This document shows positions 1 to 64,000 of a DNA stretch of 64,000 nt, in pieces; positions within the stretch are counted from its first letter, which is position 1; every line of letters starts with the position of its first letter. Source of the DNA: an uncultured Methanosarcinales archaeon (GTDB taxonomy: Archaea > Nanobdellota > Nanobdellia > Woesearchaeales > ARS49); assembly GCA_964354285.1 (NCBI GenBank), contig CAYGYR010000004.1, positions 10,284 to 74,283 of the forward strand. The letters run 5' to 3'. The notes beneath the pieces were generated by a model. The model was not told where the DNA came from. It searched no databases and saw only the letters and a program-made list of their open reading frames with translations. The position numbers were made by a program, and so were the translations under genes.

Positions 1-19
1 CAAATGGTATCTTTTTGCC

Positions 20-211
20 ATGCTTGGTTTTATTGGATTGCTGCCAATAGTTTTATCTGTCAGGGCAATGGTTATTGAGCTGCCGACAACACCTTGGGCA
101 ATACTTATCTTTGGCCCATTTATACTGATTGGGCTTTATTTTCTGAATCTTCCTTATGCAAGAATACTTAGCTATTACAAATATGAAAAACCATTAAAAG
201 AGAGGAAGTGA
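20..211 (+). CDS. small hydrophobic membrane protein (hypothetical)
   Basis: 63-aa ORF with two hydrophobic spans; ends 1 nt before dnaJ start; no recognisable motif. Confidence 0.35.
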
Positions 212-212
212 A

Positions 213-1337
213 TTGGCAAAAGACTATTATGATACTCTCGGAGTAGGAAAAGATGCATCTCAGGAAGATGTAAAAAAAGCTTATAAGAAATTAGCTAAAA
301 AATATCATCCTGACCTGAATAAAAACCCAGATTCTGCTGATAAGTTCAAGGAAATAAACGAGGCAGCATCAGTCCTTGGAGATCCCCAGAAAAGGCAGCA
401 ATATGACCAGTTCGGAACAGCTGGCTTTGGCCAGGGCGGGGGGGCAGGAGGGTTTTCTGGATTTGACTTCCGTGATTTTGCAGGCCAGGGGTTTGACTTT
501 GAAAGCATATTTGACGGTCTCTTCTCTGGAATGGGATTTGGCGGCGGAGGCGGAAGAAGGCAGAAAAGAAGCGGCCGCGGAAGGGATTTAAGCGCTGAAA
601 TAACAATAACACTTGAGGAAGCTGCTAAAGGATTAAAGACCAAGCTTGATATTGACAGGCAGACTGTCTGCGATCACTGCCATGGAAAAGGGGCAGCAAG
701 CGATTCTGCAATGCAAACCTGCGATGAGTGCAATGGAACAGGAGTGTCAAGGCAGACAAGAAGAACTCCTTTCGGCATATTCCAGACACAGACAACCTGC
801 AGGAAGTGCGGCGGAAGAGGAGAATTCATTGACAAGCCATGCCCAGAATGCGATGGGACAGGAAGGCATGAAGAAGAAAGCGAAATAGAAGTCAAGATAC
901 CTGCAGGAGTTGATAACGGAACAACACTCCGCTTGAAAGGGCAAGGTGAAGCAGGATACCAAGGAGCAGCTGTAGGTGATTTGTATTTAAGAATCAATAT
1001 CAAGCCGCACAAAATATTTGAAAGGCAGGGCAATGAGCTATACATCAATGCACCACTGCCTTTTGCAACAGCATGCCTTGGCGGAGAACTAGAGGTTCCA
1101 ACGCTTGACGGCAACAAAACAATCAAGATACCTGCAGGAACACAAAGCGGAGTGATTTTCTGCATAAAAGAAGAAGGAATGCCTGACTTGCATGGCTATG
1201 GAAAAGGACACTTAAATGTCAAGATATTTATTGATGTTCCTAAGAAAGTAAGCTCAAAACAAAAAGAATTATTGAATGATTTTGACAAAGAAGCCAAGAC
1301 AAAAAAGAAATGGTGGCCTTTCTTTGGATTGTTCTAA
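213..1337 (+). CDS. dnaJ: molecular chaperone DnaJ (type I Hsp40)
   Basis: J-domain with HPD (KKYHPDLNK), G/F-rich linker, four CxxCxGxG zinc-finger repeats ([32 protein letters not shown]); TTG start preceded by AGGAAGTGA SD-like. Confidence 0.95.
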
Positions 1338-1345
1338 CGCAGGAA

Positions 1346-2062
1346 TTAGAATAACACCAATATTGAATAATAAATTCCAACTAAAATAAATATGCCTGCT
1401 GCAATTTTTCTTGTCCATTTCTCAAATGTTTGCACTTTGTCCAGTATAGAGCTTAGCTTTGAAACACTATAAACCAGAATAAATGAAAACAATATCACTG
1501 GCAGCCCTGTTGCGAAGGCAAAAACAGAAGGAATGATTAAGCCATCTCCTGTTTTTATTGCAAGCGGAATAAGCATTCCAAAGAACAGCACTGCGCTGAA
1601 TGGGCAGAATGCCAAAGCGAAAATTACTCCTAGCAAAAATGCTCCCAAAAATCCTCGAGTCGCAAGCTTTTCTTTTAGTCTTATGATTTGCGTGTTTTCT
1701 TTTAGAAAATGAAGTTTAAATATGTCCAGCATGACTAATCCTATCAGAATGAGCAAAGGCCCAATAATTTTTTCTCCATACTTCTGCAGGAACAGAGAGA
1801 TTGCCTGCGTGTTTATGCCAACCCACACTATTAAAGAAGCGATTACTACATATGTTAGCATTCTTCCAAGAGTGTATAAGAAACCAACAGCTAAAGTGTG
1901 TTTGCTGTTGCTAATTCTTTTGCTGGTATAAGCAATGGCTGTTATGTTTGTTGCTAATGGGCATGGGCTTATTGCAGTCATTAATCCGATGAAGAAGGCC
2001 GCAACTATGGCTATGTTGCTTGTTCCCATTGCTTCCATGAAAGCCATTAAACTCATTTTCAA
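1346..2062 (-). CDS. DsbD_2/CcdA-like transmembrane thiol-disulfide transfer protein (ArsG-like)
   Basis: Polytopic membrane protein with SPCPL and AFCPFS motifs typical of the CcdA/DsbD_2 fold; 4-nt overlap with the upstream thioredoxin-fold gene. Confidence 0.7.
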   Translation of the reverse strand: MKMSLMAFMEAMGTSNIAIVAAFFIGLMTAISPCPLATNITAIAYTSKRISNSKHTLAVGFLYTLGRMLTYVVIASLIVWVGINTQAISLFLQKYGEKIIGPLLILIGLVMLDIFKLHFLKENTQIIRLKEKLATRGFLGAFLLGVIFALAFCPFSAVLFFGMLIPLAIKTGDGLIIPSVFAFATGLPVILFSFILVYSVSKLSSILDKVQTFEKWTRKIAAGIFILVGIYYSILVLF

Positions 2063-2553
2063 TTGCCTGCTAACTTTTGCTCAATAACTTCTTTAAGATA
2101 ATTCATGTATTCTTCCTTATTGCTTATTTTATACCAGACATTGGTGTTCTGTTCTGGATGAAACCCATCTTTGTCATAAACACCTAACCAAAGCGAAGCA
2201 CTGCTTATTCCATATTTCATTGCTAAATCCTTATTTTCAGGCAGTTCTGCATTTATGTGCCCAAAAACGATTTTTCCTGATTTTAATTCGTCAGCAAAAT
2301 AAGTGTTTACTGTTTCTTCTGCATAAGCACCGACTGTTTTGCAAGAATAGCACTGGTGTGTTCCATGAAAATGATAAATCTCAAGCTTTTCAACACTAGT
2401 GCTGGAAAGCGTATTCTCTGTTTGAATAACATCTCCAGTTGGAAGTGCTTGTTTTTCATTGATGTTTGAGCATCCAACAAGAAGCATCATCAAGGTTATA
2501 GCGATTGTCATTAAGTATTTCAAATTCACCACCTCATCTGATAAAATACCCAT
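2059..2553 (-). CDS. thioredoxin-fold lipoprotein with CxxC (ArsF-like)
   Basis: Lipobox LLVGCS, redox motif HQCYSC, size and context next to the DsbD_2 protein; alternative start at 2511 (MTIAITL). Confidence 0.6.
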   Translation of the reverse strand: MGILSDEVVNLKYLMTIAITLMMLLVGCSNINEKQALPTGDVIQTENTLSSTSVEKLEIYHFHGTHQCYSCKTVGAYAEETVNTYFADELKSGKIVFGHINAELPENKDLAMKYGISSASLWLGVYDKDGFHPEQNTNVWYKISNKEEYMNYLKEVIEQKLAGN

Positions 2554-3601
2554 AGATTAGGCCAGAGATTGTTGCAAAAACAATTATTAGCCCAACATAA
2601 ACTATTGTTTTCTTGTTTCCGATAAGTTTCCTTATGACAAGTATGCTTGCCAGGGAAATTACTGGGTCTGCAAGCAAGTATGCTAAAAGAGGCCCTTTTG
2701 CCATGCCTAATCCTAAAAATAGTTTAGCCATAGGAACTTCCACAAGTGTTGGGAAATACATAAACACGCCAAATATTACAGCTATAAAATTAGCAAATAC
2801 TGTGTTTTCTCCCATAACAGTTGCAAGGAAATTTTCAGGAATAACAGATGAAAGCATACCTGCAACAAATATTCCTATCAGCAAAAGAGGGAATATTTTC
2901 CTTGTGAACGCCCAAGTTTCAAATAACCAAGATTTTAATTCATCTTGCGTAAAGAATAATTTGAAAATTATTGCTACTGCAAGAACAAGAACGCCAATCC
3001 AAACATATCTCCATACGCCTGGCACTCTTGTACCGACAACAAGTATTCCGATAAGCAATGCAAAGAAGATCCAAAGCCTGTGCCTTTCAAGAAAAGAAAC
3101 ATTTTTTTTATGCTTCATTTTCTCAGATACCAATATCTGGCATACATCTTTTTCTTCAAGTTTATCATTTTTTCTAAAAATGTAAGCTATAATCATGCCA
3201 ATCAGTATAGCAAATAAGACTGAAAGAACAATTCTGGCTAATGCAAAATCCCAACCAAGAACACTGCCTGTAAAAAGTATTGCAAGAATATTTGTGGCAG
3301 GAGCAGTATAAAGAAATGCCAGAGCAGGCCCAATCCCAGCGCCATTCTTCTTTATCCCTGCAAATAACGGCAGGACTGTGCAAGAGCAAACAGCAAGCAA
3401 AAGGCCTGCTATTACTGCTAAAGGATACGCCTTGTATTTAGGAACATCCCTGCCAAGATATTTAATAACACTTTCTTTAGGAATCAAAGCAGACATTGCG
3501 CCAGCAATAAAAAAAGCAGGGATTAAACAAGTCAGCACGTGCGCAGAAGCGTATTCTACAACTGCTTTCAAACCCGCAATAAATAACTCCATAAATATCA
3601 T
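2534..3601 (-). CDS. ArsP/DUF318-type permease
   Basis: About 10 TM segments, vicinal-Cys membrane motif AVCSCTVLPL resembling the ArsP_1 permease family; lies in the ArsR operon. Confidence 0.7.
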   Translation of the reverse strand: MIFMELFIAGLKAVVEYASAHVLTCLIPAFFIAGAMSALIPKESVIKYLGRDVPKYKAYPLAVIAGLLLAVCSCTVLPLFAGIKKNGAGIGPALAFLYTAPATNILAILFTGSVLGWDFALARIVLSVLFAILIGMIIAYIFRKNDKLEEKDVCQILVSEKMKHKKNVSFLERHRLWIFFALLIGILVVGTRVPGVWRYVWIGVLVLAVAIIFKLFFTQDELKSWLFETWAFTRKIFPLLLIGIFVAGMLSSVIPENFLATVMGENTVFANFIAVIFGVFMYFPTLVEVPMAKLFLGLGMAKGPLLAYLLADPVISLASILVIRKLIGNKKTIVYVGLIIVFATISGLIYGYFIR

Positions 3602-3611
3602 GCAAATATCC

Positions 3612-3842
3612 TCACTTCAAAAATTTCTTAATCTCTTGAGCTGTTAAGACCTTGCCGCAAGAGACAATCTTTCCATTAATCCCTAAAGCAGGAGTCAGCA
3701 TTATGCCTGCGGCAACAATCTTTCCAATATCTGTGACTTTTATAATCTCTGCCTTAATCTTAAGTTCCTCAACAGCTTTCTTTGCATTTGCTTCAAGCTG
3801 CTTGCATTTCAGACAACCATTTCCAAAAATTTCAATTTTCAT
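3612..3842 (-). CDS. small thioredoxin-fold redox-active disulfide protein
   Basis: 76 aa, MKIEIFGNGCLKCKQL CxxC at the N-terminus, typical glutaredoxin-like MTH895/TM0996 family layout. Confidence 0.8.
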   Translation of the reverse strand: MKIEIFGNGCLKCKQLEANAKKAVEELKIKAEIIKVTDIGKIVAAGIMLTPALGINGKIVSCGKVLTAQEIKKFLK

Positions 3843-4141
3843 TTTTTCACCTCACAGCAAACTTGCCATATTTTGCCTTTTGAACTGCCCAATGCATTGA
3901 ATATATCACAAACCCTGAAATCTTTTATTGAATAAAGTATCTTCTTGCCATCCCTTCTAAACTTCAAAACACCTGAATCAACGAGTTTCAGAAGATGCAT
4001 AGATGTATTAGACTGAGTCCTGTTAATCAAAGAAGGGATTTTACATGCGCATTTCTCTCCTTTAAGAAGAACTTTGACTATTTTATACCTTGTTTCTTCA
4101 GAGAGCGCTTTCAATAAAGTTAAATCTTCTTTCATGGACAT
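3839..4141 (-). CDS. ArsR/SmtB family metalloregulatory transcription factor
   Basis: wHTH with EETRYKIVKVLLKGEKCACKI (CxC metal site in helix 3) and SMHLLKLVDSGVL recognition helix; 4-nt overlap with the downstream gene. Confidence 0.85.
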   Translation of the reverse strand: MSMKEDLTLLKALSEETRYKIVKVLLKGEKCACKIPSLINRTQSNTSMHLLKLVDSGVLKFRRDGKKILYSIKDFRVCDIFNALGSSKGKIWQVCCEVKK

Positions 4142-4170
4142 ATCAACAAATACTGATATGTCATATATAA
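4139..4170 (-). promoter_or_regulatory. arsR operon TATA box plus inverted-repeat operator candidate
   Basis: CATATCA-N8-TGATATG inverted repeat (4139-4160) overlapping the arsR ATG, with ATATATAA box at 4163-4170 about 25 nt upstream on the minus strand. Confidence 0.45.
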
Positions 4171-4267
4171 AGTTTACTAAACTTGTGTAAAGAGGTGAAT
4201 ATTTGCTTTTTAGTTAATCCGTGATTCTTTCCAAAGCTTTAAAAACATCTTTCGTTTGCATAGATGT

Positions 4268-4903
4268 ATGATTATTTTCAAGATGATCAAGGATGTGCTC
4301 ATAAGGCCTTCTTATTTTTTTGAAAGGATTGAGAAGCAAAAAGGAATATCTAAAGCATTTTTCTATTTTGCAATAATTTACTTATTTTACACAATCATTC
4401 ACCTGATATCAGGATTTTTCTTTTTGAAGTATTATTCAGGCATATTAACTAATATCTGGGGATCTGTATTGCCTTCATTGCTTCCTCAGCCGCAAATGAC
4501 TTTTTTCACACTCTTTTTGTTTCCTTTGCTGAACTATATTGCAGGGCTTTTGATGATTTTTGTTGCTGCAGGCCTGCTTCATGTCTGGATTTATATTTTC
4601 GGCGGAAGGGCAGTGTTTGAAAAAACATTCCAATTACTTGTTTACTCAAGCACGCCCATGTATCTTTTAGGCTGGATTCCTTTCCTGAGTTTCTTGGCAC
4701 AGATATATTCCATAGTTCTTCTTGTGATTGGCACTCAGAAGCTTCATAAGCTTTCGCTGGCAAGGTCAATTCTTATTTATGTGATACCTTTTGCAGCAAT
4801 GGTTCTGCTTGTATTGTTTAGCATGGGTCTTGTGATGTATTTCGTTGCATCTAATCCAACACTAATCCAGCAGGCTATTGTAAATCAGCCAATTATCGGC
4901 TAA
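4268..4903 (+). CDS. Yip1-domain membrane protein
   Basis: N-terminal IRPSYFFERI segment followed by 5 TM helices, Yip1/DUF1282-like; ATG at 4268 sits 30 nt from TTTAAAAA box at 4238. Confidence 0.55.
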   Translation: MIIFKMIKDVLIRPSYFFERIEKQKGISKAFFYFAIIYLFYTIIHLISGFFFLKYYSGILTNIWGSVLPSLLPQPQMTFFTLFLFPLLNYIAGLLMIFVAAGLLHVWIYIFGGRAVFEKTFQLLVYSSTPMYLLGWIPFLSFLAQIYSIVLLVIGTQKLHKLSLARSILIYVIPFAAMVLLVLFSMGLVMYFVASNPTLIQQAIVNQPIIG

Positions 4904-4956
4904 TCAGCAAAATTCAATAAAAGCATTTTTAAACAAGTAAAATAAGAGTGTTTATC

Positions 4957-5181
4957 ATGAAAGGATACGAAGTTAAAGTGCCAACATGGTATGCAATGAT
5001 TAACCTGCTTGTTGTAGGAGCATTTGCAGTATTGTTCTTGTATTCTGCAGTGAATTTTCTTGACAAGCCAGTTGGGATTATGTTTTTAATTGTATCAATA
5101 CTGTTCATGTTTTTCTTCCTCGGGGTGTCAATCTATGTTGTAGCAAAAGGAAGATACCCTATGAGCTTCAGGCCAAGATAA
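4957..5181 (+). CDS. small two-TM membrane protein (hypothetical)
   Basis: 74 aa, two hydrophobic helices; ATG 31 nt downstream of TTTTTAAA box at 4926. Confidence 0.45.
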   Translation: MKGYEVKVPTWYAMINLLVVGAFAVLFLYSAVNFLDKPVGIMFLIVSILFMFFFLGVSIYVVAKGRYPMSFRPR

Positions 5182-5184
5182 TTC

Positions 5185-5970
5185 TTATTTTTTCAATTCT
5201 TTCCCAAAAACATCTTCTCTAAGAATCCTGTCCAGTTCAGTATAATCTGGCTTTTTGACAGGAGAATCAACTATCCACTTATTCAAGTCTTCAAGCTTTT
5301 CTGCGATAAAATTGTCCAAAGCAGAATCATGAGAGCCCATGCCAAGCTCCTGTCCTGAGATTTTTTCTTCAAACAGCTTGTTGATTGCAGAATATACCCC
5401 AGAATCAAGCTTCAGTCCATTGGCAACATCCATGAACTTGACAGGCGGAGTGCTGTCTTTTGACTTTATCCAGTCAAGGCAGAGCAGTGGCCTTAGGACA
5501 TAAAGGTATTTTTTCCTGAGCACCTCTGGCTTGTCTTTGATGTAAATCTTGAAGTTTCCCTCTGCCATGTGAAGGTAATGATAAGCGCTTGCCCTGTTGG
5601 AATAATGGTTTGCAACATACTTTCGCATGCTTTCTGCTGCAGTCCCTTTTTCTATGTAGACAATCGGTGAGAAGAGCCATTCCATCAATGGCGGGTTTGA
5701 TTTGGCTAGCAAATCCATTGCCTTGAATATGTCCCAGCCACCAAAATCAAGGTCTTTTTCAATAGGAACGTCATCTGCATCAATCACATCCCTTTTCTTT
5801 TTCACGGAAACATAATCTGCAAGAGGCCTCTTGAAGATAAACCTGCAGTCCCAGTCACTGTCTTTAGAGGCAAAGCCCCATGCCCTGCTTCCAGACTCTA
5901 CTGCATAAATGACTGTGACATTAAATCTCTTTTCAATTTCCTTTATTTTCTCAAGGATTGCTTCTTTCAT
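5185..5970 (-). CDS. Pol-beta superfamily nucleotidyltransferase (COG3541-like)
   Basis: GSRAWGFASKDSDWD matches the G[SG]-x9-D-x-D NTase motif; start moved to 5970 (MKEAILEK), 29 nt from a TTTTTAAA box. Confidence 0.7.
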   Translation of the reverse strand: MKEAILEKIKEIEKRFNVTVIYAVESGSRAWGFASKDSDWDCRFIFKRPLADYVSVKKKRDVIDADDVPIEKDLDFGGWDIFKAMDLLAKSNPPLMEWLFSPIVYIEKGTAAESMRKYVANHYSNRASAYHYLHMAEGNFKIYIKDKPEVLRKKYLYVLRPLLCLDWIKSKDSTPPVKFMDVANGLKLDSGVYSAINKLFEEKISGQELGMGSHDSALDNFIAEKLEDLNKWIVDSPVKKPDYTELDRILREDVFGKELKK

Positions 5971-6061
5971 GCACCTACTTAGCAGGTGTTTGTTTAAAAA
6001 GTTTGGCAAAAAACAGGCTTTTCCGCAAATCTGTATTTTTTCTCATTCTGGCGTAGTAAGA

Positions 6062-6069
6062 TTTATAAA
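6062..6069 (+). promoter_or_regulatory. TATA box (TTTATAAA) for the 6094 gene
   Basis: Palindromic TTTATAAA 32 nt upstream of the ATG at 6094. Confidence 0.5.
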
Positions 6070-6093
6070 TAAATCTATCTGCCTTGGCAGATT

Positions 6094-7479
6094 ATGGCAA
6101 AACATCGTGAAGAAGACGCAGATGATACTGATTCTGCTGAAGAAAATACAGAGCCTGAGACAAAGAGAAAGTACAGAATAACGCACAATCTTGCTGATGG
6201 CGGAATAATTGCTTTAAGGAAAAATATCCAGAGAAAACTATACGGCAGGCCTGGCGAGGAAAAGATTTCTCTTGGCATGGTTAACAAAAAGGGGGATGCT
6301 GGCATTTATTTAACTGCAACAAAAACAGAGCTAGCAGACATAATTAAAAAATTTGAAGAACGGGCAGCTGACTGGAGCTATAATAACCCGCATTTTGCTT
6401 TTGAAGAAGTTGATGAAGAACCAGAGGGGATAATCCCTGGCGAGGATTTGGACAGGATAGAAGCTGCTCTTGAAAGCGGTGTTGTTGAAGAAAGAAACAG
6501 GCAGTATGTGGAAGTAGGCTCGCTAAATGCAAAATTAGATGCAGCGAAAAAAGAAATCACTGGGCTTGAAAACAAGTGCAAGGACTTTGATAGCCAGAAC
6601 ACAAAACTGACTTCTGCGTATGATGCGCTCAAGGAGCAGGTTACAGCGCTGAAGAAAATTCAAGAAACATTGAAGGCAGGCAACTTAACAGATTCGCTTA
6701 TTGCATTCCTTAAGACCCGGGCAGAAAGCCTGGAAACACTGGATATGATACTGCAGGAACTGAAAGAATCTGGGCTTGATGTCATGTTCATTTTAAACCC
6801 GCCTGAAAGCGCTGAAAAATGCGCAAGAGACAAAGTGATGGGGCAATTTAAAATAGATTACCAACAGCTGCTGTCCAACCTAGAGCTGGGAAAGATTGAC
6901 GCCTGGCCAAAATGCAGCTTTTACCAGCCAGAGTCAGAGATCGCGGATGTCAAGCAAAAGATACAAGGGCTGCAAAAAGTAATAGATTCTGCTGACCCGC
7001 ACGTGAAACAGATTGTTGAGGAGAGCCTGAAAAACAGCATCGGGCAATTTAATGAAGCGCTGCACGCTTACCAGTTAAAATTAGAGAACTGGGAGACTGC
7101 GCACAAAGTATCTGCCATGTATCATGCATCTGTGGCTGAATTCCAGGAATCTATTGCAAAAGCAAAAAAGCTCCAGTCCCTGCCTGCAGATGTCAAGCTG
7201 ACAAAGGTGCCTGTATTCGTGCAATACGAAACAGACTGCGCCGCCCTTTACACGCCAGTTGAACAAGGCATTGCATATGAATCATTGAAAAAAGCAATAG
7301 ACAGGCACGCAAAAATAGTAGCAGAAGAGTGCCTGGGCAAATGCATGCTGGTAAAAATAGCTGCAAAAAATGGCGACGAATGGAAGCCGATTGAAATCCT
7401 GAAATGCATAAAAGAATCTTACCTGTCAACAGAAGCTGGAATGCTGGGCAGCAAATTAGGATTGATTGTGCAGTTATAA
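6094..7479 (+). CDS. acidic coiled-coil protein (hypothetical)
   Basis: 461-aa ORF, acidic N-terminus, long heptad-like K/E/L/Q stretches; no catalytic motif seen. Confidence 0.6.
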   Translation: MAKHREEDADDTDSAEENTEPETKRKYRITHNLADGGIIALRKNIQRKLYGRPGEEKISLGMVNKKGDAGIYLTATKTELADIIKKFEERAADWSYNNPHFAFEEVDEEPEGIIPGEDLDRIEAALESGVVEERNRQYVEVGSLNAKLDAAKKEITGLENKCKDFDSQNTKLTSAYDALKEQVTALKKIQETLKAGNLTDSLIAFLKTRAESLETLDMILQELKESGLDVMFILNPPESAEKCARDKVMGQFKIDYQQLLSNLELGKIDAWPKCSFYQPESEIADVKQKIQGLQKVIDSADPHVKQIVEESLKNSIGQFNEALHAYQLKLENWETAHKVSAMYHASVAEFQESIAKAKKLQSLPADVKLTKVPVFVQYETDCAALYTPVEQGIAYESLKKAIDRHAKIVAEECLGKCMLVKIAAKNGDEWKPIEILKCIKESYLSTEAGMLGSKLGLIVQL

Positions 7480-7500
7480 GTTCTCGCTTGCCGCAAAACC

Positions 7501-7508
7501 TTTATAAA
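7501..7508 (+). promoter_or_regulatory. TATA box (TTTATAAA) for the 7531 gene
   Basis: TTTATAAA exactly 30 nt upstream of the ATG at 7531. Confidence 0.5.
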
Positions 7509-7530
7509 CGCTTCCAACTTTTTAAATTAC

Positions 7531-8205
7531 ATGGCTGGACAAAAATCATTAGACATTTATCTTATCAGGCATGCTGAAAGCATAATGAATGTTGAGCATC
7601 CAGAGCTGATAAATGGAAGATCAAACGAGAGCCCGCTTTCTGACTTAGGAAGAATACAGGCAGGCAAATTAGGGCTGTATCTTGCTGCCGAAGAAGTGCA
7701 TTTTGACGAGGTATATTCCTCGCCTGCTGTCCGGGCTATCGGCACTGCAAACCTGGCTTGCTATTATGTCAAATACCCGCTTGAAAAAATTGTTGTTTGC
7801 GATGAGCTGCAGGAGCAGTCGCAGGGTGACTGGGAAGGAAAGCCAAGAGCGCCTTTGTATACCCCTGATGTTATTGCCGCAATGAATTCTGACAACTGGA
7901 ACTTCAAGGCGCCAAATGGGGAGTCACAAAAAGATGTTGAGGAAAGAATGCTGGAATGGGTAAATGATAAGCTGCTCCCAAGATATGAGCAGGGATTGAC
8001 CGTTGGTGTTTTTAGTCACGGAATGTCAATAAGATGCTTCTTCCGCGGCATAATGGAGTCTTCTCCAAAAAATACTTACAAGATAGAGATTGACAACACA
8101 GCCATAACAAGATTCAGGTATGCAAGAAACGGATGGCACCTTGTTACATTAAATGACACAACGCATCTTACTGGAATGAAAAGCAAGCCGTCACCTTATT
8201 TTTAA
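7531..8205 (+). CDS. histidine phosphatase family protein (phosphoglycerate-mutase-like)
   Basis: IYLIRHAES (RHG-type catalytic motif), later SHGMSIR second His motif. Confidence 0.85.
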   Translation: MAGQKSLDIYLIRHAESIMNVEHPELINGRSNESPLSDLGRIQAGKLGLYLAAEEVHFDEVYSSPAVRAIGTANLACYYVKYPLEKIVVCDELQEQSQGDWEGKPRAPLYTPDVIAAMNSDNWNFKAPNGESQKDVEERMLEWVNDKLLPRYEQGLTVGVFSHGMSIRCFFRGIMESSPKNTYKIEIDNTAITRFRYARNGWHLVTLNDTTHLTGMKSKPSPYF

Positions 8206-8206
8206 C

Positions 8207-8740
8207 ATGGAATGGACAACAATCGACAGGCCAGGATTTGCTGGAGGCAAAAGAGACCAGCTCAGGGAGATGTATGACAATACATACGGAAGAGAGAACT
8301 GGAGGATTGCCTGGCAGTGGAAAGATGAAATAATTCTCAAAGAAGGTGCTTATAAAATATATGAAGAGGCATATTACCAGGATTCTTTCAAACGAGAAGA
8401 TGTGTGGAAAGAACTGCTTGAGAACGCAAAAGATGTCTATGATATAGAGCCAAGAGATGTTGAGTCAGGGCTTGACTATCTGATTCAAAAAGGAAATGCA
8501 ACGCACCTTCAGGACATTGCAATAAGAAATGTCATGAAAAGAAGAGGATGGAAGTTCCAGGGCAGTGAGCTAATACAAGTAAGAAGCCATAAGTCATACT
8601 GGGGAAAATTATTCAGCCCAGGAAAAATCATGTTTCACATGCCAGAACTGATAATCACTCCGCATCTCACAGGATGGTGGGATGAGGATTCAATAGAAGA
8701 CTGGTACCAGAGCAACAAGATTCTGCAAATATTTGCTTGA
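8207..8740 (+). CDS. hypothetical protein
   Basis: 177-aa ORF starting 1 nt after the previous stop; W/Y-rich, no motif recognised. Confidence 0.55.
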   Translation: MEWTTIDRPGFAGGKRDQLREMYDNTYGRENWRIAWQWKDEIILKEGAYKIYEEAYYQDSFKREDVWKELLENAKDVYDIEPRDVESGLDYLIQKGNATHLQDIAIRNVMKRRGWKFQGSELIQVRSHKSYWGKLFSPGKIMFHMPELIITPHLTGWWDEDSIEDWYQSNKILQIFA

Positions 8741-8804
8741 AAAAAGGTTTGTGGGCAGTTAATTAATAAAAAAGTTTAAATAATAGAATTATTTTTTATA
8801 TTGT

Positions 8805-9371
8805 ATGAAAGAGAAAAAAGAGGAAACAGTTACTTTAAAGCATGAAATCAAGATGCTCCAGATGTCTGAGATAAGCCTGCTGGTAAATGACTATAATGAT
8901 ATTTTCTCAAGTTTTGACCCGAGGCCTTATTCGCAAAGAGCGCTGTCAGGCGATTTTCTTACAGAAGCGCACAAGGCAAGCAAAGACAAAGACGATAAAA
9001 TAGAGCTCAAGCTTCTCCTTCCCAAAAAGAAAAGAGACCCGCACAAGGAAATTGTGATCAAGGAGAGATTAAAGGGGCATTTTGAGAAGCATTTACATCT
9101 TATACAAAAAGAAAAGACAAACATGATAAAAGAAGGAGTGATTTTTGTCATGATTGGAATGATACTCATGCTCATCGCAACATTCATCCTGTTCAAATAC
9201 GCAAAAAAAGATTTCCTTTTGAACTTTCTCATAATTCTTCTTGAGCCAGGCGGATGGTTCCTGTTCTGGGAGGGACTTAACCAGATAATTTTTGAGTCAA
9301 GAAAAACAAGGGCAAAACTCGAGTTTTACAGGAAAATGTCTAGGTGCGAGATAACTTTCTTGTCATACTAA
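8805..9371 (+). CDS. hypothetical membrane protein
   Basis: 188 aa, soluble N-half, two C-terminal TM helices; TTTAAATA box 30 nt upstream. Confidence 0.55.
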   Translation: MKEKKEETVTLKHEIKMLQMSEISLLVNDYNDIFSSFDPRPYSQRALSGDFLTEAHKASKDKDDKIELKLLLPKKKRDPHKEIVIKERLKGHFEKHLHLIQKEKTNMIKEGVIFVMIGMILMLIATFILFKYAKKDFLLNFLIILLEPGGWFLFWEGLNQIIFESRKTRAKLEFYRKMSRCEITFLSY

Positions 9372-10117
9372 TGGATTCAAAAAATAATCATGCCAACCAC
9401 GCTGTGAAAGAGCAACGCAAACCACCTTACATAGACAAAATAACCACAGTCTCTGACTTTGACGTGTGGATCGTTGATGGGATGCATGTACGAACGAATA
9501 TTGACAGGGAATTCACTAATTTTGGCCAGTACTACCGCTTCAAGTTTATACCCAAAAATGAGTTCTGGATAGACAAGGAAAAAATTGGCGGAGAGGAAGA
9601 CTTTTACATAGAGCACATGCTTGTCGAGAATAGGCTGATGGAAGAGGGCATGCCCTATGAGCAGGCAATTGACAAAGCAAACCGTGCAGAGAAAAAATTA
9701 AGGAAAGAGGTTTTGCTTGCAAAAGAAGAAATAAAGCCTGATATGACCAAGGCAGAGTACATTGAGAAAGCGCACAAAAAAATGCTTACGAAATACAGCA
9801 ATGGCGTAAAAGTCTGGATTATCGATGGAGCGCTTGTCAGGACTGTCTTTTTCATGGACTTCACAGAAGGGGGACATGACAAGGTCTACAAGTTTGTCCC
9901 AAAAGGAGAGGTATGGCTTGATGATGACCTCTCTGAAAAAGAGATAAAATTAGTTTTACTGCACGAGCTGCACGAGAGATACCTCATGTCAGAGGGCTGG
10001 GACTATGACCCTGCGCACAGGAAAGCAAGCAGCCTGGAATACCACTGCAGGCATCACCCAGAAGAGACTGACACTAAACTGGATGAAGAAATGAAAAGAA
10101 ATAAAGAAAAAATTTAG
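9371..10117 (+). CDS. hypothetical protein with internal domain duplication, HExxH in the second copy
   Basis: TAATG stop-start overlap with the upstream gene; repeats FDVWIVDGMHVRT...YRFKFIPKNEFWID and VKVWIIDGALVRT...VYKFVPKGEVWLDD; LLHELHERYLM in copy 2. Confidence 0.55.
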   Translation: MDSKNNHANHAVKEQRKPPYIDKITTVSDFDVWIVDGMHVRTNIDREFTNFGQYYRFKFIPKNEFWIDKEKIGGEEDFYIEHMLVENRLMEEGMPYEQAIDKANRAEKKLRKEVLLAKEEIKPDMTKAEYIEKAHKKMLTKYSNGVKVWIIDGALVRTVFFMDFTEGGHDKVYKFVPKGEVWLDDDLSEKEIKLVLLHELHERYLMSEGWDYDPAHRKASSLEYHCRHHPEETDTKLDEEMKRNKEKI

Positions 10118-11349
10118 TTCTCTTGGCCTGCCCTGTATCCAAAGCGCCCAAAGCGCCCGCGGCCATAATTATTCTTGCTTCTTTCAAACCTTCCGCCAAA
10201 CTTTGAATACTGCTGCGGAGCGCTTCTTGCCCTGAATGATATGCTTGGGAAGTCCTCTTTTGGAAGAAGATCTATCTTCAGGTTGTGGCTGCGCAGAATG
10301 CTGTTGAAGGCATCGTGGTCTTTCTGGCTCAGCAACGTGATTGCCTTGCCTGATTCCCCTGCTCTTGCAGTACGCCCAATCCTGTGGATGTATTCCTGAG
10401 GATCATGCGAGAGGTCAAAATTGAATATGTGCGTGACATACTTGATGTCAAGCCCTCTTGCAGCGACTGCTGATGCAACAAGGATGTTTGGGTTGCCCTT
10501 ATTGAAGTCGTCAAGCACTCTTTGCCTTCTATTCTGGCTCAGCTTTCCGTGAGTCATCTCTGCCTTTATGCCGTTTGTATGAAGGTTTTTCGCGACAATC
10601 TCAACAGTTGACCTTGTTGAACAAAAGATTATTGCCTGTCCAATCTGCTCTTTCTTTAGCAGGTGAACGAGCAGCGAGAACTTTTCGTTAGGCAGGACGT
10701 TGTAATAGTACTGTTTCAGGTATTCTTCCTCAACCTGTGCCTCTGCTTTTGCTATTTCAGGATTATGCATGAATTTTCGCTTGAGATAATCAACTTCACT
10801 AGAAATTGTTGCTCCAAACAAAAGCATCTGCCTGTCGCTTGGCGTCTGGCTTATGATTCTTGTTATGTCTTCAATAAAGCCCATCTCAACCATCTTGTCT
10901 GCCTCATCAAGGACAAGGCAAGCGATTTTTGACAGGTTAATAGTCCCTCTTTGGAGGTGGTCAAGCAATCTTCCTGGGGTTCCGACAACAATATCTGCCT
11001 GCTCAATCTGCCTCATCTGAGGGCCGATTGCGACACCGCCATAAACTGTTGCGATTCTGCACTGCAGGTATTTTCCGAACTTCTGCATCTCCTGTGAGAT
11101 CTGTATTGCAAGCTCCCTTGTCGGGCCCATTATAAGAACCTGAAGCCCGTTTCCTGGGCTTATTTTTTCAAGTATTGGAGCGCCAAAAGCAGCTGTCTTT
11201 CCAGACCCTGTCTTTGACATTCCTATCAAATCTTTGCCTGCTTTGATTATAGGAATTGCTTTTGCCTGAATATCTGTTGGCTCTACTATTCCCATCTCGT
11301 TCAGTGCTTTAACTATCTCTGTTTTTACATTTAAGTCTTCAAATTTCAT
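10114..11349 (-). CDS. DEAD-box ATP-dependent RNA helicase with RGG tail
   Basis: Q motif (PTDIQ), SKTGSGKT, PTRELA, VLDEADKM, GATIS (SAT-like), HRIGRTARAG; C-terminal GRFERS...GRGRFGRFGYR; start set at MKFEDL (11349) rather than ORF-track 11511. Confidence 0.93.
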   Translation of the reverse strand: MKFEDLNVKTEIVKALNEMGIVEPTDIQAKAIPIIKAGKDLIGMSKTGSGKTAAFGAPILEKISPGNGLQVLIMGPTRELAIQISQEMQKFGKYLQCRIATVYGGVAIGPQMRQIEQADIVVGTPGRLLDHLQRGTINLSKIACLVLDEADKMVEMGFIEDITRIISQTPSDRQMLLFGATISSEVDYLKRKFMHNPEIAKAEAQVEEEYLKQYYYNVLPNEKFSLLVHLLKKEQIGQAIIFCSTRSTVEIVAKNLHTNGIKAEMTHGKLSQNRRQRVLDDFNKGNPNILVASAVAARGLDIKYVTHIFNFDLSHDPQEYIHRIGRTARAGESGKAITLLSQKDHDAFNSILRSHNLKIDLLPKEDFPSISFRARSAPQQYSKFGGRFERSKNNYGRGRFGRFGYRAGQEN

Positions 11350-11581
11350 TTTATTTATTTCTCCTTGGAATGTGCAAAATCGCTGTAATAAGCATCCAAG
11401 ATGCCAAAATAGCGTCTCAAGCAATTTGCTGAGATTCAAAACCAGTAGGTTTTGTGAAACAGAATTAGCATAAGTTTTGTTTATACTCTCTGTTTCTGCC
11501 TTCCAATGCAACTAAGTAGTTTTAGGGGGTTTATAAAGCTTGCGGTTTGGGCTTTGAAAATAAGAAGACTGAGAAAATTTT

Positions 11582-12172
11582 TCAGTTCAGTTTCTCGCCA
11601 TACCAATCTCCAGAACAAAACTTTTTATCACTAAACATTCCGAGCTGGAAAGGATAACCCTCGAGCTGCCAGCAGTTTTCCCCTGCTGCAATTTCTCCAA
11701 AATTAGTTATAATGTTCTTAGAATTAAAACAAATAAGAAGCGCAGCATTGCAATTTATGCAGCGGCTGGTGTTCCATTTTCCTTTAATTGGATAATAACA
11801 AACCCTATCACCGAAAACACGCGTTTTGGTTTCTGAAGTATTCCCTGTGCTTAACTGGTTTAAAATTTCAGTCATGGTTAATTTAATGCAAGATTCAGCC
11901 CCTTCATTAATTCTCTCAGAGTATTTATCTGAATAAGAATGAACATAACCCTTACAAGAAGAAATATTTTCGTTAAGAACATTGTAATCGTATTTTAGGA
12001 CTGTGTCACCGCCAGACCTTGACAGGTAAGCAAAATAACGAACATCATATTCAGATGGAATTTTTGCATTCACTAAACTTTTTTCTAAATATTCCTGTGG
12101 AGATAATTGCGGAACGCACGCAGAAATAAATACAATTATTGCAAAAACAGCCAATGCTACAAATATTCTCAT
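11582..12172 (-). CDS. secreted Cys-rich lipoprotein (hypothetical)
   Basis: Signal/lipobox VFISAC after M at 12172; about 9 Cys in the mature part; longer ORF to 12220 possible. Confidence 0.5.
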   Translation of the reverse strand: MRIFVALAVFAIIVFISACVPQLSPQEYLEKSLVNAKIPSEYDVRYFAYLSRSGGDTVLKYDYNVLNENISSCKGYVHSYSDKYSERINEGAESCIKLTMTEILNQLSTGNTSETKTRVFGDRVCYYPIKGKWNTSRCINCNAALLICFNSKNIITNFGEIAAGENCWQLEGYPFQLGMFSDKKFCSGDWYGEKLN

Positions 12173-12378
12173 CTTTAATATTGTAAGAATGAGTATCTTT
12201 TTAAAGATATGCTTAATCATTTAAAGCATATTGCTTTTTATTGGCACGTTTGCTGGAGGTGAACTCACCTTTTTCATACTTTTTCCAGGCTTCTTCTGTT
12301 CTCCTGGCAAACTCAAGGTCTTCTTTCAGATTCTTCTCAAGGGCAGTTGCTTTTTTCATGATTATTCTAGTCTTGTTC

Positions 12379-12708
12379 CTAATATTTGAATCTTCGTTCG
12401 TATTCTTTGTGGTCGAACCATTCGAGAATAATCGTGATTATTTGCACTTCCCCATTTGCAACAGAATAAATCAGCCTCCATCCATTTGGCAGGTCATATT
12501 TCCACAAATTATCTATCTGGTATTTATCAAAGTATGTTGCGGGAATTAATTTTTTAGGCACTTGTGTCCCGCAAAAAGCGTCTTGTTCTAAGTCAGTTAT
12601 TGCTCTGGTTATCCATTCATAAAGCTGCTTGTCCTCAAATTTTGAGTTCTTAAGCTGTTCATAAGTTTCTTTGATTTTTTCGTCACCAAAATGAACTACA
12701 GACTTCAT
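12379..12708 (-). CDS. RelE/ParE-superfamily toxin-like protein
   Basis: C-terminal LWKYDLPNGWRLIYSV...IITIILEWFDHKEYERRF resembles the RelE/StbE core; 4-nt overlap with the upstream small gene. Confidence 0.65.
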   Translation of the reverse strand: MKSVVHFGDEKIKETYEQLKNSKFEDKQLYEWITRAITDLEQDAFCGTQVPKKLIPATYFDKYQIDNLWKYDLPNGWRLIYSVANGEVQIITIILEWFDHKEYERRFKY

Positions 12709-12983
12709 TTTGCCCTCAGATGCGGCTTGCTCAGGTATTTCTTAACAAGCTCGGGATTCCATATCCAGCCGATTTTGCCTTCTCTGTCAATAGCAATCTT
12801 ATTAATGCTTTGAAGATAGTCCAGAATTACTAGAAACGTCTGCCACATGACTTTTCTTGGCAGGCTTTTCCATAGCTCTGTTCGATTGTATTCCCCGCTG
12901 TGCTCTTCGATAGTTCTTTCTACCATTAAGACTGTGTCTAAAGTTGGTGACCTGACAAACGGATTTTCCAGTATTTGTGCCAT
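12705..12983 (-). CDS. putative cognate antitoxin / small wHTH-like protein
   Basis: 92 aa, upstream of and overlapping the RelE-like gene (ATGA junction); no strong motif. Confidence 0.5.
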   Translation of the reverse strand: MAQILENPFVRSPTLDTVLMVERTIEEHSGEYNRTELWKSLPRKVMWQTFLVILDYLQSINKIAIDREGKIGWIWNPELVKKYLSKPHLRAK

Positions 12984-13010
12984 AATCTAATTATATATCA
13001 ATTGATATAT

Positions 13011-13532
13011 TTAAAGGTTTCGGTTTATAACGAACCTAAGCACTAACAGCCAAACAGTGCCTATAGCAAGCCCCCCTATTACATCACTTAACCAGTGGAC
13101 CCCTAGATAGAGCCTGCTGAATGAAACTAACAACACTAAAAATATACTGGCTGCTATGAATAAGTATCTCAAAAATAGGCTCTTTATGTCATCTTTTACA
13201 GTATATATAAGAATCGCGAAGAAAACAAGAGTCATCATCGCATGAGCACTGGGAAAGCTATAGCCAGTTGCCTCAGCCAAGGCACTTTCTGGCCTCTCCC
13301 TCTGGATAATTGCCTTTATAGACAGCTCAATCAATAAGCCGCCAAGCATTCCGAATGCAAGCAGAAGAGATTTATGGTATCGTTTCTTGTAAAGCAGGAA
13401 ACAGAGCAGGAGTATTGAAAGAACTGCGAGGCATATTTCGCTTCCAATGCCTGTAATAACAGTCATTATTTTAGTCAGAAAAGGATTCTGAAGCAGAGCC
13501 ATTTTTGAGTTAATTAGCAGGTCTAAGCTCAT
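13011..13532 (-). CDS. PAP2-family phosphatase (phosphatidic acid / undecaprenyl-PP phosphatase-like)
   Basis: KAIIQRERP, SFPSAHAM, SRLYLGVHWLSDV = the three PAP2 signature motifs; start at 13532, 30 nt from a TTTAAATA box. Confidence 0.85.
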   Translation of the reverse strand: MSLDLLINSKMALLQNPFLTKIMTVITGIGSEICLAVLSILLLCFLLYKKRYHKSLLLAFGMLGGLLIELSIKAIIQRERPESALAEATGYSFPSAHAMMTLVFFAILIYTVKDDIKSLFLRYLFIAASIFLVLLVSFSRLYLGVHWLSDVIGGLAIGTVWLLVLRFVINRNL

Positions 13533-13604
13533 ACAGTAAGAAAGCTTGCTCTGATATTTAAATATTAGTAAAGATTTTATAGTGCGGTGCAAACATAATA
13601 CAAA

Positions 13605-13976
13605 ATGAGATATTACAGAGTGAAAGAACCAAATGAGCTTAAAAAGCTAAGCGAGGAAACGCTCCTTAACCTCCTTCAAGATATAGAAAACAGAAAAGTC
13701 ACTGTTACGCTTGATAGAGCCAAGTCCAAAGAGGCGATCGAGGATGAGAATGGGATATACCATTTTGAAACATCGAACAAATGGAAGATAGGCGTTTCTG
13801 TTGACTGCGGAAGATTTGACTATATACAATACATCTCGCACGGAGGAACAAACATAGATTTCGATAAGATTTGCAGGTATTATCCAAAAGTAGACCAGTA
13901 TTCTGAAAAATTCAGAGATACTGATTTAGCCAAAAAAGTATGGGGTATAGAAGCAGAAATATTTGCAGATGTGTAA
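13605..13976 (+). CDS. hypothetical protein
   Basis: 123-aa ORF, TATA-like box 30 nt upstream; no motif. Confidence 0.5.
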   Translation: MRYYRVKEPNELKKLSEETLLNLLQDIENRKVTVTLDRAKSKEAIEDENGIYHFETSNKWKIGVSVDCGRFDYIQYISHGGTNIDFDKICRYYPKVDQYSEKFRDTDLAKKVWGIEAEIFADV

Positions 13977-14025
13977 CTGTTAAAACTACGTAACTTTATA
14001 AATATCTGGCCTTTTATTTGGCAGT

Positions 14026-14310
14026 ATGAGCGATCCAACTATGTACAGGATTATGTATCAGTCAGTTACAAGAACACCAGATTCCCACGTTTCTATCACC
14101 AACAGTACTCCAGACTTTTACAGGGATACTCCAATGTCCAAGCAAAAATTCACAGCTTTGGTAAAAAAACTCTTTAACAAATACAATAACGAGTCAGACA
14201 TATTAAATGTGGTTTGTGATGAGCTGGTTAGTGAGCATGGATTTAGGTGGGCGCCAATGATATCTTCTGCAGTACAGATAAATCTCGAAAGAAAAGTCAG
14301 TGTTAAATAA
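14026..14310 (+). CDS. hypothetical protein
   Basis: 94-aa ORF; TTTATAAA at 13995, 31 nt upstream. Confidence 0.45.
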   Translation: MSDPTMYRIMYQSVTRTPDSHVSITNSTPDFYRDTPMSKQKFTALVKKLFNKYNNESDILNVVCDELVSEHGFRWAPMISSAVQINLERKVSVK

Positions 14311-14378
14311 ATCACAGTTTTCTTGTGAATACTAAATAATAGAAATTAATATATATCTGCAGATTACAACACTGCTTT

Positions 14379-15545
14379 ATGGCAGAGCGCCAGATAAAAG
14401 AGGTTATGGCATTGGTAGGCGGCTATAACCCCAAGGCCATAGAGCGCTTAGAGCAGCAGATCACTGAAATACTAAATAAATTTGCCGCACAAAAAGAAGA
14501 TGAAAAAGAGCACAAAGGAGAGACTTCTCTTGTTCACGTATTGAATGTCCTGAAAACAATTGACACCCTTCTTAAAACATTAAAGCAGGAAAAAACAGAA
14601 AGCCACATCGCGCAATTAGAGCAATTTCTAACGCAATTTCCAAGGCTTGACAGAGTGCTTGAAGAAGAAGGCAAGCCTGCTGGAATGCACACAAGAGAGG
14701 AGCTTTTGTTTTTTGCAACACTCTTCCATGATGTAGGAAAATTATATCACTTCAAAGGCCTTGAAGAGAAGTTTGAGGATGCAAAAAAATTCAAAAGGCA
14801 CTCTTTTCTTGGAAGATGGCTGTTTGCGCACTCTGAAGAAAAAGACCTGATACAAGCACAAATTGAGAAAAATCAAGCTGAAGTGCAGAAACTTGAGGCA
14901 AAAAAAGACAAATGGAAAGAGAGCCAAGCATTAGAATATGAAGAGAGACTGCAATTAGTTGAGATACTAAAAGAGATAAAGAACTTATTTGACCAATACC
15001 AAAAGATGTTTCAGGAGCTTGAATTCACCAAGCAAGAAGTTATATTCATGCAGCAGCTTATAGAGCAGCATATGAAATGGCTGGAGATTTTCAATCCTTA
15101 TGAAAAAAAATTGATTGCAGAAAAATATGACGAGACACTTAACAAGCAATTAAATGATCAAATCAAAAAACTCATTACATCAACAGCAGACCGCTTTTTT
15201 GAGTCACTGCTCCTTTCAGTATCAGATATGGCAGGAACAGCAAACAAAGGAATCACAGAAAACGTGTTTAATTTCTTCAATATTGTGCTGAAAATAAGAG
15301 CAAACACTAGCAAAGAATTTAACCTTGTGACAGGAGATGAAATAATAAACGAAGCTAAGAAAGAGCCATATAATTTCAAGGCAATATCAGCTGAATTGCA
15401 GCAAAAGTTTGATAAGCCATCTACGGGCAGGATAATGAGCCTGATTAAAAAAGGCAATACAGCAGATGAGCTTGCAAAGGCAAAGTTCAGTGAAGAAGAC
15501 ATCAAAACCATTTTGGATGTAATGAATGCGCATAAACTGCCGTAA
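14379..15545 (+). CDS. HD-domain protein with coiled-coil insert
   Basis: SLVHVLNV ... ATLFHDVGKLYHF ... LSVSDMAG pattern fits the H..HD..D metal-dependent phosphohydrolase superfamily; central K/E/Q coiled-coil. Confidence 0.55.
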   Translation: MAERQIKEVMALVGGYNPKAIERLEQQITEILNKFAAQKEDEKEHKGETSLVHVLNVLKTIDTLLKTLKQEKTESHIAQLEQFLTQFPRLDRVLEEEGKPAGMHTREELLFFATLFHDVGKLYHFKGLEEKFEDAKKFKRHSFLGRWLFAHSEEKDLIQAQIEKNQAEVQKLEAKKDKWKESQALEYEERLQLVEILKEIKNLFDQYQKMFQELEFTKQEVIFMQQLIEQHMKWLEIFNPYEKKLIAEKYDETLNKQLNDQIKKLITSTADRFFESLLLSVSDMAGTANKGITENVFNFFNIVLKIRANTSKEFNLVTGDEIINEAKKEPYNFKAISAELQQKFDKPSTGRIMSLIKKGNTADELAKAKFSEEDIKTILDVMNAHKLP

Positions 15546-15612
15546 GCATACAACACTCATGACAAATTATTGCAAGTAAGATATAACCATTCTACAACAC
15601 CTTTCTGTATTT

Positions 15613-15981
15613 ATGCCTGAACTTGAAGAATTTGTCAAATTATATGTGCTGGCTGAAGTACAGACTGTATTTCATCATGACACTCCCGCAATAGGCATTT
15701 GCACAGAAGTCTGTGTTGGTGAAAAGAAATATGGGCCTTTCACAAAAGAAGATGCTGAAATTAAAAAAGCGAAGAGGATTAAAAAATGGTTAAGCAGACT
15801 GCCTTTCGTAAAAGACCCAATTTATGTCAAGGAACTTTATGAAACAAAGACCGGGCTCTCCTGCGGCTGCTCTTTTGAGATAAACTACGGATTTGTGGAG
15901 AAATATATCCCTAAAAGCAAAATTTCTGTTTCAGATGGAAAAATCGTGATTCAAGATGGAGGTGATTGTAATGAAATATGA
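15613..15981 (+). CDS. hypothetical protein
   Basis: 122-aa ORF; overlaps the next gene by 11 nt. Confidence 0.5.
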   Translation: MPELEEFVKLYVLAEVQTVFHHDTPAIGICTEVCVGEKKYGPFTKEDAEIKKAKRIKKWLSRLPFVKDPIYVKELYETKTGLSCGCSFEINYGFVEKYIPKSKISVSDGKIVIQDGGDCNEI

Positions 15982-16753
15982 AATTCCTGGAAAAGGAGTA
16001 TATGATCTGGATGCAATACTATCGCAGGGCGTGGCTAAAAAAGCATTGTTTGAGCCTGCAATGGCCCCTGATGCTGAGGAGCATGTAACTGCCAAGATAA
16101 AAGAGCGGCAGGGCAAATTACAGAAGCAGATGCAGAGCATCCTGACAGATGTTTTCATGCCGTCTGAAGCAAAAGGAAGGGCAGAAACAATAAATTATCT
16201 TGCACAAGAATATATCTTGAATGAATTCGGGGCAAAATATGATGAGCTGTCACCCCAGCTTTTCGAGCTAAAGCGAGCGATTAAACTGAATGAGAATTTG
16301 AGTTCAATAAAAATACCCTTGTTTGCGCATGCTTCTCTTTTGGGAGACGGCTACTGGAAAATCGATGAGCGCGTGGAAGAATTAGGATTTGGAAGAGATG
16401 CGAGGACACAACATGTAACCATTGAATCAAAAATGCCTCCAATCTCAAGAGAGGCAAAAGAAAAAGCAAGGCAGGCAAATGCAGATTACCTTCAGGCATG
16501 CAGCAATGCGCTCAGGGAGCCTGTGATAGGAGACTGGCTGCTTAAAGACCCTAATTTCCTGCACATTGGGAAAGAATTCCTCCATGTCTACTGGATACCA
16601 ACGCCGGATGAACTAAAAATCACTGTCAAAACAGTGGAAAAAGACCCCTTGCTTGTCGCAAATGTCTGCGACACATATTTTCTTGTCGCAAAATGGAGCC
16701 TGAAAGGTGAAGAGCCATTTGAGCACTATCTTGCAGAATACAAAGTAAGGTGA
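15971..16753 (+). CDS. hypothetical protein
   Basis: ATG at 15971 preceded by GGAGGTGA (15958-15965); 260 aa, no motif. Confidence 0.55.
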   Translation: MKYEIPGKGVYDLDAILSQGVAKKALFEPAMAPDAEEHVTAKIKERQGKLQKQMQSILTDVFMPSEAKGRAETINYLAQEYILNEFGAKYDELSPQLFELKRAIKLNENLSSIKIPLFAHASLLGDGYWKIDERVEELGFGRDARTQHVTIESKMPPISREAKEKARQANADYLQACSNALREPVIGDWLLKDPNFLHIGKEFLHVYWIPTPDELKITVKTVEKDPLLVANVCDTYFLVAKWSLKGEEPFEHYLAEYKVR

Positions 16754-16757
16754 TTTT

Positions 16758-17138
16758 ATGAGATGCATACAAGAGAAAACAATAGAGGAAATAATCGAAG
16801 GCAAAGAGCTAAATTTTGATGGAATTAAGATAGACAAGGAAAAATACACGATGCACATAAAAAGCGAAACAGATTATTTCGTCATCAGCTTCTGCAAAGG
16901 AGAGGATTTCAATAATTCTGAGTTTGAGATACGCATAGACAAGAAAGGTATAAGATTTGAGAGATATGCCAGCAGGCCAAATCATGACCATGATGACAGT
17001 CAATCATTACAGACTGTTGTTGGTGATTTAACAGGCAGGAAAAAAGGAGAGCTTGAATGGAGAGCAAGATGGCCATACCCAGGGGAAGGGTATGATTTAT
17101 TTTACATTCCCTTCGGAAGCGTAAAAGTAGATTACTGA
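16758..17138 (+). CDS. hypothetical protein
   Basis: 126-aa ORF 4 nt after the previous stop. Confidence 0.5.
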   Translation: MRCIQEKTIEEIIEGKELNFDGIKIDKEKYTMHIKSETDYFVISFCKGEDFNNSEFEIRIDKKGIRFERYASRPNHDHDDSQSLQTVVGDLTGRKKGELEWRARWPYPGEGYDLFYIPFGSVKVDY

Positions 17139-17149
17139 GGTGAATTGAA

Positions 17150-17347
17150 ATGATGAAATACCTGGCAAAATACAATGTGCTGCTGCCAATGTGCGAGGGC
17201 AGTCTGGCGCACACTCCAGAATACTTTTTTGAGGCAGGCACCAAAACAGAAGCTGAGAAAATAGCAGTAGAGCACAAGGAAGCAATACTGAAAGAATATT
17301 CATATCCTGTGTCAGTATATCTTGAAAACATAATTGAGGTGAAGTGA
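17150..17347 (+). CDS. MCDGG mini-domain protein, single copy
   Basis: 65 aa, MMKYLAKYNVLLPMCEGS...; GAGGTGA SD; homologous to both halves of the next gene. Confidence 0.55.
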   Translation: MMKYLAKYNVLLPMCEGSLAHTPEYFFEAGTKTEAEKIAVEHKEAILKEYSYPVSVYLENIIEVK

Positions 17348-17853
17348 TGCCAAAATACCAAGCAAAATACACTGTGAAAGCAATGATGTGTGACGGAGGG
17401 TGCTGGGTTCCTGACCTTGATTCTCACAATCCAGAGCATAGCTTTGATGCAAAAGATGATGATGAAGCCCAAAAACTGGCTGAAGAGCACAAAAGTGTGC
17501 TAAGAAAAGATTACTTTGGCCCCAAAATAACACTTGATGAGCTTTTAAAAGTTGAGAAAAAGATTGAGCTCAAGCCAAAAGGGCCAATGATGAAGTATAG
17601 GGCAAGATACACTCTTAATGCGCAAATGTGCGACGGCGGAGCATGGCTGCCATGCCCTGAAAATGACAGGCAAACATACACTTTCGATGCAAGAACAGAT
17701 GAAGATGCAAGGCAGATTGCAGAAGATTACAAGCACACGCTAAAAGCGAATTATTTCAGCCCAACAGCAGACCTTGACGCGCTTGTAAGATTAGAGAAAG
17801 AGATGAAGATGATGGAGGTTGAGAAAGAAGTTAGGCTGGATGATAAAAGCTGA
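17347..17853 (+). CDS. MCDGG mini-domain protein, two tandem copies
   Basis: MPKYQAKYTVKAMMCDGGCW... and MMKYRARYTLNAQMCDGGAW... repeats; TGATG overlap with the upstream paralog. Confidence 0.55.
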   Translation: MPKYQAKYTVKAMMCDGGCWVPDLDSHNPEHSFDAKDDDEAQKLAEEHKSVLRKDYFGPKITLDELLKVEKKIELKPKGPMMKYRARYTLNAQMCDGGAWLPCPENDRQTYTFDARTDEDARQIAEDYKHTLKANYFSPTADLDALVRLEKEMKMMEVEKEVRLDDKS

Positions 17854-17912
17854 CTATTAAGCAGCAGGGATTGCTCCGAAACTTTATAAATATCAAGCGC
17901 TTTAATTACTGC

Positions 17913-19451
17913 ATGAATCCTGAAGAATGCAGTATCTTGAATGAAATTCATGCATGCCAAGAATTATCCCAGGTTAATACATGCCTGATTCAGGCAAAGA
18001 ACAAAGAAGCTCTTCGCAATATACTTCCTTATACACGTGCTGATTTCCTGAACAGTCTCCTTCCTAGCAGCAGCATCAGTACAATAAATGAATTTCTTGA
18101 ACACTTGATAACGCTTGATCCTAAACAAGCAAAAAAAATTGTTGAATCTATGCACACTGGCGCCTTGAAACAGCTCATTGACCAGGAACAGGATGCCTGG
18201 CAGATATCCAATTTGTTTTATACCCTTGTGCATAGGCTCTACGCACTTTCTTTTTTTAAAAAAATGGCAGATTTTGAAATCCTGCGCAAAAAGAAGTGGT
18301 CTATGCATCAATTCTCCCAGCTTTATGGATACCTCTACTGTGTCAAGAAAATTGATAACACTTTCAAGGTCACGCTTGACTTTGAGATGCTTGCCAATGC
18401 TCTTAAAGATGTGGATGTGAATCAGCTCGTAGTTGACATTGATGCTGTCTTCACGCATTCAAAAGAGTTTCTTGAGAACCTGTTCGGGGTGCTTGAGACA
18501 GAGCGAATACTTTCAGACCCTCAGCTTACACTAAAAAGCATGGAAAAATTCCTTGACATGATATACGAAACAGACCGCGAACTGTTCAGCAGAGTTGTCA
18601 AAGAAAATATCCGCATTATCAAGGCAAAATTGCGTGAATGCCTTGTCTTGCAGACAGAGGATGCAGGTAAGCTGGTTGATTTCATGTACAAGGCTGCCCC
18701 TAAATATGCAGAGGAGCTTATCGAAAAAGATGCCCTGAAAAGCCTGCTTGATTCAGAACTGCCAGATATTCACGATGCATCTGACCTTGTAATGGTGCTT
18801 CTTAAAAGAAATCCTTCACTTGGAAAAGAGCTTGTCCCATGCATCCTGCGAAGCAGAGCATTCCTTCATTTTTTTAATTATGATGAATACTTCGAAATCA
18901 CAGATGCCAGGCAAAGACTAAAGCTCCTGCACTTCACACTTGAAACATTGTTCAAGAAAAACAAAGAAGGAAAATTCTTCTACTTTTTTTCCTATTTTGC
19001 AAGATCAGAGCTTCTTAAAATTGCATCTGAAGGGTGCAGTAGCATAAGGATTGTTTTTCCTGAATTCCTGGACATACAGCTTGAAGAGAGCTTTGACAAT
19101 ACCTTTTCAATTACCGACGAGGCAGAGGAATTTAACCTGCGCGAAATGGGCGGAAGCAGCCTTGAGACAAAAGAAGAAATCCTTCTTGACGTACACATGG
19201 AGAGCGAGAAAGATGATGGGACAAAGATCTTTTTTGAAATGCTTAATGAAGAATCAGACAAAATTGATGAAAAATTCAAGAAACGCCATGCAGAATGCCT
19301 GTTAAAGCCAAACAATGCTGAAAAGCTGATAATACTTGCTGACCTTTTTTCAGCAATGTACGCCAGAAAGCATTACTATGCAGATGTTCCTTACCAGGAA
19401 TTGATCAATGAATTGGGCGTGCTGGCTGAAAAGATAGAGATTGATTTATGA
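17913..19451 (+). CDS. large alpha-helical hypothetical protein
   Basis: ATG at 17913 is 30 nt from TTTATAAA (17883-17890); 512 aa, helical-repeat-like composition. Confidence 0.55.
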   Translation: MNPEECSILNEIHACQELSQVNTCLIQAKNKEALRNILPYTRADFLNSLLPSSSISTINEFLEHLITLDPKQAKKIVESMHTGALKQLIDQEQDAWQISNLFYTLVHRLYALSFFKKMADFEILRKKKWSMHQFSQLYGYLYCVKKIDNTFKVTLDFEMLANALKDVDVNQLVVDIDAVFTHSKEFLENLFGVLETERILSDPQLTLKSMEKFLDMIYETDRELFSRVVKENIRIIKAKLRECLVLQTEDAGKLVDFMYKAAPKYAEELIEKDALKSLLDSELPDIHDASDLVMVLLKRNPSLGKELVPCILRSRAFLHFFNYDEYFEITDARQRLKLLHFTLETLFKKNKEGKFFYFFSYFARSELLKIASEGCSSIRIVFPEFLDIQLEESFDNTFSITDEAEEFNLREMGGSSLETKEEILLDVHMESEKDDGTKIFFEMLNEESDKIDEKFKKRHAECLLKPNNAEKLIILADLFSAMYARKHYYADVPYQELINELGVLAEKIEIDL

Positions 19452-19469
19452 TTTTTTAAAAAGAAAAAG

Positions 19470-19491
19470 CCCTGCCCAAACTCAGGCAGGG
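19470..19491 (-). terminator. hairpin plus T-run terminator between convergent genes
   Basis: CCCTGCC-N8-GGCAGGG 7-bp stem; on the minus strand followed by TTTTTCTTTTTAAAAAA. Confidence 0.45.
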
Positions 19492-19498
19492 GTTCTGC

Positions 19499-19699
19499 TT
19501 ACTTACCGCTGCAGCCGCAGCCAGTAATGCCGCAACTGCCGCCGCACTGGCCTGCGCATCCGCAAGCAGTGCATGCTGGCTTTGCTGCATCAGGCGTGCT
19601 TGCTTCTTGCACGTTGCCAGGCGAGAGCTGTGCTGTCACAAATATCGCCCCGAACAGAAGCAGAGCGATAAGCACTCCAAACAAAACTGTTTTTTCCAT
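19499..19699 (-). CDS. secreted or membrane-anchored Cys/Gly-rich small peptide
   Basis: 66 aa: N-terminal hydrophobic helix, then ACTACGCAGQCGGSCGITGCGCSGK (9 Cys in the last 25 residues); local GC spike. Confidence 0.55.
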   Translation of the reverse strand: MEKTVLFGVLIALLLFGAIFVTAQLSPGNVQEASTPDAAKPACTACGCAGQCGGSCGITGCGCSGK

Positions 19700-19814
19700 T
19701 TTTGTTAAACCTCCATTGTTTTTGAAGTAGAAAGAGGGTGTTTGATATATTTTTAAGCCGTGAAACCGAGTGCACTAAAATGGCTAAAACTCAAGAATTC
19801 GCGGTTGTCAGCGT

Positions 19815-20330
19815 TTATAACCTGATTTTAAGGAAAACCTGCTTTGTCTTGCCTTTTTCCTTTCTTGCAACAAGGCCTTTTTTCTCTAAGCTGTCAAGGA
19901 CAATGCTCAGCTTTGATTTGTGCATGTCTGTTCTCAGCCGTAGCGTGTGCTGTGTTATCCCATCCTGCTCCTTGACTGCCTTGATGACTTTTTGCTCATC
20001 TGCTGTAAGCCCTTTAAGAAGCATGCTGAACCTCTCCTCCTCTGTCTGTATCTGCTTCTGTTTTTCTAAAGTAGAGATTATTGCTTTCTGCGACCTCTCA
20101 AAGAAAATCAAGTAAACTCCAAGAGCAAATATCACGCTTGCCAGAATGATTCCCAAGTAAGTCAGCCAGGGTGTTTTTTGCTCGTGCGGGCAGACACCAC
20201 CTTCTTTCATCTCTTCACAAGAGCAGCTTGTCTCTGCCTGTTTGCTTAACTGATTATTGAATGCAAATACGAGCATGCCAAGCAGTATGCAAGCGATAAC
20301 CATGATTATTCCAAGCTTTTTATTATCCAT
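19815..20330 (-). CDS. membrane-anchored winged-helix (MarR/TrmB-like) regulator with extracytoplasmic Cys/His loop
   Basis: Two TM helices flanking CSCEEMKEGGVCPH; C-terminal ADEQKVIKAVKEQDGITQHTLRLRTDMHKSKLSIVLDSLEKKGLV wHTH. Confidence 0.65.
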   Translation of the reverse strand: MDNKKLGIIMVIACILLGMLVFAFNNQLSKQAETSCSCEEMKEGGVCPHEQKTPWLTYLGIILASVIFALGVYLIFFERSQKAIISTLEKQKQIQTEEERFSMLLKGLTADEQKVIKAVKEQDGITQHTLRLRTDMHKSKLSIVLDSLEKKGLVARKEKGKTKQVFLKIRL

Positions 20331-20331
20331 T

Positions 20332-20970
20332 TTACTTCAGCACCTCTCCTGTTTTCATGCACCACATGTAAAGGTCAAGCTCTGCAGGCGGCATATTTAC
20401 TTCTTGTGCAAGATTAATAAATTTCTTTTCAATTGCAAAATAGTTCTTCTTTGAAAGGCTCTTTGGCTTTTCTTTAAGCAGTTTGTCTTCAATCATCAAA
20501 TTTAATATGTGTCTGTCAAGTATTGCAAGATTTTTGAAGCCAACATTTCTCAAGAAATGAGATGCTTCTTTGTAGCCAAGGCCTTTTACATTATTTACAA
20601 GCCACTCTCTTGCTCCCTGTTCTCCTGACTCTTTGATTAGTTGCTGAATTTTGTTTTTGATATCAATGCAGTGCCTTGCTTCAACAATATATTTTGATTT
20701 GTTGTTGTGAAACCTGTGCTTATTCTTTCTAATAGTATCTCTTATCTCTCTCTGGCAGAGTGTGCAGAATCCTTTTGAGCCAAGCTCTTTTTGGATAGCA
20801 AGCGCAGTAACTGCTTTTGAATTGGCAGTAAGGATGCAGAAGCACAGCTCAGAAAACCAATCTTTTGTGCCTTTGCTCTTGAAGGACTCAAATTCTTTTA
20901 GTCTTCTCTTTACAGTTTCTTTTACTGATGAATTTTTCAGAGCTTTGATTTCTTTTACAAGATTTTTCAT
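20332..20970 (-). CDS. ogg: archaeal-type 8-oxoguanine DNA glycosylase/lyase (Ogg2-like, HhH-GPD)
   Basis: ELCFCILTANS, VKGLGYKEASHFLRNVG helix-hairpin-helix with catalytic-type Lys, ILDRH Asp motif; about 210 aa. Confidence 0.8.
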   Translation of the reverse strand: MKNLVKEIKALKNSSVKETVKRRLKEFESFKSKGTKDWFSELCFCILTANSKAVTALAIQKELGSKGFCTLCQREIRDTIRKNKHRFHNNKSKYIVEARHCIDIKNKIQQLIKESGEQGAREWLVNNVKGLGYKEASHFLRNVGFKNLAILDRHILNLMIEDKLLKEKPKSLSKKNYFAIEKKFINLAQEVNMPPAELDLYMWCMKTGEVLK

Positions 20971-21020
20971 ACTTATTCTTATTGTATGAATAATCCTTTT
21001 TATAGTTTCTGTTTTACAAG

Positions 21021-21120
21021 CTGTGGTCCTGCGGGACAGTGTGTGCTTGCCACGAAGTGGCTCGCAGTTGTATATTCTGAACTGTTATTCAGGCTATGCA
21101 AATGTCACTGTGCCCCTGGC
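21021..21120 (+). ncRNA. GC-rich intergenic element, copy 1 (candidate structured sRNA)
   Basis: Nucleotide-level homolog of 38950-39045; hairpin GCCAC-GAA-GTGGC (21049-21061), ACAGTG/CACTGT long-range pair (21036-41 / 21106-11); strand not established. Confidence 0.3.
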
Positions 21121-21142
21121 ACCCCTGCAAGATGGCTAATAA

Positions 21143-21430
21143 CTATTTGCTGTTAACTGCTTCATCCAGCGCCTTGATGTCTCCCTTGACTGCGCCCACA
21201 GGATCTTTTGCCAGGCCTTTTGCAGCTTCATAATCTCCTTTCATGCGCTCGCAGAACCAGGCACTGTTATCTTTGGCTATCCCTGATGCATCATGTTGCA
21301 CGCGCCTGTATATCCCTTTTGGGTTTTCTTTTACAACACTGTATGCATACAAGGCTCCTGCTGCAGCAGCTGCTGTGAACAAAACACCGCAGGCAATCTG
21401 CTTAACTAATTTATATTTTTCTTCTTCCAT
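21143..21430 (-). CDS. hypothetical protein with one TM helix
   Basis: 95-aa ORF, Ala-rich hydrophobic segment. Confidence 0.45.
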   Translation of the reverse strand: MEEEKYKLVKQIACGVLFTAAAAAGALYAYSVVKENPKGIYRRVQHDASGIAKDNSAWFCERMKGDYEAAKGLAKDPVGAVKGDIKALDEAVNSK

Positions 21431-21544
21431 TTTATATCACCAAGAAAAAATTAGAGAACTGAAGATATAAACTTAAGTTGTAACAGGGCAAACAACCCAA
21501 AAAGTTTCCGGAAAGAAATAGAAAAAAATAAAAAAATTAAAAAT

Positions 21545-21838
21545 TTAGTTGTGCTTGTGCAGTACGCAGTGCCATATCACTGAGAACAGCCAGCCAGCCA
21601 CATACCCAAAAATAAATGTCATCACAACAAGGAAAACCGCGTTTCCTATGCTGAAAGGCATTATTGCAAGCGGCATGCTTATGAAGTGCAGTCCCATTAT
21701 CCAGTCAAGGAATTTTGCTGCAACTCCTATTTTTACCATGATGACCCATATCAGGTGCACTATTGCGAAAAAGCTACCTAGCGCAAGACCAATCTTGTTA
21801 GGCCACATTTTGTATTTTTCCGAATCATTTTTAGCCAT
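21545..21838 (-). CDS. small integral membrane protein
   Basis: 97 aa, three hydrophobic helices. Confidence 0.5.
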   Translation of the reverse strand: MAKNDSEKYKMWPNKIGLALGSFFAIVHLIWVIMVKIGVAAKFLDWIMGLHFISMPLAIMPFSIGNAVFLVVMTFIFGYVAGWLFSVIWHCVLHKHN

Positions 21839-21862
21839 TTTAATTGCCTCCTTTTTTTATGT

Positions 21863-22063
21863 TTATTTTTTGTTTTTTGCCAGCCAATTATGTGTCAGCC
21901 AGAATATTGCTGAAAATATAAACGCAGCCACTGCAAAATAGACTAATCCTATTATCATGCCCATTCCTGAGCCGCCTCTATCATAGCCCATCAAGCCTGT
22001 GGTCTGTGCAAAAGCAACAGAGCTTAACAGAACCAATCCAATCAAATAAACTACGCTTTTCAT
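21863..22063 (-). CDS. small membrane protein
   Basis: 66 aa, signal-like N-terminus plus a second TM; ends KNKK. Confidence 0.45.
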   Translation of the reverse strand: MKSVVYLIGLVLLSSVAFAQTTGLMGYDRGGSGMGMIIGLVYFAVAAFIFSAIFWLTHNWLAKNKK

Positions 22064-22084
22064 TTTACACCTCTTTTTTATCTT

Positions 22085-22459
22085 TTAAGCTTTCCATAAT
22101 CCATGAACATTACAGTATTCCCTGACTGTCATCTTTTTAGGATGTATCTCAAATTCTGCCTCTGGAGCAATGCCTGGCTTCATGAACTTTCTGTAAGCTA
22201 TTCCATCTGCAAGAATCTCTATCCATTCTATATAGTGTGCTGGCTCCATTGGGTGAGGCATAGACCCAACTTTCACCTTTATCCCTTTGGCTGTCTGCTC
22301 AATCACAGGAACATGCTTTTCCATGCCAACATCTTTAGTTTTCTCTGCCAGAAGCTCCATGGGCTGACCGCAGCAGACAAGCTGCCCTTTGCCTGCATGA
22401 AGCACTTCAACTATGTTGCCGCAGATATTGCATTTATATACCTGGCTTAACTCTGTCAT
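22085..22459 (-). CDS. dfx: desulfoferrodoxin (2Fe superoxide reductase)
   Basis: N-terminal desulforedoxin CNICGN...VCCG, then [26 protein letters not shown] = SOR centre II ligands. Confidence 0.92.
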
Positions 22460-22492
22460 ATACTGGGATTTAGCTATTCCCTTATATAAATT

Positions 22493-23044
22493 TTACTGAG
22501 ATAATTCTCCTTTATCCAAGAATTCTTTCATCTTCTCAAAGGCAAGATTTCTCATTGAAATCTTGTCTTTTATGTGCGGTGGAAGCTCTGCATATGTCTT
22601 TTCATAGCCATCTGGCATGAATATAGGGTCCCAGCCGAAATTAGTCTCTCCCCTTGGCTTCTTAACAATCCTGCCCTTTACTTCGCCTGTAAAGACCTGA
22701 TGTGTTTTTCCATCATAAATGCCAATGCAGGTCCTTACAACAGCGGTCCTGTCATAATCACCAAGGATTTTGCATATCCCCTCATTTCCCAGGCATTTCA
22801 GAAGCCATTTAATCAAAGCTCCAGGAAAGCCGTTCCATGCCTTGATATATAATCCAGTGTCTTCGACAAAAACAGGCTTTTTGACAGCATCAAATGCCTT
22901 GTGCGCCTTGTTTTTGACAACCTCTTCAACATGGATTGTCTGGATTTCCTCAATATCCAAGCTTATATGTTTAAGCTTTACTTTTAGGATGCGCTCTGCT
23001 TCCCTTACCTTGTTTGTATTAGATGTAACGAAATAAAGCTCCAT
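22493..23044 (-). CDS. non-canonical purine NTP pyrophosphatase (HAM1/RdgB/ITPase)
   Basis: MELYFVTSNTNKVREAE start, FVEDTGL, FPGALIKW, FGWDPIF motifs; start moved to 23044. Confidence 0.88.
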   Translation of the reverse strand: MELYFVTSNTNKVREAERILKVKLKHISLDIEEIQTIHVEEVVKNKAHKAFDAVKKPVFVEDTGLYIKAWNGFPGALIKWLLKCLGNEGICKILGDYDRTAVVRTCIGIYDGKTHQVFTGEVKGRIVKKPRGETNFGWDPIFMPDGYEKTYAELPPHIKDKISMRNLAFEKMKEFLDKGELSQ

Positions 23045-23070
23045 AAGCAGAAATAAAGGGCAGGGGTTTA

Positions 23071-23643
23071 TTAAATTTTGTCTATTACATCCTTCCAAGA
23101 CTTGACTTTTGTGATTAACGGATGCTCTTCCATTGACCTGTTCCAAGGAGCATCAAGCAAATAAGCCTGTATGCCAGCATCTGCACACTCTTTTGCGTAG
23201 ATAGGGGAGTCCTCAATGATTACGCAGATTCCATTCTCTTTACATACTTCTGGCTTTGTTTTCCTGTTTCCATTTTGTGCATAAAACTTTGAAAAAAGAA
23301 TATCCTTGAACTTGCCTTTAAAATAATGGTCTATCCAGCATTTTGTCTCTTCAACAACAGTCCCAAACCTGGAGGTTATCACGAAAAGCTCATGCCTTTT
23401 TGCAAGCGCATCAACACACTCAACAGCATGCTCAACAGGCCTGATTTCCCTGAAATGCCTTGAATCATAAAACTCACCAATCCGCCTGTTTGATTCTTCT
23501 TTTTCGCAACCAAAAGTTGCCCAGAGATCATAACTTCTGAAATCTTCTTTTGTTAAAGAAGTGCCATACTTTTCATTGTGGAACAGGCATAATGCAGAAT
23601 TCATATCTGCAAGAACATCATCAACATCTATTCCCACAAGCAT
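23071..23643 (-). CDS. HAD-superfamily 5'(3')-deoxyribonucleotidase-like protein
   Basis: MLVGIDVDDVLAD (DxDxV nucleophile motif), VITSR, IIEDSP; start moved to 23643. Confidence 0.7.
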   Translation of the reverse strand: MLVGIDVDDVLADMNSALCLFHNEKYGTSLTKEDFRSYDLWATFGCEKEESNRRIGEFYDSRHFREIRPVEHAVECVDALAKRHELFVITSRFGTVVEETKCWIDHYFKGKFKDILFSKFYAQNGNRKTKPEVCKENGICVIIEDSPIYAKECADAGIQAYLLDAPWNRSMEEHPLITKVKSWKDVIDKI

Positions 23644-23699
23644 ATACGCAAAGAATAGGTGCCTGCTTAAAAAGATTTCCTCAAAGAAAACTGAGCATG

Positions 23700-23891
23700 T
23701 TAATTGACTGTAAAATAATAAAGCACGCACAATGCTGTGCCTGCAGCCAATGCAGCAGCTATCCCTGCATAAAGAACTTTCTCATGATATGCATGCATTG
23801 ATGCATTTATAATGAGCATCCTTTCTGATTTTGCCTTGTGATATGCCTCAGTAAGCGCAGGCAGTTTTGCTTCAAGATTTTCTTCTTTCAT
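23700..23891 (-). CDS. small tail-anchored protein (hypothetical)
   Basis: 63 aa with a C-terminal Ala-rich TM. Confidence 0.4.
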   Translation of the reverse strand: MKEENLEAKLPALTEAYHKAKSERMLIINASMHAYHEKVLYAGIAAALAAGTALCVLYYFTVN

Positions 23892-24103
23892 CTGGCATAA
23901 TACCTCTGGGAGCTGAAATAGCCATTAAACTGCCGCATTGCCTCACCAAAAGGATTGCTGCACAAAAACTCATATGCAAGGTAAGTCCCTAGAATTGTTG
24001 CGGCCCCAATAACCAGCACTCCAACAATCTTCATCACAAGAAAATCCCTATCTGTAAGCCGTGCTTTTTGGTCCAGTACCCTGCTTTCAAGGCTCTCAAC
24101 CAT
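23888..24103 (-). CDS. small membrane protein (hypothetical)
   Basis: 71 aa from MVESLESR; one TM; 4-nt overlap with the downstream gene. Confidence 0.4.
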   Translation of the reverse strand: MVESLESRVLDQKARLTDRDFLVMKIVGVLVIGAATILGTYLAYEFLCSNPFGEAMRQFNGYFSSQRYYAR

Positions 24104-24188
24104 GATATATTTACTGTTTTTAAAGTTTAAAAAGGTAGTGACATATTTTAAGGAAAGCTTTAAATATTTTTGAAAATTATTTAGTTTT

Positions 24189-24602
24189 ATGAAAATCGTA
24201 AGTGCATGCCTTGCAGGCATGAAATGCAGATATGACGGAAAAGCAAATTACAGCCAGCAGGTCATTGAGCTTATCATGAAAGGGGAAGCAATCCCCGTCT
24301 GCCCTGAGCAGCTTGGCGGCTTGACAACACCAAGGCCTCCTGTAGAGCAGAGGGATGGAAGGTGTTACACTGATGCTGGCAAGGATGTCACAGATGCTTT
24401 CGAAAGAGGAGCAGAGGAAGCTGTTCATATCGCAAAACTGGCAAACTGCACCGAGGCAATACTAAAGGCAAACTCCCCTTCCTGCGGCTGCGGCAAGATT
24501 TATGACGGAACTTTTTCCAAGACTCTTGTGCAGGGAGACGGTGTTTTTGCAGCACTCCTGAAAAGAGAAGGAATAATTGTTAAGACAGAGAAAGACGTTT
24601 GA
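24189..24602 (+). CDS. DUF523 family protein (2-thiouracil desulfurase-like)
   Basis: MKIVSACLAGMKCRYDG, VCPEQLGGLTTPRPP, NSPSCGCG are the family hallmarks. Confidence 0.75.
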   Translation: MKIVSACLAGMKCRYDGKANYSQQVIELIMKGEAIPVCPEQLGGLTTPRPPVEQRDGRCYTDAGKDVTDAFERGAEEAVHIAKLANCTEAILKANSPSCGCGKIYDGTFSKTLVQGDGVFAALLKREGIIVKTEKDV

Positions 24603-24618
24603 TTGTTGGAGAGATTAT

Positions 24619-25071
24619 TTAATTGTCAAGAACTTTTTTTAATTTTCTAAAAGCATCCTTATTATTATCCCATTTCAGCAGCTTTATCGCTTCTTCAAAA
24701 GAAACCCATCTGTATTCTTCATGTTCAGCACAGTTATTCTTAGCTATGTCAACTTCTGCGTCACTTTTCGCTTCAAAGCCCAAAACAAACTCCTCAACAG
24801 GCTCCATTGGCTCATTTGTAAGATAATGCTTGCTCATAACAAAATAATGGACATTCTCTATGACTCGCAGTATTTTGCCTTTTGAAATTCCAGTTTCCTC
24901 AAAAACTTCCCTATATGCAGCATCCAGTTTTGTCTTATCAGTATCTTCCATGCCCCCGCAGGGAGGCTGCCAGAATCCGCCTTTCGCAGGAATCCTTTTC
25001 AGCAGAAGATACTCATACTTATTTTTATTTTTCCTGAAAACAATGCATTCAAGCTGAATTCTTTTTCTCAT
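24619..25071 (-). CDS. NUDIX hydrolase
   Basis: Nudix box GGMEDTDKTKLDAAYREVFEETGI. Confidence 0.85.
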   Translation of the reverse strand: MRKRIQLECIVFRKNKNKYEYLLLKRIPAKGGFWQPPCGGMEDTDKTKLDAAYREVFEETGISKGKILRVIENVHYFVMSKHYLTNEPMEPVEEFVLGFEAKSDAEVDIAKNNCAEHEEYRWVSFEEAIKLLKWDNNKDAFRKLKKVLDN

Positions 25072-25169
25072 CTGAACCGTTGAAATCGCCTAAACTTATA
25101 AAATTACTCCTTTTTAAACAATATAAAAATCGAAAGATAAATAAATACTTCTGTAAAGTATATATTAAA

Positions 25170-25961
25170 ATGAGCAATGCATTCAAAATAGCGGCAGTTC
25201 AATTGAAGTTCAGCAAAAACCCTGCAGTGCTGTTGAAATCAGTCAAGAAATTCATTATCCAGGCAAAAAAGAAAGATGTTAAAATAGTCTGCTTTCCAGA
25301 AGATACCTTCTATTCAGGCGCGAAAAAGAATAAAGCGCTTGTTGCGCAAGTCCAAAAAATTTGCAAAGAGCAGAGGATGTGGGTTGTTCTCGCAGCGCAC
25401 CTGCCTGAAAAAGGAAAGACCTACAACACAGCAGTGCTGATAAACGACAAAGGGGAGATACATGGCGCGCACAAGAAAGTCCATATCTATGATGATCCTC
25501 ATATCAAAGCAGGCTCAAAATTCAATGTGTACAAGACTCCGTTCTGCAAGATAGGAATCGCAATATGCTGGGACATATCCTGCCCAGGATCAATCAGGGC
25601 AATGGTGAAAAAAGGAGCAATGATTGTATTCTGCCCAATGGACTGGGGATATGAGGAATGGGCATACCACAAAGGCCTAAAGAAAAAAGAGTCTGAGAAA
25701 AAAATACTAAAATCACTGATACTGACAAGGGCATTTGAAAACCAGATATATTTTGTGTTCTGCAACCAATATGACCCCAAATTAAAAGACCAAATACCTT
25801 ATTCATTAATAGCAGAGCCGCACAAGGTAGTCAAGGAGATTTACGGCAAGGAAGGAATGATAATCGCAGACATAGACCTGGACCACATAGAGGATGTAAG
25901 GAAAAAATACGTAAAAGAGTGCGGGTGGCCGCTTCTTAAGAAATCAGCTCTTTTTGCATAA
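25170..25961 (+). CDS. carbon-nitrogen hydrolase (nitrilase superfamily)
   Basis: E-K-C triad contexts CFPEDTF, HKKVHIY, GIAICWD; start at MSNAFKIAAVQ (25170). Confidence 0.85.
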   Translation: MSNAFKIAAVQLKFSKNPAVLLKSVKKFIIQAKKKDVKIVCFPEDTFYSGAKKNKALVAQVQKICKEQRMWVVLAAHLPEKGKTYNTAVLINDKGEIHGAHKKVHIYDDPHIKAGSKFNVYKTPFCKIGIAICWDISCPGSIRAMVKKGAMIVFCPMDWGYEEWAYHKGLKKKESEKKILKSLILTRAFENQIYFVFCNQYDPKLKDQIPYSLIAEPHKVVKEIYGKEGMIIADIDLDHIEDVRKKYVKECGWPLLKKSALFA

Positions 25962-26828
25962 TTTAAATAGATAATCAGCCAGCAGAGTAACTAATCTTTT
26001 CTCATCAGCATAAATAAAGTCAAGCGCAGGACAGCTGTTTGCCTCGATGATAAACCAGTTCTTGTCGCGTTGCAGCAAGTCAAGCCCGCAGACATCCATG
26101 CCAAAAATTTTCGTGGCTTTCTCGCAAAGCTTCTTCAGCTTGGGGTCTATCTTAATTGTCCTAAAATGCTCCACAGGATTATTGCCGCTCTGCTTCCACG
26201 ACTTTCCAATCTTCTCAACAAACTGCACAAGCTTGCAGCCAATCAAGGTAGCCCTGTAGCTCCTGTTGTTGTTTGGTATGAACTCCTGAGCAATAATAGG
26301 GGATGCAGGATTCTTCTTTATTATCGTGTGCAGCTTTTTCAGGAATGAATGATAATCCTTTGCCTTATAGACGCATTCGCAGTTGTCTGAAAAAATAGCT
26401 TTCACAATCAGCGGGCGCTCTGTAAGGATATGCTTTATCTCCCTCGAGTCATACTGCCGCTCTTTCGGGATGAAATAAGTCTTTGGCGTAGGAAGATTAT
26501 GGTTAAGGCAGGTCAGGTAAAAAAGCCAGCGGTCATCCTCATAAAAAAAAGAGTGCGAGGAATTAACAACCTTTTTCCCAAGCTCTTCCAGTGTTTTAGA
26601 CAGCTCAATTGACTCAAACTCAATAGGGCCGAAAACCGCATTGTTCAGGATAACCTGGCAGTCTTTTGTCCTCTCTTTCAGAATCTCAAGCTCTATCTGG
26701 TCCTCAACAGGAAGAAGAACCACATTAAGGTCTATATTTTTTAATGCCTTCATTATTCGGTCATTAGTCTTATCATAATACGTCTTGTAGTATACATAGC
26801 CAATAGAATACTGCCTCTTTTTTGCCAT
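25944..26828 (-). CDS. RimK-like ATP-grasp ligase
   Basis: PLIVKAIF, IAQEFIP, GLDLLQRDKNWFIIEANSCPAL ATP-grasp signatures; start moved to 26828 (MAKKRQYS). Confidence 0.75.
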   Translation of the reverse strand: MAKKRQYSIGYVYYKTYYDKTNDRIMKALKNIDLNVVLLPVEDQIELEILKERTKDCQVILNNAVFGPIEFESIELSKTLEELGKKVVNSSHSFFYEDDRWLFYLTCLNHNLPTPKTYFIPKERQYDSREIKHILTERPLIVKAIFSDNCECVYKAKDYHSFLKKLHTIIKKNPASPIIAQEFIPNNNRSYRATLIGCKLVQFVEKIGKSWKQSGNNPVEHFRTIKIDPKLKKLCEKATKIFGMDVCGLDLLQRDKNWFIIEANSCPALDFIYADEKRLVTLLADYLFKLCKKS

Positions 26829-26963
26829 ACCTTCTAAAGCACTACTGCAATATTTATATTTTTCTATTTCTTTCTTCTTCAAATGGTTCCAGCGCCCAAA
26901 AAAGGAATCCTTTATAAAGGGCTCCCTGTTATTTACTACAAAATTTGATGAGGTATTGAGAAA

Positions 26964-27278
26964 ATGAAAGGAAAAGTAAAGTTTTTTAACGCAGGAAAAG
27001 GATTTGGGTTCATAGCTGGCGAAGATGGCAAAGAGTATTTTGTCCACCAGACAGGCTTGAAAGATGGTGTAACATTGCGAGAGAATGATGCTGTTACATT
27101 TACTGTAGAGCAAGGCGACAGAGGCCCAAAAGCAGCCAAGGTTGCTCTTGAAGGAGCTGCTGGAAAAAAAGCTGCTAAAGAAGAATCTGAAGAAGAAACT
27201 GAAGAATCTGAAGAAGAATCTGAAGAAGAAACAGAAGAATCTGAAGAAGAATCTGAAGAAGAAGTAAAAGAAGAGTAA
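26964..27278 (+). CDS. csp: cold-shock domain protein with acidic E/S/T repeat tail
   Basis: KGKVKFFNAGKGFGFI (RNP1) and YFVHQ (RNP2); C-terminal EESEEETEESEEESEEETEESEEESEEEVKEE. Confidence 0.9.
   Translation: MKGKVKFFNAGKGFGFIAGEDGKEYFVHQTGLKDGVTLRENDAVTFTVEQGDRGPKAAKVALEGAAGKKAAKEESEEETEESEEESEEETEESEEESEEEVKEE
27178..27270 (+). repeat. tandem GAAGAATCTGAAGAAGAAAC(T/A) coding repeat
   Basis: Near-perfect tandem repetition encoding the acidic tail of the CSD protein. Confidence 0.8.
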
Positions 27279-27387
27279 GTACAAGAGTTCTTATTCTTAT
27301 TTTTTTATTTTATTTTTTAAATATAGCGAGAGCTGCAACTGCAAACAGTTAGATTTAATAAATGAAACTGCTTTCTTTTTTAAGAAT

Positions 27388-27603
27388 ATGAGAATAATAC
27401 TGCTTTTACTGGCACTTGCTTTAATCACTGGATGCGTCTCTGACTGCAAAGACTATGCTGTTGAAAAGTGTCCGGATAAATGCACAGTCTGCCCGCCCTG
27501 CGAGGTGTGCAGCTCAATAAGCTGCCAAACTGAAGAATTCTGCAAAAACATTGGTTTTGACAAGAGCTGGTATGAAGAGATTAAAGCTAGATTGACAGAG
27601 TAA
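27388..27603 (+). CDS. small Cys-rich lipoprotein
   Basis: Lipobox LITGCV, then CKDY..CPDKCTVCPPCEVCSSISC. Confidence 0.5.
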   Translation: MRIILLLLALALITGCVSDCKDYAVEKCPDKCTVCPPCEVCSSISCQTEEFCKNIGFDKSWYEEIKARLTE

Positions 27604-27661
27604 TAAGCAGATAAGCTGCACTTACCACAGCTTTTTAAATTATGTTCTGCTCATTAAATGC

Positions 27662-28147
27662 ATGGGATCTTTTACAAGGCTAAAAACAACAGACATACTG
27701 CCCAGAGAACTTTCTATTCCGAAAACTGATATGCGATTTTCTTATATCTGGATGCTGATTGATTGCTACTTGGCAAAGGATGGAGATTCAATTGTTGCTC
27801 CTGCAGTAAAAAAGTTAGATGACCTTAAGTATGTTACAGTAGATGGGCATCATAGATTACTTGTTGCTGATTTGTTCCTGGGGGAATCTAATGTATATAT
27901 TCCATCGCACAAACAGGATTTCTTTACAGAAGAGATGATACCTGGCGTGCCTGAATTCATGAGAGATGACCTAAATTATACAATTGAGCATTTGTTGGAT
28001 ATATCTGATAAGATATATCATATAACAGAAGGAACATCTTTTTCTGATATCAGGCAGTTAAAAGGATGGCTGTTTTTGAAAGATATCAAATCTGCCAAAA
28101 GATTTTATGAAGAATGGAAACCTAAAATTAAATCTCGCAATAAATAA
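27662..28147 (+). CDS. ParB/sulfiredoxin-fold domain protein
   Basis: YVTVDGHHRLLVADL matches the DGxHR ParB N-terminal nuclease-like motif. Confidence 0.5.
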   Translation: MGSFTRLKTTDILPRELSIPKTDMRFSYIWMLIDCYLAKDGDSIVAPAVKKLDDLKYVTVDGHHRLLVADLFLGESNVYIPSHKQDFFTEEMIPGVPEFMRDDLNYTIEHLLDISDKIYHITEGTSFSDIRQLKGWLFLKDIKSAKRFYEEWKPKIKSRNK

Positions 28148-28189
28148 TTTTATATACTGATTATCATAACTTATTCTTGGGGTGATCAT

Positions 28190-28495
28190 ATGAAACTAAT
28201 TAAAGAATTTATGGAATTTTTGAAGGAGTACAAAATAATTGCCTTGGCAATTGCTTTTGTCATAGGCGTTGCCGCAACTGCATTGATAAAATCTTTAGTT
28301 GATAATGTTATCATGCCGATAGTGACGCCATTTATTCCAGGCGGAGCATGGAAGACAGCAACATTTGCTTTAGGACCAGTAGTTATTGGCTGGGGGCCTT
28401 TCTTAGGAGAGCTGATAAACTTTGTAATAATCGCATTTGTAGTGTTTATGATTGCGAAAATAGTGATGAAAGAAGCAAAAGTTTCTAAAAGATAA
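28190..28495 (+). CDS. mscL: large-conductance mechanosensitive channel
   Basis: IKEFMEFLKEYKIIALAIAFVIGVAATALIKSLVDNVIMPIV N-terminal signature, two TMs, about 100 aa; GGGGTGA SD. Confidence 0.88.
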   Translation: MKLIKEFMEFLKEYKIIALAIAFVIGVAATALIKSLVDNVIMPIVTPFIPGGAWKTATFALGPVVIGWGPFLGELINFVIIAFVVFMIAKIVMKEAKVSKR

Positions 28496-28498
28496 TTT

Positions 28499-28954
28499 TT
28501 ATTTTCTTTTTTTAGATATCTTTTTTTTCTGATACCAATTAATCAAGAATAAGAGTCCTATAAGAAATGCAGGCCCTGCAATAGTCATAGACCAAGATAG
28601 AGCAATATGCCATTCAACCCGCTGTATTGTCATGCAGATGTATGCTAAACCAGCAAGAATAAAAACAATCCCTCCAACAATCTCATGCTTCCAGGAGATT
28701 ATCAGGACAATTAATAAGACGAAAACAGGGATATTATGCATGAACAATCCAAGAACAGTTCCCCAGAAATCATATTGTGCATCAAAAATATCCAAAGAAA
28801 ACATGGCAAGGAAAAGAAGAAATAAAATTGATAAAATTCTTGGTGTCCAGTACACAAATCTGTTAATTTTTGGCTTCGTTGCGGATTTATTCTGTTGTCT
28901 TGCCATCAAATTCAGCTTCATGCGCCTCTGCCTCTGCTTTTGTGGCGCGGACAA
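28499..28954 (-). CDS. integral membrane protein (hypothetical)
   Basis: Four TM helices; basic N-terminus; true start may be 28921 or 28906, reducing overlap with the cupin gene. Confidence 0.5.
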   Translation of the reverse strand: MSAPQKQRQRRMKLNLMARQQNKSATKPKINRFVYWTPRILSILFLLFLAMFSLDIFDAQYDFWGTVLGLFMHNIPVFVLLIVLIISWKHEIVGGIVFILAGLAYICMTIQRVEWHIALSWSMTIAGPAFLIGLLFLINWYQKKKISKKRK

Positions 28955-29285
28955 TGCCGTCTTTGTGATGCGCAGGAGAATAGATTGTGTACATTTTTAG
29001 CTCTTCTTTGTCTGATGTGTTGATAATGTTATGCTTGGCTCCTGCAGGCACCACAATAGCAACGCCATCACCAAGAACATATTCGTGGCCGTCAATGATG
29101 CATTTGCCCTGGCCTTTTTCAAAACGGAAAAACTGGTCATTGTCAGTATGAACTTCCATGCCAATCTCTTCCTTTGGCTTCAGGCTCATCAATACCAGCT
29201 GGCTGTGCTTTGACGTGTACAAAACCTTGCGGAAATTCTTGTTTTCCAAGGTCAATTTTTCAATATTTGCATGGAATCCTTTCAT
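28887..29285 (-). CDS. cupin domain protein
   Basis: GMEVHTDNDQFFRFEKGQG ... VVPAGAKHNIIN two-motif cupin pattern. Confidence 0.8.
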   Translation of the reverse strand: MKGFHANIEKLTLENKNFRKVLYTSKHSQLVLMSLKPKEEIGMEVHTDNDQFFRFEKGQGKCIIDGHEYVLGDGVAIVVPAGAKHNIINTSDKEELKMYTIYSPAHHKDGIVRATKAEAEAHEAEFDGKTTE

Positions 29286-29401
29286 AAGATTGAATTTAAT
29301 TAAAGGGTATATAAATTTTTTCTTTAAAACGCATAGTGCTAAACCTGATTAAAACGCAAAGATTTAAAAAAAGAGGCATATTTTAGAACTGATGATGTAG
29401 A

Positions 29402-29731
29402 ATGCCAAAAAGTTTTAGTGCAAAAATCCCAAATCGAGAATTACAAGTTAGAATAGACGTTATGGATATGAACGAATATGAACTAGCTTTCCTGGGCAAG
29501 GAACCTGAAAAAGCAGTGCAAGAGCATAAAATTCCTGACCAAGTAATCCGCATGTGGGATTTGGATGAAGACCCACAAGGCTCTGAAGCTGAAAAAGTAT
29601 TTATTCTTGCAGTGCAACTACTGGAAAAAGGAAAAACCATAGAAGAAGTATTCAAAAAAATTGTGTGGTTAGTAAGACAAATAATGGAAGAAGAAAAAAA
29701 GATTGATGAAATGATCAGAAGCATAAGATAA
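29402..29731 (+). CDS. hypothetical protein
   Basis: 109 aa with ordinary soluble composition; preferred over the low-complexity antisense ORF. Confidence 0.45.
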   Translation: MPKSFSAKIPNRELQVRIDVMDMNEYELAFLGKEPEKAVQEHKIPDQVIRMWDLDEDPQGSEAEKVFILAVQLLEKGKTIEEVFKKIVWLVRQIMEEEKKIDEMIRSIR

Positions 29732-29875
29732 ATTATACATTACCCCAGAGTTCTGCTTTGTAGACCTGTTGAAATTGTGCATTTATAGAACTTGATTCTT
29801 CTTTCATCAAAAATATTCTGGAAACATCTACGTGTATATTTTTTTCAGTATCATTTTTTAGCAGAATTTCTTCTG

Positions 29876-30349
29876 TTAATTTACAATCTCTTCAAGCCTA
29901 GCTGCGTTCTGCTGGAATTGGTGCAAGTCAGATTCAGTGTAGAGTGCAGGCTGTTTAGAACAGTATTGTATTAAATTTCTAAAGAATTCCATTCTCATCT
30001 TTGCATAATCTTGCTTTATTTCATCTGGCACTAATTTCAGCTCTTCGTCCAATGCTTTTGTGCATCTGTCTGGAGTGTCTATGCCTATTTCAGTGAACTC
30101 TATGACTTCATGCGCAACAGCATATTGCCTGTATTTTTCATCAACACTGTCAGAAATACCGAAAACACAGCCATCATCAGGCTCTCCTGTCAGTCTAATC
30201 ACAAAATCAGGCAGATCTTTTTCTATGGCTTGCGGAACAACAAAATAGCTGAATTTTCTATTGCCAAGAGTTACATTTACTTCCGGATATCCCTTGCCCT
30301 TAAAATATGCTCTTGCCCCATTGATTTCAGCTTTTGTGAACTTCTTCAT
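29876..30349 (-). CDS. hypothetical protein
   Basis: 157 aa; TTTATAAA at 30375-30382, 33 nt upstream. Confidence 0.5.
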   Translation of the reverse strand: MKKFTKAEINGARAYFKGKGYPEVNVTLGNRKFSYFVVPQAIEKDLPDFVIRLTGEPDDGCVFGISDSVDEKYRQYAVAHEVIEFTEIGIDTPDRCTKALDEELKLVPDEIKQDYAKMRMEFFRNLIQYCSKQPALYTESDLHQFQQNAARLEEIVN

Positions 30350-30408
30350 ACTGTTACTTATTAGTAGTGAATAGTTTATAAAGGTTTTGGTTTTGTGCCC
30401 GATTGTAT

Positions 30409-30933
30409 TTAACCTAGCCTCTTCCTTAACTTTTCAAAGAAATCATTCATTTTAACACAAAATTCTTTATGCTTTTCAAAGTTTTCTTTAAACTCCTTAG
30501 ACTCAATTTGCTCGAGTCTTTGGCTTTCTTCTGGAGTGTGCATCTTGGCATATTTAACAGCAATTTCGCAGTTAGATTTGCCATCCCATTTATTGAACTT
30601 GGGAAGTTTAGAATCATTAGTGCAGTCCAGCACTATCCAATTACCGCTTAATTTGATCTCTAAAAATAGATGTTGGCCAGTTTCATCAGGAGATTTTGAA
30701 GTTATTTCTTTAGGAATTCTTTGTTCAGCCCATTTAAATTCGCAAACTCTAAACCTAACCTCAAAACCCATCTTTCTTAATTCTGCATAAAGAATTCTGG
30801 TTTTACCCCAGCATCTATAGTCTTTATCTTCTAATGATTCTGGGCAGTGAAAAGGCAAATCTCTTATCTTTTCAAAAACTTGAATGATATCCATATGCAC
30901 AGGTAAAATAAAGAATGTTATATAGTTTTGCAT
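30409..30933 (-). CDS. transglutaminase-like cysteine protease-fold protein
   Basis: C...H...D order: YRCWGKTRIL, GQHLFLEI, IVLDCT. Confidence 0.55.
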   Translation of the reverse strand: MQNYITFFILPVHMDIIQVFEKIRDLPFHCPESLEDKDYRCWGKTRILYAELRKMGFEVRFRVCEFKWAEQRIPKEITSKSPDETGQHLFLEIKLSGNWIVLDCTNDSKLPKFNKWDGKSNCEIAVKYAKMHTPEESQRLEQIESKEFKENFEKHKEFCVKMNDFFEKLRKRLG

Positions 30934-30997
30934 TGGTTTGTTCCTAAAAACAAAAGTATTTAAACAAAAGATTTTATTCTAAACAAAGGGTGATTTT

Positions 30998-31909
30998 ATG
31001 AAATACGCAATTGTGATATTATGCTTAATCTTGATTATGGTTAGCGGATGCGGTAACACTTCCAAAACTGCTGAGACTGATGATGATTCTGACAAAGCAG
31101 CTGCCGCTAATTCTGATAATTCAGACAAGGCAACTGCTGCTACTTCTGATACTTCAGATGAGGTGCCTGAAAGCTCTGGCTCAGAGCCTACTAAATCAGA
31201 GCCAACTAAAATGGCGCTTACTTCAACCAGTGATTTGCTGTCGCTCTGCCTCGGCTTTCAGGACCCAAGATACGGCACTTCCTGCGCAGCTGCTTTTAAT
31301 AAAGATGTAAAGATGTGCGATAAAATAGTAGACAAATATGGCAGAGAAATTGATGAAAAATATGAGGAAGCACACTGCAGGGGCCTCGTGGCTGTCACAA
31401 AAAAAGATATTACTGTCTGCGATTCTGTAAGCGACTCTGCATACAGCACTGATTCCTGCTATGAAGATTTTGCAATAGGCACCAAGCAAAAATCAATGTG
31501 CGACAAAATATCCAGCGAAAACGGAAAAGTCGGATGCAAAGTAAGATTTGATGCTGAACATTCAGATGTAAGTGTTGAAGGCTGCAAGGATATTGGAGCT
31601 GAATGCTACCTTAAGCAGGCATGGAAAACAAAAGACAAGGCATACTGCAAAGCATATGGCGAAGATGCTGCAGATATCCTAAAAGAGGCTTCAAGAATGG
31701 CTTGTGAAGCAATGATTATTGCAGACGAGAGCATCTGCACTCCTTTGAAACAAGTCGGAGTTGATGAATGGTGGTACTGCAAGCGGCTGGGACAGTTAGG
31801 CAAAGCAAACCCTTCAGAAGGGCAGTTTTATCCTGAGAATTGCGGAGATAACTGGGACTGCCAGCAGGGGCTTGTGCAGTCAATGGTCTGGTATGCTGGC
31901 TCAAGATGA
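30998..31909 (+). CDS. secreted Cys-rich lipoprotein with low-complexity D/S/A linker
   Basis: Lipobox MVSGCG; repeated DSDKAAAA/NSDKATAA linker; more than 20 Cys in the mature domain. Confidence 0.6.
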   Translation: MKYAIVILCLILIMVSGCGNTSKTAETDDDSDKAAAANSDNSDKATAATSDTSDEVPESSGSEPTKSEPTKMALTSTSDLLSLCLGFQDPRYGTSCAAAFNKDVKMCDKIVDKYGREIDEKYEEAHCRGLVAVTKKDITVCDSVSDSAYSTDSCYEDFAIGTKQKSMCDKISSENGKVGCKVRFDAEHSDVSVEGCKDIGAECYLKQAWKTKDKAYCKAYGEDAADILKEASRMACEAMIIADESICTPLKQVGVDEWWYCKRLGQLGKANPSEGQFYPENCGDNWDCQQGLVQSMVWYAGSR

Positions 31910-32755
31910 TTTTGAATGCTTTTGAGAATTCATTTTAGAAAACAGCATTTTATCAACCCAGTCCACAAAACCAGCGTGATTTTTGAATTCCTCAAATAAA
32001 CTGCGGTAATAGCTTATTTCTTCCAGTGAGCCGTTCACAATAGCAGTATACTGGATTCCTGGCTTGCAGAATTCAAGAAGCTTCATTTCATTCATTGAGG
32101 CAATATCCCACTTTTCCCATTGTTCATTGATTAAAATAATATCTTTAACAGGACTGATTTCTTTCTGCTTGTGTTTCATCAGTGTGTACAGCCACTTGAT
32201 TGAGTGCGGATTAACCTTCTCGAAACTGAACTCAAATTTTCTCTCAATCTTTTCAGCATCCTTAAGAACATGGTTTATCTGCTCTTCCAAAGATTTGTCA
32301 ACAGAATACGGGCCAGTTATGCGCTGGTTAAATGTGCCTGCTTCCCATAAATGGCACGCATCTTCGTGAAAGCACACCCATTCCTCCCTTTCCTCAATCC
32401 ATAAGAAGTAATGGCTTTCATTGGGAGCAGCACCGCCAGGCAGTTTTGTTGTTATCTCCACAGGATTGTACTTCTTGTCAAAACAGGCAGAGCCTTTTCT
32501 GCCATGAATGATGTATTCTATGTCCATGCTTGCGGGCGGCAGTTTGCCTTGCAGTGGAATCTCAAAAATCTTTTCAGCCATGCGGTAGCCGCTGTGCCAG
32601 GAGCATTGGCCTATATCCTTCATTTCAAAAGCTTCAAGAAATTTCTCCTGCGAGACATGAGGGCACTTATACTCTGAACCGCACCCATCGCCTGCCTCAG
32701 GCATGTAACTATACTGGAATTCAGCCCTTATAGAAATTGATTTTTCTCCCATCAA
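31901..32755 (-). CDS. hypothetical protein
   Basis: 284-aa ORF, W/H/C-rich; no motif recognised. Confidence 0.55.
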   Translation of the reverse strand: MMGEKSISIRAEFQYSYMPEAGDGCGSEYKCPHVSQEKFLEAFEMKDIGQCSWHSGYRMAEKIFEIPLQGKLPPASMDIEYIIHGRKGSACFDKKYNPVEITTKLPGGAAPNESHYFLWIEEREEWVCFHEDACHLWEAGTFNQRITGPYSVDKSLEEQINHVLKDAEKIERKFEFSFEKVNPHSIKWLYTLMKHKQKEISPVKDIILINEQWEKWDIASMNEMKLLEFCKPGIQYTAIVNGSLEEISYYRSLFEEFKNHAGFVDWVDKMLFSKMNSQKHSKSS

Positions 32756-32859
32756 AAAAAGGTATAGATTTGCATGAATTTATATTTCTTTCGGTATAAC
32801 CCCTTCAGTTAAATGCTCTTTACATTAGCTTTATATTCTTTGCAGATTACTGCTTGTGC

Positions 32860-33252
32860 ATGGATGGAGTTATGGTTTTTATCAGGAAAGAAGGCAAGTT
32901 CCTTTTAGGTGTAGAATCTAAAGAAACCCCTATCAAAGGACAGTGGAGGCTTTTAGGGGGCAAGGTTGATGAAAATGAAACCCTTGAAATGGCAGTGCAC
33001 AGGGAAATTTATGAAGAAGCAGGAATATCTGTCAAGATAATAAAGCAGTTAGGTGAGCGTAAGGCATATACCTGGAAGGACCACAAGCCGCTTACTGTTC
33101 ATATATACTTATCAGACCAGATGCAAGGGCAACCTATCCCTAAGCTGAATGAGATAGGAGAGCTAAAATATTTTTCTTTAGAAGAATCAATTGGGCTGGA
33201 CTTGGATAATATCAGCAGGTCTGCTTTTGATGAGTACAAAAGCATAATCTGA
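32860..33252 (+). CDS. NUDIX hydrolase
   Basis: Nudix box GGKVDENETLEMAVHREIYEEAGI; first ATG 30 nt from a TTTATATT box. Confidence 0.85.
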   Translation: MDGVMVFIRKEGKFLLGVESKETPIKGQWRLLGGKVDENETLEMAVHREIYEEAGISVKIIKQLGERKAYTWKDHKPLTVHIYLSDQMQGQPIPKLNEIGELKYFSLEESIGLDLDNISRSAFDEYKSII

Positions 33253-33539
33253 TTGCCAAGCCTGATTTCTGAAATGAAGCCTGGGCTCGAGCCAAAGGCA
33301 GGGAGGCATGGCGAGTCTATATATACATCAGTGAGCCTGCATTATTTCTTCTTAAATTTCATGACAATATCAATAACTGCAAGAATCACTCCAATTCCAA
33401 GCAAAATATAGCCCATACTGCGATAGATATAGCAATGTAGATTTGTGATGCATCCATAATATTACTGGCATTATTGAAATATATACTGTTATTGCATTTT
33501 TTGTTTAACAAAGTTTTGCGAAGCAGAGTTTCACATAGG

Positions 33540-33547
33540 TTTATAAA
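33540..33547 (+). promoter_or_regulatory. TATA box (TTTATAAA) for the 33570 gene
   Basis: 30 nt upstream of the ATG at 33570. Confidence 0.5.
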
Positions 33548-33569
33548 GGGCCTACTTTATTCATATAAT

Positions 33570-33950
33570 ATGAGCGATTTTCAAAGAAGCAGTGAGAGAA
33601 GGTCATCTGGAAGATTTGGCGGCAGATCAGGAGGAAGATTTGGCAGAGATTCTGGCGAATCATCTGGAAGATTTGGCGGCAGATCAGGAGGAAGATTTGG
33701 CAGAGATTCTGACAGATCAAGCAAGTCCCCACCAGAAATGCATGATGTTGTGTGCGATAAATGCGGCAAAGAATGCACAGTGCCATTCAAGCCAACAAGC
33801 AGCAAGCCAGTATACTGCAGTGATTGCTTTAGGAAAAATGACGCAGGCTCTGGCTCAAGCAGAGGATCAAGCTGCTCTTACTCTGCAGAAGAAATTGCAA
33901 AAATCAACCAGAAGCTTGACAAGATCATGCTTGCATTGAAGATTGAGTAA
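33570..33950 (+). CDS. RGG-repeat protein with CxxC-x17-CxxC zinc ribbon
   Basis: SSGRFGGRSGGRFGRDS x2, then CDKC-17 residues-CSDC. Confidence 0.75.
   Translation: MSDFQRSSERRSSGRFGGRSGGRFGRDSGESSGRFGGRSGGRFGRDSDRSSKSPPEMHDVVCDKCGKECTVPFKPTSSKPVYCSDCFRKNDAGSGSSRGSSCSYSAEEIAKINQKLDKIMLALKIE
33604..33711 (+). repeat. perfect 51-nt direct repeat, 57-nt period, inside the RGG gene
   Basis: CATCTGGAAGATTTGGCGGCAGATCAGGAGGAAGATTTGGCAGAGATTCTG at 33604-33654 and 33661-33711. Confidence 0.9.
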
Positions 33951-34042
33951 TTCTTTTTAATTTTAATATAATTATACAATTTTGATGAGCTTTTTCAGGG
34001 CGAGAGATGGAAGCGCGCATCTTAGAACTAAAAATGATTCAT

Positions 34043-34621
34043 TCAGGATAGCTTCTTCTCAAAAAGATAAATCCCATTATACGCATGAAAAAGATTAATC
34101 AACCTTGCTTTTAATTGTTTTGATGGTTCTTTAACTTCGAAGAATAGTCTTTTGGCATCTGCATAATTGGTTTCTTTTATTATCTTAAATCCACTTATTG
34201 AAGTATAGTTTTGAGGGAGTTGACTGTGCTTTATTTGCAAAAATAATATTGGTTTGTATCCCTTTCTGAGATAAAAAGCCTCTGCTTCTTCAAGTGCTCC
34301 AGTAACAATTTTTTCCTTGCCTATTTTTGCGGCCCGGTTCTCAAAAAACACCAGTAATTTAGAACCAACGCCCATCTTCCTAAATTTTTGGTCAATCGCC
34401 AGCTCTCCAAGAAGAACATTACATTTCTTAACATAACCAAAGGCTATGCCAATTATTTTATTATTTTTGTATACACCAACAAACAGCTCAGAGCGTATTT
34501 CATATTGTCTTTTTATGTAACTAAATGGCCTGTATCTCTTTTCGTTTTTAGGATTAAGTATTTTCTGTTGAAATTCATCAGCATCTTTTAATTCATCAGG
34601 AGATATAGTTCTAAAGTTCAT
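34043..34621 (-). CDS. GNAT family N-acetyltransferase
   Basis: LGELAIDQKFRKMGVGSKLL (motif A R/QxxGxG/A), downstream YLRKGYKP. Confidence 0.8.
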   Translation of the reverse strand: MNFRTISPDELKDADEFQQKILNPKNEKRYRPFSYIKRQYEIRSELFVGVYKNNKIIGIAFGYVKKCNVLLGELAIDQKFRKMGVGSKLLVFFENRAAKIGKEKIVTGALEEAEAFYLRKGYKPILFLQIKHSQLPQNYTSISGFKIIKETNYADAKRLFFEVKEPSKQLKARLINLFHAYNGIYLFEKKLS

Positions 34622-34797
34622 AATTTAATAACGAATAACCTTTTTTATTAAGTTATCGTTTTCGTGCGCGCTTCTGTCTGGGTGGGGATATTAAGCAGGT
34701 TATCAAATTGCAACTAACTGTGCAATTATATGAAGTCTTGCAACTAAAATTCTCTTGGCTAACAAGCTTTATAAATCAACATATTTTCTGATATTAC

Positions 34798-35352
34798 ATG
34801 GCTGGAACAGATTTTTATTATGTAGATCATCAAGAGCAAAGATTTCAGTTAGGTCATATGTGTGGTTATTTAGACAATATAATTGCATGCCTAAAACACG
34901 CTCCTGATTCGATTAAAAAGCTGGATGAGATTCATACGCAAACTCTTGGTGAAGCATTATTTGATCCTGGAAACTTTCCAAAAGTCCCGGAAGAATTGAC
35001 CATTGACACAATCAGGCGTGTTCTTGGAATGCTGAAGGAGCCAGAAAATGAAGTATTATCCTATTGGGAAAACCGCAGCGCTTATAGAAAGCTGAACTAT
35101 AAAACACTAGAGACTTCTATCGACATAGAAAGCCCTATACCAGAAATCAATAAAAGTTTAAAGGCAGAGTGGAAAAGTGAAGATCCTGGTGGAGAAGAAT
35201 TTCCTACAGTAAAAGATTATCGAAGAGCACAAGCATCTGGAAACGGGGTTGTTATAGTAGATTTCCGTAATAAAACTTTGACTTACATGTCAACCTATTT
35301 TACCATTAACAAAAAAGATCTTCCAAAAAATTGGAAATTGATCAGGGCATGA
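34798..35352 (+). CDS. hypothetical protein
   Basis: 184 aa; TTTATAAA at 34768, 30 nt upstream. Confidence 0.55.
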   Translation: MAGTDFYYVDHQEQRFQLGHMCGYLDNIIACLKHAPDSIKKLDEIHTQTLGEALFDPGNFPKVPEELTIDTIRRVLGMLKEPENEVLSYWENRSAYRKLNYKTLETSIDIESPIPEINKSLKAEWKSEDPGGEEFPTVKDYRRAQASGNGVVIVDFRNKTLTYMSTYFTINKKDLPKNWKLIRA

Positions 35353-35563
35353 GTTTTTCTATCTGAAAAATATTGGCTTCTGGATTGACCCGCAAACCTT
35401 TCGAAAGTATCCTTGTTTTGGCTGTTAAAATCGAAAATCTTCTGAAGTTCTTGATTGAGTTTCCGGAAAAATCTGGCAAAGGCATATTAAGAGTAAAAAT
35501 AAGAAAAAAGAAAGAAATGATGTGCGTAATGCAATGTGGCGTGGAGCCTGCTAGACAAGCAAG

Positions 35564-35830
35564 ATGATAAAAATACCAAAATATTTATATAGTCAATTAT
35601 ACTACACTAGTGTAATATCATTATATTTTAATGCTATACAGCCAACTGAACACTATCTTAAAGAACACGCAAAGGATGTCCCTTGGCACAAGGCAGTAGA
35701 AATAATATTAACAACCAAGAATCCAAGGAAAAAAGATAATAAGTTCGAGATAGAAAAAGACAACTATTATGTTTTGTTTGAAATACAGAACAAAATATTG
35801 TACATAATAAATGCTAAGAAAATAAAATGA
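35564..35830 (+). CDS. small hypothetical protein (possible toxin partner)
   Basis: 88 aa, ATGA overlap with the downstream Zn-ribbon/AbrB-like gene. Confidence 0.4.
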   Translation: MIKIPKYLYSQLYYTSVISLYFNAIQPTEHYLKEHAKDVPWHKAVEIILTTKNPRKKDNKFEIEKDNYYVLFEIQNKILYIINAKKIK

Positions 35831-36141
35831 GATGCCAAAACTGCAGTTCAAGCCTGAAGAAACAAGAAGTTAAAGTATACGGTGCTGAAAGCAAAATAGT
35901 CAGTTACCAATGCCCTAAATGCGGCTACTTTGAATTTGAGCCAGACTCTTCAAAAAAAGTGATTGAAGAATTAAGAGAAACTCCCTTAAAAATAAAACAA
36001 AAAATAGTAAAATTATCCAAGGACCGGCTAGGAATGTATTTCAATAACAATGTAGTCAGATGCTTGAATCTTAAGAAAGGCGAAGAAATATATATTTCTG
36101 TGCCAGACAAGAAACACATAGTTCTTGAAGTAAGTTCTTAG
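35827..36141 (+). CDS. zinc-ribbon plus AbrB/SpoVT-like small DNA-binding protein (antitoxin-like)
   Basis: CQNC...CPKC ribbon; C-terminal LGMYFNNNVVRCLNLKKGEEIYISV swapped-hairpin-like. Confidence 0.5.
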   Translation: MRCQNCSSSLKKQEVKVYGAESKIVSYQCPKCGYFEFEPDSSKKVIEELRETPLKIKQKIVKLSKDRLGMYFNNNVVRCLNLKKGEEIYISVPDKKHIVLEVSS

Positions 36142-36201
36142 AATCAAGAAAACATTTATATACCTACTAATCTGATTAAGCATTACTAAAAGAGGTTTAC
36201 C

Positions 36202-36933
36202 ATGAGTAACTATTGGCTTTTGCTTGCACCTATTGCAATATTTGCTTTTCTGCTCTACACAGATTCTCCTGCTGGGCAGGTAATAGGCCCGATGCAGCAC
36301 TTTTATTATGTATCAGAAGGGCCTGCCAGGCAGATACTGATTGAAACACCAGGAGCAATAGCTGTAAGGGGGTATGTTCCGCGGTCAAAAGTCATAAGGC
36401 AGAATATTCTTGATTATTTCCCCAATGAAATAAATCCAGCTGTGAGGGATATTGACAAGACAAGAGTATATGCCATACGAAGGGCGCTTTTGGAAAACCT
36501 GAAAGAAGAAAATTATCTGGGAACAAGAATTGGCTGTGATGTCATGGATTTCTTTCAAAGAGATCAAGATGCTGCAATCGCTCTTCTTGAGCTTGGCTGC
36601 CTTGCTGAGATGCAGCTTCCAGGCGCAGGCGTTTATGGTGATATCAATGTGGTCAACCCAACTAAACTTGGCGGCTACTACCCATTTACAGATATTGGCT
36701 ACATTCCCTGCAATGAAAACCTAAAAGAAGTATCAAGGCAGGCTCTTGGTGATTTGCTTGAGGTAGACAGGCTCATTGCAGAGGGAACTGTTGGCGTGGC
36801 CAAGTGCAGGGAAGCTGATGCGAAGTTCAGCCTGGCGCTTGCTGCAGGAAGCAGGGCAAAAGGAGAGCCTCTTGCAGAGCTTGACAGCTACCTCGCAGCC
36901 GTAAGAAAATCAGTGAGTTGCTATTGCAGATGA
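36202..36933 (+). CDS. secreted hypothetical protein
   Basis: N-terminal signal/TM, 243 aa; ATGA overlap with the M50 gene. Confidence 0.55.
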   Translation: MSNYWLLLAPIAIFAFLLYTDSPAGQVIGPMQHFYYVSEGPARQILIETPGAIAVRGYVPRSKVIRQNILDYFPNEINPAVRDIDKTRVYAIRRALLENLKEENYLGTRIGCDVMDFFQRDQDAAIALLELGCLAEMQLPGAGVYGDINVVNPTKLGGYYPFTDIGYIPCNENLKEVSRQALGDLLEVDRLIAEGTVGVAKCREADAKFSLALAAGSRAKGEPLAELDSYLAAVRKSVSCYCR

Positions 36934-37511
36934 AATTCTCAAAAATAGAGATACAAAACTTGCTAAGGGCATGGATTATAATCTCACTTGCTTTTGCAAT
37001 AGCTTTTTTCAAAGGATTTAGCTTCAGCAATGAATTCCTTGCTGCAGTGCTTGTTTCAGCATTCACAGGGGGAATAGGATTTATTCTTCATGAGCTTGGC
37101 CACAAATTCCTTGCGCAAAGGTACGGGTGCTGGGCTGAATTCAGGGCAAATAACTTCATGCTCGGGCTTGCTTTGATATTTTCTTTCTTCGGATTCATAT
37201 TTGCTGCACCTGGAGGGGTTTTCATCCAAGGTTATGTCACGAAAAGAAAGCATGCATACATTGCAATGATGGGACCCATAATAAATTTAGTTCTTGGAAT
37301 CGCTTTTGGGCTGCTTGCTTTTTTTGTGCCAGTAATAAAACCCATAGCACTTCCTGGAATGATGATAAACTTCTGGCTTGGCTTGTTCAATGCGCTCCCT
37401 TTCCCTATGTTTGACGGCCATAAAGTTTATGTCTGGAATAAAATTTGGTATTTTGTGCTCTTAGCTGCGGCCATAATTCTTACTTTTGGGAGCGGAAAGC
37501 TATTTGTTTAA
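36930..37511 (+). CDS. M50 (site-2 protease) family metalloprotease
   Basis: ILHELGHKF HExxH in a TM helix and FNALPFPMFDGHKV (NxxPxxxxDG). Confidence 0.85.
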   Translation: MKFSKIEIQNLLRAWIIISLAFAIAFFKGFSFSNEFLAAVLVSAFTGGIGFILHELGHKFLAQRYGCWAEFRANNFMLGLALIFSFFGFIFAAPGGVFIQGYVTKRKHAYIAMMGPIINLVLGIAFGLLAFFVPVIKPIALPGMMINFWLGLFNALPFPMFDGHKVYVWNKIWYFVLLAAAIILTFGSGKLFV

Positions 37512-37558
37512 GTCTTGACTTTTGCAGGGTATATAGGAAAATAGGCAAAAATCAAGTA

Positions 37559-37605
37559 AGTTAACTTTTGCATCCTATCAGATATATGAACTGCAAAAGT
37601 TAACT
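37559..37605. repeat. perfect 14-bp inverted repeat, 19-nt loop
   Basis: AGTTAACTTTTGCA (37559-37572) / TGCAAAAGTTAACT (37592-37605), downstream of the M50 gene. Confidence 0.8.
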
Positions 37606-37655
37606 AAGTCAACAGCTTTTTAAACCACCTTCATCTATACCTTATTGGTGTAAAA

Positions 37656-38033
37656 ATGAGCAATGAACTTTGGTACAAATTAAATGAAGCGGAAATGGAG
37701 CAGCATAGCGCTTGGCTCAAAGCGCAATTTAAAAATGGCATGCTACGCCAATACGAATCTGTTTACTACCTAAAAGGCGGATCTTTCCTGCACAAATACT
37801 ACGCATATCTGTGCCATAGTGCAACTAAATCAACAAGCCTGAATCTTTATTCTAAATCAGACGCACCAGTTTATATACAAAACAACTCAAAAACAGCACA
37901 ACTTGCAGATCGTATTAAAAAAATTCTAAAAGGAAACCAAAAAAGCCTGGCAAGCTGTGAGCTTCCAGAAAATGCAGATCCCTTCTTAAAACGCGAATGG
38001 ACGATGATTCGCGATTGGCTATGCCTTGTTTAA
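37656..38033 (+). CDS. hypothetical protein
   Basis: 125-aa ORF. Confidence 0.5.
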   Translation: MSNELWYKLNEAEMEQHSAWLKAQFKNGMLRQYESVYYLKGGSFLHKYYAYLCHSATKSTSLNLYSKSDAPVYIQNNSKTAQLADRIKKILKGNQKSLASCELPENADPFLKREWTMIRDWLCLV

Positions 38034-38081
38034 TAGGATTTCAAAACATTTTTAAACCCAGTATCAAACCTTTCTTCTGGG

Positions 38082-38540
38082 GTGAATATTATGAAATATG
38101 TAATTGCATTGTGTTTTGTATTGTTAGTTCTGGCTGGCTGCGAAAAAGCAGCTGAAAAGCAGATGGAAGCAAAGATAGAGGCAGAGACAGGCGGAAATGC
38201 AGATGTTGACATCAATAAAGGAGATATGACCATAAAGACAGATGAAGGAACAGTTGAAGTGACTGGAATAGAGGGAGCAACTCCAGGAGACTGGTGCAAA
38301 GAAGGTGCTGAATGGAAGTTCACATCAGCTGAAACAGCACAACAAGATGTTTCTGCAAAATGGATAATTAAAGGAATGGGCTCTGGAGAGTATAGCGGAT
38401 TATGCCACGTGGTTTATACCATGCAGTCAAGCCAGGGCACTGTAGACATGGATTATTACTTTGCCAAAGACGGCAAATCAGGATATGCCGTGATAAAGCT
38501 GCCAAACGGACAAACCATGAAGCAGGAGTGGAAAGGGTAG
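38082..38540 (+). CDS. lipoprotein (hypothetical)
   Basis: Lipobox LVLAGCEK; GGGGTGA-like SD. Confidence 0.6.
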   Translation: MNIMKYVIALCFVLLVLAGCEKAAEKQMEAKIEAETGGNADVDINKGDMTIKTDEGTVEVTGIEGATPGDWCKEGAEWKFTSAETAQQDVSAKWIIKGMGSGEYSGLCHVVYTMQSSQGTVDMDYYFAKDGKSGYAVIKLPNGQTMKQEWKG

Positions 38541-38635
38541 AGTTTTTTTATTTTTTTTCATATATTAACTTTTAAATTAGAAATCTTCTATAGAAAATAA
38601 ATAATTTTATATACTTCTAAAAAAGTATTCATATT

Positions 38636-38899
38636 ATGAATCAAAAAGAGATTGAAAAAGAGCTTAAGCAAATAAAAGAGAGAAATAAAAGAGTAGAATT
38701 AGACAAAGCCTGGGAAACAAGTTTGGCAAGAAAAATTCTCATTCTGATATTTACTTATCTTGCTATTGGAATCTATTTATGGGCTATACATATTCCTAAA
38801 CCTTGGTTAAATGCAATAGTTCCTGCTGTGGCTTTTGTATTGTCAACATTGACTATGTCATTCTTTAAGAAATTGTGGGCAAACAAAATCTATAAGTAA
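38636..38899 (+). CDS. small two-TM membrane protein
   Basis: 87 aa, charged N-terminus then two TM helices. Confidence 0.5.
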   Translation: MNQKEIEKELKQIKERNKRVELDKAWETSLARKILILIFTYLAIGIYLWAIHIPKPWLNAIVPAVAFVLSTLTMSFFKKLWANKIYK

Positions 38900-38949
38900 T
38901 ACTCTCTGGCTTTTTCTAAGAAAAGATAAAAGTTAAATGTGTTGGCAAA

Positions 38950-39045
38950 GATCTGTCCTGAGTGTGGCTCGCACGAAGTGCTCGCGGTTACATATGCAGA
39001 ACAATAGCCAGCATATGCACTTGTCTCTGTGCGAAGCACTTCATA
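38950..39045 (+). ncRNA. GC-rich intergenic element, copy 2 (candidate structured sRNA)
   Basis: Homolog of 21021-21120; hairpin GCAC-GAA-GTGC (38971-38981), CATATGC/GCATATG (38991-97 / 39011-17), GAAGTGCT/AGCACTTC (38975-82 / 39035-42); strand not established. Confidence 0.3.
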
Positions 39046-39099
39046 TTGACACAAAATAATCAAAAGATTTAAGTACATTAAAAACATATATTAATCTCA

Positions 39100-39378
39100 A
39101 TGGAGCAATACAATATGACTAATTTAAGGCCCGATTCACCTAGAGATGAATCTGAACGAGCATACATCATAGGGAGAATTGAGGAAAAAGAAAAACAAAC
39201 AGGCGGCCTTGAATGTGTTCTAACTTTTGAGTATCATCATACAGGAGGATTCCGCTTTAACACAAGGACGCTAGCTGAGGCAGAAGAAAAGCAAGATGAT
39301 TCTGCACCAAAGATTGTTAGGTATTGGAAAAAAGAAAAATTCATGGCAGCGAATCAAAATTTAATCGGTTCTATCTAA
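39100..39378 (+). CDS. hypothetical protein
   Basis: 92-aa ORF. Confidence 0.45.
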   Translation: MEQYNMTNLRPDSPRDESERAYIIGRIEEKEKQTGGLECVLTFEYHHTGGFRFNTRTLAEAEEKQDDSAPKIVRYWKKEKFMAANQNLIGSI

Positions 39379-39413
39379 TAACATATGTTCTAAAACGAAA
39401 CTGATTATCTTTT

Positions 39414-39477
39414 CACTAATTATATAAACCTCTTATTATTTCTAGGTATTGTAAAAAACACTAATATTTATTTTCAA
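39414..39477 (+). repeat. 64-nt promoter/leader-like direct repeat, copy A
   Basis: CACTAATTATATAAACCTCTTATTATTTCTAGGT...TTTTCAA; 59/64 identical to 40409-40472. Confidence 0.85.
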
Positions 39478-39530
39478 GTAAGAGTTAATATCCGCAATCT
39501 TTAAAAACAGCATTACTCTTTTTTTATAAA

Positions 39531-40010
39531 ATGATTCACTTAGACTGCCAGCAATTCCATGAAAGAATTGGTTCTTTGCTGAACAAATTTAAGCCAAATA
39601 CTGAGGTTTTTGAAGAAATAAGGCAAAAAGAAAAACTGCAAATTGATCCAAGCCAATGCAAAGACATTGATTTAATAATTTTAAAAGAACAAGAGCTTGG
39701 CACTGTTATATCTGTTGAAGGATCTGGATTGAGGAAATATCTGTTACGAATAAATAAAGGAACTTTTGATATCTGGCAAAATCCGAAAGCTAACGGCTTA
39801 AGAGGCCCTCTGGAATGCATTATTTCATTTCTTGAAACTGGCAAGCATGAATCATTTGATCTTGAAGAAGGTGTAATGAAAAAAACATATGGATTTAGCC
39901 TGCCTCTCTTTCTATACAACGGAACCAAGCCTCTTGAAAGAAGCGCTATAAAACCCCAGGGCCCATTGCTAGATAAATACGAGCATATCTACGTTTGGAA
40001 GAAAGCGTAA
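39531..40010 (+). CDS. hypothetical protein
   Basis: 159 aa; own CTTTAAAAA box 30 nt upstream. Confidence 0.5.
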   Translation: MIHLDCQQFHERIGSLLNKFKPNTEVFEEIRQKEKLQIDPSQCKDIDLIILKEQELGTVISVEGSGLRKYLLRINKGTFDIWQNPKANGLRGPLECIISFLETGKHESFDLEEGVMKKTYGFSLPLFLYNGTKPLERSAIKPQGPLLDKYEHIYVWKKA

Positions 40011-40089
40011 TGCAGTTGTCTCTGTGTCATTAGCGCTATCATAAGGAATTAGCATAAAATATATAAAGTAGATTTATTTAATTAAATTT

Positions 40090-40392
40090 ATGACAAATAA
40101 TTGGTTTATCATTTATCCTCACAAGGATAAGACCATAATTAAGGCGGAGTTTGAAAAATTAAAATTAAAAGAATTCGAAGTAAATATAATCATAGTTAAT
40201 GATAATATTTCCAAAAAGGAAGCAAATGAATATGTTGAATTTATTAACAAGAATTTAAAATATTCTGGCTTAATTAATACATCTTCTGATACAAAACTGA
40301 TTGATACTATCGAAAATCTGGGCGGAGTAGATAATGATGTTTTGTACATATTTAAAGATGGAAAGATTACAAGTAAAAATCTTACTTTCTAG
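40090..40392 (+). CDS. hypothetical protein
   Basis: 100-aa ORF, very AT-rich. Confidence 0.45.
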   Translation: MTNNWFIIYPHKDKTIIKAEFEKLKLKEFEVNIIIVNDNISKKEANEYVEFINKNLKYSGLINTSSDTKLIDTIENLGGVDNDVLYIFKDGKITSKNLTF

Positions 40393-40408
40393 GTGCTCTG
40401 ATCCTTAA

Positions 40409-40472
40409 CACTAATTATATAAACCTCTTATTATTTCTAGGTGTGGTAAAAAGCACTGATATTTGTTTTCAA
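40409..40472 (+). promoter_or_regulatory. 64-nt promoter/leader repeat, copy B, directly upstream of lhr
   Basis: Contains TTATATAAA box about 58 nt before the lhr ATG; ends 1 nt before the start codon. Confidence 0.6.
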
Positions 40473-40473
40473 T

Positions 40474-43362
40474 ATGGAAACTAAAGAAGAAAGTAAGATA
40501 ACTGTAATGGAGAAGCCATACAAGGCAGAAGAGATAGAGACAATACTAAACCCAACTGTAAAGCAATGGTTCTTCTTCAGATTCAAGGAGTTCTCGCTTC
40601 CGCAATTATACGGAGTGATGGAGATACACAAGCGAAAAAACATACTTGTCTCAGCACCAACAGGAGCAACAAAAACACTCACAGGATTCTTATCCATACT
40701 TAATGAATTAGTTGATTCAGCTGAAAAAGGAATACTCCAAGACAAGATTTACTGCGTATACATCTCTCCATTAAAAGCATTGAATAATGATATCCAGAAA
40801 AATCTCAAAGAACCATTAGAAGAAATAGAAAAAATAGCAGGCAAAAAACTAGGCATAAGAGTTGCTGTAAGGACAGGAGACACAACAGCTTCTGAAAAAT
40901 CAAAGATGCTGAAGCATGTTCCGCATATCTTAATCACAACACCAGAATCACTATCCATAGTTCTCTCATCAATCAAGTTCAGGGATCACCTAAAGAATGT
41001 AGAGTGGTGCATAATTGACGAAATACATGCATTGGCTGAAAACAAAAGAGGAACACACCTCTCATTATCCCTTGAAAGATTAGACTACATCTCTGCTCAC
41101 ATGTGCAGGATTGGGTTATCAGCAACAGTCGCTCCTTTAGAAGAGGTTGCAAAATTCCTTGTCGGGCCAACAAGAGATTGTGAAATAGTTGATGTGCAGT
41201 TCATAAAAGAAATGGATTTGCAAGTGATTAGCCCTGTTGAAAATTTAATAGACACAACTCATGAATCACTGCACTACAAAATGTATGAGTTGATTGATGA
41301 ATTAATCCAAGCGCACAAGACAACTTTAATCTTCACAAACACAAGAGCTGCAACAGAGAGAGTCGTAGACCACCTCAAAAATAAATTCCCAACAAAATAC
41401 GCAAACAATATTGGTGCGCATCATGGAAGCTTAAGCAAAAGGCACAGGTTACTGATAGAAGAAAGCCTGAGAAAAGGAGAGCTAAAAGCAGTTGTCTGCT
41501 CAACATCATTAGAATTAGGAATTGATATTGGTTACATTGATCTCGTCATCTGTTTAGGCAGCCCGAAATCAGTCGCAAGATTCCTGCAAAGAGCAGGAAG
41601 AGCAGGCCACAGGCTGCATGAAAAAGTCAAAGGAAGAATAATAGTCATGGACAGGGATGACTTAATCGAGTGCGCAGTCCTATTAAAGTCAGCTGTTGAA
41701 AAGAAAATAGACAAGCTTCACATACCAGTAGGAGCTTTAGATGTTCTTGCGCAAACCATTGCAGGAATGGCTTTAGAGCAAGTGTGGGATGAAAAGGAAT
41801 TATATGAAACCATAAAGAAAAGCTACTGCTACAAAGACCTTGACAAAAAAGATTTCAGTGAAGTCCTGGACTATCTTGCTGGAAAATTTGTTGACCTTGA
41901 AGACAGGCATGTCTATGCAAGAATCTGGAGAGACGAAGGAAAGATAGGAAAAAGAGGCAAGCTTGGCAGGGTCATTTACATGACAAACACAGGAACAATC
42001 CCAGACGAAAGCTTCATCACAGTAAAAATAGGGGAGCAGGCAATTGGAAAACTAGATGAGGCATTCCTTGAAAAGTTAAAGCCAGGAGATGTATTTGTTT
42101 TAGGCGGAGATACTTACATGTTCAAGTTCTCAAGAGGAATGGTAGCTCAAGTCCAGGCATCAAGCAGCAGGCCTCCAACAGTGCCAAGATGGGTATCTGA
42201 AATGCTTCCACTAAGCTTTGACTTGGCATTAGAGATAGGGCGGCTAAGAAGATTGATGTTTGAAAGGTTCAATGCAAAAAAATCAAAAGTAGACATACTC
42301 AACTGGCTCCATGAATACCTGTATGTTGATGCAAAAGCAGCAAAAGCAGTCTATGAATACATGAGAGAGCAGTATGATTATGTAAAGCAGATACCAAATG
42401 ACAAGATGATTCTTATTGAGCACTATGACGATGACAGGCAGAAAAAAATAATATTCCATTCCCTGTTCGGAAGGAGAGTAAATGACTGCCTCAGCAGGGC
42501 AGTTGCATATGCAATCTCAAGAAACGAGCACAAAGATGTAGAGATGGGAATAAATGACAATGGCTTCTACATAACAGGAGACAAGAAAATAAACGCAGTG
42601 CGGGCGCTGAAGCTTTTGAAAGCAGAAAAGCTTGACATGATCATGAGGCTGGCAATAGAAAACTCAGAGGTTTTCAAAAGAAGATTCAGGCACTGCGCAA
42701 CAAGAGCATTAATGATTTTAAGAAATTACATGGGGCATCAGAAAAATGTCGGAAGGCAGCAGGTAAGCTCAATGATACTGATGTCTGCCTTGAAAAGAAT
42801 AAGCAATGACTTCTCAATCCTAAAAGAGACAAGAAGAGAGGTTCTAGAAGACCTTATGGATATTGGAAGCACAAAAAAAGTAATCAAAGGAATAGAAGAT
42901 GGTAGCATAAAAGTGGTTGAGATAGATACAAGAATACCAACTCCGTTTGCCTTCAATTTAGCAATCCAAGGATATGCTGACATAATGAAAATAGAAGACA
43001 AGCACGAATTCCTCAAAAGAATGCATGAAATGGTCCTTGTAAAAATCGGATTAAAAAATCCAGAAGCTGAAATAAAATCAAAAATAACTCAAGTGAAAGA
43101 CTACAAGGAAATATTTGATGAAATAGAGCAAAAGCAATTGACGGAAGAAGAGCAGAAGCAGAAAGACTTGAAGCGAATGGTCTGGGGCCTAAAAAGAGTC
43201 CCAATGTTTGCAAAAGACGAATTAATCAAATTAATTGATGGAGACAAAGAAATAAGGCAGGATGTAATCAGCTCAATTGATAGATACAAATCAGAGATAA
43301 AAAAGACCTGGCCAAAAGAGCTTCAGGAGTTTGTTTTTAAGAGGATTAAGGAAATAAGCTAA
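40474..43362 (+). CDS. lhr: Lhr-family ATP-dependent DEAD/DEAH-box helicase
   Basis: SAPTGATKT, IIDEIH, LSATV, LELGIDIG, QRAGRAGH, plus a long C-terminal DEAD-associated region; 962 aa. Confidence 0.93.
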   Translation: METKEESKITVMEKPYKAEEIETILNPTVKQWFFFRFKEFSLPQLYGVMEIHKRKNILVSAPTGATKTLTGFLSILNELVDSAEKGILQDKIYCVYISPLKALNNDIQKNLKEPLEEIEKIAGKKLGIRVAVRTGDTTASEKSKMLKHVPHILITTPESLSIVLSSIKFRDHLKNVEWCIIDEIHALAENKRGTHLSLSLERLDYISAHMCRIGLSATVAPLEEVAKFLVGPTRDCEIVDVQFIKEMDLQVISPVENLIDTTHESLHYKMYELIDELIQAHKTTLIFTNTRAATERVVDHLKNKFPTKYANNIGAHHGSLSKRHRLLIEESLRKGELKAVVCSTSLELGIDIGYIDLVICLGSPKSVARFLQRAGRAGHRLHEKVKGRIIVMDRDDLIECAVLLKSAVEKKIDKLHIPVGALDVLAQTIAGMALEQVWDEKELYETIKKSYCYKDLDKKDFSEVLDYLAGKFVDLEDRHVYARIWRDEGKIGKRGKLGRVIYMTNTGTIPDESFITVKIGEQAIGKLDEAFLEKLKPGDVFVLGGDTYMFKFSRGMVAQVQASSSRPPTVPRWVSEMLPLSFDLALEIGRLRRLMFERFNAKKSKVDILNWLHEYLYVDAKAAKAVYEYMREQYDYVKQIPNDKMILIEHYDDDRQKKIIFHSLFGRRVNDCLSRAVAYAISRNEHKDVEMGINDNGFYITGDKKINAVRALKLLKAEKLDMIMRLAIENSEVFKRRFRHCATRALMILRNYMGHQKNVGRQQVSSMILMSALKRISNDFSILKETRREVLEDLMDIGSTKKVIKGIEDGSIKVVEIDTRIPTPFAFNLAIQGYADIMKIEDKHEFLKRMHEMVLVKIGLKNPEAEIKSKITQVKDYKEIFDEIEQKQLTEEEQKQKDLKRMVWGLKRVPMFAKDELIKLIDGDKEIRQDVISSIDRYKSEIKKTWPKELQEFVFKRIKEIS

Positions 43363-43700
43363 AGAATCTTATACGCCTCAGCATGCCTTCTCAACAGAGT
43401 ATTGTTCCTTACATCTTCTTTTGTAAGAATTCTCTTTACAACCCAATACTCTCCTGTTATTGAATTCCTCTGCATATAACCAAAATTAATAAGTTCCCTT
43501 CTCAGAAGAGTATAATCATCAAAATATTGCTTAATTATATCAGTTACTTCCTGTTCTTTATATTTCCTGTTGTCTTCAAACTCTTTTAGCAAGACAAGAA
43601 GGACTGCTTGCTTCTCAAAATCATTCCTTGGAAAATTCTTGTGCTTAACACACTTCTTGAAGAACTCTTCTGTGTCAAAAGGAAATTTGATTTCTTGCAT
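43359..43700 (-). CDS. DUF2087-like small regulator
   Basis: YKEQEVTDIIKQYFDDYTLLRRELINFGYMQRN resembles the DUF2087 core. Confidence 0.6.
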   Translation of the reverse strand: MQEIKFPFDTEEFFKKCVKHKNFPRNDFEKQAVLLVLLKEFEDNRKYKEQEVTDIIKQYFDDYTLLRRELINFGYMQRNSITGEYWVVKRILTKEDVRNNTLLRRHAEAYKIL

Positions 43701-44747
43701 TCACTCGCTCGCATAAAGATTTCTTGTCAATCTATGGATATCAACAATGTCAGAGAGCATTGCCTTCAGCTTTGCGACTATCTGGGCAATCTCTATTGTT
43801 TTGTTCTTAAGGAAGTATGCATCAAGAGAATCAGCTATCTCCCCCCTGGTTAGCATGACAGAGCATTCTGATTTCTTGGTATAATACAAAGTCATTGTTG
43901 TGCAGTATTCCTGGTAAATCCTCTCAATCAATTTTTTTAATCCAGGAAGGTCTGCATTCTTTTTCTTCTTCACAATACTCAGGATTCTCGCAATCCTTTT
44001 TGCCTGGTCTGCAACCTTCTCAATCCTTATCTGAAGCTCCCAGTAGCCAAGTGCCTCAAGATTAGAGATATGCAGCGCCTGCTTCACAGACGGATCTGTG
44101 AAAGCAGTCTTGAGTATCTTGAGAATCAGGAAGGTTATCCTGTTCACATCAAAATCCCGGTTGACTATAAGCTCGTGAATATCATCCCCCGTGGTCATGT
44201 TAATCGTATCAAGAATCATAGACCTCGTTATGTTATCAATGCGCCTTGTGAGCTTGTCAAGCGAAACTGTCTTTATGTCAATGAAGCTGTCTGCAACAAG
44301 CTTTGTCGATGACTCGTCCACAATCTCGAGCGCAAACAAGCCTGCAATCTCTTTTTTTATAAAATCAAGATGCTTTGGAATGTCTTTTCCCTTGAGAACA
44401 ATGATGCTGTAAGGATTAAGATACGCAGAGACAAGCTCCCTGTGGATGCAGTGCTGCTCTTTATTATCTACATTTATGACAATTTCCTTCTGCTGGACAG
44501 TAGATGCCTGGTATTTTGTTGATACGACAAGCTCATTATCCCCTTTTTCCTCTATGTAGAGCTTGTCACCTTTCTTGAGCTTGTTCCTTTCAATCCAGTC
44601 CTTTGGAATCGCAACTGTGTAAGATGCCTTTCCTGATTTTACTATTGTCCTGACGTCCATATTCTCAGGGAGAGGCGGCTTGCTTATAAAACTTTCGTTC
44701 TGGACTGTATAAAACGTGTTTTCTTCGCTCTCTAACGTGTTTTCCAT
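43701..44747 (-). CDS. AbrB/SpoVT-PhoU fusion regulator (archaeal phosphate-uptake-regulator type)
   Basis: ASYTVAIPKDWIERNKLKKGDKLYIEE AbrB-type N-domain followed by two PhoU-like helical repeats. Confidence 0.8.
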   Translation of the reverse strand: MENTLESEENTFYTVQNESFISKPPLPENMDVRTIVKSGKASYTVAIPKDWIERNKLKKGDKLYIEEKGDNELVVSTKYQASTVQQKEIVINVDNKEQHCIHRELVSAYLNPYSIIVLKGKDIPKHLDFIKKEIAGLFALEIVDESSTKLVADSFIDIKTVSLDKLTRRIDNITRSMILDTINMTTGDDIHELIVNRDFDVNRITFLILKILKTAFTDPSVKQALHISNLEALGYWELQIRIEKVADQAKRIARILSIVKKKKNADLPGLKKLIERIYQEYCTTMTLYYTKKSECSVMLTRGEIADSLDAYFLKNKTIEIAQIVAKLKAMLSDIVDIHRLTRNLYASE

Positions 44748-44780
44748 TTTTTGATAGCTTTCGCCCTTTTTGCCGCTTTC

Positions 44781-45530
44781 TTAAAAAAAAAGATCGTCTT
44801 TCACGCTCTGCAGGATTGTATAAACCACTGCTTTTTTTGCCTGCCCTTTTGAAAGGTATTCAAGTGCAGTCTCCTGTGTATTCTTGTTTGCATTCGCAAA
44901 ATAGATATCTGTGGCAAGAAGATACTTCAGGTCACGGATATTCCTTGCATTAATCGCAGTTTCCTTGATCTTGTTATACTTGAACAATGAAAGGTATTTC
45001 TCAGTAACAAGCTCGCAAATCGGGCTTGGCTTCCTGAACTCATAAAATGCATCATCCCGCACCTGCGAACGATGGTTGCTCTGCGTCATCATCTCAAAAA
45101 GCGCATCTTTTCCTGTATCTTCAGGAGCTGCGACCATACTCTCCATCGCAGTCTGCATAAGCTGGAGGGCAAAATACTGGCTGAAGCGCTTCATGCTCAT
45201 CTTTTCAATGTCATATTTCTCTTTCCTGCAGCCAGTTATCTCAACCAGAACATCAAAAAGAATTGTCTTCTTGATTGAGTCATCACTTGTGTTGGCATCA
45301 ATTTTTGCGCGCCTTATAACGTCAACATCAACAAAAGTGTCAAGCAGGCAGGATTCAACAGGGTCAAGGGCGCCATAGTAGTGGGCTTTTGGCGAATAAT
45401 TCTGCCCGATAATGTATTTTACCTTGTCCTCGTATGTCCTAAAGCGCTCCTGCTTCTCACGGGCAGCCTGCTTTTCCTCATGCGTTTTGGCTTCTTCTGA
45501 AACCAGCATGCATAAATCAACTTCTTTCAT
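44781..45530 (-). CDS. alpha-helical hypothetical protein, last gene of the Ubl/E2/JAB/E1 operon
   Basis: ATG at 45530 follows the E1 stop as TAAGATG with AAGGTGGT SD; ORF-track start 45548 also possible; no motif recognised. Confidence 0.55.
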   Translation of the reverse strand: MKEVDLCMLVSEEAKTHEEKQAAREKQERFRTYEDKVKYIIGQNYSPKAHYYGALDPVESCLLDTFVDVDVIRRAKIDANTSDDSIKKTILFDVLVEITGCRKEKYDIEKMSMKRFSQYFALQLMQTAMESMVAAPEDTGKDALFEMMTQSNHRSQVRDDAFYEFRKPSPICELVTEKYLSLFKYNKIKETAINARNIRDLKYLLATDIYFANANKNTQETALEYLSKGQAKKAVVYTILQSVKDDLFF

Positions 45531-45531
45531 C

Positions 45532-46980
45532 TTAACCACCTTTTGCATAGAGCTTTCCCATCTTCCTCAGCCATGCCGTGTAAAAGTCCTTTGGCTTTGT
45601 ATGGCAGTCACATGCCCCTCTTGAGCCAAGCATTCCAATGCGCACAGGTTCTGTGCTAATGTACTTCAAAATACCCCTGATTGGCTCCCCATATTTGTGG
45701 CTCTCAAGCACTGCGCCTGCCTCATTCACAATCATTCCGCCAACAATCTGGTTGCTTATGATGACACTCGGCTCTGCAGCATGAATGCAGCGCTGAGGCT
45801 TGAAGTTCTGCAGGGCAAGATCATCGATAGTGAGCTGGCACTGCAGGCAGCTTGTCTTTCCAGGGACATACACAGTTGCCTGCCCTGACTTGAAATCAGT
45901 GCCGCCGCTGATCAATGGAATCTGCATGGTGCGTGCATAATAATTCAGCAGTGCCCTTGTCTTGAAATTGTCAACACTATCTATGATTAAAGCAGGCCTG
46001 TTTGCTTTCAGGTATTTGCCAAAATTCGTGCCTACACGATTAAAGCTATACTCCCACTCCATGCCTGGATTGATTTTCTTAAGCTTTTCAACAAGCGCCT
46101 CTGCCTTGCGCTTTCCAACAGAGTCATAGAACAGCACCTGCCTGTTAAGGTTGGTCTCCTCAACAATATCATCATCAAAGATTGTTACCTTGCTTGCGCC
46201 GCGGATTGCGAGCCCAAGCCCAACAAAATTCCCAAGCGCGCCAGCACCAACAAGCACTACATTGCCATTGTTCTTCTGCGTTTCAGCAGGCATCTCCATA
46301 TTGTTTGCATAGCCTGTCCTTTCCTTTGAGAGCAGATTATATGAAACAATCCTGTCAAGAGGCCTGTCATTCAATGGCATGATGAGCTTTCTTGCCTCGT
46401 CAGCAACCAGGCCGCCAATCACCATGCTTGTCGCAGCGCTCTGCTCTTTTGCCCTGTATTCAGGAAAAAGATACTTTTCATCAAGCCTGCCAAGCGAAAC
46501 AGCAATCTCGCTGCTTTCAGCAGAGCTGGCTGCTGATATCACAGGCTTTCCGATTCTCTGCCCGTAATCAAGCGCGATGAGCTTTGAGCACGGGTCATTT
46601 GTGCAGTCAATAATCAGGTCAAGGCCGCCGAGCAGGCTTGCCTGGCTTGCGTAATCAAAGCTGATGCTAATTCCTTTCACATCAACTGTGGGGTTTATCT
46701 TCTTCAGCATGTCCTCAAGAGATTTTGCCTTGCTGCTGCCTTTTCTTGACCAGGAGCAAAGAAACTCCTCTCTGTTCTTAGGGTCTGCCCTGCCAACGTC
46801 GTATATCTCAATGTGGCCAAAGCCAAGGGCAGTGAGGGGAAGCGCAACAAACTGCGCAAGAGAGCCTGACCCAATTATGCCAACCCTTGCATTCTCAAGC
46901 AGGGCCTGGTTCCAGCCCTCAATCCTGTTCTGCCTGTCATACCTTGCGATTTTGCTTATTTCTGGGAAGATTGCTTGCAT
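45532..46980 (-). CDS. E1-like activating enzyme with tandem ThiF/MoeB Rossmann domains
   Basis: Domain 1: RYDRQ..VGIIGSGSLAQ but KNREE instead of NLNRQ. Domain 2: VLVGAGALGNFVG..FDDDIVEETNLNRQ..IDSVDNFKTR..CLQC..RCIHAAEP..CDCH. GGAGGTGGAGGA directly before the ATG. Confidence 0.88.
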   Translation of the reverse strand: MQAIFPEISKIARYDRQNRIEGWNQALLENARVGIIGSGSLAQFVALPLTALGFGHIEIYDVGRADPKNREEFLCSWSRKGSSKAKSLEDMLKKINPTVDVKGISISFDYASQASLLGGLDLIIDCTNDPCSKLIALDYGQRIGKPVISAASSAESSEIAVSLGRLDEKYLFPEYRAKEQSAATSMVIGGLVADEARKLIMPLNDRPLDRIVSYNLLSKERTGYANNMEMPAETQKNNGNVVLVGAGALGNFVGLGLAIRGASKVTIFDDDIVEETNLNRQVLFYDSVGKRKAEALVEKLKKINPGMEWEYSFNRVGTNFGKYLKANRPALIIDSVDNFKTRALLNYYARTMQIPLISGGTDFKSGQATVYVPGKTSCLQCQLTIDDLALQNFKPQRCIHAAEPSVIISNQIVGGMIVNEAGAVLESHKYGEPIRGILKYISTEPVRIGMLGSRGACDCHTKPKDFYTAWLRKMGKLYAKGG

Positions 46981-49895
46981 TCCTCCACCTCCGCAATTGC
47001 TTTTGCGAATTTTTCAAGAACAGCATCAGGGTCTTCAGCGCCATTGCTGCGGTACGCATTCACGAAATCCACCAGGAACTCCCTCAGCTGCTGCTTTTTT
47101 CCAGGCGCAATAAAGCAGGTCAAGTCAAGCAGAAGCTGGTTTGCAATCATTTTCTTGTCTTTTTCTGTATAAAAGTAGTCAGTGCTCCATTCCAAGTCTG
47201 ATTTGAGCTCCCCTGCTGACTTAAGCGCACTGTCAAAGGCCACAAACTTTTCAGGCCCTATTATGTCTTCAAGGACGCTTCCTGCCCATGAGCAATATTT
47301 CCTCTTGCATGGCTTCTTGTCAAAGCACCATCCTTCCATTGTGTAATCAGATACTGCTTTGGCAAATGCATTCGCAGCCATTGAATCGCGGGCAAATTCA
47401 GTCATCTGGCCATAAAACTCTGGAATCTTCTCTGGCTTGAAGCCGGCAATGAATTCAAGGAACAGCCTGTCCTTTATCTCTGCCTCAGATGGCTTGCCCT
47501 CGCTGCACCAGTCAAACCGCTTCCTGACTTCATCTTCTATCGCAACATTTTCCTCCAGCACTTTTTTTGTGCCGTCAGCCAGTGCCTTTTTAAAAGGCTT
47601 CTTGATATCATCCTCTTTCTTGCCTGCCAGCTTTATGAGGAAGCTGCCAAGCCATGCAGCATATTCCCCGCCATTGAACATGTATTCTTTTGCTGACTGG
47701 AAGAAAGAATCAAAAATCCCGCCATACACCTTTTCAAATATCTCCTTGCGCTCTTTCTCTGTCGGATCAAAGCTTGGCTTTGCAGGAACAAATTTGTGCT
47801 CATAGCTGCTGTGTTTTGCCGCAATATGCAGGTCTTCTGTAACTGCTCCTGGCATTGCTGCCCTTGGGCAATCATAAAAATCCCAGTCAACCGCGTGTTT
47901 TGCTTCTTTTTCATTGCCCTCTGCTTCTTTCTTGAAATATTTCTCAAGAACAGAATCTTTGTCTTTTTCTTTAAGGAACTCTGCCACAAACTGCCTGAAT
48001 TCAGCGCTATTCAAGAGCTCAGCAGATGCCTTCTCAAGCATCTTGTCCCTCCCCCAGCTATTATAGCTGGGCCTTTTAAGACTGGATTTCTTGAATGTTT
48101 TCAGGTTGCACCTGGCTGCACGCAGGAAACTATCGCCGCGGCCAGTATATCCGTGCTTGAAATCCTGGAATGTGTCGACAGCCCACTCGTTATACTGGTA
48201 TGGCTTCTTGTCTGCATAGCTGTCTTCTATGTACGCAGTGAATGCATCAAGAAAGTGCTCTGCAAGCCCAGAAGCGTTTTCATTTTGCTTTGTGATATCT
48301 TTCCTGACAAGCGCAACAAGAGGGTCATCGCTGCCATTCTTTTCTGGCTTTTCTTTAATTATCCTTACAGGAATCTTCACAGCACTATCTTTCTTTTTAT
48401 CTTCAGCATCTGCTTTTTCTGATGGCTTTGCTTCTTTTTTTTCAGGGGGCTCTTCATTTTCTTCAGTATCTTCTATTTTTGCGCTTTTGTATTCATTTAA
48501 TGCATTGATGGCCTTCACTTTTTCTTTTCCATCAATAAATCCCTCTACGAGCTGGCAGAGTGTCTGGCTTTTTGACAGCTCTTCAGCAAATCTGGGGACA
48601 AATTTGCGCCTGTGCTTCTCTTTGGAGTAGCTTATGACGAAATATGTTTTTGCGCTGTTTGCGAAATTAATTGATTCAACAAAATCTCTCTGGTCTATTA
48701 TGTAATTCGTGAAGACCCTGTTAAGCCACTTCCGTGAGGCTTCTTTCTGGCTATTGTCTGTGATATACTCTTTTGCAGCTTCATAGAACTGCTCTGCAAG
48801 CTTGCTGAAATCAGAAGGCTTTTCTTTCTCTTCAGCAGACTTCTTTGCTTCTTCTTCTTTTTCTTCTTCTGCTTTCTGCTCCTCTTTCTTTTCCAGCTCT
48901 TCCTGCTTTTTTCTTTCTTCCTCTGCATGCTTCTTGTCTTCCTCTACTTTCTTCTCATATGCTTTTTTCTTATGCTCCTTCAGGCTGTTTAGCTCTTTCT
49001 CAATCTTTTCATTGATTGAGTCAACTGCATCAGGCTTTTTGCTGTCTCCGCAAAACCAGCCGACAACATAATCAAAAAAGTCAAACCAGCCCCAGCGCCT
49101 TGCATCCTTCGCCTTGGAGACTGCGATTTTTGTCACAGGCGCGTATCTCCCGACCTTCAGTTTCTTATAGACTTCGTCTTCCATCAGCTTTGCATCAATG
49201 CTGACATCAGTCTCAATTTCACTTAGCATGAAGCCCGCTGCTTTTTTTGGATTCTTAAGAACCCACTTGTTGTCAGGCCCAAGCTCTTTTGCCTGCACTT
49301 CAGTATAGACATCGCCCAGTATATTAACGACAACAGAGTATGCCCATGAGCTGGAATTCTTTTTCTTCACATCAGCATCTTTCAGGTGCTCTGCGTTTAT
49401 TGCATAGCCTCCCAGGTCAAGCTTTCCGTTTTTTACAAGGTCCTCAAGCTTCACGTCTTCGTATTCTGTCTTTAAAGTATTTGGTGCAACAGAGTGCACG
49501 ACTGTCTCGAAATTATTAACATCTGTGCCTGAATGGAACACGCCAAAGCGTGCGTGAGAATGCCACCATCCAACAATCTTGTAGCCTTTTGGATCAACTG
49601 CTTCAGCAGCCCTTACAACATCCTCACCATCAATTTTACAGTACCCGCCTGAATATACCTGGTTGTCTGCAAGATATGCGTCAACAACAAGGTCTGTATC
49701 ATCATCTTTCATTGCAAGCAAAAAGCCATAGCACTCATTTGCAGAGCCAGTTATCCTCTCAACAAGCCTCGCGTATGTCTTTGCCTTTAGCAATGCGCCA
49801 GGAGTTATGTTCACTTTCGCAGGCCCTGCCTCTTTTTTAGCTGCCTCCTTTATGGAATACGGCTTTGAGTTCAATACTTCATCAAGATTAAACAT
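46956..49895 (-). CDS. giant JAB/MPN+ (JAMM) metalloprotease-domain protein
   Basis: ANECYGFLLA (Glu) and HSHARFGVFHSGTD (HxHx7Sx2D) at 49521-49562; K/E-rich linker; about 600-aa helical C-terminal region; TAATG junction with the E2-like gene, GGAGGTG SD. Confidence 0.85.
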   Translation of the reverse strand: MFNLDEVLNSKPYSIKEAAKKEAGPAKVNITPGALLKAKTYARLVERITGSANECYGFLLAMKDDDTDLVVDAYLADNQVYSGGYCKIDGEDVVRAAEAVDPKGYKIVGWWHSHARFGVFHSGTDVNNFETVVHSVAPNTLKTEYEDVKLEDLVKNGKLDLGGYAINAEHLKDADVKKKNSSSWAYSVVVNILGDVYTEVQAKELGPDNKWVLKNPKKAAGFMLSEIETDVSIDAKLMEDEVYKKLKVGRYAPVTKIAVSKAKDARRWGWFDFFDYVVGWFCGDSKKPDAVDSINEKIEKELNSLKEHKKKAYEKKVEEDKKHAEEERKKQEELEKKEEQKAEEEKEEEAKKSAEEKEKPSDFSKLAEQFYEAAKEYITDNSQKEASRKWLNRVFTNYIIDQRDFVESINFANSAKTYFVISYSKEKHRRKFVPRFAEELSKSQTLCQLVEGFIDGKEKVKAINALNEYKSAKIEDTEENEEPPEKKEAKPSEKADAEDKKKDSAVKIPVRIIKEKPEKNGSDDPLVALVRKDITKQNENASGLAEHFLDAFTAYIEDSYADKKPYQYNEWAVDTFQDFKHGYTGRGDSFLRAARCNLKTFKKSSLKRPSYNSWGRDKMLEKASAELLNSAEFRQFVAEFLKEKDKDSVLEKYFKKEAEGNEKEAKHAVDWDFYDCPRAAMPGAVTEDLHIAAKHSSYEHKFVPAKPSFDPTEKERKEIFEKVYGGIFDSFFQSAKEYMFNGGEYAAWLGSFLIKLAGKKEDDIKKPFKKALADGTKKVLEENVAIEDEVRKRFDWCSEGKPSEAEIKDRLFLEFIAGFKPEKIPEFYGQMTEFARDSMAANAFAKAVSDYTMEGWCFDKKPCKRKYCSWAGSVLEDIIGPEKFVAFDSALKSAGELKSDLEWSTDYFYTEKDKKMIANQLLLDLTCFIAPGKKQQLREFLVDFVNAYRSNGAEDPDAVLEKFAKAIAEVEECKQSSQK

Positions 49896-51367
49896 TAATC
49901 CCACCTCCGTTGTTCTTGGTTCTTGCGTATCTTGACAATATTTTTATTAAAGACAGGAATGTTGTTTTTTTGGATGCGCTCTTCTGAAATCACGTAATCC
50001 CCGAAATGATAATCATCAAGATTTGCCATTGGCGTATGATGTGACATGTCGAAATAGCCCTGCAGAACCACTCCTTTTGCATCAGAAAGAAAAGTCAGCA
50101 CGCTCTCTAATGAAGGAAGCCTTCTTGTGCGCTCATAATCATAGTTTCCTAAGCAAATACGCCCGTTAACTGCATTTAAGCCAGTAAAAGGATGCGGGTA
50201 ATTTCCAAGGACAATTGGGTCCTGCACATAAATTCCATTCCCATCATTTACCAATTGAACAGCAATCTTTCCTTTTTTGAACAGGTAATACTTGCCGTTA
50301 TGCGGGCTCTGAAGCGCATACTGCTCAGGCGTCTCGACATAGACATAATACTTGTTATCCTTTTTCAGGAATCCCACGCCTGATTTTTCATAATTATTTG
50401 ACTGAAGAATCTCCCTTAATGCCTGCCTTTCTTTTTGAGCTTCTGTAAGCGCAGCTGACTGGACGCCATTATTCCTTAATGCATCTATCTTGAACTTCTT
50501 TGCAAGCCTGCGCACATAGCTCTGGTATATTTCAGGCATCTGCTGGTGGGACCGCTGAAAGCTGAACTTTTGGGCGCCTATGAATACGGAAACGCCGTTC
50601 TGCTCCTTTGCTTCTGGAACAAGGTCATAGACACGCCCCCCGAAAATGGCAATAGAACCATGCAAAAGGCTTCCAAAAACAGAGCTGTCTGTGCTGTCCT
50701 CCTCTTCGAGCAGTGTTTTTCCAGGGGCATACTCCTGCAGGATGCTGATAATCTGGTTCTCTGTTTGTTTGCTTCTGGCAGGCATGTAATTAACATTGCC
50801 ATATTTTGCTCTTAAGAGATCCTCGATATTTCCTGCTTGCTGCGGGGCCTTTTCTGCCTGCTGCGCACAAAGCTCAGAGTCTAAATACTCTTTCTCAACT
50901 TTTCTTATCAACTTTTCAATGATTGCATTGTTTTCGCGTATGTCAATGTCAGAAACAGCGTCGCTAAGCGCGGCCTTAGGCGCTTTTTCCTGCGCGCCTG
51001 CTTTCACGCCGAGCAGATCCTTTATCTCCTTCTCCTCATATGCCCGCGTCAGCGCAGGAAGAACGTCTCTCACAATAAAAGAAAGAACTGCATTCTCTTC
51101 AAGAGCTCTTTTTGCAGCATCATTCTCCTTTACTTCCTTCTTGATTGTTGCTTCCAGAAAAGACTTCTGAAAATCCGCTATTTCCTGCTTTGCGCGTTCG
51201 AGAAAAATATTTTCATGAGTCCCAATGTCATCAAGCTTTGCCAGGCTCAGGCGCTTGCTGTAAGCCACAAGGCACCCGTCTTCCTGCCTCTCCCCAACAA
51301 CATAGATTTTCCCGTTGTGGAATATCACAGGATCCCACTCAAGCAAAAAATACGGCTTTAGCTCCAT
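49895..51367 (-). CDS. E2/UBC-like protein with large N-terminal extension
   Basis: C-terminal YPHPFTGLNAVNGRICLGN (50147-50194) resembles the HPN-x8-11-G-x-I-C-L E2 active-site signature; GGAGGG SD. Confidence 0.55.
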   Translation of the reverse strand: MELKPYFLLEWDPVIFHNGKIYVVGERQEDGCLVAYSKRLSLAKLDDIGTHENIFLERAKQEIADFQKSFLEATIKKEVKENDAAKRALEENAVLSFIVRDVLPALTRAYEEKEIKDLLGVKAGAQEKAPKAALSDAVSDIDIRENNAIIEKLIRKVEKEYLDSELCAQQAEKAPQQAGNIEDLLRAKYGNVNYMPARSKQTENQIISILQEYAPGKTLLEEEDSTDSSVFGSLLHGSIAIFGGRVYDLVPEAKEQNGVSVFIGAQKFSFQRSHQQMPEIYQSYVRRLAKKFKIDALRNNGVQSAALTEAQKERQALREILQSNNYEKSGVGFLKKDNKYYVYVETPEQYALQSPHNGKYYLFKKGKIAVQLVNDGNGIYVQDPIVLGNYPHPFTGLNAVNGRICLGNYDYERTRRLPSLESVLTFLSDAKGVVLQGYFDMSHHTPMANLDDYHFGDYVISEERIQKNNIPVFNKNIVKIRKNQEQRRWD

Positions 51368-51380
51368 ATAGTTCCCTCCA

Positions 51381-51409
51381 AAAAAAATTAAGCCCCAAAA
51401 TTAAGGGGC
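51381..51409 (-). terminator. hairpin plus T8 run between the Ubl and E2 genes (attenuator candidate)
   Basis: Minus strand GCCCC-TTAATTTT-GGGGC immediately after the Ubl stop, then TTAATTTTTTTT. Confidence 0.4.
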
Positions 51410-51808
51410 CTAAATTTTGTACTCCAGACCTCCTTCCTGGACACTTGCGACTGCTATCTCAGCAAGGCCATACTGCACCTTGTTGCCGTCCTCAAGATCC
51501 TTGTTTTGAGGCTTGATGTATTTCTCAAGAATCTCTTCTTTTATCTTCTCTGCAGTCACAGAGTCAACCCCATTAAGCATTATGACGTATTTTCCTGTCT
51601 TTTTCATCTCCTGCTTGATGGAGTCTGCAATGCTCCTCTCCTTGTCGTCCTTCAGCTGGTCTGGCCTTGTCGCATACTTTATTGCGTCGTCCAGCGACTT
51701 CTTTTCCAGCTCAGGGGGAATTCTCCTAACGATTGCTTCCTTTGACATTCCGCCCCTGACACTAATTATCTGCGGTATATCGACCGCAACTGCTTCTTCT
51801 TCTGGCAT
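51410..51808 (-). CDS. ubiquitin-like modifier candidate (Gly-Gly plus 5-residue tail)
   Basis: 132 aa from ATG at 51808 (GGAGGT SD, 7-nt spacer); ends ...ASVQEGG-LEYKI; C-terminal about 55 aa have a beta-grasp-like alternation; first gene of the operon. Confidence 0.5.
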   Translation of the reverse strand: MPEEEAVAVDIPQIISVRGGMSKEAIVRRIPPELEKKSLDDAIKYATRPDQLKDDKERSIADSIKQEMKKTGKYVIMLNGVDSVTAEKIKEEILEKYIKPQNKDLEDGNKVQYGLAEIAVASVQEGGLEYKI

Positions 51809-51904
51809 TTTGGTTACCTCCAAACATTTTTTATTTTTGAGGGCTCACAAATGTGTGTTACCTCCCAGAGCTAAAGCTATATGTCTTAGCCCTGAATTAT
51901 TTTT

Positions 51905-52068
51905 TTGAAGAGCCCGAAGATGTTGCGGCTTCAACGCACAAATTTTAAATACTTGAAAAACCCAAATATCTGCGTTGAAACCTGCCCCGGTTTCTTCAGG
52001 TTCCTCCTGGCCCCTGGCTAGGAAGGAACTTTCTTTTCGCGTAACTAAAAAGCTATTTGCTTTTTAGT
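51905..52068 (-). promoter_or_regulatory. GC-elevated multi-hairpin intergenic region upstream of the Ubl operon
   Basis: 10-bp perfect hairpin 52044-52068; 52000-52029 stem; GAAACC/GGTTTC 51977-51994 overlapping the 9-bp pair TTCAACGCA/TGCGTTGAA (51930-38 / 51971-79). Confidence 0.35.
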
Positions 52069-52082
52069 ATCAACAGAACTCG

Positions 52083-52577
52083 CTAATGCGAGTTTGTTGT
52101 ATCCCAGTCAAGGTGAATTTGATTTATTGCGCATTCAAGATCTTTAACTTGAGCATCAATGAATTCATGCAGCTTATTCTGATCTTCATACTCGCATCCC
52201 TCTTCTGACTTAAATTGAGGTATGAGGAATTGTATTGTCTCAACAGACGCTATCTCTCCGATAAAATTGAGGCAGGCGATTGCGTATCGCAAGTCCTTGA
52301 TTGCGCCTTCATAATCTTTTTTCATCCATTTCTTTCCATAGCCTTCGCTTGGGTCTGAGTAGTATTGTATTTCCTTGAATAACTGCTGGATTGTCTCTGG
52401 CCCATACTTCACGCCGCAATCAGGGTTGAAATCAGCCATAACTTCTTTGAAATCTTTCACTTCTTTCTGCAGCCTGTCAAGAAGAGTGGCCTTTTGTTCT
52501 TTGGGAGCTGGAATGCCAAGTATATCATAACCTGTTTTATCTTTTTGCTGTTGGTACTGGCCGGTTTTTCTTTGCAT
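52083..52577 (-). CDS. hypothetical helical protein
   Basis: ATG at 52577 preceded by GAGGAGGT; 164 aa. Confidence 0.5.
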   Translation of the reverse strand: MQRKTGQYQQQKDKTGYDILGIPAPKEQKATLLDRLQKEVKDFKEVMADFNPDCGVKYGPETIQQLFKEIQYYSDPSEGYGKKWMKKDYEGAIKDLRYAIACLNFIGEIASVETIQFLIPQFKSEEGCEYEDQNKLHEFIDAQVKDLECAINQIHLDWDTTNSH

Positions 52578-52641
52578 TTTTTTTACCTCCTCATAAAACA
52601 TATACAGATGTTATTGTATATATTTCTGGTGCATGTGTATC

Positions 52642-52776
52642 CTAGTTAACACGTTTTGAACATGTTTTTGCAAAGCTGTTATTATTATCATGCACGACCC
52701 ATTCATAACATGTTTGATGCATGGCATGGCAAATAACTTTTGAATATTCTTTATATTCTGCATATTTTTCGCTCAT
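52642..52776 (-). CDS. possible 44-aa Cys/His small protein
   Basis: MSEKYAEYKEYSKVICHAMHQTCYEW...; sits in an otherwise empty 375-nt gap; weak support. Confidence 0.25.
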   Translation of the reverse strand: MSEKYAEYKEYSKVICHAMHQTCYEWVVHDNNNSFAKTCSKRVN

Positions 52777-52976
52777 TTTTGTTGTATAACTTAAGTAAAA
52801 ATAAAAAATGCTGTTGAATACTTTTCTACACCGCAGCTTAATAAATGCCTGGCAGAGTCTGGTTATGTTAAACATATCAGGTACATATTTTTTTCTCTTT
52901 AAACATGTTATAACATCAGTACTGTTGTAAAATACTTAATTACTACTGACGCCTTTTTGTCAGCAGTGATGCACAT

Positions 52977-53978
52977 TCATCCAATTTGATGCTCGCTTCC
53001 TTCTTTTGCAAACTCTACGCTAAGGCAGCAGTGGTTTCTTCCATCCATTCTTTGATAGAGATACTCTTTTGCCCTTTTCTCGAGGTCTTTTACTATCTCA
53101 TCTGTGCTTGTTGGGTCATGGTGGGTGAAGATTATTTTCTTCACTCCTGCTTCGAGGGCAATGTCTATTCCTTTCTCGTAAGTCGAATGGCCCCAGCCTT
53201 TCTTTTTCTCATAAATCTCTGGAGTGTACTGGCCGTCATAGATTAAAATGTCAGCTCCTCTGGCCCAATCTATGAGCTTCTTGTCATTTCCTTCTGTCAC
53301 AAGCGATGCATTGCTGTCATGCTCATAATCTGTTGCAAAAACAACTGCATTGTCTTTTTCAGCTATCTTGTAGCAAAAGACTCCGTCTGGATGATTCATC
53401 CTTTTGTAGCTTACCTCAACTCCATTGCTTACCTTTACTCCTTCTGCAATGTCCTTGAAGCAGAGCTCTGCTCCCATCTGCTTTATTTCAACAGGGAAGT
53501 ATGGCTTTGTCTGCTGGTACTGGAACATTGCTTTTGCCTTGTTCATCTCTCCGTTCTTGTTAGTTATGATTGCAGTCTCTTTTGTGAGCCTGTCTGTGAG
53601 GTCTCCTTTTGTTATTCTTCTTGTTTCAACACCGTCCTGCTTTCTCTGGACTCTCTCAAGGTCTTCTTTTGTCACATCTGCATCTCCTGAGTAGACATCC
53701 AGCTTGTTTCCAGGAATGTATGCTGGAGTGAAAAAAGGAAATCCCTGGACATGATCCCAGTGCTTGTGGCTCAGGAAGAGCTTTGCATCAAGTGTCTTGC
53801 CTGCATACCTTTTCATAAGGTCTGCTCCTAGCTCTGTTATTCCTGTTCCTGCATCAAAGATATACTCGTCTCCTTCGCCAGATATCACTTCCAGGCAGGT
53901 TGTGTTTCCGCCATACTCAATAGTGCTCTTTCCTGGCTTTGGAATTGATCCTCTTGTTCCCCAAAATTTTATTTTCAT
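52977..53978 (-). CDS. MBL-fold metallo-hydrolase
   Basis: LSHKHWDHVQG (HxHxDH), downstream His/Asp ligands (FTHHD); GGTGATGA SD. Confidence 0.85.
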   Translation of the reverse strand: MKIKFWGTRGSIPKPGKSTIEYGGNTTCLEVISGEGDEYIFDAGTGITELGADLMKRYAGKTLDAKLFLSHKHWDHVQGFPFFTPAYIPGNKLDVYSGDADVTKEDLERVQRKQDGVETRRITKGDLTDRLTKETAIITNKNGEMNKAKAMFQYQQTKPYFPVEIKQMGAELCFKDIAEGVKVSNGVEVSYKRMNHPDGVFCYKIAEKDNAVVFATDYEHDSNASLVTEGNDKKLIDWARGADILIYDGQYTPEIYEKKKGWGHSTYEKGIDIALEAGVKKIIFTHHDPTSTDEIVKDLEKRAKEYLYQRMDGRNHCCLSVEFAKEGSEHQIG

Positions 53979-54169
53979 TTTTCATCACCAATCATATTAT
54001 GGTGCCAGAACTATTAGAAACCATGGCTTGGATTTTGCGCGTTTTCAGCAAAAAAAAGGCTGTTTTTGGGCAAAATGAGTAATCTAGGAACACAATCCCT
54101 CTATTTATTCGCGTTCTAGAAAAGTATTTAAATAGGTTTAGTATATTCGCTTAAAAAACAGCAGTATAT

Positions 54170-54177
54170 TTTATAAA
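54170..54177 (+). promoter_or_regulatory. TATA box (TTTATAAA) for the 54201 gene
   Basis: 31 nt upstream of the ATG at 54201. Confidence 0.5.
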
Positions 54178-54200
54178 TACAGAGGTATTATATACAAAAT

Positions 54201-55205
54201 ATGAGAGTACTTCAAACAGCACAGCCAGAGCAAAGGGTCGAGCTAGACACCTATGACAAAAAGATACTCTTTGCCTTGTCCCAGAACTCAAGGACACCAT
54301 ACAGCCAGATAGGCAAAAAAGTAGGCCTGAGCAGGGATTCTATCAGGTATAGGATACAGCGACTGACTAAAAACAATGTAATACAAGGCTATAGAACAAT
54401 CATAGATATAACAAAACTGGGCTACATGAACTTCCATGTCTTCCTCCAGCTAAACCAGCCAGACCCAGAGGCTGAGAAAAAGCTAGTTGAGATATTCAAG
54501 GCATACCCTTTTGTCAGGGCAATCATAAAGTTCAGCGGGAAATATGACTTTGAGCTTGCAATCATCGCAAAAACAGTCAAAGATCTTGACACCATACTTT
54601 CCCAGATAATAACAGACTGCGGAGAGACCTTGCAGCACTATGAGTTATTGATTATCACAAAATCTTTTGCAGGAAAGAGCTTTCCAGACAATTTTTACAA
54701 GGCTCCTGAGGCAAAAATAATTCCGAAGCCAGCAGCTGCAGAGCCAAAGCTTGATGAAAAAGACCATCTTCTGCTTTCTGTGATATCAAACCAGGCAGAC
54801 CTTCCTTTGTATTCTGTTGCAAAAAAAGTCGGGCTTTCATCAGATGCTATAAAGTACAGGCTCAGGAAACTCAAGGAAAGCGGAGTCATTGTCAGCTACG
54901 TGCCTGTCATCAATTTTGAGAAGCTGAACTACAATGTTTATGCTATTTTACTCAGCATCGCCAACTTCACTCCCAAAAAAGAAGCTACTTTGAAAGAATT
55001 CCTCTCAACAAACAAAGACACTTTGTTCGGGGTAAAAACATTCGGCAAGTATAATGTCCTCCTTTACATCTGCACAACAAACCCAGATGACTTGATCAAG
55101 ACAACAGCAGAATTAAGAGGGCACTTTATCGGGGACGTAAGAGATTACGAGACCTTGATAAATTATGAGGAGTATAAGTATACTTATTTTCCAGAACAAG
55201 AATGA
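54201..55205 (+). CDS. fused double Lrp/AsnC-family transcription regulator
   Basis: Two complete HTH_AsnC+RAM units: DKKILFALSQNSRTPYSQIGKKVGLSRDSIRYRIQRL and DHLLLSVISNQADLPLYSVAKKVGLSSDAIKYRLRKL. Confidence 0.85.
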   Translation: MRVLQTAQPEQRVELDTYDKKILFALSQNSRTPYSQIGKKVGLSRDSIRYRIQRLTKNNVIQGYRTIIDITKLGYMNFHVFLQLNQPDPEAEKKLVEIFKAYPFVRAIIKFSGKYDFELAIIAKTVKDLDTILSQIITDCGETLQHYELLIITKSFAGKSFPDNFYKAPEAKIIPKPAAAEPKLDEKDHLLLSVISNQADLPLYSVAKKVGLSSDAIKYRLRKLKESGVIVSYVPVINFEKLNYNVYAILLSIANFTPKKEATLKEFLSTNKDTLFGVKTFGKYNVLLYICTTNPDDLIKTTAELRGHFIGDVRDYETLINYEEYKYTYFPEQE

Positions 55206-56159
55206 TTATTTAATTTTTGCCGAAATAGCCTCTGGAAAATATGCATATCTTGCAAGCGGATAAAGATAATCCCGCAGTATTAATAACCTGCTTGTGATGA
55301 TTGCATCTGGAAAGCCGCCTTTGCGCAGTATGTTTTTAATTGGCTCTTTCAATGATTGAACCCTGCACTTGTATTTGTAAAACGCTTCAAGACAGGATTT
55401 GTTTTTGTAAAGCGCATAACTATGCTCAATCAATTCAACAATCTGCTGGTATATTTTCAAAGTTTCAGGCTTGAGTCTTATGTTTTGTTTAACACCGACA
55501 AGCTCCATGCAAATACTTTTTAGCTCAAAATTCATGTGAGCTAAACTTCTAATAATAGAGTATGTGGAGGTTATTGAATAATATGAAGATATTCCTTGTT
55601 TATCGGCATACCCTCTTTTGTTCAGTATTCTGAGGCATAAATATCCGAATTTAACAGTGATTTCAAAAACCGTGCTCAGCCCATCTAATTTCTGATAATC
55701 CCCTGCCTTAATTATTTCAAAGCTTTCCTTGGCAAAGGTAATTACGCTCATATAAATTTTATTAATGAATCTGTCCAGATCTTCTTCATATTCCTCGGCA
55801 ATGTTTTTTATCACGCAATGCCTTGGGCCCTGTTCAACAGTCACAAATCCTAAGAAACTTTGCGCTAATGCCTCGTTAATCTTGGTAAGAACCGCAGGGT
55901 TTTCAAATGTTATGTACAGTTCATCATATCCTGCAATATACGGCCTAGTCAGTATCCTTGAAAGAAAATATTCTGCATCTTTAATGTGAATCTCAAGCTT
56001 GTTGTAACTTTTTTCTGTTTTTGCATTTATTATCAGTTGCCTACCATTTTCTGTGACTTCAATCTCTTCACCCTTATGCAGATTCAACTGTTTTGCCCAC
56101 TTTTTTGGTAAAGATACCATTAATGTAGACGGACCTATTTTAGCAATTTTTCTCTTCAA
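55206..56159 (-). CDS. AbrB/SpoVT-PhoU fusion regulator, second copy
   Basis: KIGPSTLMVSLPKKWAKQLNLHKGEEIEV AbrB N-domain plus PhoU-like helices; TTG start after GGGGGT. Confidence 0.8.
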   Translation of the reverse strand: MKRKIAKIGPSTLMVSLPKKWAKQLNLHKGEEIEVTENGRQLIINAKTEKSYNKLEIHIKDAEYFLSRILTRPYIAGYDELYITFENPAVLTKINEALAQSFLGFVTVEQGPRHCVIKNIAEEYEEDLDRFINKIYMSVITFAKESFEIIKAGDYQKLDGLSTVFEITVKFGYLCLRILNKRGYADKQGISSYYSITSTYSIIRSLAHMNFELKSICMELVGVKQNIRLKPETLKIYQQIVELIEHSYALYKNKSCLEAFYKYKCRVQSLKEPIKNILRKGGFPDAIITSRLLILRDYLYPLARYAYFPEAISAKIK

Positions 56160-56283
56160 TTTTACCCCCCTTTATTAAGTAATAATAACTCGTAATATAT
56201 AAATCTTTTGAAATTATAATAATTATAATCAATTAATATAATATAATGCGAAAATATATATGCTTGTAAATAATAACAGTTTT

Positions 56284-58971
56284 ATGGGGAAACTACAAAC
56301 ATTCTTTTTTTTGTGTCTATTGATTTTTATATCTGCTCCCGCAGTATCAGCAGCCGGAGCCATCGTTTATAAAAATGCAGACTGGGTAAATGATACAAAT
56401 ATCGTCCTAACTGATGATAATTGGGACATAGTTCCGGCAGAGGATTTCCATGCTTATCAAGCGCATGAAGAGACACAACTTTTGTATTGTGATGATGCTG
56501 CAGAAGAGTGCAGGCCTTTGTGGAGGCTTGCGCTGCAGGATTTAGGAATAACTAATCTTGTTCTCGGCTGGTATGATAGCTTGAGCTCGAGAGGAGATTG
56601 CGAAAGGGGTGTTTGCGCAAGATACCTGACAGATGAAGAGAAAAGCATTCTAGAAGCAGATGGCTTCCAAAAATACTGTGATACTTCCTGGTCGTATCCC
56701 TGCAGCGGAGTTGGGACATACACTGATTGTGTTGCTTGTGTTACAAATCATGTAACAGACTGTCAGTATGACTTTTATAGGTGGGCAGTCAGGTGCCAAG
56801 GCACATGCAAGTATGGTGGTTATGATGTTGGGGCATGCGAACTGATTGATAATTTCTGCTTTGACCATAGAACAGAAGTTACACTTGATGATACCTGCAG
56901 ATATTATAAAGATCACTTGAGCGAGGAAGATGTTGCTAGAGTATATAACCACACAAGCTGCTGGATTGAAGGCTCATCATTAAGGTGGTCAGGAAATGAT
57001 ATTTCAAAATATTATAAAATAGTGGGGGCACCATCCATACATGAAGGCTATATATCTTGCTTGATCAATTATTCTGACTGGCAGGAACAAGCCAGTGATG
57101 ACCAGAACCATGCTGCAGACCAGATAGGCCCTGGGAGCAAACTTTATTTTGACTTTACAGGCCAGATTAACGCAGAGCCTGATTGCTATGAGAATTCTGA
57201 CTGCGGTGAAACATACTGGACAGGAGATTCAGGATGCTGTAATGATGAAGGATGGAACATCTGCAGAGCATATCACGGCTACGAATGCAGAAACCCAGGA
57301 GAGGAGAATGCATACTGCTTTGAATGGGATGGGTACAAACAGGTTGAAGAATGTTTTAATCAATGCCAAAACAACACGTGCCAAGCAGACATCGAGCCTG
57401 AAGAGCCCTCTAATGAAACAAACATAACAGACCCCCCTGTTGTGCCTGAGGAACCTGATGAGCCAGACTGTGAAAACTGTGTTAATGTTTCTGAAATTGC
57501 AGATATAGGAATTGAGGCGATTACTTCAATCAAGCAGGAACTATTGCTGGCTGCACAAGTGACTGATGCAAAGGTTGGGGGCACTGCATTTGAGTTTAGT
57601 GAGTGCTTCTATAATCTATTTATTGACTCAAGCAATCCCGCAAGCCTTGGGTTTAAAACTGTTGTTGCAAAAGATATTTTTCAGGAATTCGTTTTTGATG
57701 CATTAAAAGGCGTCTTTTACGAAAACGCTTATGAGGCTGCTGTAAATGACGTGTATATACCTGAACTTGAGAAGATTGCAAAAGAAATTCAGGGGATGAA
57801 TTTTACACAGGTAAATAACACAGAATTTACCCAAGATGTTAAAACTTATTTTGAATATCTTAAAACTGTGATAAAGTCAAATAGAGAGAGCACAGAAGAG
57901 ATTGTTGCTTCAGCAAACCAATTAAAATTCAAGATTAAATTAACATTACTGGGCAGTAAAATTATAAGAATGTTAGTAGTAGGATCTGTTGACGCAGCAC
58001 CGAGTGTTATTCAATCTTTGAAATTTGCAAATGAAGCAGGCTCAGACATTGAAAGCTGCTTCTGGGAAAACTACTACACTCAAGTAAATGTCAATTATGT
58101 TTTAAGCATGCAAATGAAGAATAATATGGAAACAGCAATATCTGCAGCACGAATAATTAAAGAAACAATGGATTACCTTAACTATAATACAGAGACTCCT
58201 TCTATCACAGTAGCAGGTGGTGCATTTGGAGGATCACAATATGCCATTAGGAACGAGTTCAGCGACCTGTTGTCTCTTTCAGTTTATTCAGATATTAATG
58301 ATATAACCGTACAGCCATACTGTGGGGCTGTTGCGTCTGGACTGCCTTTGCTAAATTTTTCATCAAAATTAGAAAATGGAACTACCATGCAGATTAATGA
58401 AAGCCAAATATACTCTGTAGAGTATGAACCTCTGGTTAAAGAAGCGCTTGGCAAAATAAACCTGCAGTCATACTGCCCGGTAGACAGGTGTTATGGATCT
58501 GCAGCGGATATAAGCGTGAAGATTGTCTCAAAAGGAGATGTATACGTAGCATACGGGGATGGCAGGCCAATGGCTGCAAAAAGAATGCCGTTCACGCAGT
58601 ATTATACAACTTATCTATGCAAAAAAGCAAGTGTCACACCCAGTTCAGGAGGCGGCGGTGGCGGAGGCGGGGGCAGCCCTAACTCAGTAATGACTAAGTC
58701 TCAGCCCCCAACAAGCACGGCTCCAGCAGTAACAGGATTGTTTGGCGGTTTCACTGGCAGTGATAAAACTGATGCAAAAACAAATACGCCAAAAGTTTCT
58801 CAGGATAAAAAAGAAGTAAAGACAGAGCCTAAGAAAGAGGAACAGAAGCAAACCGCACCGAAGAAAGAAGTTGTTAAGCAAACTAATCCTGTCATAGAAA
58901 CAGTTAAATCAATCAGTAATTTCTTTTTTCAACCAGTTATTCAGTTGCTAAAATGGTTTAGAATTATTTAA
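56284..58971 (+). CDS. large secreted Cys-rich surface protein with Gly-run and K/T/P-rich stalk
   Basis: Signal peptide FFFLCLLIFISAPAVSA; about 40 Cys in the N-half; SSGGGGGGGGSP, PPTSTAP, KKE repeats; hydrophobic C-terminus. Confidence 0.65.
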   Translation: MGKLQTFFFLCLLIFISAPAVSAAGAIVYKNADWVNDTNIVLTDDNWDIVPAEDFHAYQAHEETQLLYCDDAAEECRPLWRLALQDLGITNLVLGWYDSLSSRGDCERGVCARYLTDEEKSILEADGFQKYCDTSWSYPCSGVGTYTDCVACVTNHVTDCQYDFYRWAVRCQGTCKYGGYDVGACELIDNFCFDHRTEVTLDDTCRYYKDHLSEEDVARVYNHTSCWIEGSSLRWSGNDISKYYKIVGAPSIHEGYISCLINYSDWQEQASDDQNHAADQIGPGSKLYFDFTGQINAEPDCYENSDCGETYWTGDSGCCNDEGWNICRAYHGYECRNPGEENAYCFEWDGYKQVEECFNQCQNNTCQADIEPEEPSNETNITDPPVVPEEPDEPDCENCVNVSEIADIGIEAITSIKQELLLAAQVTDAKVGGTAFEFSECFYNLFIDSSNPASLGFKTVVAKDIFQEFVFDALKGVFYENAYEAAVNDVYIPELEKIAKEIQGMNFTQVNNTEFTQDVKTYFEYLKTVIKSNRESTEEIVASANQLKFKIKLTLLGSKIIRMLVVGSVDAAPSVIQSLKFANEAGSDIESCFWENYYTQVNVNYVLSMQMKNNMETAISAARIIKETMDYLNYNTETPSITVAGGAFGGSQYAIRNEFSDLLSLSVYSDINDITVQPYCGAVASGLPLLNFSSKLENGTTMQINESQIYSVEYEPLVKEALGKINLQSYCPVDRCYGSAADISVKIVSKGDVYVAYGDGRPMAAKRMPFTQYYTTYLCKKASVTPSSGGGGGGGGGSPNSVMTKSQPPTSTAPAVTGLFGGFTGSDKTDAKTNTPKVSQDKKEVKTEPKKEEQKQTAPKKEVVKQTNPVIETVKSISNFFFQPVIQLLKWFRII

Positions 58972-59569
58972 TTTTCTTATACCTTTTGTATGTCCATTCT
59001 AGCTTACCGGAATTATGGTAAGAATCAAAGTCCATATGAACTGCCTTGTCTAAGCTGTATTTTGGCTTCTTGCCGTAGAACAAAATCCCCCAGTGCTCAA
59101 ATATCTTTTTTCCGTCTGTGTCATGCCATCTCTTGTCTAATTCATCAAAAGAAAGGTAAGTCCTTACAAAGCAGGCAGGATCTGCAAAATAAAACTTTTT
59201 ATTGCCATAGCCTATGGGAACTACATAATGGCCTTCATCCCAGTGCTTCTTCCAGTCTGTTACTTTCTCGCATCTCCACGCCTGCAATACAATAATTGCC
59301 GGCTTTCCTTCATCAATATACTTCTTCAGCAAGGCAATATTCATTCTGCCTTCTTTGAATTTCAATCCAAATTTCTTTGCAACCTTTTTCAGCCCAGAAA
59401 GCGCTGTCCCTTTTTTTACAGTCCCTGCAATCTTCAGTATTTCTTCCTCACGAACATCAAACCCAAAATAAGCAAGAACCGATTCCATGGCGCTTGCGCC
59501 GCAGTCATATGTGTATGCCTGCCTGAATTCTGGAAAATTATGAATAAGCACAAGTTTTTTGGATTTCAT
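58964..59569 (-). CDS. C39-like papain-fold cysteine peptidase
   Basis: YTYDCGASAMESVLAYFG (catalytic Cys context) and EGHYVVPIGY (His). Confidence 0.7.
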   Translation of the reverse strand: MKSKKLVLIHNFPEFRQAYTYDCGASAMESVLAYFGFDVREEEILKIAGTVKKGTALSGLKKVAKKFGLKFKEGRMNIALLKKYIDEGKPAIIVLQAWRCEKVTDWKKHWDEGHYVVPIGYGNKKFYFADPACFVRTYLSFDELDKRWHDTDGKKIFEHWGILFYGKKPKYSLDKAVHMDFDSYHNSGKLEWTYKRYKKIK

Positions 59570-59686
59570 CTCTTTTAGTGTTTATTTTTATTTTGTATTT
59601 AATAACTTTTCTACTCTCTTTAAATTGTTCCACATTCACATTAACTTTAAAAACTATCCATACCTCCTAGTATCTGGTGGGATGAT

Positions 59687-60451
59687 TTGCCAGCAAAATG
59701 GATAAAAGTCGGCAGGGATGGCTTAGTAGGAAAAGTACTTGCATACGTTAAAGAGCCAAATGCGCAGGGCAAATATGAAGCAGTGATAGCCGCAAGCAAA
59801 ATGCCTGACTTGATCAAGCTGTATATGCAGCTGCTTGGAAAAGAAGAGACGCCAGAGGCACAGGAATTTCTCGAATCTCTTGAAAGCGCTGAAACAAAAA
59901 CTGAGCGTGTTGGAGCCGCAAATTACAGGACGACACTTGACAATATTTGCGGTCTGAAGGAAAAATTTGACTGCGACATAATTGAAGTTTACAGAAAAGA
60001 AGAACCTGGAATGTGCACTCCGCAGCCAGTGCAGGAAGGCATGCTTGATATGCGCGAAGAGCTGAGCATTTCACAAATGTATCTTGCTCTTGAGGATTAC
60101 TTTTATAAATATGAAGATGCTTCTGAAGCAGAGCCAGAGCCATATCCAACATATAATGATTGCACACGCGAGGAATGGAAGAATCTGCTTTTGGAAGCGC
60201 ATGAAAGCCTTGTTGACCCATCACAGATTTTTGACTATTGCGCTATTGAGAGAGACCTTCAGCAGCTCTGCAAAGGCTCAGGAGTTCCTGCCAAAATAGT
60301 TTCAGACATGTGCGAAGCTGCAAAAAATGGATTTAATGAAAAAGTGAAACTGCTTTGCTGTTATAAAGATCTTATTTTTGCGATTGAAGAAAAAAAATAT
60401 GAAGATGCAGCTGATTTGAAAAGCAGAATAATAAAACTAAAAAAAGAGTGA
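59687..60451 (+). CDS. hypothetical protein with C-terminal UVR-like motif, paralog 1
   Basis: TTG start after GGTGG; ends FAIEEKKYEDAADLKSRIIKLKKE; KEKFDCDIIEV shared with paralog 2. Confidence 0.55.
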   Translation: MPAKWIKVGRDGLVGKVLAYVKEPNAQGKYEAVIAASKMPDLIKLYMQLLGKEETPEAQEFLESLESAETKTERVGAANYRTTLDNICGLKEKFDCDIIEVYRKEEPGMCTPQPVQEGMLDMREELSISQMYLALEDYFYKYEDASEAEPEPYPTYNDCTREEWKNLLLEAHESLVDPSQIFDYCAIERDLQQLCKGSGVPAKIVSDMCEAAKNGFNEKVKLLCCYKDLIFAIEEKKYEDAADLKSRIIKLKKE

Positions 60452-61188
60452 TTGATTTGAAGGCAAATTTTGTAAAAAGGAAAAATAAAGAGCTTTTAGA
60501 AGGGATAGTTCTTGCTTACACGATAGATGAAGAAGAAGGCAAGTATTCAGCAATAATTGCAGCTTATGATTTCATTAGTTTTATCAGGATTTATTCAAAG
60601 CACCTTGAATGCACTGGTGTTACCTCTTCTAAATTAGATGCTCTTTTAGACGCAGTTAACATGATAGGGCTCATCAAGAGCCAAAAAGAAATTCATCTTG
60701 CATTGATAAAACTGGACAGCATAGATACTTTGAAAGAAAAATATGATTGCGATATAATAGAAGTCACTGCAGAAAATCCACCCTCTGTACTCGCAAACGA
60801 GTTTATTTTTATCAAGAACAAAATACTTATTGGCGTGATTGATGATTATTTCCGCACATACAATAAAAACGCTGAGCAAAACCTGCAGTCATATGACAAA
60901 AGCACTCGCGAAGCATGGAAAAAATTATTTTTAGAGAGATATGAATGCCTGGTTAAGCAAGAGTCTGGCAAGGCGTATGATGTTATTGAAAATGAACTAA
61001 ACATAATCTGCAAGAACTCTCCTGTTCCTGAAAATCAGATTAAAAACATGTGCGGCTTTGCAAAAAGAGAACCGAATAGGCGGGTAAAAGAAAAAGGGCT
61101 TGAGCTGTATAAAGACCTGATATTCGCTTTAGAAGCGCAGGAATATGAAAAGGCAGCAAAAATAAGGGATTTATTAAAGAAATACTAG
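60448..61188 (+). CDS. hypothetical protein with C-terminal UVR-like motif, paralog 2
   Basis: GTGA overlap with paralog 1; ends FALEAQEYEKAAKIRDLLKKY; KEKYDCDIIEV. Confidence 0.55.
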   Translation: MIDLKANFVKRKNKELLEGIVLAYTIDEEEGKYSAIIAAYDFISFIRIYSKHLECTGVTSSKLDALLDAVNMIGLIKSQKEIHLALIKLDSIDTLKEKYDCDIIEVTAENPPSVLANEFIFIKNKILIGVIDDYFRTYNKNAEQNLQSYDKSTREAWKKLFLERYECLVKQESGKAYDVIENELNIICKNSPVPENQIKNMCGFAKREPNRRVKEKGLELYKDLIFALEAQEYEKAAKIRDLLKKY

Positions 61189-61192
61189 TAAA

Positions 61193-62122
61193 TCACTTCT
61201 TCTTTCCAAAAATCCTTGCAATCTCTTCAACAGTTGTCTTCAAGCCATACTCCTGCTCAAGCAGGTCAACAATGTATTTTGCCCTTCTCTGGTCGCTCTC
61301 AGCGGAATTGAATTCCTCAACCACTGGCTTGATTTTTTTCTCCCAAAAAGTATCAAACTGGTCTGCAGCAAGATTCTCTTTTGCCCACCATGCTTTGAAT
61401 TGAGTATATTTTGAATCAATGTATTCCTGCCCTTCCCTGCTCTTGAAATAATCCTCTGCACTTTTGATTATGTTCTCTGGCTTAAGGTTTTGCTCTAGTT
61501 TTTTTGCGCTTTCGTAGAACGTGCTCTCAATGTTTTCTGCTTTTTTCTCAAAACTCTTTATTTGGATGTAGCTTGCAGCCTGAAATGCAGCAATGCCTAA
61601 ACAGATTGCTGTTAAGGAAGCACCCCATAGATAAAATGGCCATAATCTGTGTTTCTTTTGACTTTTTTTCTCTAAATACGCAATATAGCAGTTATTCACA
61701 ACAGTCTCTCTGTCTGCAGTATAGCTCTGCCTTATCGCCATATACTGCTTCTGCCTTACAATGGTATCTGCAGCATCGCATATGCCATCAAACTTCTTTT
61801 CATTGAGCAGTTGAAGAAAACGGTCTTTTTCAGGCTCAAAATACCTGAGCATTGCAAGATTTGGCTGTTCATGCATGGCAAAATGCATCTCGCAGCTGCC
61901 AATCAATTCATTTATGCTAAGCAGGAAGCTATTCATCACATCTGCCCTTATGAATCCGCTTCCATCTGCACCAGGATTATCTTTCCTGATTTCAGAGACA
62001 TTTTCCAAGTCATTAATGCAGTCAAAAGTCCTGACAACTGAACCGCAGGCATCACGGGCACTTAATCCTAGTTTTTCCTCTAAAGAAGAAGATTCTACTA
62101 TCTTTTCAGTCTCTTTTTTCAT
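61193..62122 (-). CDS. hypothetical protein with one central TM helix
   Basis: 309-aa ORF. Confidence 0.5.
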   Translation of the reverse strand: MKKETEKIVESSSLEEKLGLSARDACGSVVRTFDCINDLENVSEIRKDNPGADGSGFIRADVMNSFLLSINELIGSCEMHFAMHEQPNLAMLRYFEPEKDRFLQLLNEKKFDGICDAADTIVRQKQYMAIRQSYTADRETVVNNCYIAYLEKKSQKKHRLWPFYLWGASLTAICLGIAAFQAASYIQIKSFEKKAENIESTFYESAKKLEQNLKPENIIKSAEDYFKSREGQEYIDSKYTQFKAWWAKENLAADQFDTFWEKKIKPVVEEFNSAESDQRRAKYIVDLLEQEYGLKTTVEEIARIFGKKK

Positions 62123-62227
62123 TCAATCACATTATAGTAAACTGAGTATAAAAAGGTTTTGACTGATATGTGTAGCATTTTCCACTGGTTACAAAAGTTT
62201 TTTAAATTGGTACCTACTTTCAGTTTA

Positions 62228-62803
62228 ATGGTGAGTGAAGTGGGAGAAAAATCAACACAACCAACACTGGCTGAAATAGAAAAAATCCTTGTTGAAAATA
62301 ATGATAAAGCAGTGGAAGGATTCTACGTAACCGGTCATATTCTTGATAAAAAAATAGACCAAAGAGGCGCAGACCTTGATTCTGCAAAAGACATAATTGA
62401 GTCTTTTAATGCAATTAGGGCAACAAGAGAAATCCAGACAAACTATGTTGTCACACAGGAAAAAGATGGTCATTATCACAAGATAACCATGAAAGCAATC
62501 GGCTTAAATGGCAATGCTTTACATGACGTAGATATTAATTATTTCATGATGGATGAAGAGAAAGACAAGGCAGAGAAAGAAGAGCTTGAAGAGCTTATTG
62601 AGAAAGAAGACCCTTTTGTCTTTCCAAATAAAGAAGCAAAGCACGGAATACTTGATGCAAGAATTGTGAATAAGTATGAAATTGTTTCAAACCTCGGAGC
62701 AATGTTCGGCTATGCAATCTCCTTTGGCAATAAAGAGTATGCGCAATTGATGGGAGTCCGCTTTGCATTAATGGCAGAAAAGTTTTTTGGGAAGAAAGAA
62801 TAA
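62228..62803 (+). CDS. hypothetical protein
   Basis: ATG at 62228 about 28 nt from a TTTAAATT box; 191 aa. Confidence 0.5.
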   Translation: MVSEVGEKSTQPTLAEIEKILVENNDKAVEGFYVTGHILDKKIDQRGADLDSAKDIIESFNAIRATREIQTNYVVTQEKDGHYHKITMKAIGLNGNALHDVDINYFMMDEEKDKAEKEELEELIEKEDPFVFPNKEAKHGILDARIVNKYEIVSNLGAMFGYAISFGNKEYAQLMGVRFALMAEKFFGKKE

Positions 62804-62809
62804 TTTTGA

Positions 62810-63478
62810 TTATTTTTCCTTTCTATATGCAAGATATCCTGCAATGAATGCACCAAACACTGAGAAAGCAGAAAAAGTTAAAAATCCATTTTCGTAAAAT
62901 AAGAATGGGAAGCAGAAGATCGTGCTTATCCCAAAGCCTTTCATTGCTGCCATAAACATCCTGCCTTCTTTGGTTTTTTTTCCTTCAAAAGGAAAAGTAT
63001 CATAATTTTCAAACATCTTTTCTAGATCTGCTTTTATTTTTTCCCCTTCAGCGTTAATATTTTCTAGTGCAGAAGTATATGACTTTATTTTAGATGAAAT
63101 CAAATTCGCAACTTTCTCAGAAGAGGGAATTACAGAAACAATTGCAGAATACGCACTAAGCATGTCTAATGCACGCAAAACTTGTTTTTCATTTGCTTCT
63201 GCTGCAGAAGGCAGATCATAAATATTCTGTTTAATTGCTCGTAAATCTCTTTCATATCTTTCAGAAATTTTTTCTTCAAGCTCTTGGAGATTATAATCTT
63301 CAGAAGATATTTTTGATTTTAGTTCATTTATTTCTCTTATCTTTTCAAGCGGAAGCGGGTATTCTTTTTTGGCATTGATGATCCCATAAATCTTGCAAAA
63401 TTCTTGCGGCAAATCCTGTTTCATCAGAATTGTCTTCAAGATTTCTTCAAGATCTGGTTTTTCATTCATTTTTATCAT
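62810..63478 (-). CDS. hypothetical protein, coiled-coil with C-terminal TM pair
   Basis: 222-aa ORF; 4-nt overlap with the upstream gene. Confidence 0.5.
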   Translation of the reverse strand: MIKMNEKPDLEEILKTILMKQDLPQEFCKIYGIINAKKEYPLPLEKIREINELKSKISSEDYNLQELEEKISERYERDLRAIKQNIYDLPSAAEANEKQVLRALDMLSAYSAIVSVIPSSEKVANLISSKIKSYTSALENINAEGEKIKADLEKMFENYDTFPFEGKKTKEGRMFMAAMKGFGISTIFCFPFLFYENGFLTFSAFSVFGAFIAGYLAYRKEK

Positions 63479-63957
63479 TTGATTTGATCGGCGATCTTTA
63501 ATGAGGTATACCTGCCAAGAACAGCACCCGCTATGCTACTTGCCATCAATTTTAGGCCAAAATGAAGATTTGAAGTGGGGATTGAATAAAGTATTGTAGC
63601 ACAAATAGCTCCACTTATCCCAGCCAGTATTAATTCATATTTTTTCATAATCCGCCCATCAGGAAAACTTGCGCCAACTATAGAACCAAACACAGCTGCA
63701 CAGGTGTGGCCTGCAGCATAATACAAACTCAGCAAACCGACTGCCGAAACACCGGTAAGGCCTGCACCAATTAAAACCCCTTTGGCAATGCTCCATTTTG
63801 ATTGCTTTGTTGCTTCTAATTGAGATTTATACTCTTGTATTTTATAGTCAATCGCAAGCCCAAACTCAGCATCATCCTTAAAAAAGATAATATACTGCTC
63901 AAGATTTTTAAGCCCATTCTTAAGCTGACTCCTTGTTAAAGTCTCTGCGGCAGGCAA
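63475..63957 (-). CDS. Gly/Ala-zipper membrane protein (hypothetical)
   Basis: 160 aa, several GxxxG/A-rich TM helices; start near the window end is uncertain. Confidence 0.45.
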   Translation of the reverse strand: MPAAETLTRSQLKNGLKNLEQYIIFFKDDAEFGLAIDYKIQEYKSQLEATKQSKWSIAKGVLIGAGLTGVSAVGLLSLYYAAGHTCAAVFGSIVGASFPDGRIMKKYELILAGISGAICATILYSIPTSNLHFGLKLMASSIAGAVLGRYTSLKIADQIK

Positions 63958-64000
63958 ATTTGATATATGCTGTTGAACAAGCTGAGGATTATAATTTGAT

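Follow-up and report, generated by a model that had tools for sequence, protein, structure and literature searches.

Complete ubiquitin-like conjugation of the E1-E2 type was long held to be eukaryotic, and is now known from Caldiarchaeum and Asgard archaea and from bacterial defence operons (Bil, CBASS and Bub). The Caldiarchaeum subterraneum/Asgard operon encodes Ub, E1, E2, a RING E3 and an Rpn11-like protein (PMC3082918, PMC5654768), and CsUb is 31% identical to human ubiquitin (quoted in PMC11354881). Bil systems are bacterial ubiquitination-like antiphage operons, BilABCD (Chambers et al., PMC10557695; Ye et al., PMC11601596), for which BilC-type trimming of the Ubl C-terminal tail is documented and in which BilD has the IAD-AAD plus zinc-site layout of eukaryotic E1s (PMC10557695). 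Bub operons show that E2-like carriers can evade sequence detection (PMC11601596). A search of the openly accessible literature found no description of a Ubl system from DPANN archaea or Woesearchaeota.

A five-gene cassette and its conservation

Five tightly packed genes run in one direction on the minus strand of the window, the whole stretch of 64,000 nucleotides that was analysed. A sequence-only reading had proposed these co-directional genes, and ORF reading found them at the same coordinates:

51410-51808, minus strand: Ubl-precursor candidate, 132 aa from ATG (a TTG-extended ORF reaches 51823)
51378..51413, minus strand: hairpin + T8 in the spacer between the Ubl and Cys-protein genes (9 bp, 5 GC; dG -15.1 kcal/mol, z = -2.15)
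49895-51367, minus strand: Cys-protein ('E2L'), 490 aa
46956-49895, minus strand: JAMM/JAB protein, 979 aa from ATG (982 aa from GTG at 49904)
45532-46980, minus strand: E1, 482 aa
44781-45530, minus strand: P5, 249 aa (255 aa from an upstream ATG)

The coupling-type junctions that had been proposed are present as TAATG at 49895 (Cys-protein/JAB), a 25-nt overlap at 46956-46980 (JAB/E1) and TAAGATG at 45528-45534 (E1/P5), but not between the Ubl and Cys-protein genes, where the 42-nt spacer carries the hairpin and T8. SD motifs had been claimed before each gene, and GGAGG-type motifs (GGAGGT, GGAGGG or AGGTGG) were seen upstream of all five starts. The signature motifs are also real: the VQEGG-LEYKI end of the small protein, HPF-x10-C within ICLG, E...HSHx7Sx2D and two ThiF stretches. 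This five-gene arrangement and its motifs lie far beyond chance expectation. By its sequence, the spacer element looks like a terminator or attenuator; its pairing is preserved by compensatory changes in two loci (L001 and L002), and oligo-T tracts occur at the equivalent place in distant cassettes (L013-L017 and L019).

The order Ubl, Cys-protein, JAB, E1, P5 was strict in all complete related loci examined (15 independent cassettes in all), and persists even where the Cys-proteins share as little as roughly 20-30% identity, whereas the distant cassettes have different flanking genes. Eight of the 15 were retrieved by scanning GTDB genomes independently for a pattern, and had no role in building the detection models for Ubl, JAB, E1 and P5. 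Conservation of the neighbourhood had been set beforehand as a check on the earlier reading, and these 15 cassettes pass that check strongly. A DPANN host had also been predicted, in agreement with homologues named Ca. Woesearchaeota or Nanoarchaeia; the hosts are mostly Woesearchaeota/Nanoarchaeia (eight GTDB MAGs among the complete loci), and a scan aimed at the window's own clade yielded no GTDB representative. In 12 of the 15 cassettes P5 comes after E1; at its position L010 has a third E2L gene, and L012 and L016 stop within the E1 gene. It had been described as a helical protein of no recognised family, and its 249 aa are indeed helical, contain no Cys/His motif and have no match in Pfam or PDB.

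The genomic setting bears on one account of the cassette's role, antiviral defence as in bacterial Bil, in which the chemistry would be that of the pathway proposed below and the Ubl would be placed onto virion proteins. The component set, as the sequence-only reading had supposed, and also its order match BilA-BilB-BilC-BilD as described (PMC11601596, PMC10557695). In addition, the JAB protein weakly matches the PADLOC BilC model (E = 0.003), extensions and paralogues are highly variable, and some cassettes adjoin kinases, STAND-like or AAA ATPases. Other cassettes, however, have DnaK/GrpE/DnaJ or NAD-salvage genes as neighbours and not a defence island, and relatives of ~50% identity keep stable synteny with the housekeeping genes at the flanks. 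No component matched PADLOC BilA, BilB or BilD, no cassette copies were found on viral contigs, and GC3 is not clearly foreign, so that a defence role appears unlikely to us. A foreign origin of the cassette was itself rejected, as its GC3 overlaps the range of the window. The protein encoded upstream of the cassette is an MBL, a generic RNase Z-like hydrolase, and a tie to the 6A-MBL system was dropped.

The small protein, the protease and the activating enzyme

The C-terminus of the small protein, ...VQEGG followed by LEYKI, carries two features:

51428-51433, minus strand: invariant Gly126-Gly127
51413-51427, minus strand: 5-aa tail LEYKI after GG

In an alignment of 18 family members from the 15 independent cassettes, G126 and G127 are invariant (18/18) and E125 nearly so, while the tail after GG varies in both length (1-14 aa) and sequence, as the tail of a Ubl precursor would be expected to. 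A beta-grasp fold is only hinted at by the AF2 model (pLDDT 70), whose weak Foldseek matches are nearly all beta-grasp/Ubl domains; the best of these (E = 0.058) is below significance, and profile and structure searches gave no significant beta-grasp match. One family member weakly matches Pfam ThiS-like (E = 0.014). The earlier Ubl claim thus stands for the conserved GG with a predicted cleavable tail, and the beta-grasp fold is putative.

The third gene had been read as a JAMM protease with a very large extra region, and Pfam and the motif bear out its core:

49476-49823, minus strand: JAB core, residues ~25-140, within the first ~140 aa of the 979-aa protein
49521-49562, minus strand: HxHx7Sx2D motif

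Matches to Pfam Prok-JAB (E = 3.4e-8, 33.8 bits vs a cut-off of 25) and JAB (E = 6.2e-5, 23.2 bits vs 22.5), together with the JAMM residues E54...H112-S-H114-x7-S122-x2-D125, confirm at the sequence level that this protein is a member of the JAMM/MPN+ family, and E54, H112, H114, S122 and D125 are kept in 8/8 cassette JABs. The extra region is an extension of ~840 aa behind the core, comprising a charged coiled-coil region and then helical regions, and is highly variable among cassettes, where the total length of the protein ranges from 275 to 980 aa. Internal repeats in the extension were weakly supported (z-scores 1.6-3.7) and are not claimed.

The tandem-ThiF E1 that had been proposed was upheld: Pfam recognises two ThiF stretches (E = 2.6e-58), which lie in the order IAD-AAD. 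Its parts were delimited by Pfam and alignments:

46306..46980, minus strand: N-terminal half, residues 1-225, degenerate ThiF/Rossmann (IAD)
45532..46305, minus strand: C-terminal half, residues 226-482, active adenylation domain (AAD)
45787-45789, minus strand: candidate catalytic Cys398 on a short crossover loop of the C-terminal half

The N-terminal half retains RYxRQ and GSGSLA and has lost the DxDxVexSNLnRQ motif, while the C-terminal half features GAGALG, DDDxVEETNLNRQ and DN. Key ATP-site residues of the AAD are present in 15/15 E1s, and the Cys4 zinc ligands (C378/C381/C457/C459) and Cys398 in all 14 full-length E1s. Motifs and alignments therefore confirm a tandem architecture, a single-chain pseudo-heterodimer of a degenerate IAD and a canonical AAD. 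Only 16 residues lie between C381 and Cys398, so the crossover loop has no CYS-domain insertion, and the protein has no E2-recruiting UFD. Its N-terminal half matches just the ThiF part of PADLOC Cap2 models.

The best sequence matches of the E1 are ThiF/MoeB family models, which would also fit a sulfur-carrier or biosynthetic system, where the ThiF-like enzyme would thiocarboxylate the GG protein so that it supplies sulfur to a cofactor, to tRNA thiolation or to a thio-metabolite, and the JAB protein would trim the carrier, with no tagging. Bacteria have such JAB-trimmed sulfur carriers, for example Mec+/CysO and QbsD/QbsE, and the ThiS-like match of one Ubl member points in the same direction. 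However, no rhodanese domain, cysteine desulfurase, ThiG/MoaE-type acceptor or other sulfur enzyme was present in any of the 15 cassettes, and at least one host (L006) encodes a conventional ThiF + ThiI pair that lies apart from the cassette, at a distance of about 5 kb. Three large accessory proteins would have no place in sulfur transfer, and the IAD-AAD architecture is known solely from conjugating E1s (PMC10557695), which makes this account very improbable.

The Cys-protein in the E2 position

Three features of the 490-aa protein are relevant to its possible role as an E2:

49898-50476, minus strand: C-terminal domain, residues ~298-490
50186-50194, minus strand: HPF, residues 392-394
50153-50155, minus strand: Cys405 within ICLG (HPF-x10-C405)

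The UBC fold consists of alpha1, a four-stranded meander, the HPN loop, the catalytic Cys ~8-10 residues on and alpha2-alpha4, and the Asn of HPN is catalytic. An E2/UBC assignment had been made for this protein, and it was not supported by profile and structure searches, which found no significant UBC fold in 49895-51367. Pfam gave no match for the full protein, for 89 family members or for 25 isolated C-terminal domains at E <= 10, PADLOC gave none at E <= 1 for five divergent E2L members, NCBIfam gave no significant UBC or other family match, and phmmer and hmmsearch against PDB gave no significant UBC or other match. Alignment of the C-terminal domain to a verified UBC profile with hhalign was not significant with either 89 sequences (P = 0.11; reversed controls about 0.7) or 25 sequences (P = 0.32), and both separate runs placed HPF on HPN and IC on IC at these non-significant scores. 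Foldseek searches of the full-length model against PDB and BFVD likewise returned nothing significant: the weak PDB fold matches included Fts, UBE2O (twice) and Knl1-RWD, with a best UBC-class E of 0.6, and the best BFVD (viral) match was an unnamed protein, also non-significant. Accordingly, the fold check set beforehand, UBC here and beta-grasp in the small protein, stayed below significance on both counts, and the neighbourhood part alone held.

The family itself is large, with 396 cluster representatives at E <= 1e-3, none of them annotated. Cys405 is present in 88/89 aligned members, Pro393 in 87/89 and His392 in 77/89. The AF2 model (pLDDT 84 overall, >90 in the C-terminal domain) predicts two small beta modules in the N-terminal ~300 aa, each followed by long helical hairpins, and a C-terminal domain with the element order helix, beta-meander, HPF, Cys and then four or five helices. 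This domain contains 7 strands, against 4 in UBC, and its HPF lacks the Asn of HPN. Three E2L paralogues occur in L010 and two in L015, beside a single Ubl, E1 and JAB, an expansion that would be expected of a specificity-bearing E2. The near-universal HPF-x10-C, the UBC-like element order, the weak UBC/RWD matches and the paralogue expansion speak for the assignment, and an E2 role is suggested by genomic context, the conserved HPF...Cys motif and the modelled order of secondary structure. No cassette protein matched Pfam ubiquitin, UQ_con or RING, and no RING/E3 was found in the cassette, as the earlier reading had noted.

With no UBC homology detectable, the Cys-protein could instead belong to an E2-independent, sampylation-like system, as a scaffold, substrate receptor, preferred target or redox-sensitive regulator, while the E1 alone would activate and conjugate the modifier (the part played by UbaA for SAMPs) and the JAB protein would both mature and remove it. 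The E2-free route is the only experimentally established one in most archaea (PMC11354881), and the E1 Cys lies on a short crossover loop as in non-canonical MoeB/ThiF/UbaA-type E1s, with neither a CYS domain nor a UFD. However, a scaffold role would hardly account for a Cys so widely kept within a conserved HPF...IC.G loop, and both the strict adjacency to the Ubl gene and the paralogue expansion fit a catalytic specificity factor. Furthermore, the E1 is a fused IAD-AAD pseudo-dimer and not a UbaA-type homodimer, and scores 113.4 bits against the NCBIfam UbaA model NF047750, which has a cut-off of 450. We therefore consider a sampylation-like system decidedly unlikely.

A predicted conjugation pathway and its relation to known systems

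A conserved five-gene operon encoding a GG-ended protein, a zinc protease, a two-domain E1 and a Cys-protein is very probably an undescribed Ubl tagging system. On balance, we favour a self-contained cassette for Ubl protein conjugation that is typical of DPANN (Woesearchaeota/Nanoarchaeia) archaea. In this cassette, the 132-aa protein would be made as a precursor, probably in excess because of the hairpin and oligo-T element behind its gene, and the JAMM protease would cut after Gly127 to take off the variable tail. The E1, its degenerate IAD supporting the canonical AAD, would adenylate the exposed Gly-Gly carboxylate and become loaded with the Ubl at Cys398 on the short crossover loop, from which thioester transfer would hand the Ubl to Cys405 of the 490-aa protein, an E2-like carrier. 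As there is no E3, targets would be selected by the N-terminal region of the Cys-protein, by P5 and perhaps by the JAB extension, and the JAB protein may also reverse conjugation. A more specific version, to which we give somewhat less than even credence, is an undescribed DPANN conjugation pathway that combines a eukaryote/Bil-style E1, a carrier with an extremely diverged UBC or an independent fold, a new Ubl family and P5 as an adaptor.

The known range of E1-E2 type conjugation would grow with a cassette conserved among DPANN archaea of reduced genome. If the pathway is correct, this cassette would represent a third archaeal route to ubiquitin-like tagging and would extend fused IAD-AAD E1s in archaea beyond the Asgard/Caldiarchaeum lineage. 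If confirmed, it would provide a tractable five-protein system for the origin of E2-like carriers and for target choice without an E3, and would raise the question of why a minimal-genome episymbiont needs protein tagging, with proteostasis, interaction with the host and defence against viruses as candidate purposes. No Pfam model currently matches the Ubl, the Cys-protein or P5, three of the five families, so that their definition would bring annotation to hundreds of proteins now listed as 'hypothetical'.

Comparable features are found in several described systems. Sampylation in Haloferax (SAMP/UbaA/HvJAMM) also combines a small modifier ending in GG, an E1 of the ThiF family whose Cys lies in the crossover loop, and a JAMM isopeptidase. 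SAMPs, however, are E2-free, UbaA forms homodimers of a single-domain protein and the genes lie scattered, whereas the modifier here has a tail that is predicted to require removal; the JAB protein scores 17.8 bits against the HvJAMM-type desampylase model NF041370 (cut-off 130). The Caldiarchaeum subterraneum/Asgard operon (PMC3082918, PMC5654768) is likewise an archaeal operon with a modifier, an E1, an E2-position protein and a JAMM protease. Its ubiquitin is bona fide, its E2 is a canonical UBC protein and its E3 a small RING protein; none of these three was detected here by sequence or fold search. It also differs from the present cassette, where the E1 is a fused IAD-AAD protein. Bub (6E/DUF6527) operons (PMC11601596) share a diverged Ubl/E1/E2 pathway, atypical catalytic residues and extra proteins of no recognised family; unlike the invariant Cys, JAMM protease and separate genes here, they feature Ser/Tyr oxyesters without a catalytic Cys, a DUF6527 serine protease and fused proteins.

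The four functional types of Bil recur here in identical order. Both systems have a Ubl extended C-terminally beyond Gly and a single-chain E1 in which the IAD precedes the AAD, and both lack an E3 and a UFD. The Cys4 zinc site of the E1 is also the same, with two crossover-loop and two C-terminal Cys (C378/C381/C457/C459 here, invariant). BilA has one or more beta-grasp domains and a C-terminal Gly that becomes exposed on cleavage by BilC. In contrast, no sequence-model match to BilA, BilB or BilD was found (PADLOC), and BilB is a UBC fold whose Cys has an adjacent His (CEHH in type II), compared with 490 aa, HPF...C and a fold not recognisably UBC here. The JAB protein reaches up to 980 aa against ~160 in Bil. 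The E1 is missing the CYS domain of ~80 aa found in BilD and in eukaryotic E1s; in BilD this helical domain is inserted into the AAD crossover loop and carries the catalytic Cys. Further differences are P5 as an additional conserved gene, the archaeal hosts and the stable chromosomal synteny. Judged by these sequence features, the cassette departs from SAMP and Caldiarchaeum systems, and from Bil in its E2-position protein and in the CYS domain of the E1, shares the IAD-AAD and zinc-site layout of the Bil E1, and is a system that resembles Bil in its predicted working.

Organization and conservation of the cassette

The five minus-strand open reading frames proposed in the sequence-only reading as a ubiquitin-like conjugation cassette (window 44781-51808) were all found as described. 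They encode a ubiquitin-like candidate (Ubl; 132 aa, 51410-51808), a 490-aa Cys-protein at the E2 position (E2L; 49895-51367), a 979-aa JAMM protein (JAB; 46956-49895), an E1 (482 aa, 45532-46980) and a fifth protein (P5; 249 aa, 44781-45530). Shine-Dalgarno motifs (GGAGGT, GGAGGG or AGGTGG) lie 5-9 nt 5' of every start. The coupling-type junctions held for three gene pairs, all read on the minus strand: TAATG at 49895 is common to the E2L stop and the JAB start, JAB and E1 overlap by 25 nt (46956-46980), and TAAGATG combines the E1 stop with the P5 start. The sole non-coupling junction is Ubl/E2L, where the genes are separated by a 42-nt spacer. Directly 3' of the Ubl stop is a terminator-like element, a 9-bp hairpin followed by T8 (51378-51413, minus strand; dG -15.1 kcal/mol, z = -2.15), whose pairing is kept through compensatory changes in two fetched loci of ~50% identity, L001 (3594-3640) and L002 (3537-3584). 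Long oligo-T tracts occur at the same spot in several distant cassettes (spacers of L013-L017 and L019). This arrangement suggests that Ubl is transcribed in excess over the enzymes.

Local HMMs for the five proteins, built from the first cassette set, were scanned against six-frame ORFs of 20 fetched loci. The conserved neighbourhood was borne out: in every sufficiently long locus, among them eight GTDB loci from an independent peptide-pattern scan, Ubl, E2L, JAB, E1 and P5 follow in that order on one strand. These eight are labelled Ca. Woesearchaeota (three), Ca. Nanoarchaeia (one), 'uncultured archaeon' (one) and 'uncultured Methanosarcinales' (three; TPA records), and the named hosts are Ca. 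Woesearchaeota (NCBI: kingdom Nanobdellati, equivalent to DPANN) and one 'Euryarchaeota archaeon SM23-78'. No cassette copy was found in IMG/VR viral contigs, as far as the pattern scan reaches. GC content is 0.43-0.47 across the cassette (window 44001-52000) versus 0.35-0.40 in the flanks, and GC3 is 0.46-0.55 versus 0.29-0.53 in other window genes; because the GC3 ranges overlap, this is no clear evidence of transfer.

The window cassette is flanked by AbrB/PhoU-like regulators, an MBL hydrolase and an Lhr helicase. Distant cassettes are flanked by Ser/Thr kinases and a ClpB-like AAA+ protein (L008), GrpE-DnaK-DnaJ (L010) or NAD-salvage genes (L011 and L012). Since the outside genes differ in this way, what is conserved is the five-gene unit rather than its surroundings. 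Three genes lie upstream of the window cassette:

52083-52601, minus strand: 172-aa protein, family unassigned
52977-53978, minus strand: RNase Z-like MBL-fold hydrolase
54201-55205, plus strand: tandem-AsnC/Lrp regulator

Their synteny with the cassette extends to the ~50%-identity relatives (L001, L002 and L004) and not to distant cassettes. Two paralogous AbrB/SpoVT-type + PhoU-like regulators bracket the region (43701-44747 and 55206-56159, both minus strand), and a similar gene is also found near the cassette in L006.

The E1 and JAB proteins

Pfam finds two ThiF stretches in E1 (E = 2.6e-58), in agreement with the tandem architecture read from the sequence. An alignment of 15 cassette E1s showed that the C-terminal half carries GAGALG, DDDxVEETNLNRQ, K292 and D337-N338, with key ATP-site residues kept in 15/15. 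In the N-terminal half the Rossmann glycines and RYxRQ remain but the nucleotide/Mg motif is gone, and this half is therefore read as an inactive adenylation domain (IAD). E1 is thus a single-chain pseudo-dimer of an IAD and an active adenylation domain (AAD). Canonical eukaryotic E1s and BilD are characterized by this combination in one chain, other known bacterial E1-like proteins being homodimeric (PMC10557695). C378, C381, C457 and C459 are invariant in every full-length sequence, and the matching positions form a structural zinc site in BilD, SUMO E1 and NEDD8 E1 (PMC10557695). Cys398, which lies on the crossover loop 16 residues past the CxxC, is also invariant. The enzyme has no UFD.

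The window E1 ends in ...YAKGG (45532-45543, minus strand), as compared to ...YDKGG in L002 and ...YAKGGKNG in L001, while distant cassette E1s have no such GG-containing end; the terminal GG could reflect chance or a cis auto-modification site. Approximately 5 kb upstream of its cassette, L006 (2279-4320) encodes a single-domain ThiF of the conventional kind (356 aa), together with a ThiI-like protein and an ORF of 81 aa, so at least that host has a separate sulfur-carrier-type E1.

The JAMM motif of JAB is intact (E54...H112-x-H114-x7-S122-x2-D125) and is kept in eight cassette homologues, and residues ~25-140 of the 979 match Pfam Prok-JAB (33.8 bits, cut-off 25) and Pfam JAB. The remaining ~840 aa, which feature a strongly charged Glu/Lys stretch, helical regions and a weak signal of internal repeats (z = 1.6-3.7), match nothing. 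Total JAB length varies from 275 to 980 aa across cassettes, with short versions in L010 and L011. In L008, residues ~760-845 of the JAB extension (gene 9292-12144) resemble a separate 315-aa protein (15927-16874; BLASTP E = 3e-9) encoded two genes downstream of the cassette, which suggests that extension modules are shuffled between JAB and stand-alone proteins.

The Ubl candidate and the E2-position protein

The Ubl candidate has no significant sequence match in Pfam, NCBIfam or PDB. The best hints are one member against Pfam ThiS-like (E = 0.014) and NCBIfam PRK06437 (19 bits, E = 0.0012); a sulfur-carrier pathway is, overall, a very unlikely role for the cassette. Its AF2 model is mediocre (pLDDT 70) and Foldseek returned nothing significant (best E = 0.058), the weak list consisting mostly of beta-grasp domains from unrelated families (PI3K RBD, talin F0/F1, Sharpin, the ZFAND1 and NIRF UBLs, Ufm1 and EccD). 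The strongest evidence is comparative: no more than six positions are invariant among 18 family sequences, which represent 15 cassettes. Gly126 and Gly127 are two of these, Glu125 is nearly invariant, and the tail past this GG varies both in length (1-14 residues) and in sequence. By analogy, this is the pattern of a putative modifier precursor with a removed tail, and such removal was demonstrated experimentally for BilA and BilC (PMC10557695). It is highly probable that Ubl, JAB and E1 constitute a module for the activation and processing of Ubl.

Close to its N-terminus, Ubl has a second Gly-Gly, which is part of VRGG (residues 17-20; window 51749-51760, minus strand) and is replaced elsewhere by GGG or PG; Gly20 is invariant across the family and is a candidate structural turn or second processing site. 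Most members outside the window's clade (L006, L012-L014 and L016-L020) share a conserved MGSYDT(G/S)E start, after which comes a Ser/Arg/Pro-rich extension of 40-90 aa, probably disordered. This N-terminal region is absent from the window Ubl.

For E2L, a word-index search turned up only 7 relatives. Searching exhaustively with an HMM yielded 396 cluster representatives at E <= 1e-3, of which 227 reach E <= 1e-10. All members with a source name are labelled 'hypothetical protein', and none of 89 divergent members matches any Pfam family. An AF2 model from the 89-sequence alignment (pLDDT 84; >90 over residues ~320-480) features two N-terminal units, each a four-stranded small module followed by a long helical hairpin, and a C-terminal domain ordered as helix 301-322, seven strands (325-387), the HPF loop (392-394), Cys405, a short helix (411-415), a long helix (419-436) and three further helices. 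Cys405 is conserved in 88/89 sequences (the exception has a Cys one residue off), Pro393 in 87/89, Phe394 in 80/89 and His392 in 77/89.

In the UBC fold, strand beta4 is followed by HPN, a catalytic Cys ~10 residues on, a 3-10 helix and then alpha2-alpha4, and the E2L model parallels this order and spacing from its last strand onward. Two independent hhalign runs placed HPF on HPN, IC on IC and the next helix on alpha2, but the alignment of this domain with a UBC profile that recovers 260 PDB E2s at E <= 1e-30 was not significant (P = 0.11 and P = 0.32; reversed controls ~0.7). An hmmsearch of the isolated domain against PDB gave only noise, and Foldseek of the whole model against PDB gave no significant match (best E 0.4). 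The weak matches (E = 0.6-2) include Fts (an E2 variant), UBE2O twice and the Knl1 RWD domain; by a rough estimate, UBC/RWD-class proteins exceed chance expectation here, which is no proof. Against BFVD, the best match was borderline, to A0A1B0WLX5, a 420-aa protein that carries no name (E = 4.7e-3, probability 0.99, 159 columns). E2L therefore has a conserved, catalytic-looking Cys domain of UBC-like topology, but the UBC homology behind the original E2 assignment is undemonstrated by Pfam, PDB hmmsearch, hhalign and Foldseek. Weighing the missing homology against the conserved Cys, an E2-independent, sampylation-like system appears distinctly unlikely.

E2L paralogues occur beside single Ubl, JAB and E1 genes in two Woesearchaeota cassettes, L010 (4147-5829, 5826-7526 and 10001-11668) and L015 (5249-6976 and 6983-8608), the third L010 copy occupying the P5 position. 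P5 itself is helical and shows weak but detectable conservation across cassettes, with no Cys/His motif and no relatives in Pfam or PDB; most simply, it is an adaptor or scaffold.

Proposed pathway and relation to known systems

A full Ubl conjugation cascade is the best-supported reading of the cassette, and we consider it probable. JAB would cut the Ubl precursor after GG, the AAD would adenylate Ubl, E1 Cys398 would take the thioester and Ubl would pass on to E2L Cys405. E2L would modify targets without an E3, its N-terminal modules and P5 assisting, perhaps along with the JAB extension, and JAB would also reverse conjugation. The hairpin and T-tract would yield more Ubl than enzymes.

Three of the five cassette protein families currently lack annotation. 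No description of such a DPANN system was found in the available, non-subscription literature, and earlier mention in comparative-genomics surveys is possible. The cassette is not of the Caldiarchaeum/Asgard type, because it lacks ubiquitin, a UQ_con E2 and a RING protein, nor is it SAMP/UbaA, because scores are far under the NCBIfam cut-offs. Functionally, the closest system is bacterial BilABCD, which shares the same parts and order, the same IAD-AAD and zinc E1 layout and the lack of an E3. However, the cassette fails Bil membership because its Ubl, E2L and E1 match no Bil model, its E1 lacks the ~80-aa CYS insertion of BilD, its Cys motif is different, its JAB is giant and a fifth gene is present. 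A Bil-like antiviral function, which concerns the biological role alone, seems rather unlikely. We classify the cassette with the prokaryotic Ubl-E1-E2-JAB operons, as a new variant.

Follow-up and report, generated by a model that had tools for sequence, protein, structure and literature searches.

A minimal single-chain E1-like enzyme, probably dedicated to ubiquitin-like protein tagging, in a Woesearchaeota operon

Within a 64,000-nucleotide stretch of Woesearchaeota DNA (the window), we identified on the minus strand at 45,532..46,980 a gene that probably encodes a minimal DPANN E1 for the activation of a ubiquitin-like modifier (Ubl), in which an inactive adenylation domain (IAD) and an active adenylation domain (AAD) form a pseudo-dimer within one chain, and which its operon links to a putative protein-tagging route. 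The open reading frame starts with ATG and encodes 482 residues. Pfam ThiF matches the protein in two stretches (E=2.6e-58), and an alignment of the two halves shows 22% identity across about 206 columns (E=6e-11), a similarity that, judged from the sequences, is far above chance. The IAD comprises residues 1-215 (46,336..46,980), the inter-domain linker residues 216-237 (46,270..46,335) with the near-invariant R221, and the AAD residues 238-482 (45,535..46,269), all on the minus strand. A preliminary description of this DNA had given the reading frame and its motifs with no strand, and both the frame and all of the motif positions are correct, namely RYDRQ (13-17), GSGSLAQ (37-43) and DVGRADPKNREE (61-72) in the N-terminal half, and GAGALG (245-250), FDDDIVEETNLNRQ (268-281), DSVDNFKTR (334-342), CLQC (378-381), QRCIHAAEP (396-404, with Cys398) and CDCH (457-460) in the C-terminal half. 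Relatives of the E1 number 624 at E<=1e-5; the best 120 listed, fragments aside, are two-domain proteins of roughly 430-640 residues, and 110 relatives were used for a census of the active site. The linker region (residues 200-240) ranges from 30 to 73 residues across the family. The fusion of one dead and one live ThiF domain is thus confirmed as real and conserved.

The IAD keeps the arginine motif RYxRQ (R13 in 108, R16 in 109 and Q17 in 109 of the 110 relatives) and has lost its ATP/Mg ligands. In the internal alignment, G63, E72, F73 and N128 of the IAD take the places of D271, R280, Q281 and D337 of the AAD, respectively. These replacements extend through the family: of the 110 members, 100 have N128, 91 have F73 and 82 have E or G at residue 72. 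The N-terminal half had been proposed to be degenerate, and examination for kept ATP/Mg ligands bears this out, as the second Asp, the Arg/Gln pair and the Mg-binding Asp are lost family-wide. The glycine loop is partly kept (G37 in 110/110, G39 in 68/110), and the IAD may therefore have some residual nucleotide binding. No insertion is present in the domain, and its best PDB match is MoeB (1e-24), followed by Uba4 and ThiF.

The AAD carries GxGxxG, DxD and NLNRQ motifs together with K292, D337, R342 and a four-cysteine zinc site (Zn Cys4). G245, G247, G250, D269, N277, R280, Q281, K292, D337 and R342 are each found in 110/110 members, while the zinc cysteines C378, C381, C457 and C459 are found in 109, 105, 109 and 107, respectively. 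Cys398, the candidate catalytic cysteine (codon 45,787..45,789, minus strand, checked), is a Cys in all 110 relatives and is the sole Cys of the crossover loop, taken from the CxxC to PSV. The intact motif set earlier assigned to this half is therefore invariant or nearly so across the family. The crossover loop measures 22-28 residues in every one of the 110 members, and a separate CYS/SCCH domain is absent from the loop in all of them. The chain stops 23 residues past the second Zn pair and forms one helix there (464-479 in the AlphaFold2 (AF2) model), and it has neither a UFD nor an FCCH domain. The RxRQ motif, the full AAD set and Cys398 are all retained in the bacterial relatives. When the family profile was compared with the PDB, UBA1 (1e-32) and SAE2 (4e-31) were matched strongly and BubCD weakly (3e-13).

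The AF2 model of the E1 has a pLDDT of 93.6 and a pTM of 0.94. A block of lower pLDDT (75) lies at residues 231-240 of the linker region, and the Cys398 loop alone is disordered, with pLDDT below 50 at residues 397-400, which is consistent with a mobile loop. The best 50 Foldseek matches of the model are all single-chain E1s. Both halves of the model fit simultaneously onto UBA7, UBA1 and UBA6, with a query-normalised TM-score (TMq) of 0.73 for UBA7 and of 0.65-0.68 over about 578 columns for UBA1/UBA6. Since one domain makes up only about half of the chain, too little for a TMq of 0.65-0.73, both halves are matched. The model thus supports the suggestion, made earlier, that the two halves pack as a ThiF-type dimer. 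They are predicted to form one rigid intramolecular ThiF-type pseudo-dimer, in which an arginine of the IAD (R13 or R16) would complete the active site of the AAD.

The arrangement had been described as eukaryotic and UBA1-like. The IAD/AAD layout and the superposition agree with this likeness, but the layout is not exclusive to eukaryotes, and the archaeal enzyme is without CYS/SCCH, FCCH and UFD. BilD of the bacterial BilABCD system, shown in 2023/24, is an IAD-AAD-CYS protein (PMC10557695), and the novelty implied in the preliminary description is therefore overstated. The eukaryotic E1s (UBA1, UBA6 and UBA7, and the pairs NAE1-UBA3 and SAE1-SAE2) resemble the archaeal E1 in pairing an IAD with an AAD as a pseudo-dimer that has one active site, whereas they reach about 1000 residues against 482 and carry the FCCH, SCCH/CYS and UFD domains that it lacks. 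The archaeal IAD is nearer to MoeB/ThiF (1e-24 to 5e-20) than to NAE1/SAE1 (1e-9), so a specific common ancestry of the duplication with eukaryotic E1s is not established. Each half has its closest kin in sequence within the group of MoeB, ThiF, Uba4 and archaeal UbaA, single-domain enzymes that have the same fold, the ATP/Mg motifs of the AAD and a zinc site of CxxC...CxxC type. In contrast, they are homodimers with two active sites, while the archaeal E1 is a tandem duplication with one dead and one live domain, and its operon also encodes a JAMM protease and a Cys protein. UBA5 and ATG7 hold the catalytic cysteine on a short crossover loop (Cys250 in UBA5, cited in PMC11601596), as the archaeal enzyme does with its candidate Cys398, but they are homodimers of active domains with no IAD-AAD fusion.

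BilD resembles the archaeal E1 in three further respects (PMC10557695; PMC11601596). BilD relies on an IAD arginine to complete its active site, as we infer for the archaeal enzyme; the Zn Cys4 site is formed by the crossover loop and the C-terminus; and neither enzyme has a UFD or an FCCH domain. The two differ in the loop, which in BilD contains an alpha-helical CYS domain of about 80 residues and in the archaeal E1 consists of 22-28 residues holding the Cys, a distinction drawn from the published description of BilD. BilD is not among the 60 PDB sequence matches or the 50 Foldseek matches listed for the E1. The best 25 PADLOC matches listed are all Cap2 models (E ~1e-26) with no BilD among them, fragments of the E1 give Cap2 models or nothing in PADLOC, and the genes that tblastn recovered from plasmids are all single-domain MoeB/ThiF.

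The E1 gene belongs to five tightly coupled genes, which encode in order a GG-ended small protein, a 490-residue Cys protein, a JAMM protease, the E1 and a 255-residue protein. The modifier-type, Cys-protein, JAB and E1 set recurs in about 40 loci of DPANN archaea and several bacterial phyla including Desulfobacterota, and the related operons often carry AAA+ ATPases. The small protein (137 residues, 51,410..51,823, minus strand) is a candidate Ubl modifier precursor that ends in VQEGG, with the glycines at 131-132, followed by the tail LEYKI. It has 31 relatives in related loci, always beside a gene of the 490-residue E2-like type, and QEGG is invariant at their C-terminal end, with 0-10 variable residues after it. 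No significant match for the modifier came from a profile comparison with the PDB or from hhalign with sets of ubiquitin-type and ThiS/MoaD-type sequences. The protease (982 residues, 46,956..49,904, minus strand) has an N-terminal JAMM/MPN+ metalloprotease domain and a long, unassigned C-terminal extension, in which BLAST shows no internal repeats, and its gene overlaps the start of the E1 gene by 25 nt. It matches Pfam Prok-JAB (E=3.4e-8, 33.8 bits against a cut-off of 25) and JAB (E=6e-5), and the metal site HSHx7SxxD, read from its sequence, is intact (E57, H115, H117, S125 and D128).

The 490-residue protein (49,895..51,367, minus strand) is a candidate thioester carrier, E2-like by motif (HPF at 392-394 and Cys405) and by position. 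Word-indexed single-sequence and profile searches gave only 8-9 close relatives, and exhaustive search expanded the family to 371 representatives. Across 106 diverse relatives no residue but C405 is invariant. Its surroundings, an HPx(8-12)xIC motif with a long helix after it, run in the order seen in UBC enzymes, and no conserved His comes after the cysteine. On this evidence the protein probably carries the tag as a thioester. A different reading is that the E1 conjugates the modifier alone, in the manner of UbaA and the SAMPs, with the 490-residue protein acting as a substrate adaptor, as a target or like an E3. Archaeal SAMP conjugation is not known to require an E2. The C-terminal domain is modelled by AF2 at a pLDDT of mostly 94-98, and it finds no Foldseek match at E<0.001 in the PDB or BFVD; no Pfam family is matched among 100 members; and hhalign against eight UBC sequences places HPF..IC on HPN..IC with a probability of only 0.25%. 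This want of an E2 fold match agrees with conjugation by the E1 alone, as does the Cys398 loop, which resembles that of UBA5/ThiF and not a mobile CYS domain built for reaching an E2. We nevertheless consider this reading unlikely, because it sits poorly with a cysteine that is the only invariant residue of so diverse a family, with the UBC-like order of the HPx(8-12)xIC motif and the long helix, and with the strict linkage of the 490-residue type of gene to the E1 and modifier genes in about 40 loci. As a separate observation, the best PDB match in Foldseek, which is non-significant (E=0.32), is a chain of the FTS-Hook3-FHIP1B complex, which may be FTS, an E2 variant.

The kinship of both E1 halves with MoeB, ThiF and Uba4, together with the GG end of the modifier, which resembles that of sulfur carriers, could also point to a sulfur-carrier system, in which a carrier like MoaD, ThiS or Urm1 would be converted to a thiocarboxylate for cofactor synthesis or tRNA thiolation and no protein would be tagged. 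The gene content makes this improbable. Pfam finds neither a rhodanese domain nor a sulfurtransferase among the operon proteins, and genes for Moco or thiamine are missing from the adjacent DNA. The module includes a Cys protein, joined in related operons by AAA+ ATPases. Moreover, the modifier has a tail needing removal and the operon also encodes a JAMM protease, and one Woesearchaeota relative has its own conventional ThiF and ThiI pair, separate from and near the same operon. A RiPP-type enzyme like MccB or PaaA, adenylating the C-terminus of a small precursor, is hardly credible: MccB is the best single-sequence PDB match of the AAD (E=7e-18) and PaaA also appears, but UBA1, SAE2, MoeB, UBA6 and ThiF outrank MccB with the family profile, a degenerate ThiF domain replaces the N-terminal peptide-clamp domain, the small proteins have 120-180 residues and a GG end instead of being short peptides ending in Asn, and transporter and immunity genes are absent.

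For the route that we favour, in which an E1 and a thioester carrier attach the modifier to proteins, the following sequence of events is proposed. The JAMM protease, encoded just upstream of the E1, would trim the LEYKI tail of the modifier and expose Gly131-Gly132. The AAD would then bind ATP-Mg and adenylate the terminal Gly, with R13 or R16 of the IAD completing the site in trans. Cys398, on its short mobile crossover loop, would accept the modifier as a thioester and pass it to Cys405 of the 490-residue protein, from which it would be transferred to target lysines. The JAMM protease may also undo the conjugation, and the AAA+ ATPases of related operons probably act on the conjugates. Each step has a published precedent in BilABCD (PMC10557695) or in the pro-ubiquitin/Rpn11 pair of Caldiarchaeum (PMC5654768).

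Several prokaryotic modules show parts of this organization. BilABCD has the same order of Ubl, E2, JAB and E1, the archaeal Ubl and E2 being candidates, and its Ubl, too, is synthesised with a tail beyond the conserved Gly (PMC10557695; PMC11601596). The archaeal operon differs in its host, in the AAA+ ATPases of related operons, and in the lack of a conserved His after the candidate E2 cysteine. Neither the modifier nor the Cys protein is matched by a PADLOC Bil model at a threshold as loose as E<=10, and BilC matches the JAB protein marginally (E=0.0029, 15 bits). The Bub (6E/DUF6527) and CBASS Cap2/Cap3 systems are also Ubl-type modules that combine an E1 domain with a JAB peptidase. However, the Bub E1 and E2 are homodimers that have Tyr and Ser in place of Cys and need a DUF6527 protein (PMC11601596), whereas C398 and C405 are invariant in their families and no DUF6527 is found among the operon proteins; Cap2 is an E2-E1 fusion homodimer acting on a CD-NTase. 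The Caldiarchaeum and Asgard operons encode an archaeal pro-modifier with a tail after GG that is cut by a JAMM protease (PMC5654768), a cut we infer here. In those operons the ubiquitin can be recognised as such, and a UBC-type E2 and a RING E3 accompany it, while the DPANN modifier and Cys protein match no known family and no RING protein is encoded.

No description of the operon in DPANN or other archaea was found in the literature, and this conserved operon is apparently undescribed so far. It is possible, though somewhat short of probable, that it represents a distinct, undescribed prokaryotic tagging system of DPANN archaea, Desulfobacterota and other bacteria, with the simplest known IAD-AAD E1, new carrier and modifier families and AAA+ coupling. 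If so, the E1 would be a tandem MoeB-like duplication with its catalytic Cys still on the crossover loop, a living intermediate between the homodimeric sulfur-carrier E1s and the canonical ubiquitin E1s. The thioester carrier and the modifier would then be structurally new families, and the frequent coupling to AAA+ unfoldases would amount to a ubiquitin/segregase-like logic outside eukaryotes; the recurrent AAA+ neighbours suggest that tagged proteins go to an unfoldase. The origin of the eukaryotic E1, with its dead and live domains and its added CYS and UFD, is still a gap in accounts of how ubiquitin signalling evolved. The E1 family displays the IAD-AAD step without a CYS domain, and BilD shows the IAD-AAD-CYS form already in bacteria. 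Members of the family are found both in archaea whose genomes are very small and in bacteria of several phyla, so phylogeny and structure can be used to test in which order these features were invented. For biochemistry, the operon further provides a compact candidate tagging system of four to five proteins with partners that match no known family.

The biological role of the module may be defence against mobile elements, or proteostasis and regulation. PADLOC recognised no defence genes next to the operon. A mobile or viral origin is unsupported, with no tRNA or RNA family matches within the window and no relatives found in viral contigs. The start of the gene for the 255-residue protein (44,781..45,548, minus strand) overlaps the stop of the E1 gene by 17 nt; the protein has no Pfam or PADLOC match, and the relatives found for it lie only in locus L005 and, weakly, locus L011. 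Beyond it lies a gene for an AbrB/MazE-type and PhoU-like protein (43,701..44,747, minus strand; Pfam MazE_antitoxin, E=2.6e-8), homologues of which adjoin the operon in loci L001/L002, L015 and L023, and which possibly regulates the operon.

E1, the two-domain gene product of 482 aa, is encoded by an ATG-started, minus-strand open reading frame of 482 codons (45532-46980), the plus-strand reading of which is riddled with stops. Every motif named in the preliminary description was found, with the residue numbering unchanged. The N-terminal half carries RYDRQ (13-17), GSGSLAQ (37-43), and DVGRADPKNREE (61-72), and the C-terminal half carries GAGALG (245-250), FDDDIVEETNLNRQ (268-281), and DSVDNFKTR (334-342), together with the cysteine motifs CLQC (378-381), QRCIHAAEP (396-404, including Cys398), and CDCH (457-460). 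Two separate stretches of E1 match Pfam ThiF (E=2.6e-58), and the two halves share 22% identity when aligned over ~206 columns (E=6e-11).

A residue census was made on a 110-sequence alignment of E1 and 109 relatives at 34-82% identity. Position equivalences between the inactive (IAD, ~1-215) and active (AAD, ~238-482) adenylation domains were taken from the internal alignment and the alignment to Uba4/MoeB. In the AAD, all 110 members keep G245, G247, G250, D269, N277, R280, Q281, K292, D337, and R342, and 109 of them keep D271, so the C-terminal half holds the intact set proposed for it. The four Zn-type cysteines are kept in 105-109/110 and Cys398, the candidate catalytic cysteine, in 110/110. 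The N-terminal half is degenerate, as had been claimed, with the ATP/Mg ligand positions replaced. The second Asp, D271, corresponds to G63, which is variable family-wide (G in 33, A in 24, and E in 13 of 110); the ATP ligands R280 and Q281 correspond to E72 (E in 45, G in 37 of 110) and F73 (91/110), and the Mg ligand D337 to N128 (100/110). The RYxRQ motif of the IAD is near-invariant (R13 108/110, R16 and Q17 109/110 each). In MoeB-type dimers and canonical E1s, this motif gives an arginine to the active site of the partner. An IAD arginine probably contacts the AAD active site in E1, and Arg9 of the IAD is used likewise in BilD, the E1 of bacterial BilABCD operons (PMC10557695). Bacterial relatives show the same pattern of dead IAD and live AAD; in the two-domain relatives from L018-L043 (among L001-L043, the loci retrieved for comparison), RxRQ, the full active set, and Cys398 are all kept. 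The four Zn-binding cysteines are absent in most of these bacterial relatives and present in most archaeal ones.

The AlphaFold2 model of E1, based on the same alignment, has a mean pLDDT of 93.6 and a pTM of 0.94, with pLDDT below 50 solely at residues 1-4 and in the Cys398 loop (397-400). The best 50 Foldseek matches in the PDB are all single-chain eukaryotic E1s, including UBA7 (E=1e-22, query-normalised TM 0.73) and UBA1 and UBA6 (0.65-0.68 over ~578 columns). Since a single domain makes up roughly half the query and would reach a ceiling of ~0.5, both halves superpose simultaneously in the IAD/AAD arrangement. The pTM and this whole-chain superposition support the predicted intramolecular pseudo-dimer.

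The segment from CxxC to PSV spans 22-28 residues with exactly one Cys in 110/110 members, and no CYS/SCCH domain is found in the crossover segment of any of them. The candidate catalytic cysteine lies on the crossover loop, the same placement as in UBA5, ThiF, and ATG7. The chain stops 23 residues past the second Zn pair, in a single helix of the model, which indicates that E1 lacks a UFD; the N-terminal half has no insertion and thus no FCCH. The nearest solved sequences to the family profile are evenly spread: UBA1 (1e-32), SAE2 (4e-31), MoeB (6e-31), UBA6 (7e-31), and ThiF (3e-29), followed by UBA3, MccB, TcdA, Uba4, and UBA5, and then Cap2 (7e-19) and BubCD (3e-13). For the N-terminal half, MoeB (1e-24), Uba4, and ThiF are closest, and the eukaryotic inactive subunits NAE1 and SAE1 are far more distant (1e-9), which suggests that the tandem duplication in E1 may have arisen separately from the eukaryotic one.

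Five genes that run in the same direction on the minus strand, most of them overlapping, make up the operon, and E1 is encoded by the fourth. The first encodes GG-protein, a candidate modifier of 137 aa (51410-51823) ending in ...VQEGG-LEYKI, for which we infer a beta-grasp fold. All 31 members of its family from the retrieved loci keep a C-terminal ..QEGG with 0-10 variable residues after it, by analogy the signature of a putative JAMM-trimmed modifier precursor. Such tails after Gly are trimmed by JAMM proteases in BilA/BilC (PMC10557695) and in Caldiarchaeum pro-ubiquitin/Rpn11 (PMC5654768). The third gene encodes JAB (982 aa, 46956-49904), with an N-terminal JAMM/MPN+ domain (Prok-JAB, E=3.4e-8; E57, H115, H117, S125, D128). 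The ~840 residues past the protease domain have no family match, are K/E-rich at ~300-365, and contain no internal repeats by BLAST; the JAB of most bacterial loci has 264-288 aa. The fifth gene (44781-45548) encodes a protein of 255 aa.

The second gene product, Cys-protein (490 aa, 49895-51367), has no Pfam or PADLOC family. A search of 1.84 billion cluster representatives at E<=1e-3 yielded 371 for its family, and no Pfam family was found among 100 members. Cys405 alone is invariant when 106 diverse members are aligned; HP(F) (392-394) precedes it and a long helix comes after it. The C-terminal domain is modeled with high confidence (pLDDT mostly 94-98) as a helix, a beta-sheet, an HPx loop with the Cys, and helices, the element order of UBC enzymes. 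The model has no significant Foldseek match in PDB or BFVD, and hhalign registers HPF..IC on HPN..IC of UBC sequences with a probability of just 0.25%. We therefore regard Cys-protein as a candidate thioester carrier that resembles E2 enzymes in motif, position, and conservation.

The named E1 relatives are annotated as Woesearchaeota, Pacearchaeota, or Nanoarchaeota, and DPANN loci L001-L004, L008, L009, L011, L013, L015, L017, and L023 repeat the order GG-protein, Cys-protein, JAB, E1. MAGs of Desulfobacterales, Syntrophobacteria, Thermoflexales, Gemmatimonadaceae, Acidithiobacillales, and Acidobacteriota carry a more distant version, ordered E1, GG-protein, Cys-protein, a ~145-aa protein, a ClpB-D2-like AAA+ ATPase, and JAB, or a permutation. 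The ~145-aa protein (L019:13049-13480 and relatives), between Cys-protein and AAA+ in bacterial operons, has no Pfam family and 19 relatives among the retrieved loci. Some DPANN loci also have an AAA+ gene in or beside the operon. Across the related operons two kinds occur, ClpB-D2-like AAA+ (~370-500 aa) and classic AAA (514-542 aa), in a first group of genes (L019:13631-14761, L023:5078-6193, L009:12209-13723, L013:12246-13610, L015:11912-13027) and a second (L003:4255-5883, L008:3193-4737); neither kind is found in the window. The archaeal locus L007:1-11815 has four Cys-protein paralogues and two JAB genes around one E1, and L003/L004 and L006 carry a second Cys-protein paralogue downstream of E1, where the window has the unrelated 255-aa gene. 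In L001/L002:990-2754 (Woesearchaeota), a conventional single-domain ThiF (356 aa) adjoins ThiI ~8 kb upstream of the E1 operon, so two kinds of E1 coexist.

The closest known system is Bil, whose operon content and order match those of the window, the partner identities here being candidates. BilD of Type I/II BilABCD has IAD-AAD-CYS and a Zn site without UFD or FCCH (PMC10557695, PMC11601596), and by all features tested the E1 family would be Bil-like in its mode of action. However, we do not place it in Bil, because it lacks the CYS domain of BilD (compared by published description), its candidate E2 has no conserved His past Cys405, its hosts and AAA+ partners differ, and the PADLOC Bil models do not match GG-protein or Cys-protein, with BilC just marginal for JAB. 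Bub is ruled out since its enzymes lack the two cysteines and require a DUF6527 protein (PMC11601596), Cap2 since it is an E2-E1 fusion homodimer, and a sulfur-carrier E1 identity was likewise rejected.

The two-domain E1 is thus real and its structural reading supported, although its novelty is below what was first implied, since bacteria were already known to have an IAD-AAD E1. The view of prokaryotic E1-like enzymes as single-domain homodimers held until 2023 but now has BilD, with IAD-AAD-CYS, against it (PMC10557695). The inactive-active fusion does resemble the eukaryotic arrangement in the modeled UBA7/UBA1/UBA6-like superposition, but is not exclusive to it, as BilD also has IAD-AAD. 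A search of the accessible literature returned no description of the E1 operon in DPANN or other archaea, and it is absent from the list of a 2006 survey of prokaryotic Ub-like systems. The family is more than an extra BilD-type member: it is the simplest IAD-AAD E1 described to date, it occurs in archaea, and it belongs to a conserved module with partner proteins outside all known families.

The window is cellular, encoding DnaJ, a DEAD-box helicase, and an Lhr-type helicase, the last of which clusters at 90% identity with a protein annotated as Candidatus Woesearchaeota archaeon. Downstream of the operon on the same strand lie genes for an AbrB/MazE + PhoU-like protein (43701-44747, -) and a DUF2087 protein; a second AbrB/MazE + PhoU-like protein is at 55206-56159 (-). 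The protein at 43701-44747 has homologues immediately beside this operon in L001/L002, L015, and L023 and is therefore a possible regulator of it. Just upstream, a metallo-beta-lactamase-fold protein (52977-53978, -) shows only sub-threshold likeness to RNase Z and cyclic-nucleotide phosphodiesterase. G+C is 0.42-0.49 across the operon (44000-52000), peaking in the E1 gene, with flanks at 0.32-0.41, which may reflect horizontal acquisition or gene-specific composition.

Follow-up and report, generated by a model that had tools for sequence, protein, structure and literature searches.

The Long JAB Gene and Its Operon

The window analyzed here is a 64,000-nucleotide stretch of DNA from a small DPANN (Woesearchaeota-type) archaeon. 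It was found that an operon on the minus strand, where all the features given with coordinates below lie, contains a gene for a JAB/JAMM protein of 979 residues (46956..49895). The ORF is open throughout, from its ATG at 49895 to its stop codon at 46956-46958. The preceding gene (49895..51367) encodes an E2-like protein of 490 residues; its TAA stop codon overlaps with the start codon of the JAB gene (TAATG), and GGAGGTG lies upstream of this junction. The next gene encodes a tandem-ThiF E1 (45532..46980; two ThiF stretches, E 2.6e-58), whose ATG lies 25 nt inside the 3′ end of the JAB gene and is preceded by GGAGGTGGAGG. The overlaps at these two junctions suggest coupled translation. Upstream of the E2-like gene, a 132-residue Ubl candidate is encoded (51413..51808), which has a weak ThiS-like NCBIfam match (E 0.0012). 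Since it ends with GG-LEYKI, it needs processing, and it is the presumed substrate of the JAB protein.

The order of the Ubl, E2-like, JAB, and tandem E1 genes is that of bilA-bilB-bilC-bilD (PMC10557695). As in the Bil systems (PMC10557695), the JAMM protease is encoded third like BilC, the E1 combines two adenylation-type domains in a single chain, and the reactive glycine of the Ubl is followed by extra residues for the JAB protein to remove. Unlike in bacterial Bil systems, the host is a DPANN archaeon, and neither the E2-like protein nor the Ubl matches a PADLOC Bil profile even at E values up to 5, although distant relatives may escape such profiles. The E2-like protein has a stretch (HPF...IC.GN) conserved in six relatives, and no family match was found for it in Pfam and PADLOC. 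Since the E2-like and Ubl calls rest on motifs and weak matches, the operon is described here as Bil-like and is not placed in Bil. The fifth gene of the operon encodes a protein of 255 residues, the operon is directly followed by an AbrB/MazE-type gene, and no RING, HECT, or RBR gene is recognizable in the operon.

Is such a long JAB gene an assembly artifact? Eight full-length homologues (926-974 residues, 48-79% identity) were found in separate assemblies and span the full length of the protein. Thus, a fusion of the JAB domain and the C-terminal arm by assembly error was ruled out. No convincing separate gene for the C-terminal region was found elsewhere, the short matches being only fragments of 189 and 65 residues. 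The preliminary description of this ORF as a JAMM protease with a charged spacer and repeated helical modules gives the anatomy correctly.

The JAB Domain and the Charged Spacer

The JAB domain is an enlarged one spanning residues 1-296 (49008..49895), with its Pfam core (PF14464 and PF01398) at residues 26-135 (nt 49491-49820). Prok-JAB PF14464 matches residues 51-133 with a score of 33.8 bits (cut-off 25), and JAB PF01398 matches the protein at 23.2 bits against a cut-off of 22.5. The JAMM site (E54...H112-S-H114-x7-S122-x2-D125) is intact and invariant in all nine family members, and the catalytic motif is also kept in a wider JAB alignment. The boundary at residue 296 agrees with the size of the arm-less JAB relatives, about 296-318 residues. 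Thus, the JAMM core previously placed at residues 50-200 or so is present, but the domain is about 296 rather than about 150 residues in size. As judged from its sequence, this N-terminal part looks like an active JAMM zinc metalloprotease, and protease activity is predicted.

The solved sequences closest to the JAMM core are the Caldiarchaeum Rpn11-like protein 6fjv (E 2.8e-4) and Rpn11, and more broadly MPN+ proteases of the Rpn11, CSN5, and BRCC36 type (E 2.8e-4 to 0.01), although the match is confined to about 100 residues of the core. Like the present protein, the MPN+ proteases have C-terminal helices, with which they dock into larger assemblies; however, these helices are short and have no detectable similarity to the modules described below, and the neighborhood of the JAB gene encodes no partners from the proteasome lid or the signalosome. 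In PADLOC, the best match of the JAB domain was a weak one to BilC (PDLC03846, residues 39-128, E 5e-4, 17.7 bits), with a score comparable to those of generic CBASS JAB profiles. While BilC is a small single-domain protein (profile of 168 positions), the 979-residue protein has a JAB domain of about 296 residues, a spacer, and four modules. HvJAMM1 and the SAMP desampylases, which are archaeal JAMM proteases removing a ubiquitin-like modifier, are small, single-domain proteins of about 133 residues and act with an E1 only and no E2 (PMC4443979). The present protein resembles HvJAMM1 (PMC4443979) in being an archaeal JAMM protease with predicted Ubl removal. Its match to the NCBIfam desampylase family is weak (E 0.0023; 17.8 bits, far below the cut-off of 130).

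The JAB domain is followed by a K/E-rich spacer at residues 297-359 (48819..49007), which the preliminary description had located exactly. Of its residues, 71% are charged and 9.5% hydrophobic, with opposite-charge i/i+4 pairs at 20 of 59 positions, and its length among homologues varies from 33 to 63 residues. The composition and the variable length fit the role of a spacer. ER/K single alpha-helix (SAH) spacers occur in myosin VI/X and caldesmon. Like them, the K/E stretch is a long segment dominated by E and K, in which hydrophobic residues are nearly absent, is modelled as an unbroken helix, and differs in length between homologues. Unlike in those spacers, the helix is a predicted one, AF2 giving a single uninterrupted helix over residues 291-346 at low to moderate confidence (about 50-66). 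The stretch is probably an ER/K-type single alpha-helix, while it may alternatively be a coiled coil or a disordered linker.

Modules of the C-Terminal Arm

The rest of the protein (residues 360-979), here called the arm, is all-helical in AF2 models, and no Pfam family matches it above cut-off. Four modules are supported: M1 (residues 362-472, 48480..48812), by hhalign to M2 and by the M2 HMM; M2 (residues 541-658, 47922..48275), by hhalign to M1 and M4 and by AF2; M3 (residues 722-835, 47391..47732), by its match to the first module of two-module relatives; and M4 (residues 838-968, 46992..47384), by hhalign to M2 and by the M4 HMM. The opening helices, which had been described as similar and as belonging to modules about 110-170 residues apart, were located at residues 366, 544, 727, and 840, although the spacings (178, 183, and 113 residues) are slightly wider.

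Are the modules true repeats? Self-BLASTP of the 979-residue protein detected no internal repeats. Profile comparison, in which hhalign was run on module sub-alignments of nine homologues, revealed significant ones between M1 and M2 (E 5.9e-8, 103 columns) and between M2 and M4 (E 1.1e-4, 118 columns), with control comparisons of the JAB domain and a module at E 0.06-0.46. The M2 HMM also detects M1 (iE 0.013-0.04), and the M4 HMM picks up the final module in the relatives L016 (iE 0.012), L021 (iE 0.003), and L024 (iE 0.02). M3 resembles the other modules in the opening helices alone (E 0.002-0.005; only 32 columns at E 0.005 with M1) and matches the first module of two-module relatives (E 1.3e-4, 95 columns). 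M1, M2, and M4 are clearly homologous, while M3 is a different or much more diverged type. Since M3 is the counterpart of that first module, the arm is best described as three A modules and one B module. The four repeated modules originally proposed are thus real as repeats but are not four equal copies.

In the nine-member family, 44% of the columns are invariant in M3, 40% in M4, 19% in M1, and 5-10% in the linkers; the values for M3 and M4 equal that of the outer JAB domain. The sequence comparison indicates that the conserved core of the arm is the M3-M4 (B-A) pair and that M1 and M2 are additional A copies. In the charged linker between M1 and M2 (residues 473-540, 48276..48479), A505, P509, and V510 of the short motif A-V-K-I-P-V-R-I-I-K (residues 505-514, nt 48354-48383) are invariant, and the linker is elsewhere unconserved. 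To read this motif as SIM-like is speculation. The invariant cysteines of the arm are isolated (C447 and C868), C868 lying in the M4 motif K-Y-C-S-W.

The AF2 model of M2 (residues 538-662, from the module alignment) has six helices, with a pLDDT of 77.8 and a pTM of 0.75; the full-length model is of low quality (pLDDT 42), also over the JAB domain and M3-M4. No solved fold matched the module (Foldseek best E 1.1, VIA best Z 3.9), and nothing was found in Atlas. The A/B module is a previously undescribed, lineage-specific helical domain of about 115 residues, with six helices in the M2 model.

The module was found only together with JAB proteins. Among 668 locus ORFs, all the matches lie within JAB proteins, and the HMM finds full-length modules in the distant L014, which was left out of its building (iE 3e-5 and 1e-4). 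In the window's own genome, no ORF scored below E 0.5, and a search of its 4404 ORFs gave a single background match (iE 0.08). Of 301 genomes from the same order, 8 contain the module, and all five new matches are in frames with an N-terminal JAMM motif. One of these five extra genomes, G144, is unpublished. In a database of 5.8 billion clusters, the 12 longer module proteins are all JAB proteins: 11 have a Pfam JAB annotation, and the twelfth (P0014, 944 residues), which is without a precomputed Pfam entry, is the JAB protein of L014. Among 1.84 billion representatives, only the protein's own family was matched. Individual matches in distant relatives are modest (iE 1e-5 to 0.1). Wherever a match was of sufficient size to be judged, it was located C-terminally in a JAB protein. 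In summary, this "JAB-arm" module of about 115 residues occurs repeatedly, both in single proteins and across proteins, and it always follows a JAB domain.

Possible Roles of the Arm

The size of the JAB protein differs widely across syntenic operons (about 245-959 residues), while the flanking E2-like and E1 genes keep a similar size, and the arm itself is highly variable in both length and makeup. A part that confers specificity or acts as an adaptor would be expected to show such a pattern.

Does the arm hold the conjugation machinery together? In eukaryotic MPN proteins such as Rpn11, CSN5, and BRCC36, the C-terminal helices join the helical bundles of the lid, signalosome, or BRISC. The arm might likewise assemble the E1, the E2-like protein, the Ubl, and the 255-residue fifth gene product, without binding substrates. 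The tightly overlapping gene junctions, which imply co-expression, the all-helical arm, and the Rpn11-type nature of the closest solved JAB sequences agree with this, and homologues of the fifth gene adjoin long-arm JAB genes in L001, L003, L014 (E 3e-5), and L024 (E 7e-4), although this co-occurrence comes from few loci with weak E-values. However, operons with an arm-less JAB protein have the same Ubl, E2-like, and E1 neighbors, so that the core machine has no need of the arm, and a search with the module HMM detected nothing related in the other proteins of the operon. I regard such an assembly role as possible but tentative.

The arm could also choose the targets of conjugation, as an adaptor between E2~Ubl and the substrate or as a cysteine relay, and thereby replace a missing E3, a possibility raised in the preliminary description. 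Related operons differ in the arm more than in any other part, it carries the invariant C868, and the operon has no recognizable E3 gene of the three types named above. On the other hand, the aligned L014, L016, and L004 modules lack C868, and residues 360-979 have neither a conserved Cys/His cluster nor a Pfam match. I know of no precedent for placing the choice of ligation targets on the enzyme that reverses ligation. Moreover, conjugation in characterized Bil systems proceeds with no dedicated E3 (PMC10557695), so that nothing need be missing. An E3-like arm is unlikely, and the results lend no support to the substitution of an E3.

Since Bil systems are antiviral (PMC10557695) and related operons differ so much in this part, the arm may instead be compared with the variable sensor domains of defence systems; it would hold the protease inactive or off its substrate as long as no signal, for instance a viral protein, is bound. 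The AbrB/MazE-type gene directly downstream would fit such a role. However, PADLOC finds only generic E1 and JAB matches in the neighborhood and no recognized defence genes, no viral link was seen, and the arm is strongly conserved rather than diversifying within the family. A sensory or autoinhibitory arm is therefore very unlikely.

The reading that I prefer, with a probability of roughly 0.55, is that the protein is the Ubl-maturing and deconjugating protease of the Bil-like operon and that its arm is a docking site for partners or substrates. Acting like BilC, HvJAMM1, and Rpn11, the JAB domain would trim the five residues after the Gly-Gly of the Ubl (between GG and LEYKI) and would cleave Ubl-target isopeptide bonds. 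The K/E helix (33-63 residues) would serve as a semi-rigid spacer that keeps the protease away from the arm, with M1 and M2 sitting between this spacer and the M3-M4 core. The arm would be a protein-binding platform tethering the protease to operon partners or modified targets, and this tethering would decide where deconjugation happens. A scaffold or recruitment role, as suggested in the preliminary description, is consistent with the comparative pattern, in which the arm is conserved within the family and very variable between syntenic operons.

A bolder and rather improbable extension is that the A and B modules form an unrecognized adaptor family restricted to DPANN, in which the deconjugating enzyme, not an E3, sets target specificity. 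In that case, the E1 and E2 would conjugate broadly, the arm-guided JAB protease would edit the result, and differences in copy number (1-4 modules) would adjust the set of proteins that remain modified.

Complete operons of Ubl, E1, E2, and DUB genes in prokaryotes are now being studied for their antiviral role and as models of how ubiquitin signalling arose, and the choice of targets by such systems, which lack an E3, is a question of interest. The JAB-arm family is rare, with about a dozen proteins in public data. It constitutes a new domain family, which has neither a Pfam entry nor a fold match and can now be annotated in other genomes. One DPANN lineage has repeatedly enlarged its deconjugating enzyme with a private, modular, and well-conserved arm, and this arm is a concrete candidate, open to testing, for an element of specificity or docking.

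The JAB gene and its conservation

The 979-aa JAMM ORF of the preliminary description (46956-49895) lies on the minus strand, and it is open throughout from the ATG at 49895 to the stop codon at 46956-46958. Pfam places Prok-JAB on aa 51-133 of the JAB protein (33.8 bits against a cut-off of 25) and JAB on aa 26-127. The catalytic signature is complete: E54 ... H112-S-H114-x7-S122-x2-D125. It is well supported that the JAB protein has the appearance of an active JAMM protease serving the Ubl of its operon; that it is active I infer.

A K/E stretch follows the JAB domain (aa 1-296) at nt 48819-49007 (aa 297-359), exactly the position first described. Its 63 residues include 23 E and 20 K (71% charged, 9.5% hydrophobic), and its length varies from 33 to 63 aa across the homologues. 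The full-length AF2 model, calculated from a 9-sequence alignment, is poor (pLDDT 42) and was used for the K/E helix and the secondary structure only; in it, aa 291-346 form one continuous helix. Judging from its composition, variable length and modelled helix, the K/E stretch is likely a spacer.

Eight relatives in all, of 926-974 aa and 48-79% identity, were found among 5.8 billion protein clusters; they come from different sources and align end to end. Protease and arm thus form a conserved fusion. The possibility, raised at the outset, that the C-terminal region had been joined to the protease by an assembly error is ruled out by these eight full-length homologues. The family is rare. Two full-length copies (L001 and L002) and one partial copy (L003) were found on metagenome contigs. 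When one genome per GTDB species was scanned with the close-family alignment, no close relatives appeared, and a wider JAB alignment was needed to find related loci in genomes. No papers on this JAB protein family were found in the body of literature searched.

Repeated modules of the arm

Are the four modules of the preliminary description true repeats? The four opening helices quoted there start at aa 366, 544, 727 and 840. Self-BLASTP detected no internal repeats in the JAB protein, whereas hhalign comparisons built on sub-alignments of the nine homologues revealed them. Thus, the repeats are visible at the profile level only. M1 (360-480) aligned with M2 (535-665) over 103 columns with a probability of 94.7% and an E-value of 5.9e-8, and M2 aligned with M4 (836-979) over 118 columns (E 1.1e-4). 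M1 and M3 aligned over the opening 32 columns only (E 0.005), and the control comparisons of the JAB domain with any module gave E-values of 0.06-0.46. An HMM of M1, M2 and M4 detected two full-length modules (iE 3e-5 and 1e-4) in the 959-aa JAB frame of L014, a locus that was left out of HMM building and belongs to a different genome of the same order; searched against the ORFs of the window's own genome, the HMM gave nothing below E 0.5. The single-module HMMs detect one another (iE 1e-3 to 0.04) and also find the last module of the related loci L016, L004, L021 and L024. The aligned modules have in common an opening helix pair, F-x3-A-x2-Y ... K-Y-x2-W, and a closing helix pair, F-x3-F ... 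K-(D/E) ... (L/I)-E-K-(Y/F).

M3 matches the profile of the other three modules (A-type) over the opening helices only (E 0.002), which rules out four equal repeats. It aligns over 95 columns with the first module of the two-module relatives L016, L004, P0016, L024 and L021 (E 1.3e-4). The proposed repetition therefore holds for the homologous M1, M2 and M4, but M3 is not an equal copy. In my reading of the sequences, the architecture is JAB, K/E helix, A (M1, aa 362-472), linker, A (M2, aa 541-658), linker, B (M3, aa 722-835) and A (M4, aa 838-968). The B-A pair (M3-M4) is common to the shorter relatives, and in this lineage M1 and M2 precede the pair as additional copies of A. Conservation by region agrees with this architecture: invariant columns make up 63% of the JAB core, 43% of the outer JAB domain, 44% of M3, 40% of M4, 22% of M2, 19% of M1, and 5-10% of the K/E stretch and the linkers. 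A short conserved motif, A-V-K-I-P-V-R-I-I-K (aa 505-514, nt 48354-48383, minus strand), in which A505, P509 and V510 are invariant, lies in a charged linker that is unconserved elsewhere. Speculatively, the motif could be compared with a SIM-like hydrophobic core that forms a beta-strand and has charge on either side.

Family and distribution of the arm module

The arm has no Pfam family, no sequence relative in the PDB (an EntV match at E 0.1 was taken as noise) and no usable match in the ESM Atlas. Modelled from the module alignment, M2 comes out as a six-helix domain (pLDDT 77.8, pTM 0.75). It has no convincing solved counterpart (best Foldseek PDB E 1.1, best VIA wide Z 3.9), which does not prove a new fold. 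The arm module is a new, lineage-restricted domain family.

Every module match large enough to judge is on a JAB protein. An exhaustive HMMER search of 1.84 billion representatives with the arm profile found its own family and one 65-aa fragment only. The broader module profile, A4, has matches in 8 of 301 genomes of the same order. Five matches had not been used for A4, and each of them falls in an open frame (571-887 aa) whose N-terminal part has a JAMM motif, with altered spacing in one frame. One of the five genomes (G144) is unpublished, and the remaining four suffice for the claim of JAB linkage. When A4 was run on the 5.8-billion-cluster database, the longer matches were 12 proteins, every one a JAB protein; 11 carry a Pfam JAB annotation, and no precomputed Pfam entry exists for the twelfth (P0014, the L014 protein). 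A single short match, the 189-aa P0017, is near-identical to the C-terminus of an L004-type JAB protein. It might have been a standalone arm gene, but its start lies inside the L004-type JAB sequence, and P0017 is thus most likely a fragment of such a protein. The retrieved loci comprise 668 ORFs, of which only JAB ORFs have module matches; with the module HMM, neither the E2-like nor the fifth-gene proteins gave a relative.

In related archaea with syntenic operons, the JAB gene product is about 245-347 aa (no arm), 400-712 aa, or 887 and 959 aa in length, while the sizes of the E2-like protein and the E1 are steady. Other arms are unrelated in sequence to the present one: a K/E coil with N/K-rich repeats in L032, a P/G-rich tail in L030, and a different tandem repeat in L015. 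The L015 contig (G024:C5), from a Nanoarchaeota MAG whose genome belongs to the same family as the window, has two adjacent giant JAB-like frames on the plus strand (562-4791 and 4822-7917; 1410 and 1032 aa). Their arms consist of the tandem repeat (e.g. ALETTLEQLEKQGQDTSRLKDL) and a C-terminal domain common to both, and their metal-site spacing is HxHx8SxxD, not x7. A weak relative of the JAB clade outside DPANN is a 245-aa frame of Candidatus Baldrarchaeum yapensis (L038; 34% identity).

The operon and a proposed role of the arm

Marker genes put the completeness of the 1.43-Mb host genome at 100%. Related loci are recorded under Woesearchaeota and Nanoarchaeota MAGs, both of them DPANN archaea. 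Six contigs of TPA-assembled MAGs with the DPANN-type operon (L022, L028, L029, L032, L034 and L036) are labelled 'uncultured Methanosarcinales archaeon'; these labels look like taxonomic misassignments.

The tightly packed operon lies on the minus strand and encodes, in order, a 132-aa Ubl candidate ending in GG-LEYKI, a 490-aa E2-like protein with no family match and an HPF...IC.GN stretch common to six relatives, the JAB protein, an E1 with two ThiF-type stretches, and a 255-aa protein to which no family was assigned (44781-45548). The stop codon of the E2-like gene overlaps with the JAB start codon as TAATG (49893-49897), behind GGAGGTG, and the E1 ATG lies 25 nt inside the 3' end of the JAB gene (46956-46980), behind GGAGGTGGAGG. 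Since both overlapping junctions are preceded by GGAGGTG-type Shine-Dalgarno-like sequences, they suggest coupled translation of the E2-like and JAB ORFs and of the JAB and E1 ORFs. Directly downstream of the operon, also on the minus strand, are genes for a 348-aa protein whose N-terminal domain is of the AbrB/MazE type (43701-44747) and a DUF2087 protein (43359-43700).

It is known that the Bil operon has the gene order bilA-bilB-bilC-bilD and that BilC performs both Ubl maturation and conjugate cleavage (PMC10557695). The present operon follows this order, and BilC is the top PADLOC match of its JAB domain. However, that match is weak (E 5e-4), and no Bil profile in PADLOC matches either the Ubl candidate or the E2-like protein. 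Thus, the operon is described here as having a Bil-like layout, with no claim that it belongs to Bil.

What does the arm do? I infer that it is a protein-binding platform, because the aromatic-rich surfaces of M3-M4 are strongly conserved, the module copy number changes and the linkage to the protease is exclusive. JABs that lack the arm work with these same neighbours, an argument for the arm as an accessory part for specificity or docking, not a core subunit. Homologues of the fifth gene lie beside long-arm JAB genes in L001, L003, L014 (E 3e-5) and L024 (E 7e-4); its product is put forward as a possible partner for the arm, in a sample too small for a correlation. It had also been proposed that the arm may substitute for an E3. 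This idea has no direct support: Bil conjugation has no dedicated E3 (PMC10557695), no E3-like domain was recognised in the arm, and the aligned modules of L014, L016 and L004 do not retain C868, an invariant cysteine of M4. The anatomy of the JAB protein is solid; in it, a known enzyme type has been enlarged in a way that is real, conserved and unusual.
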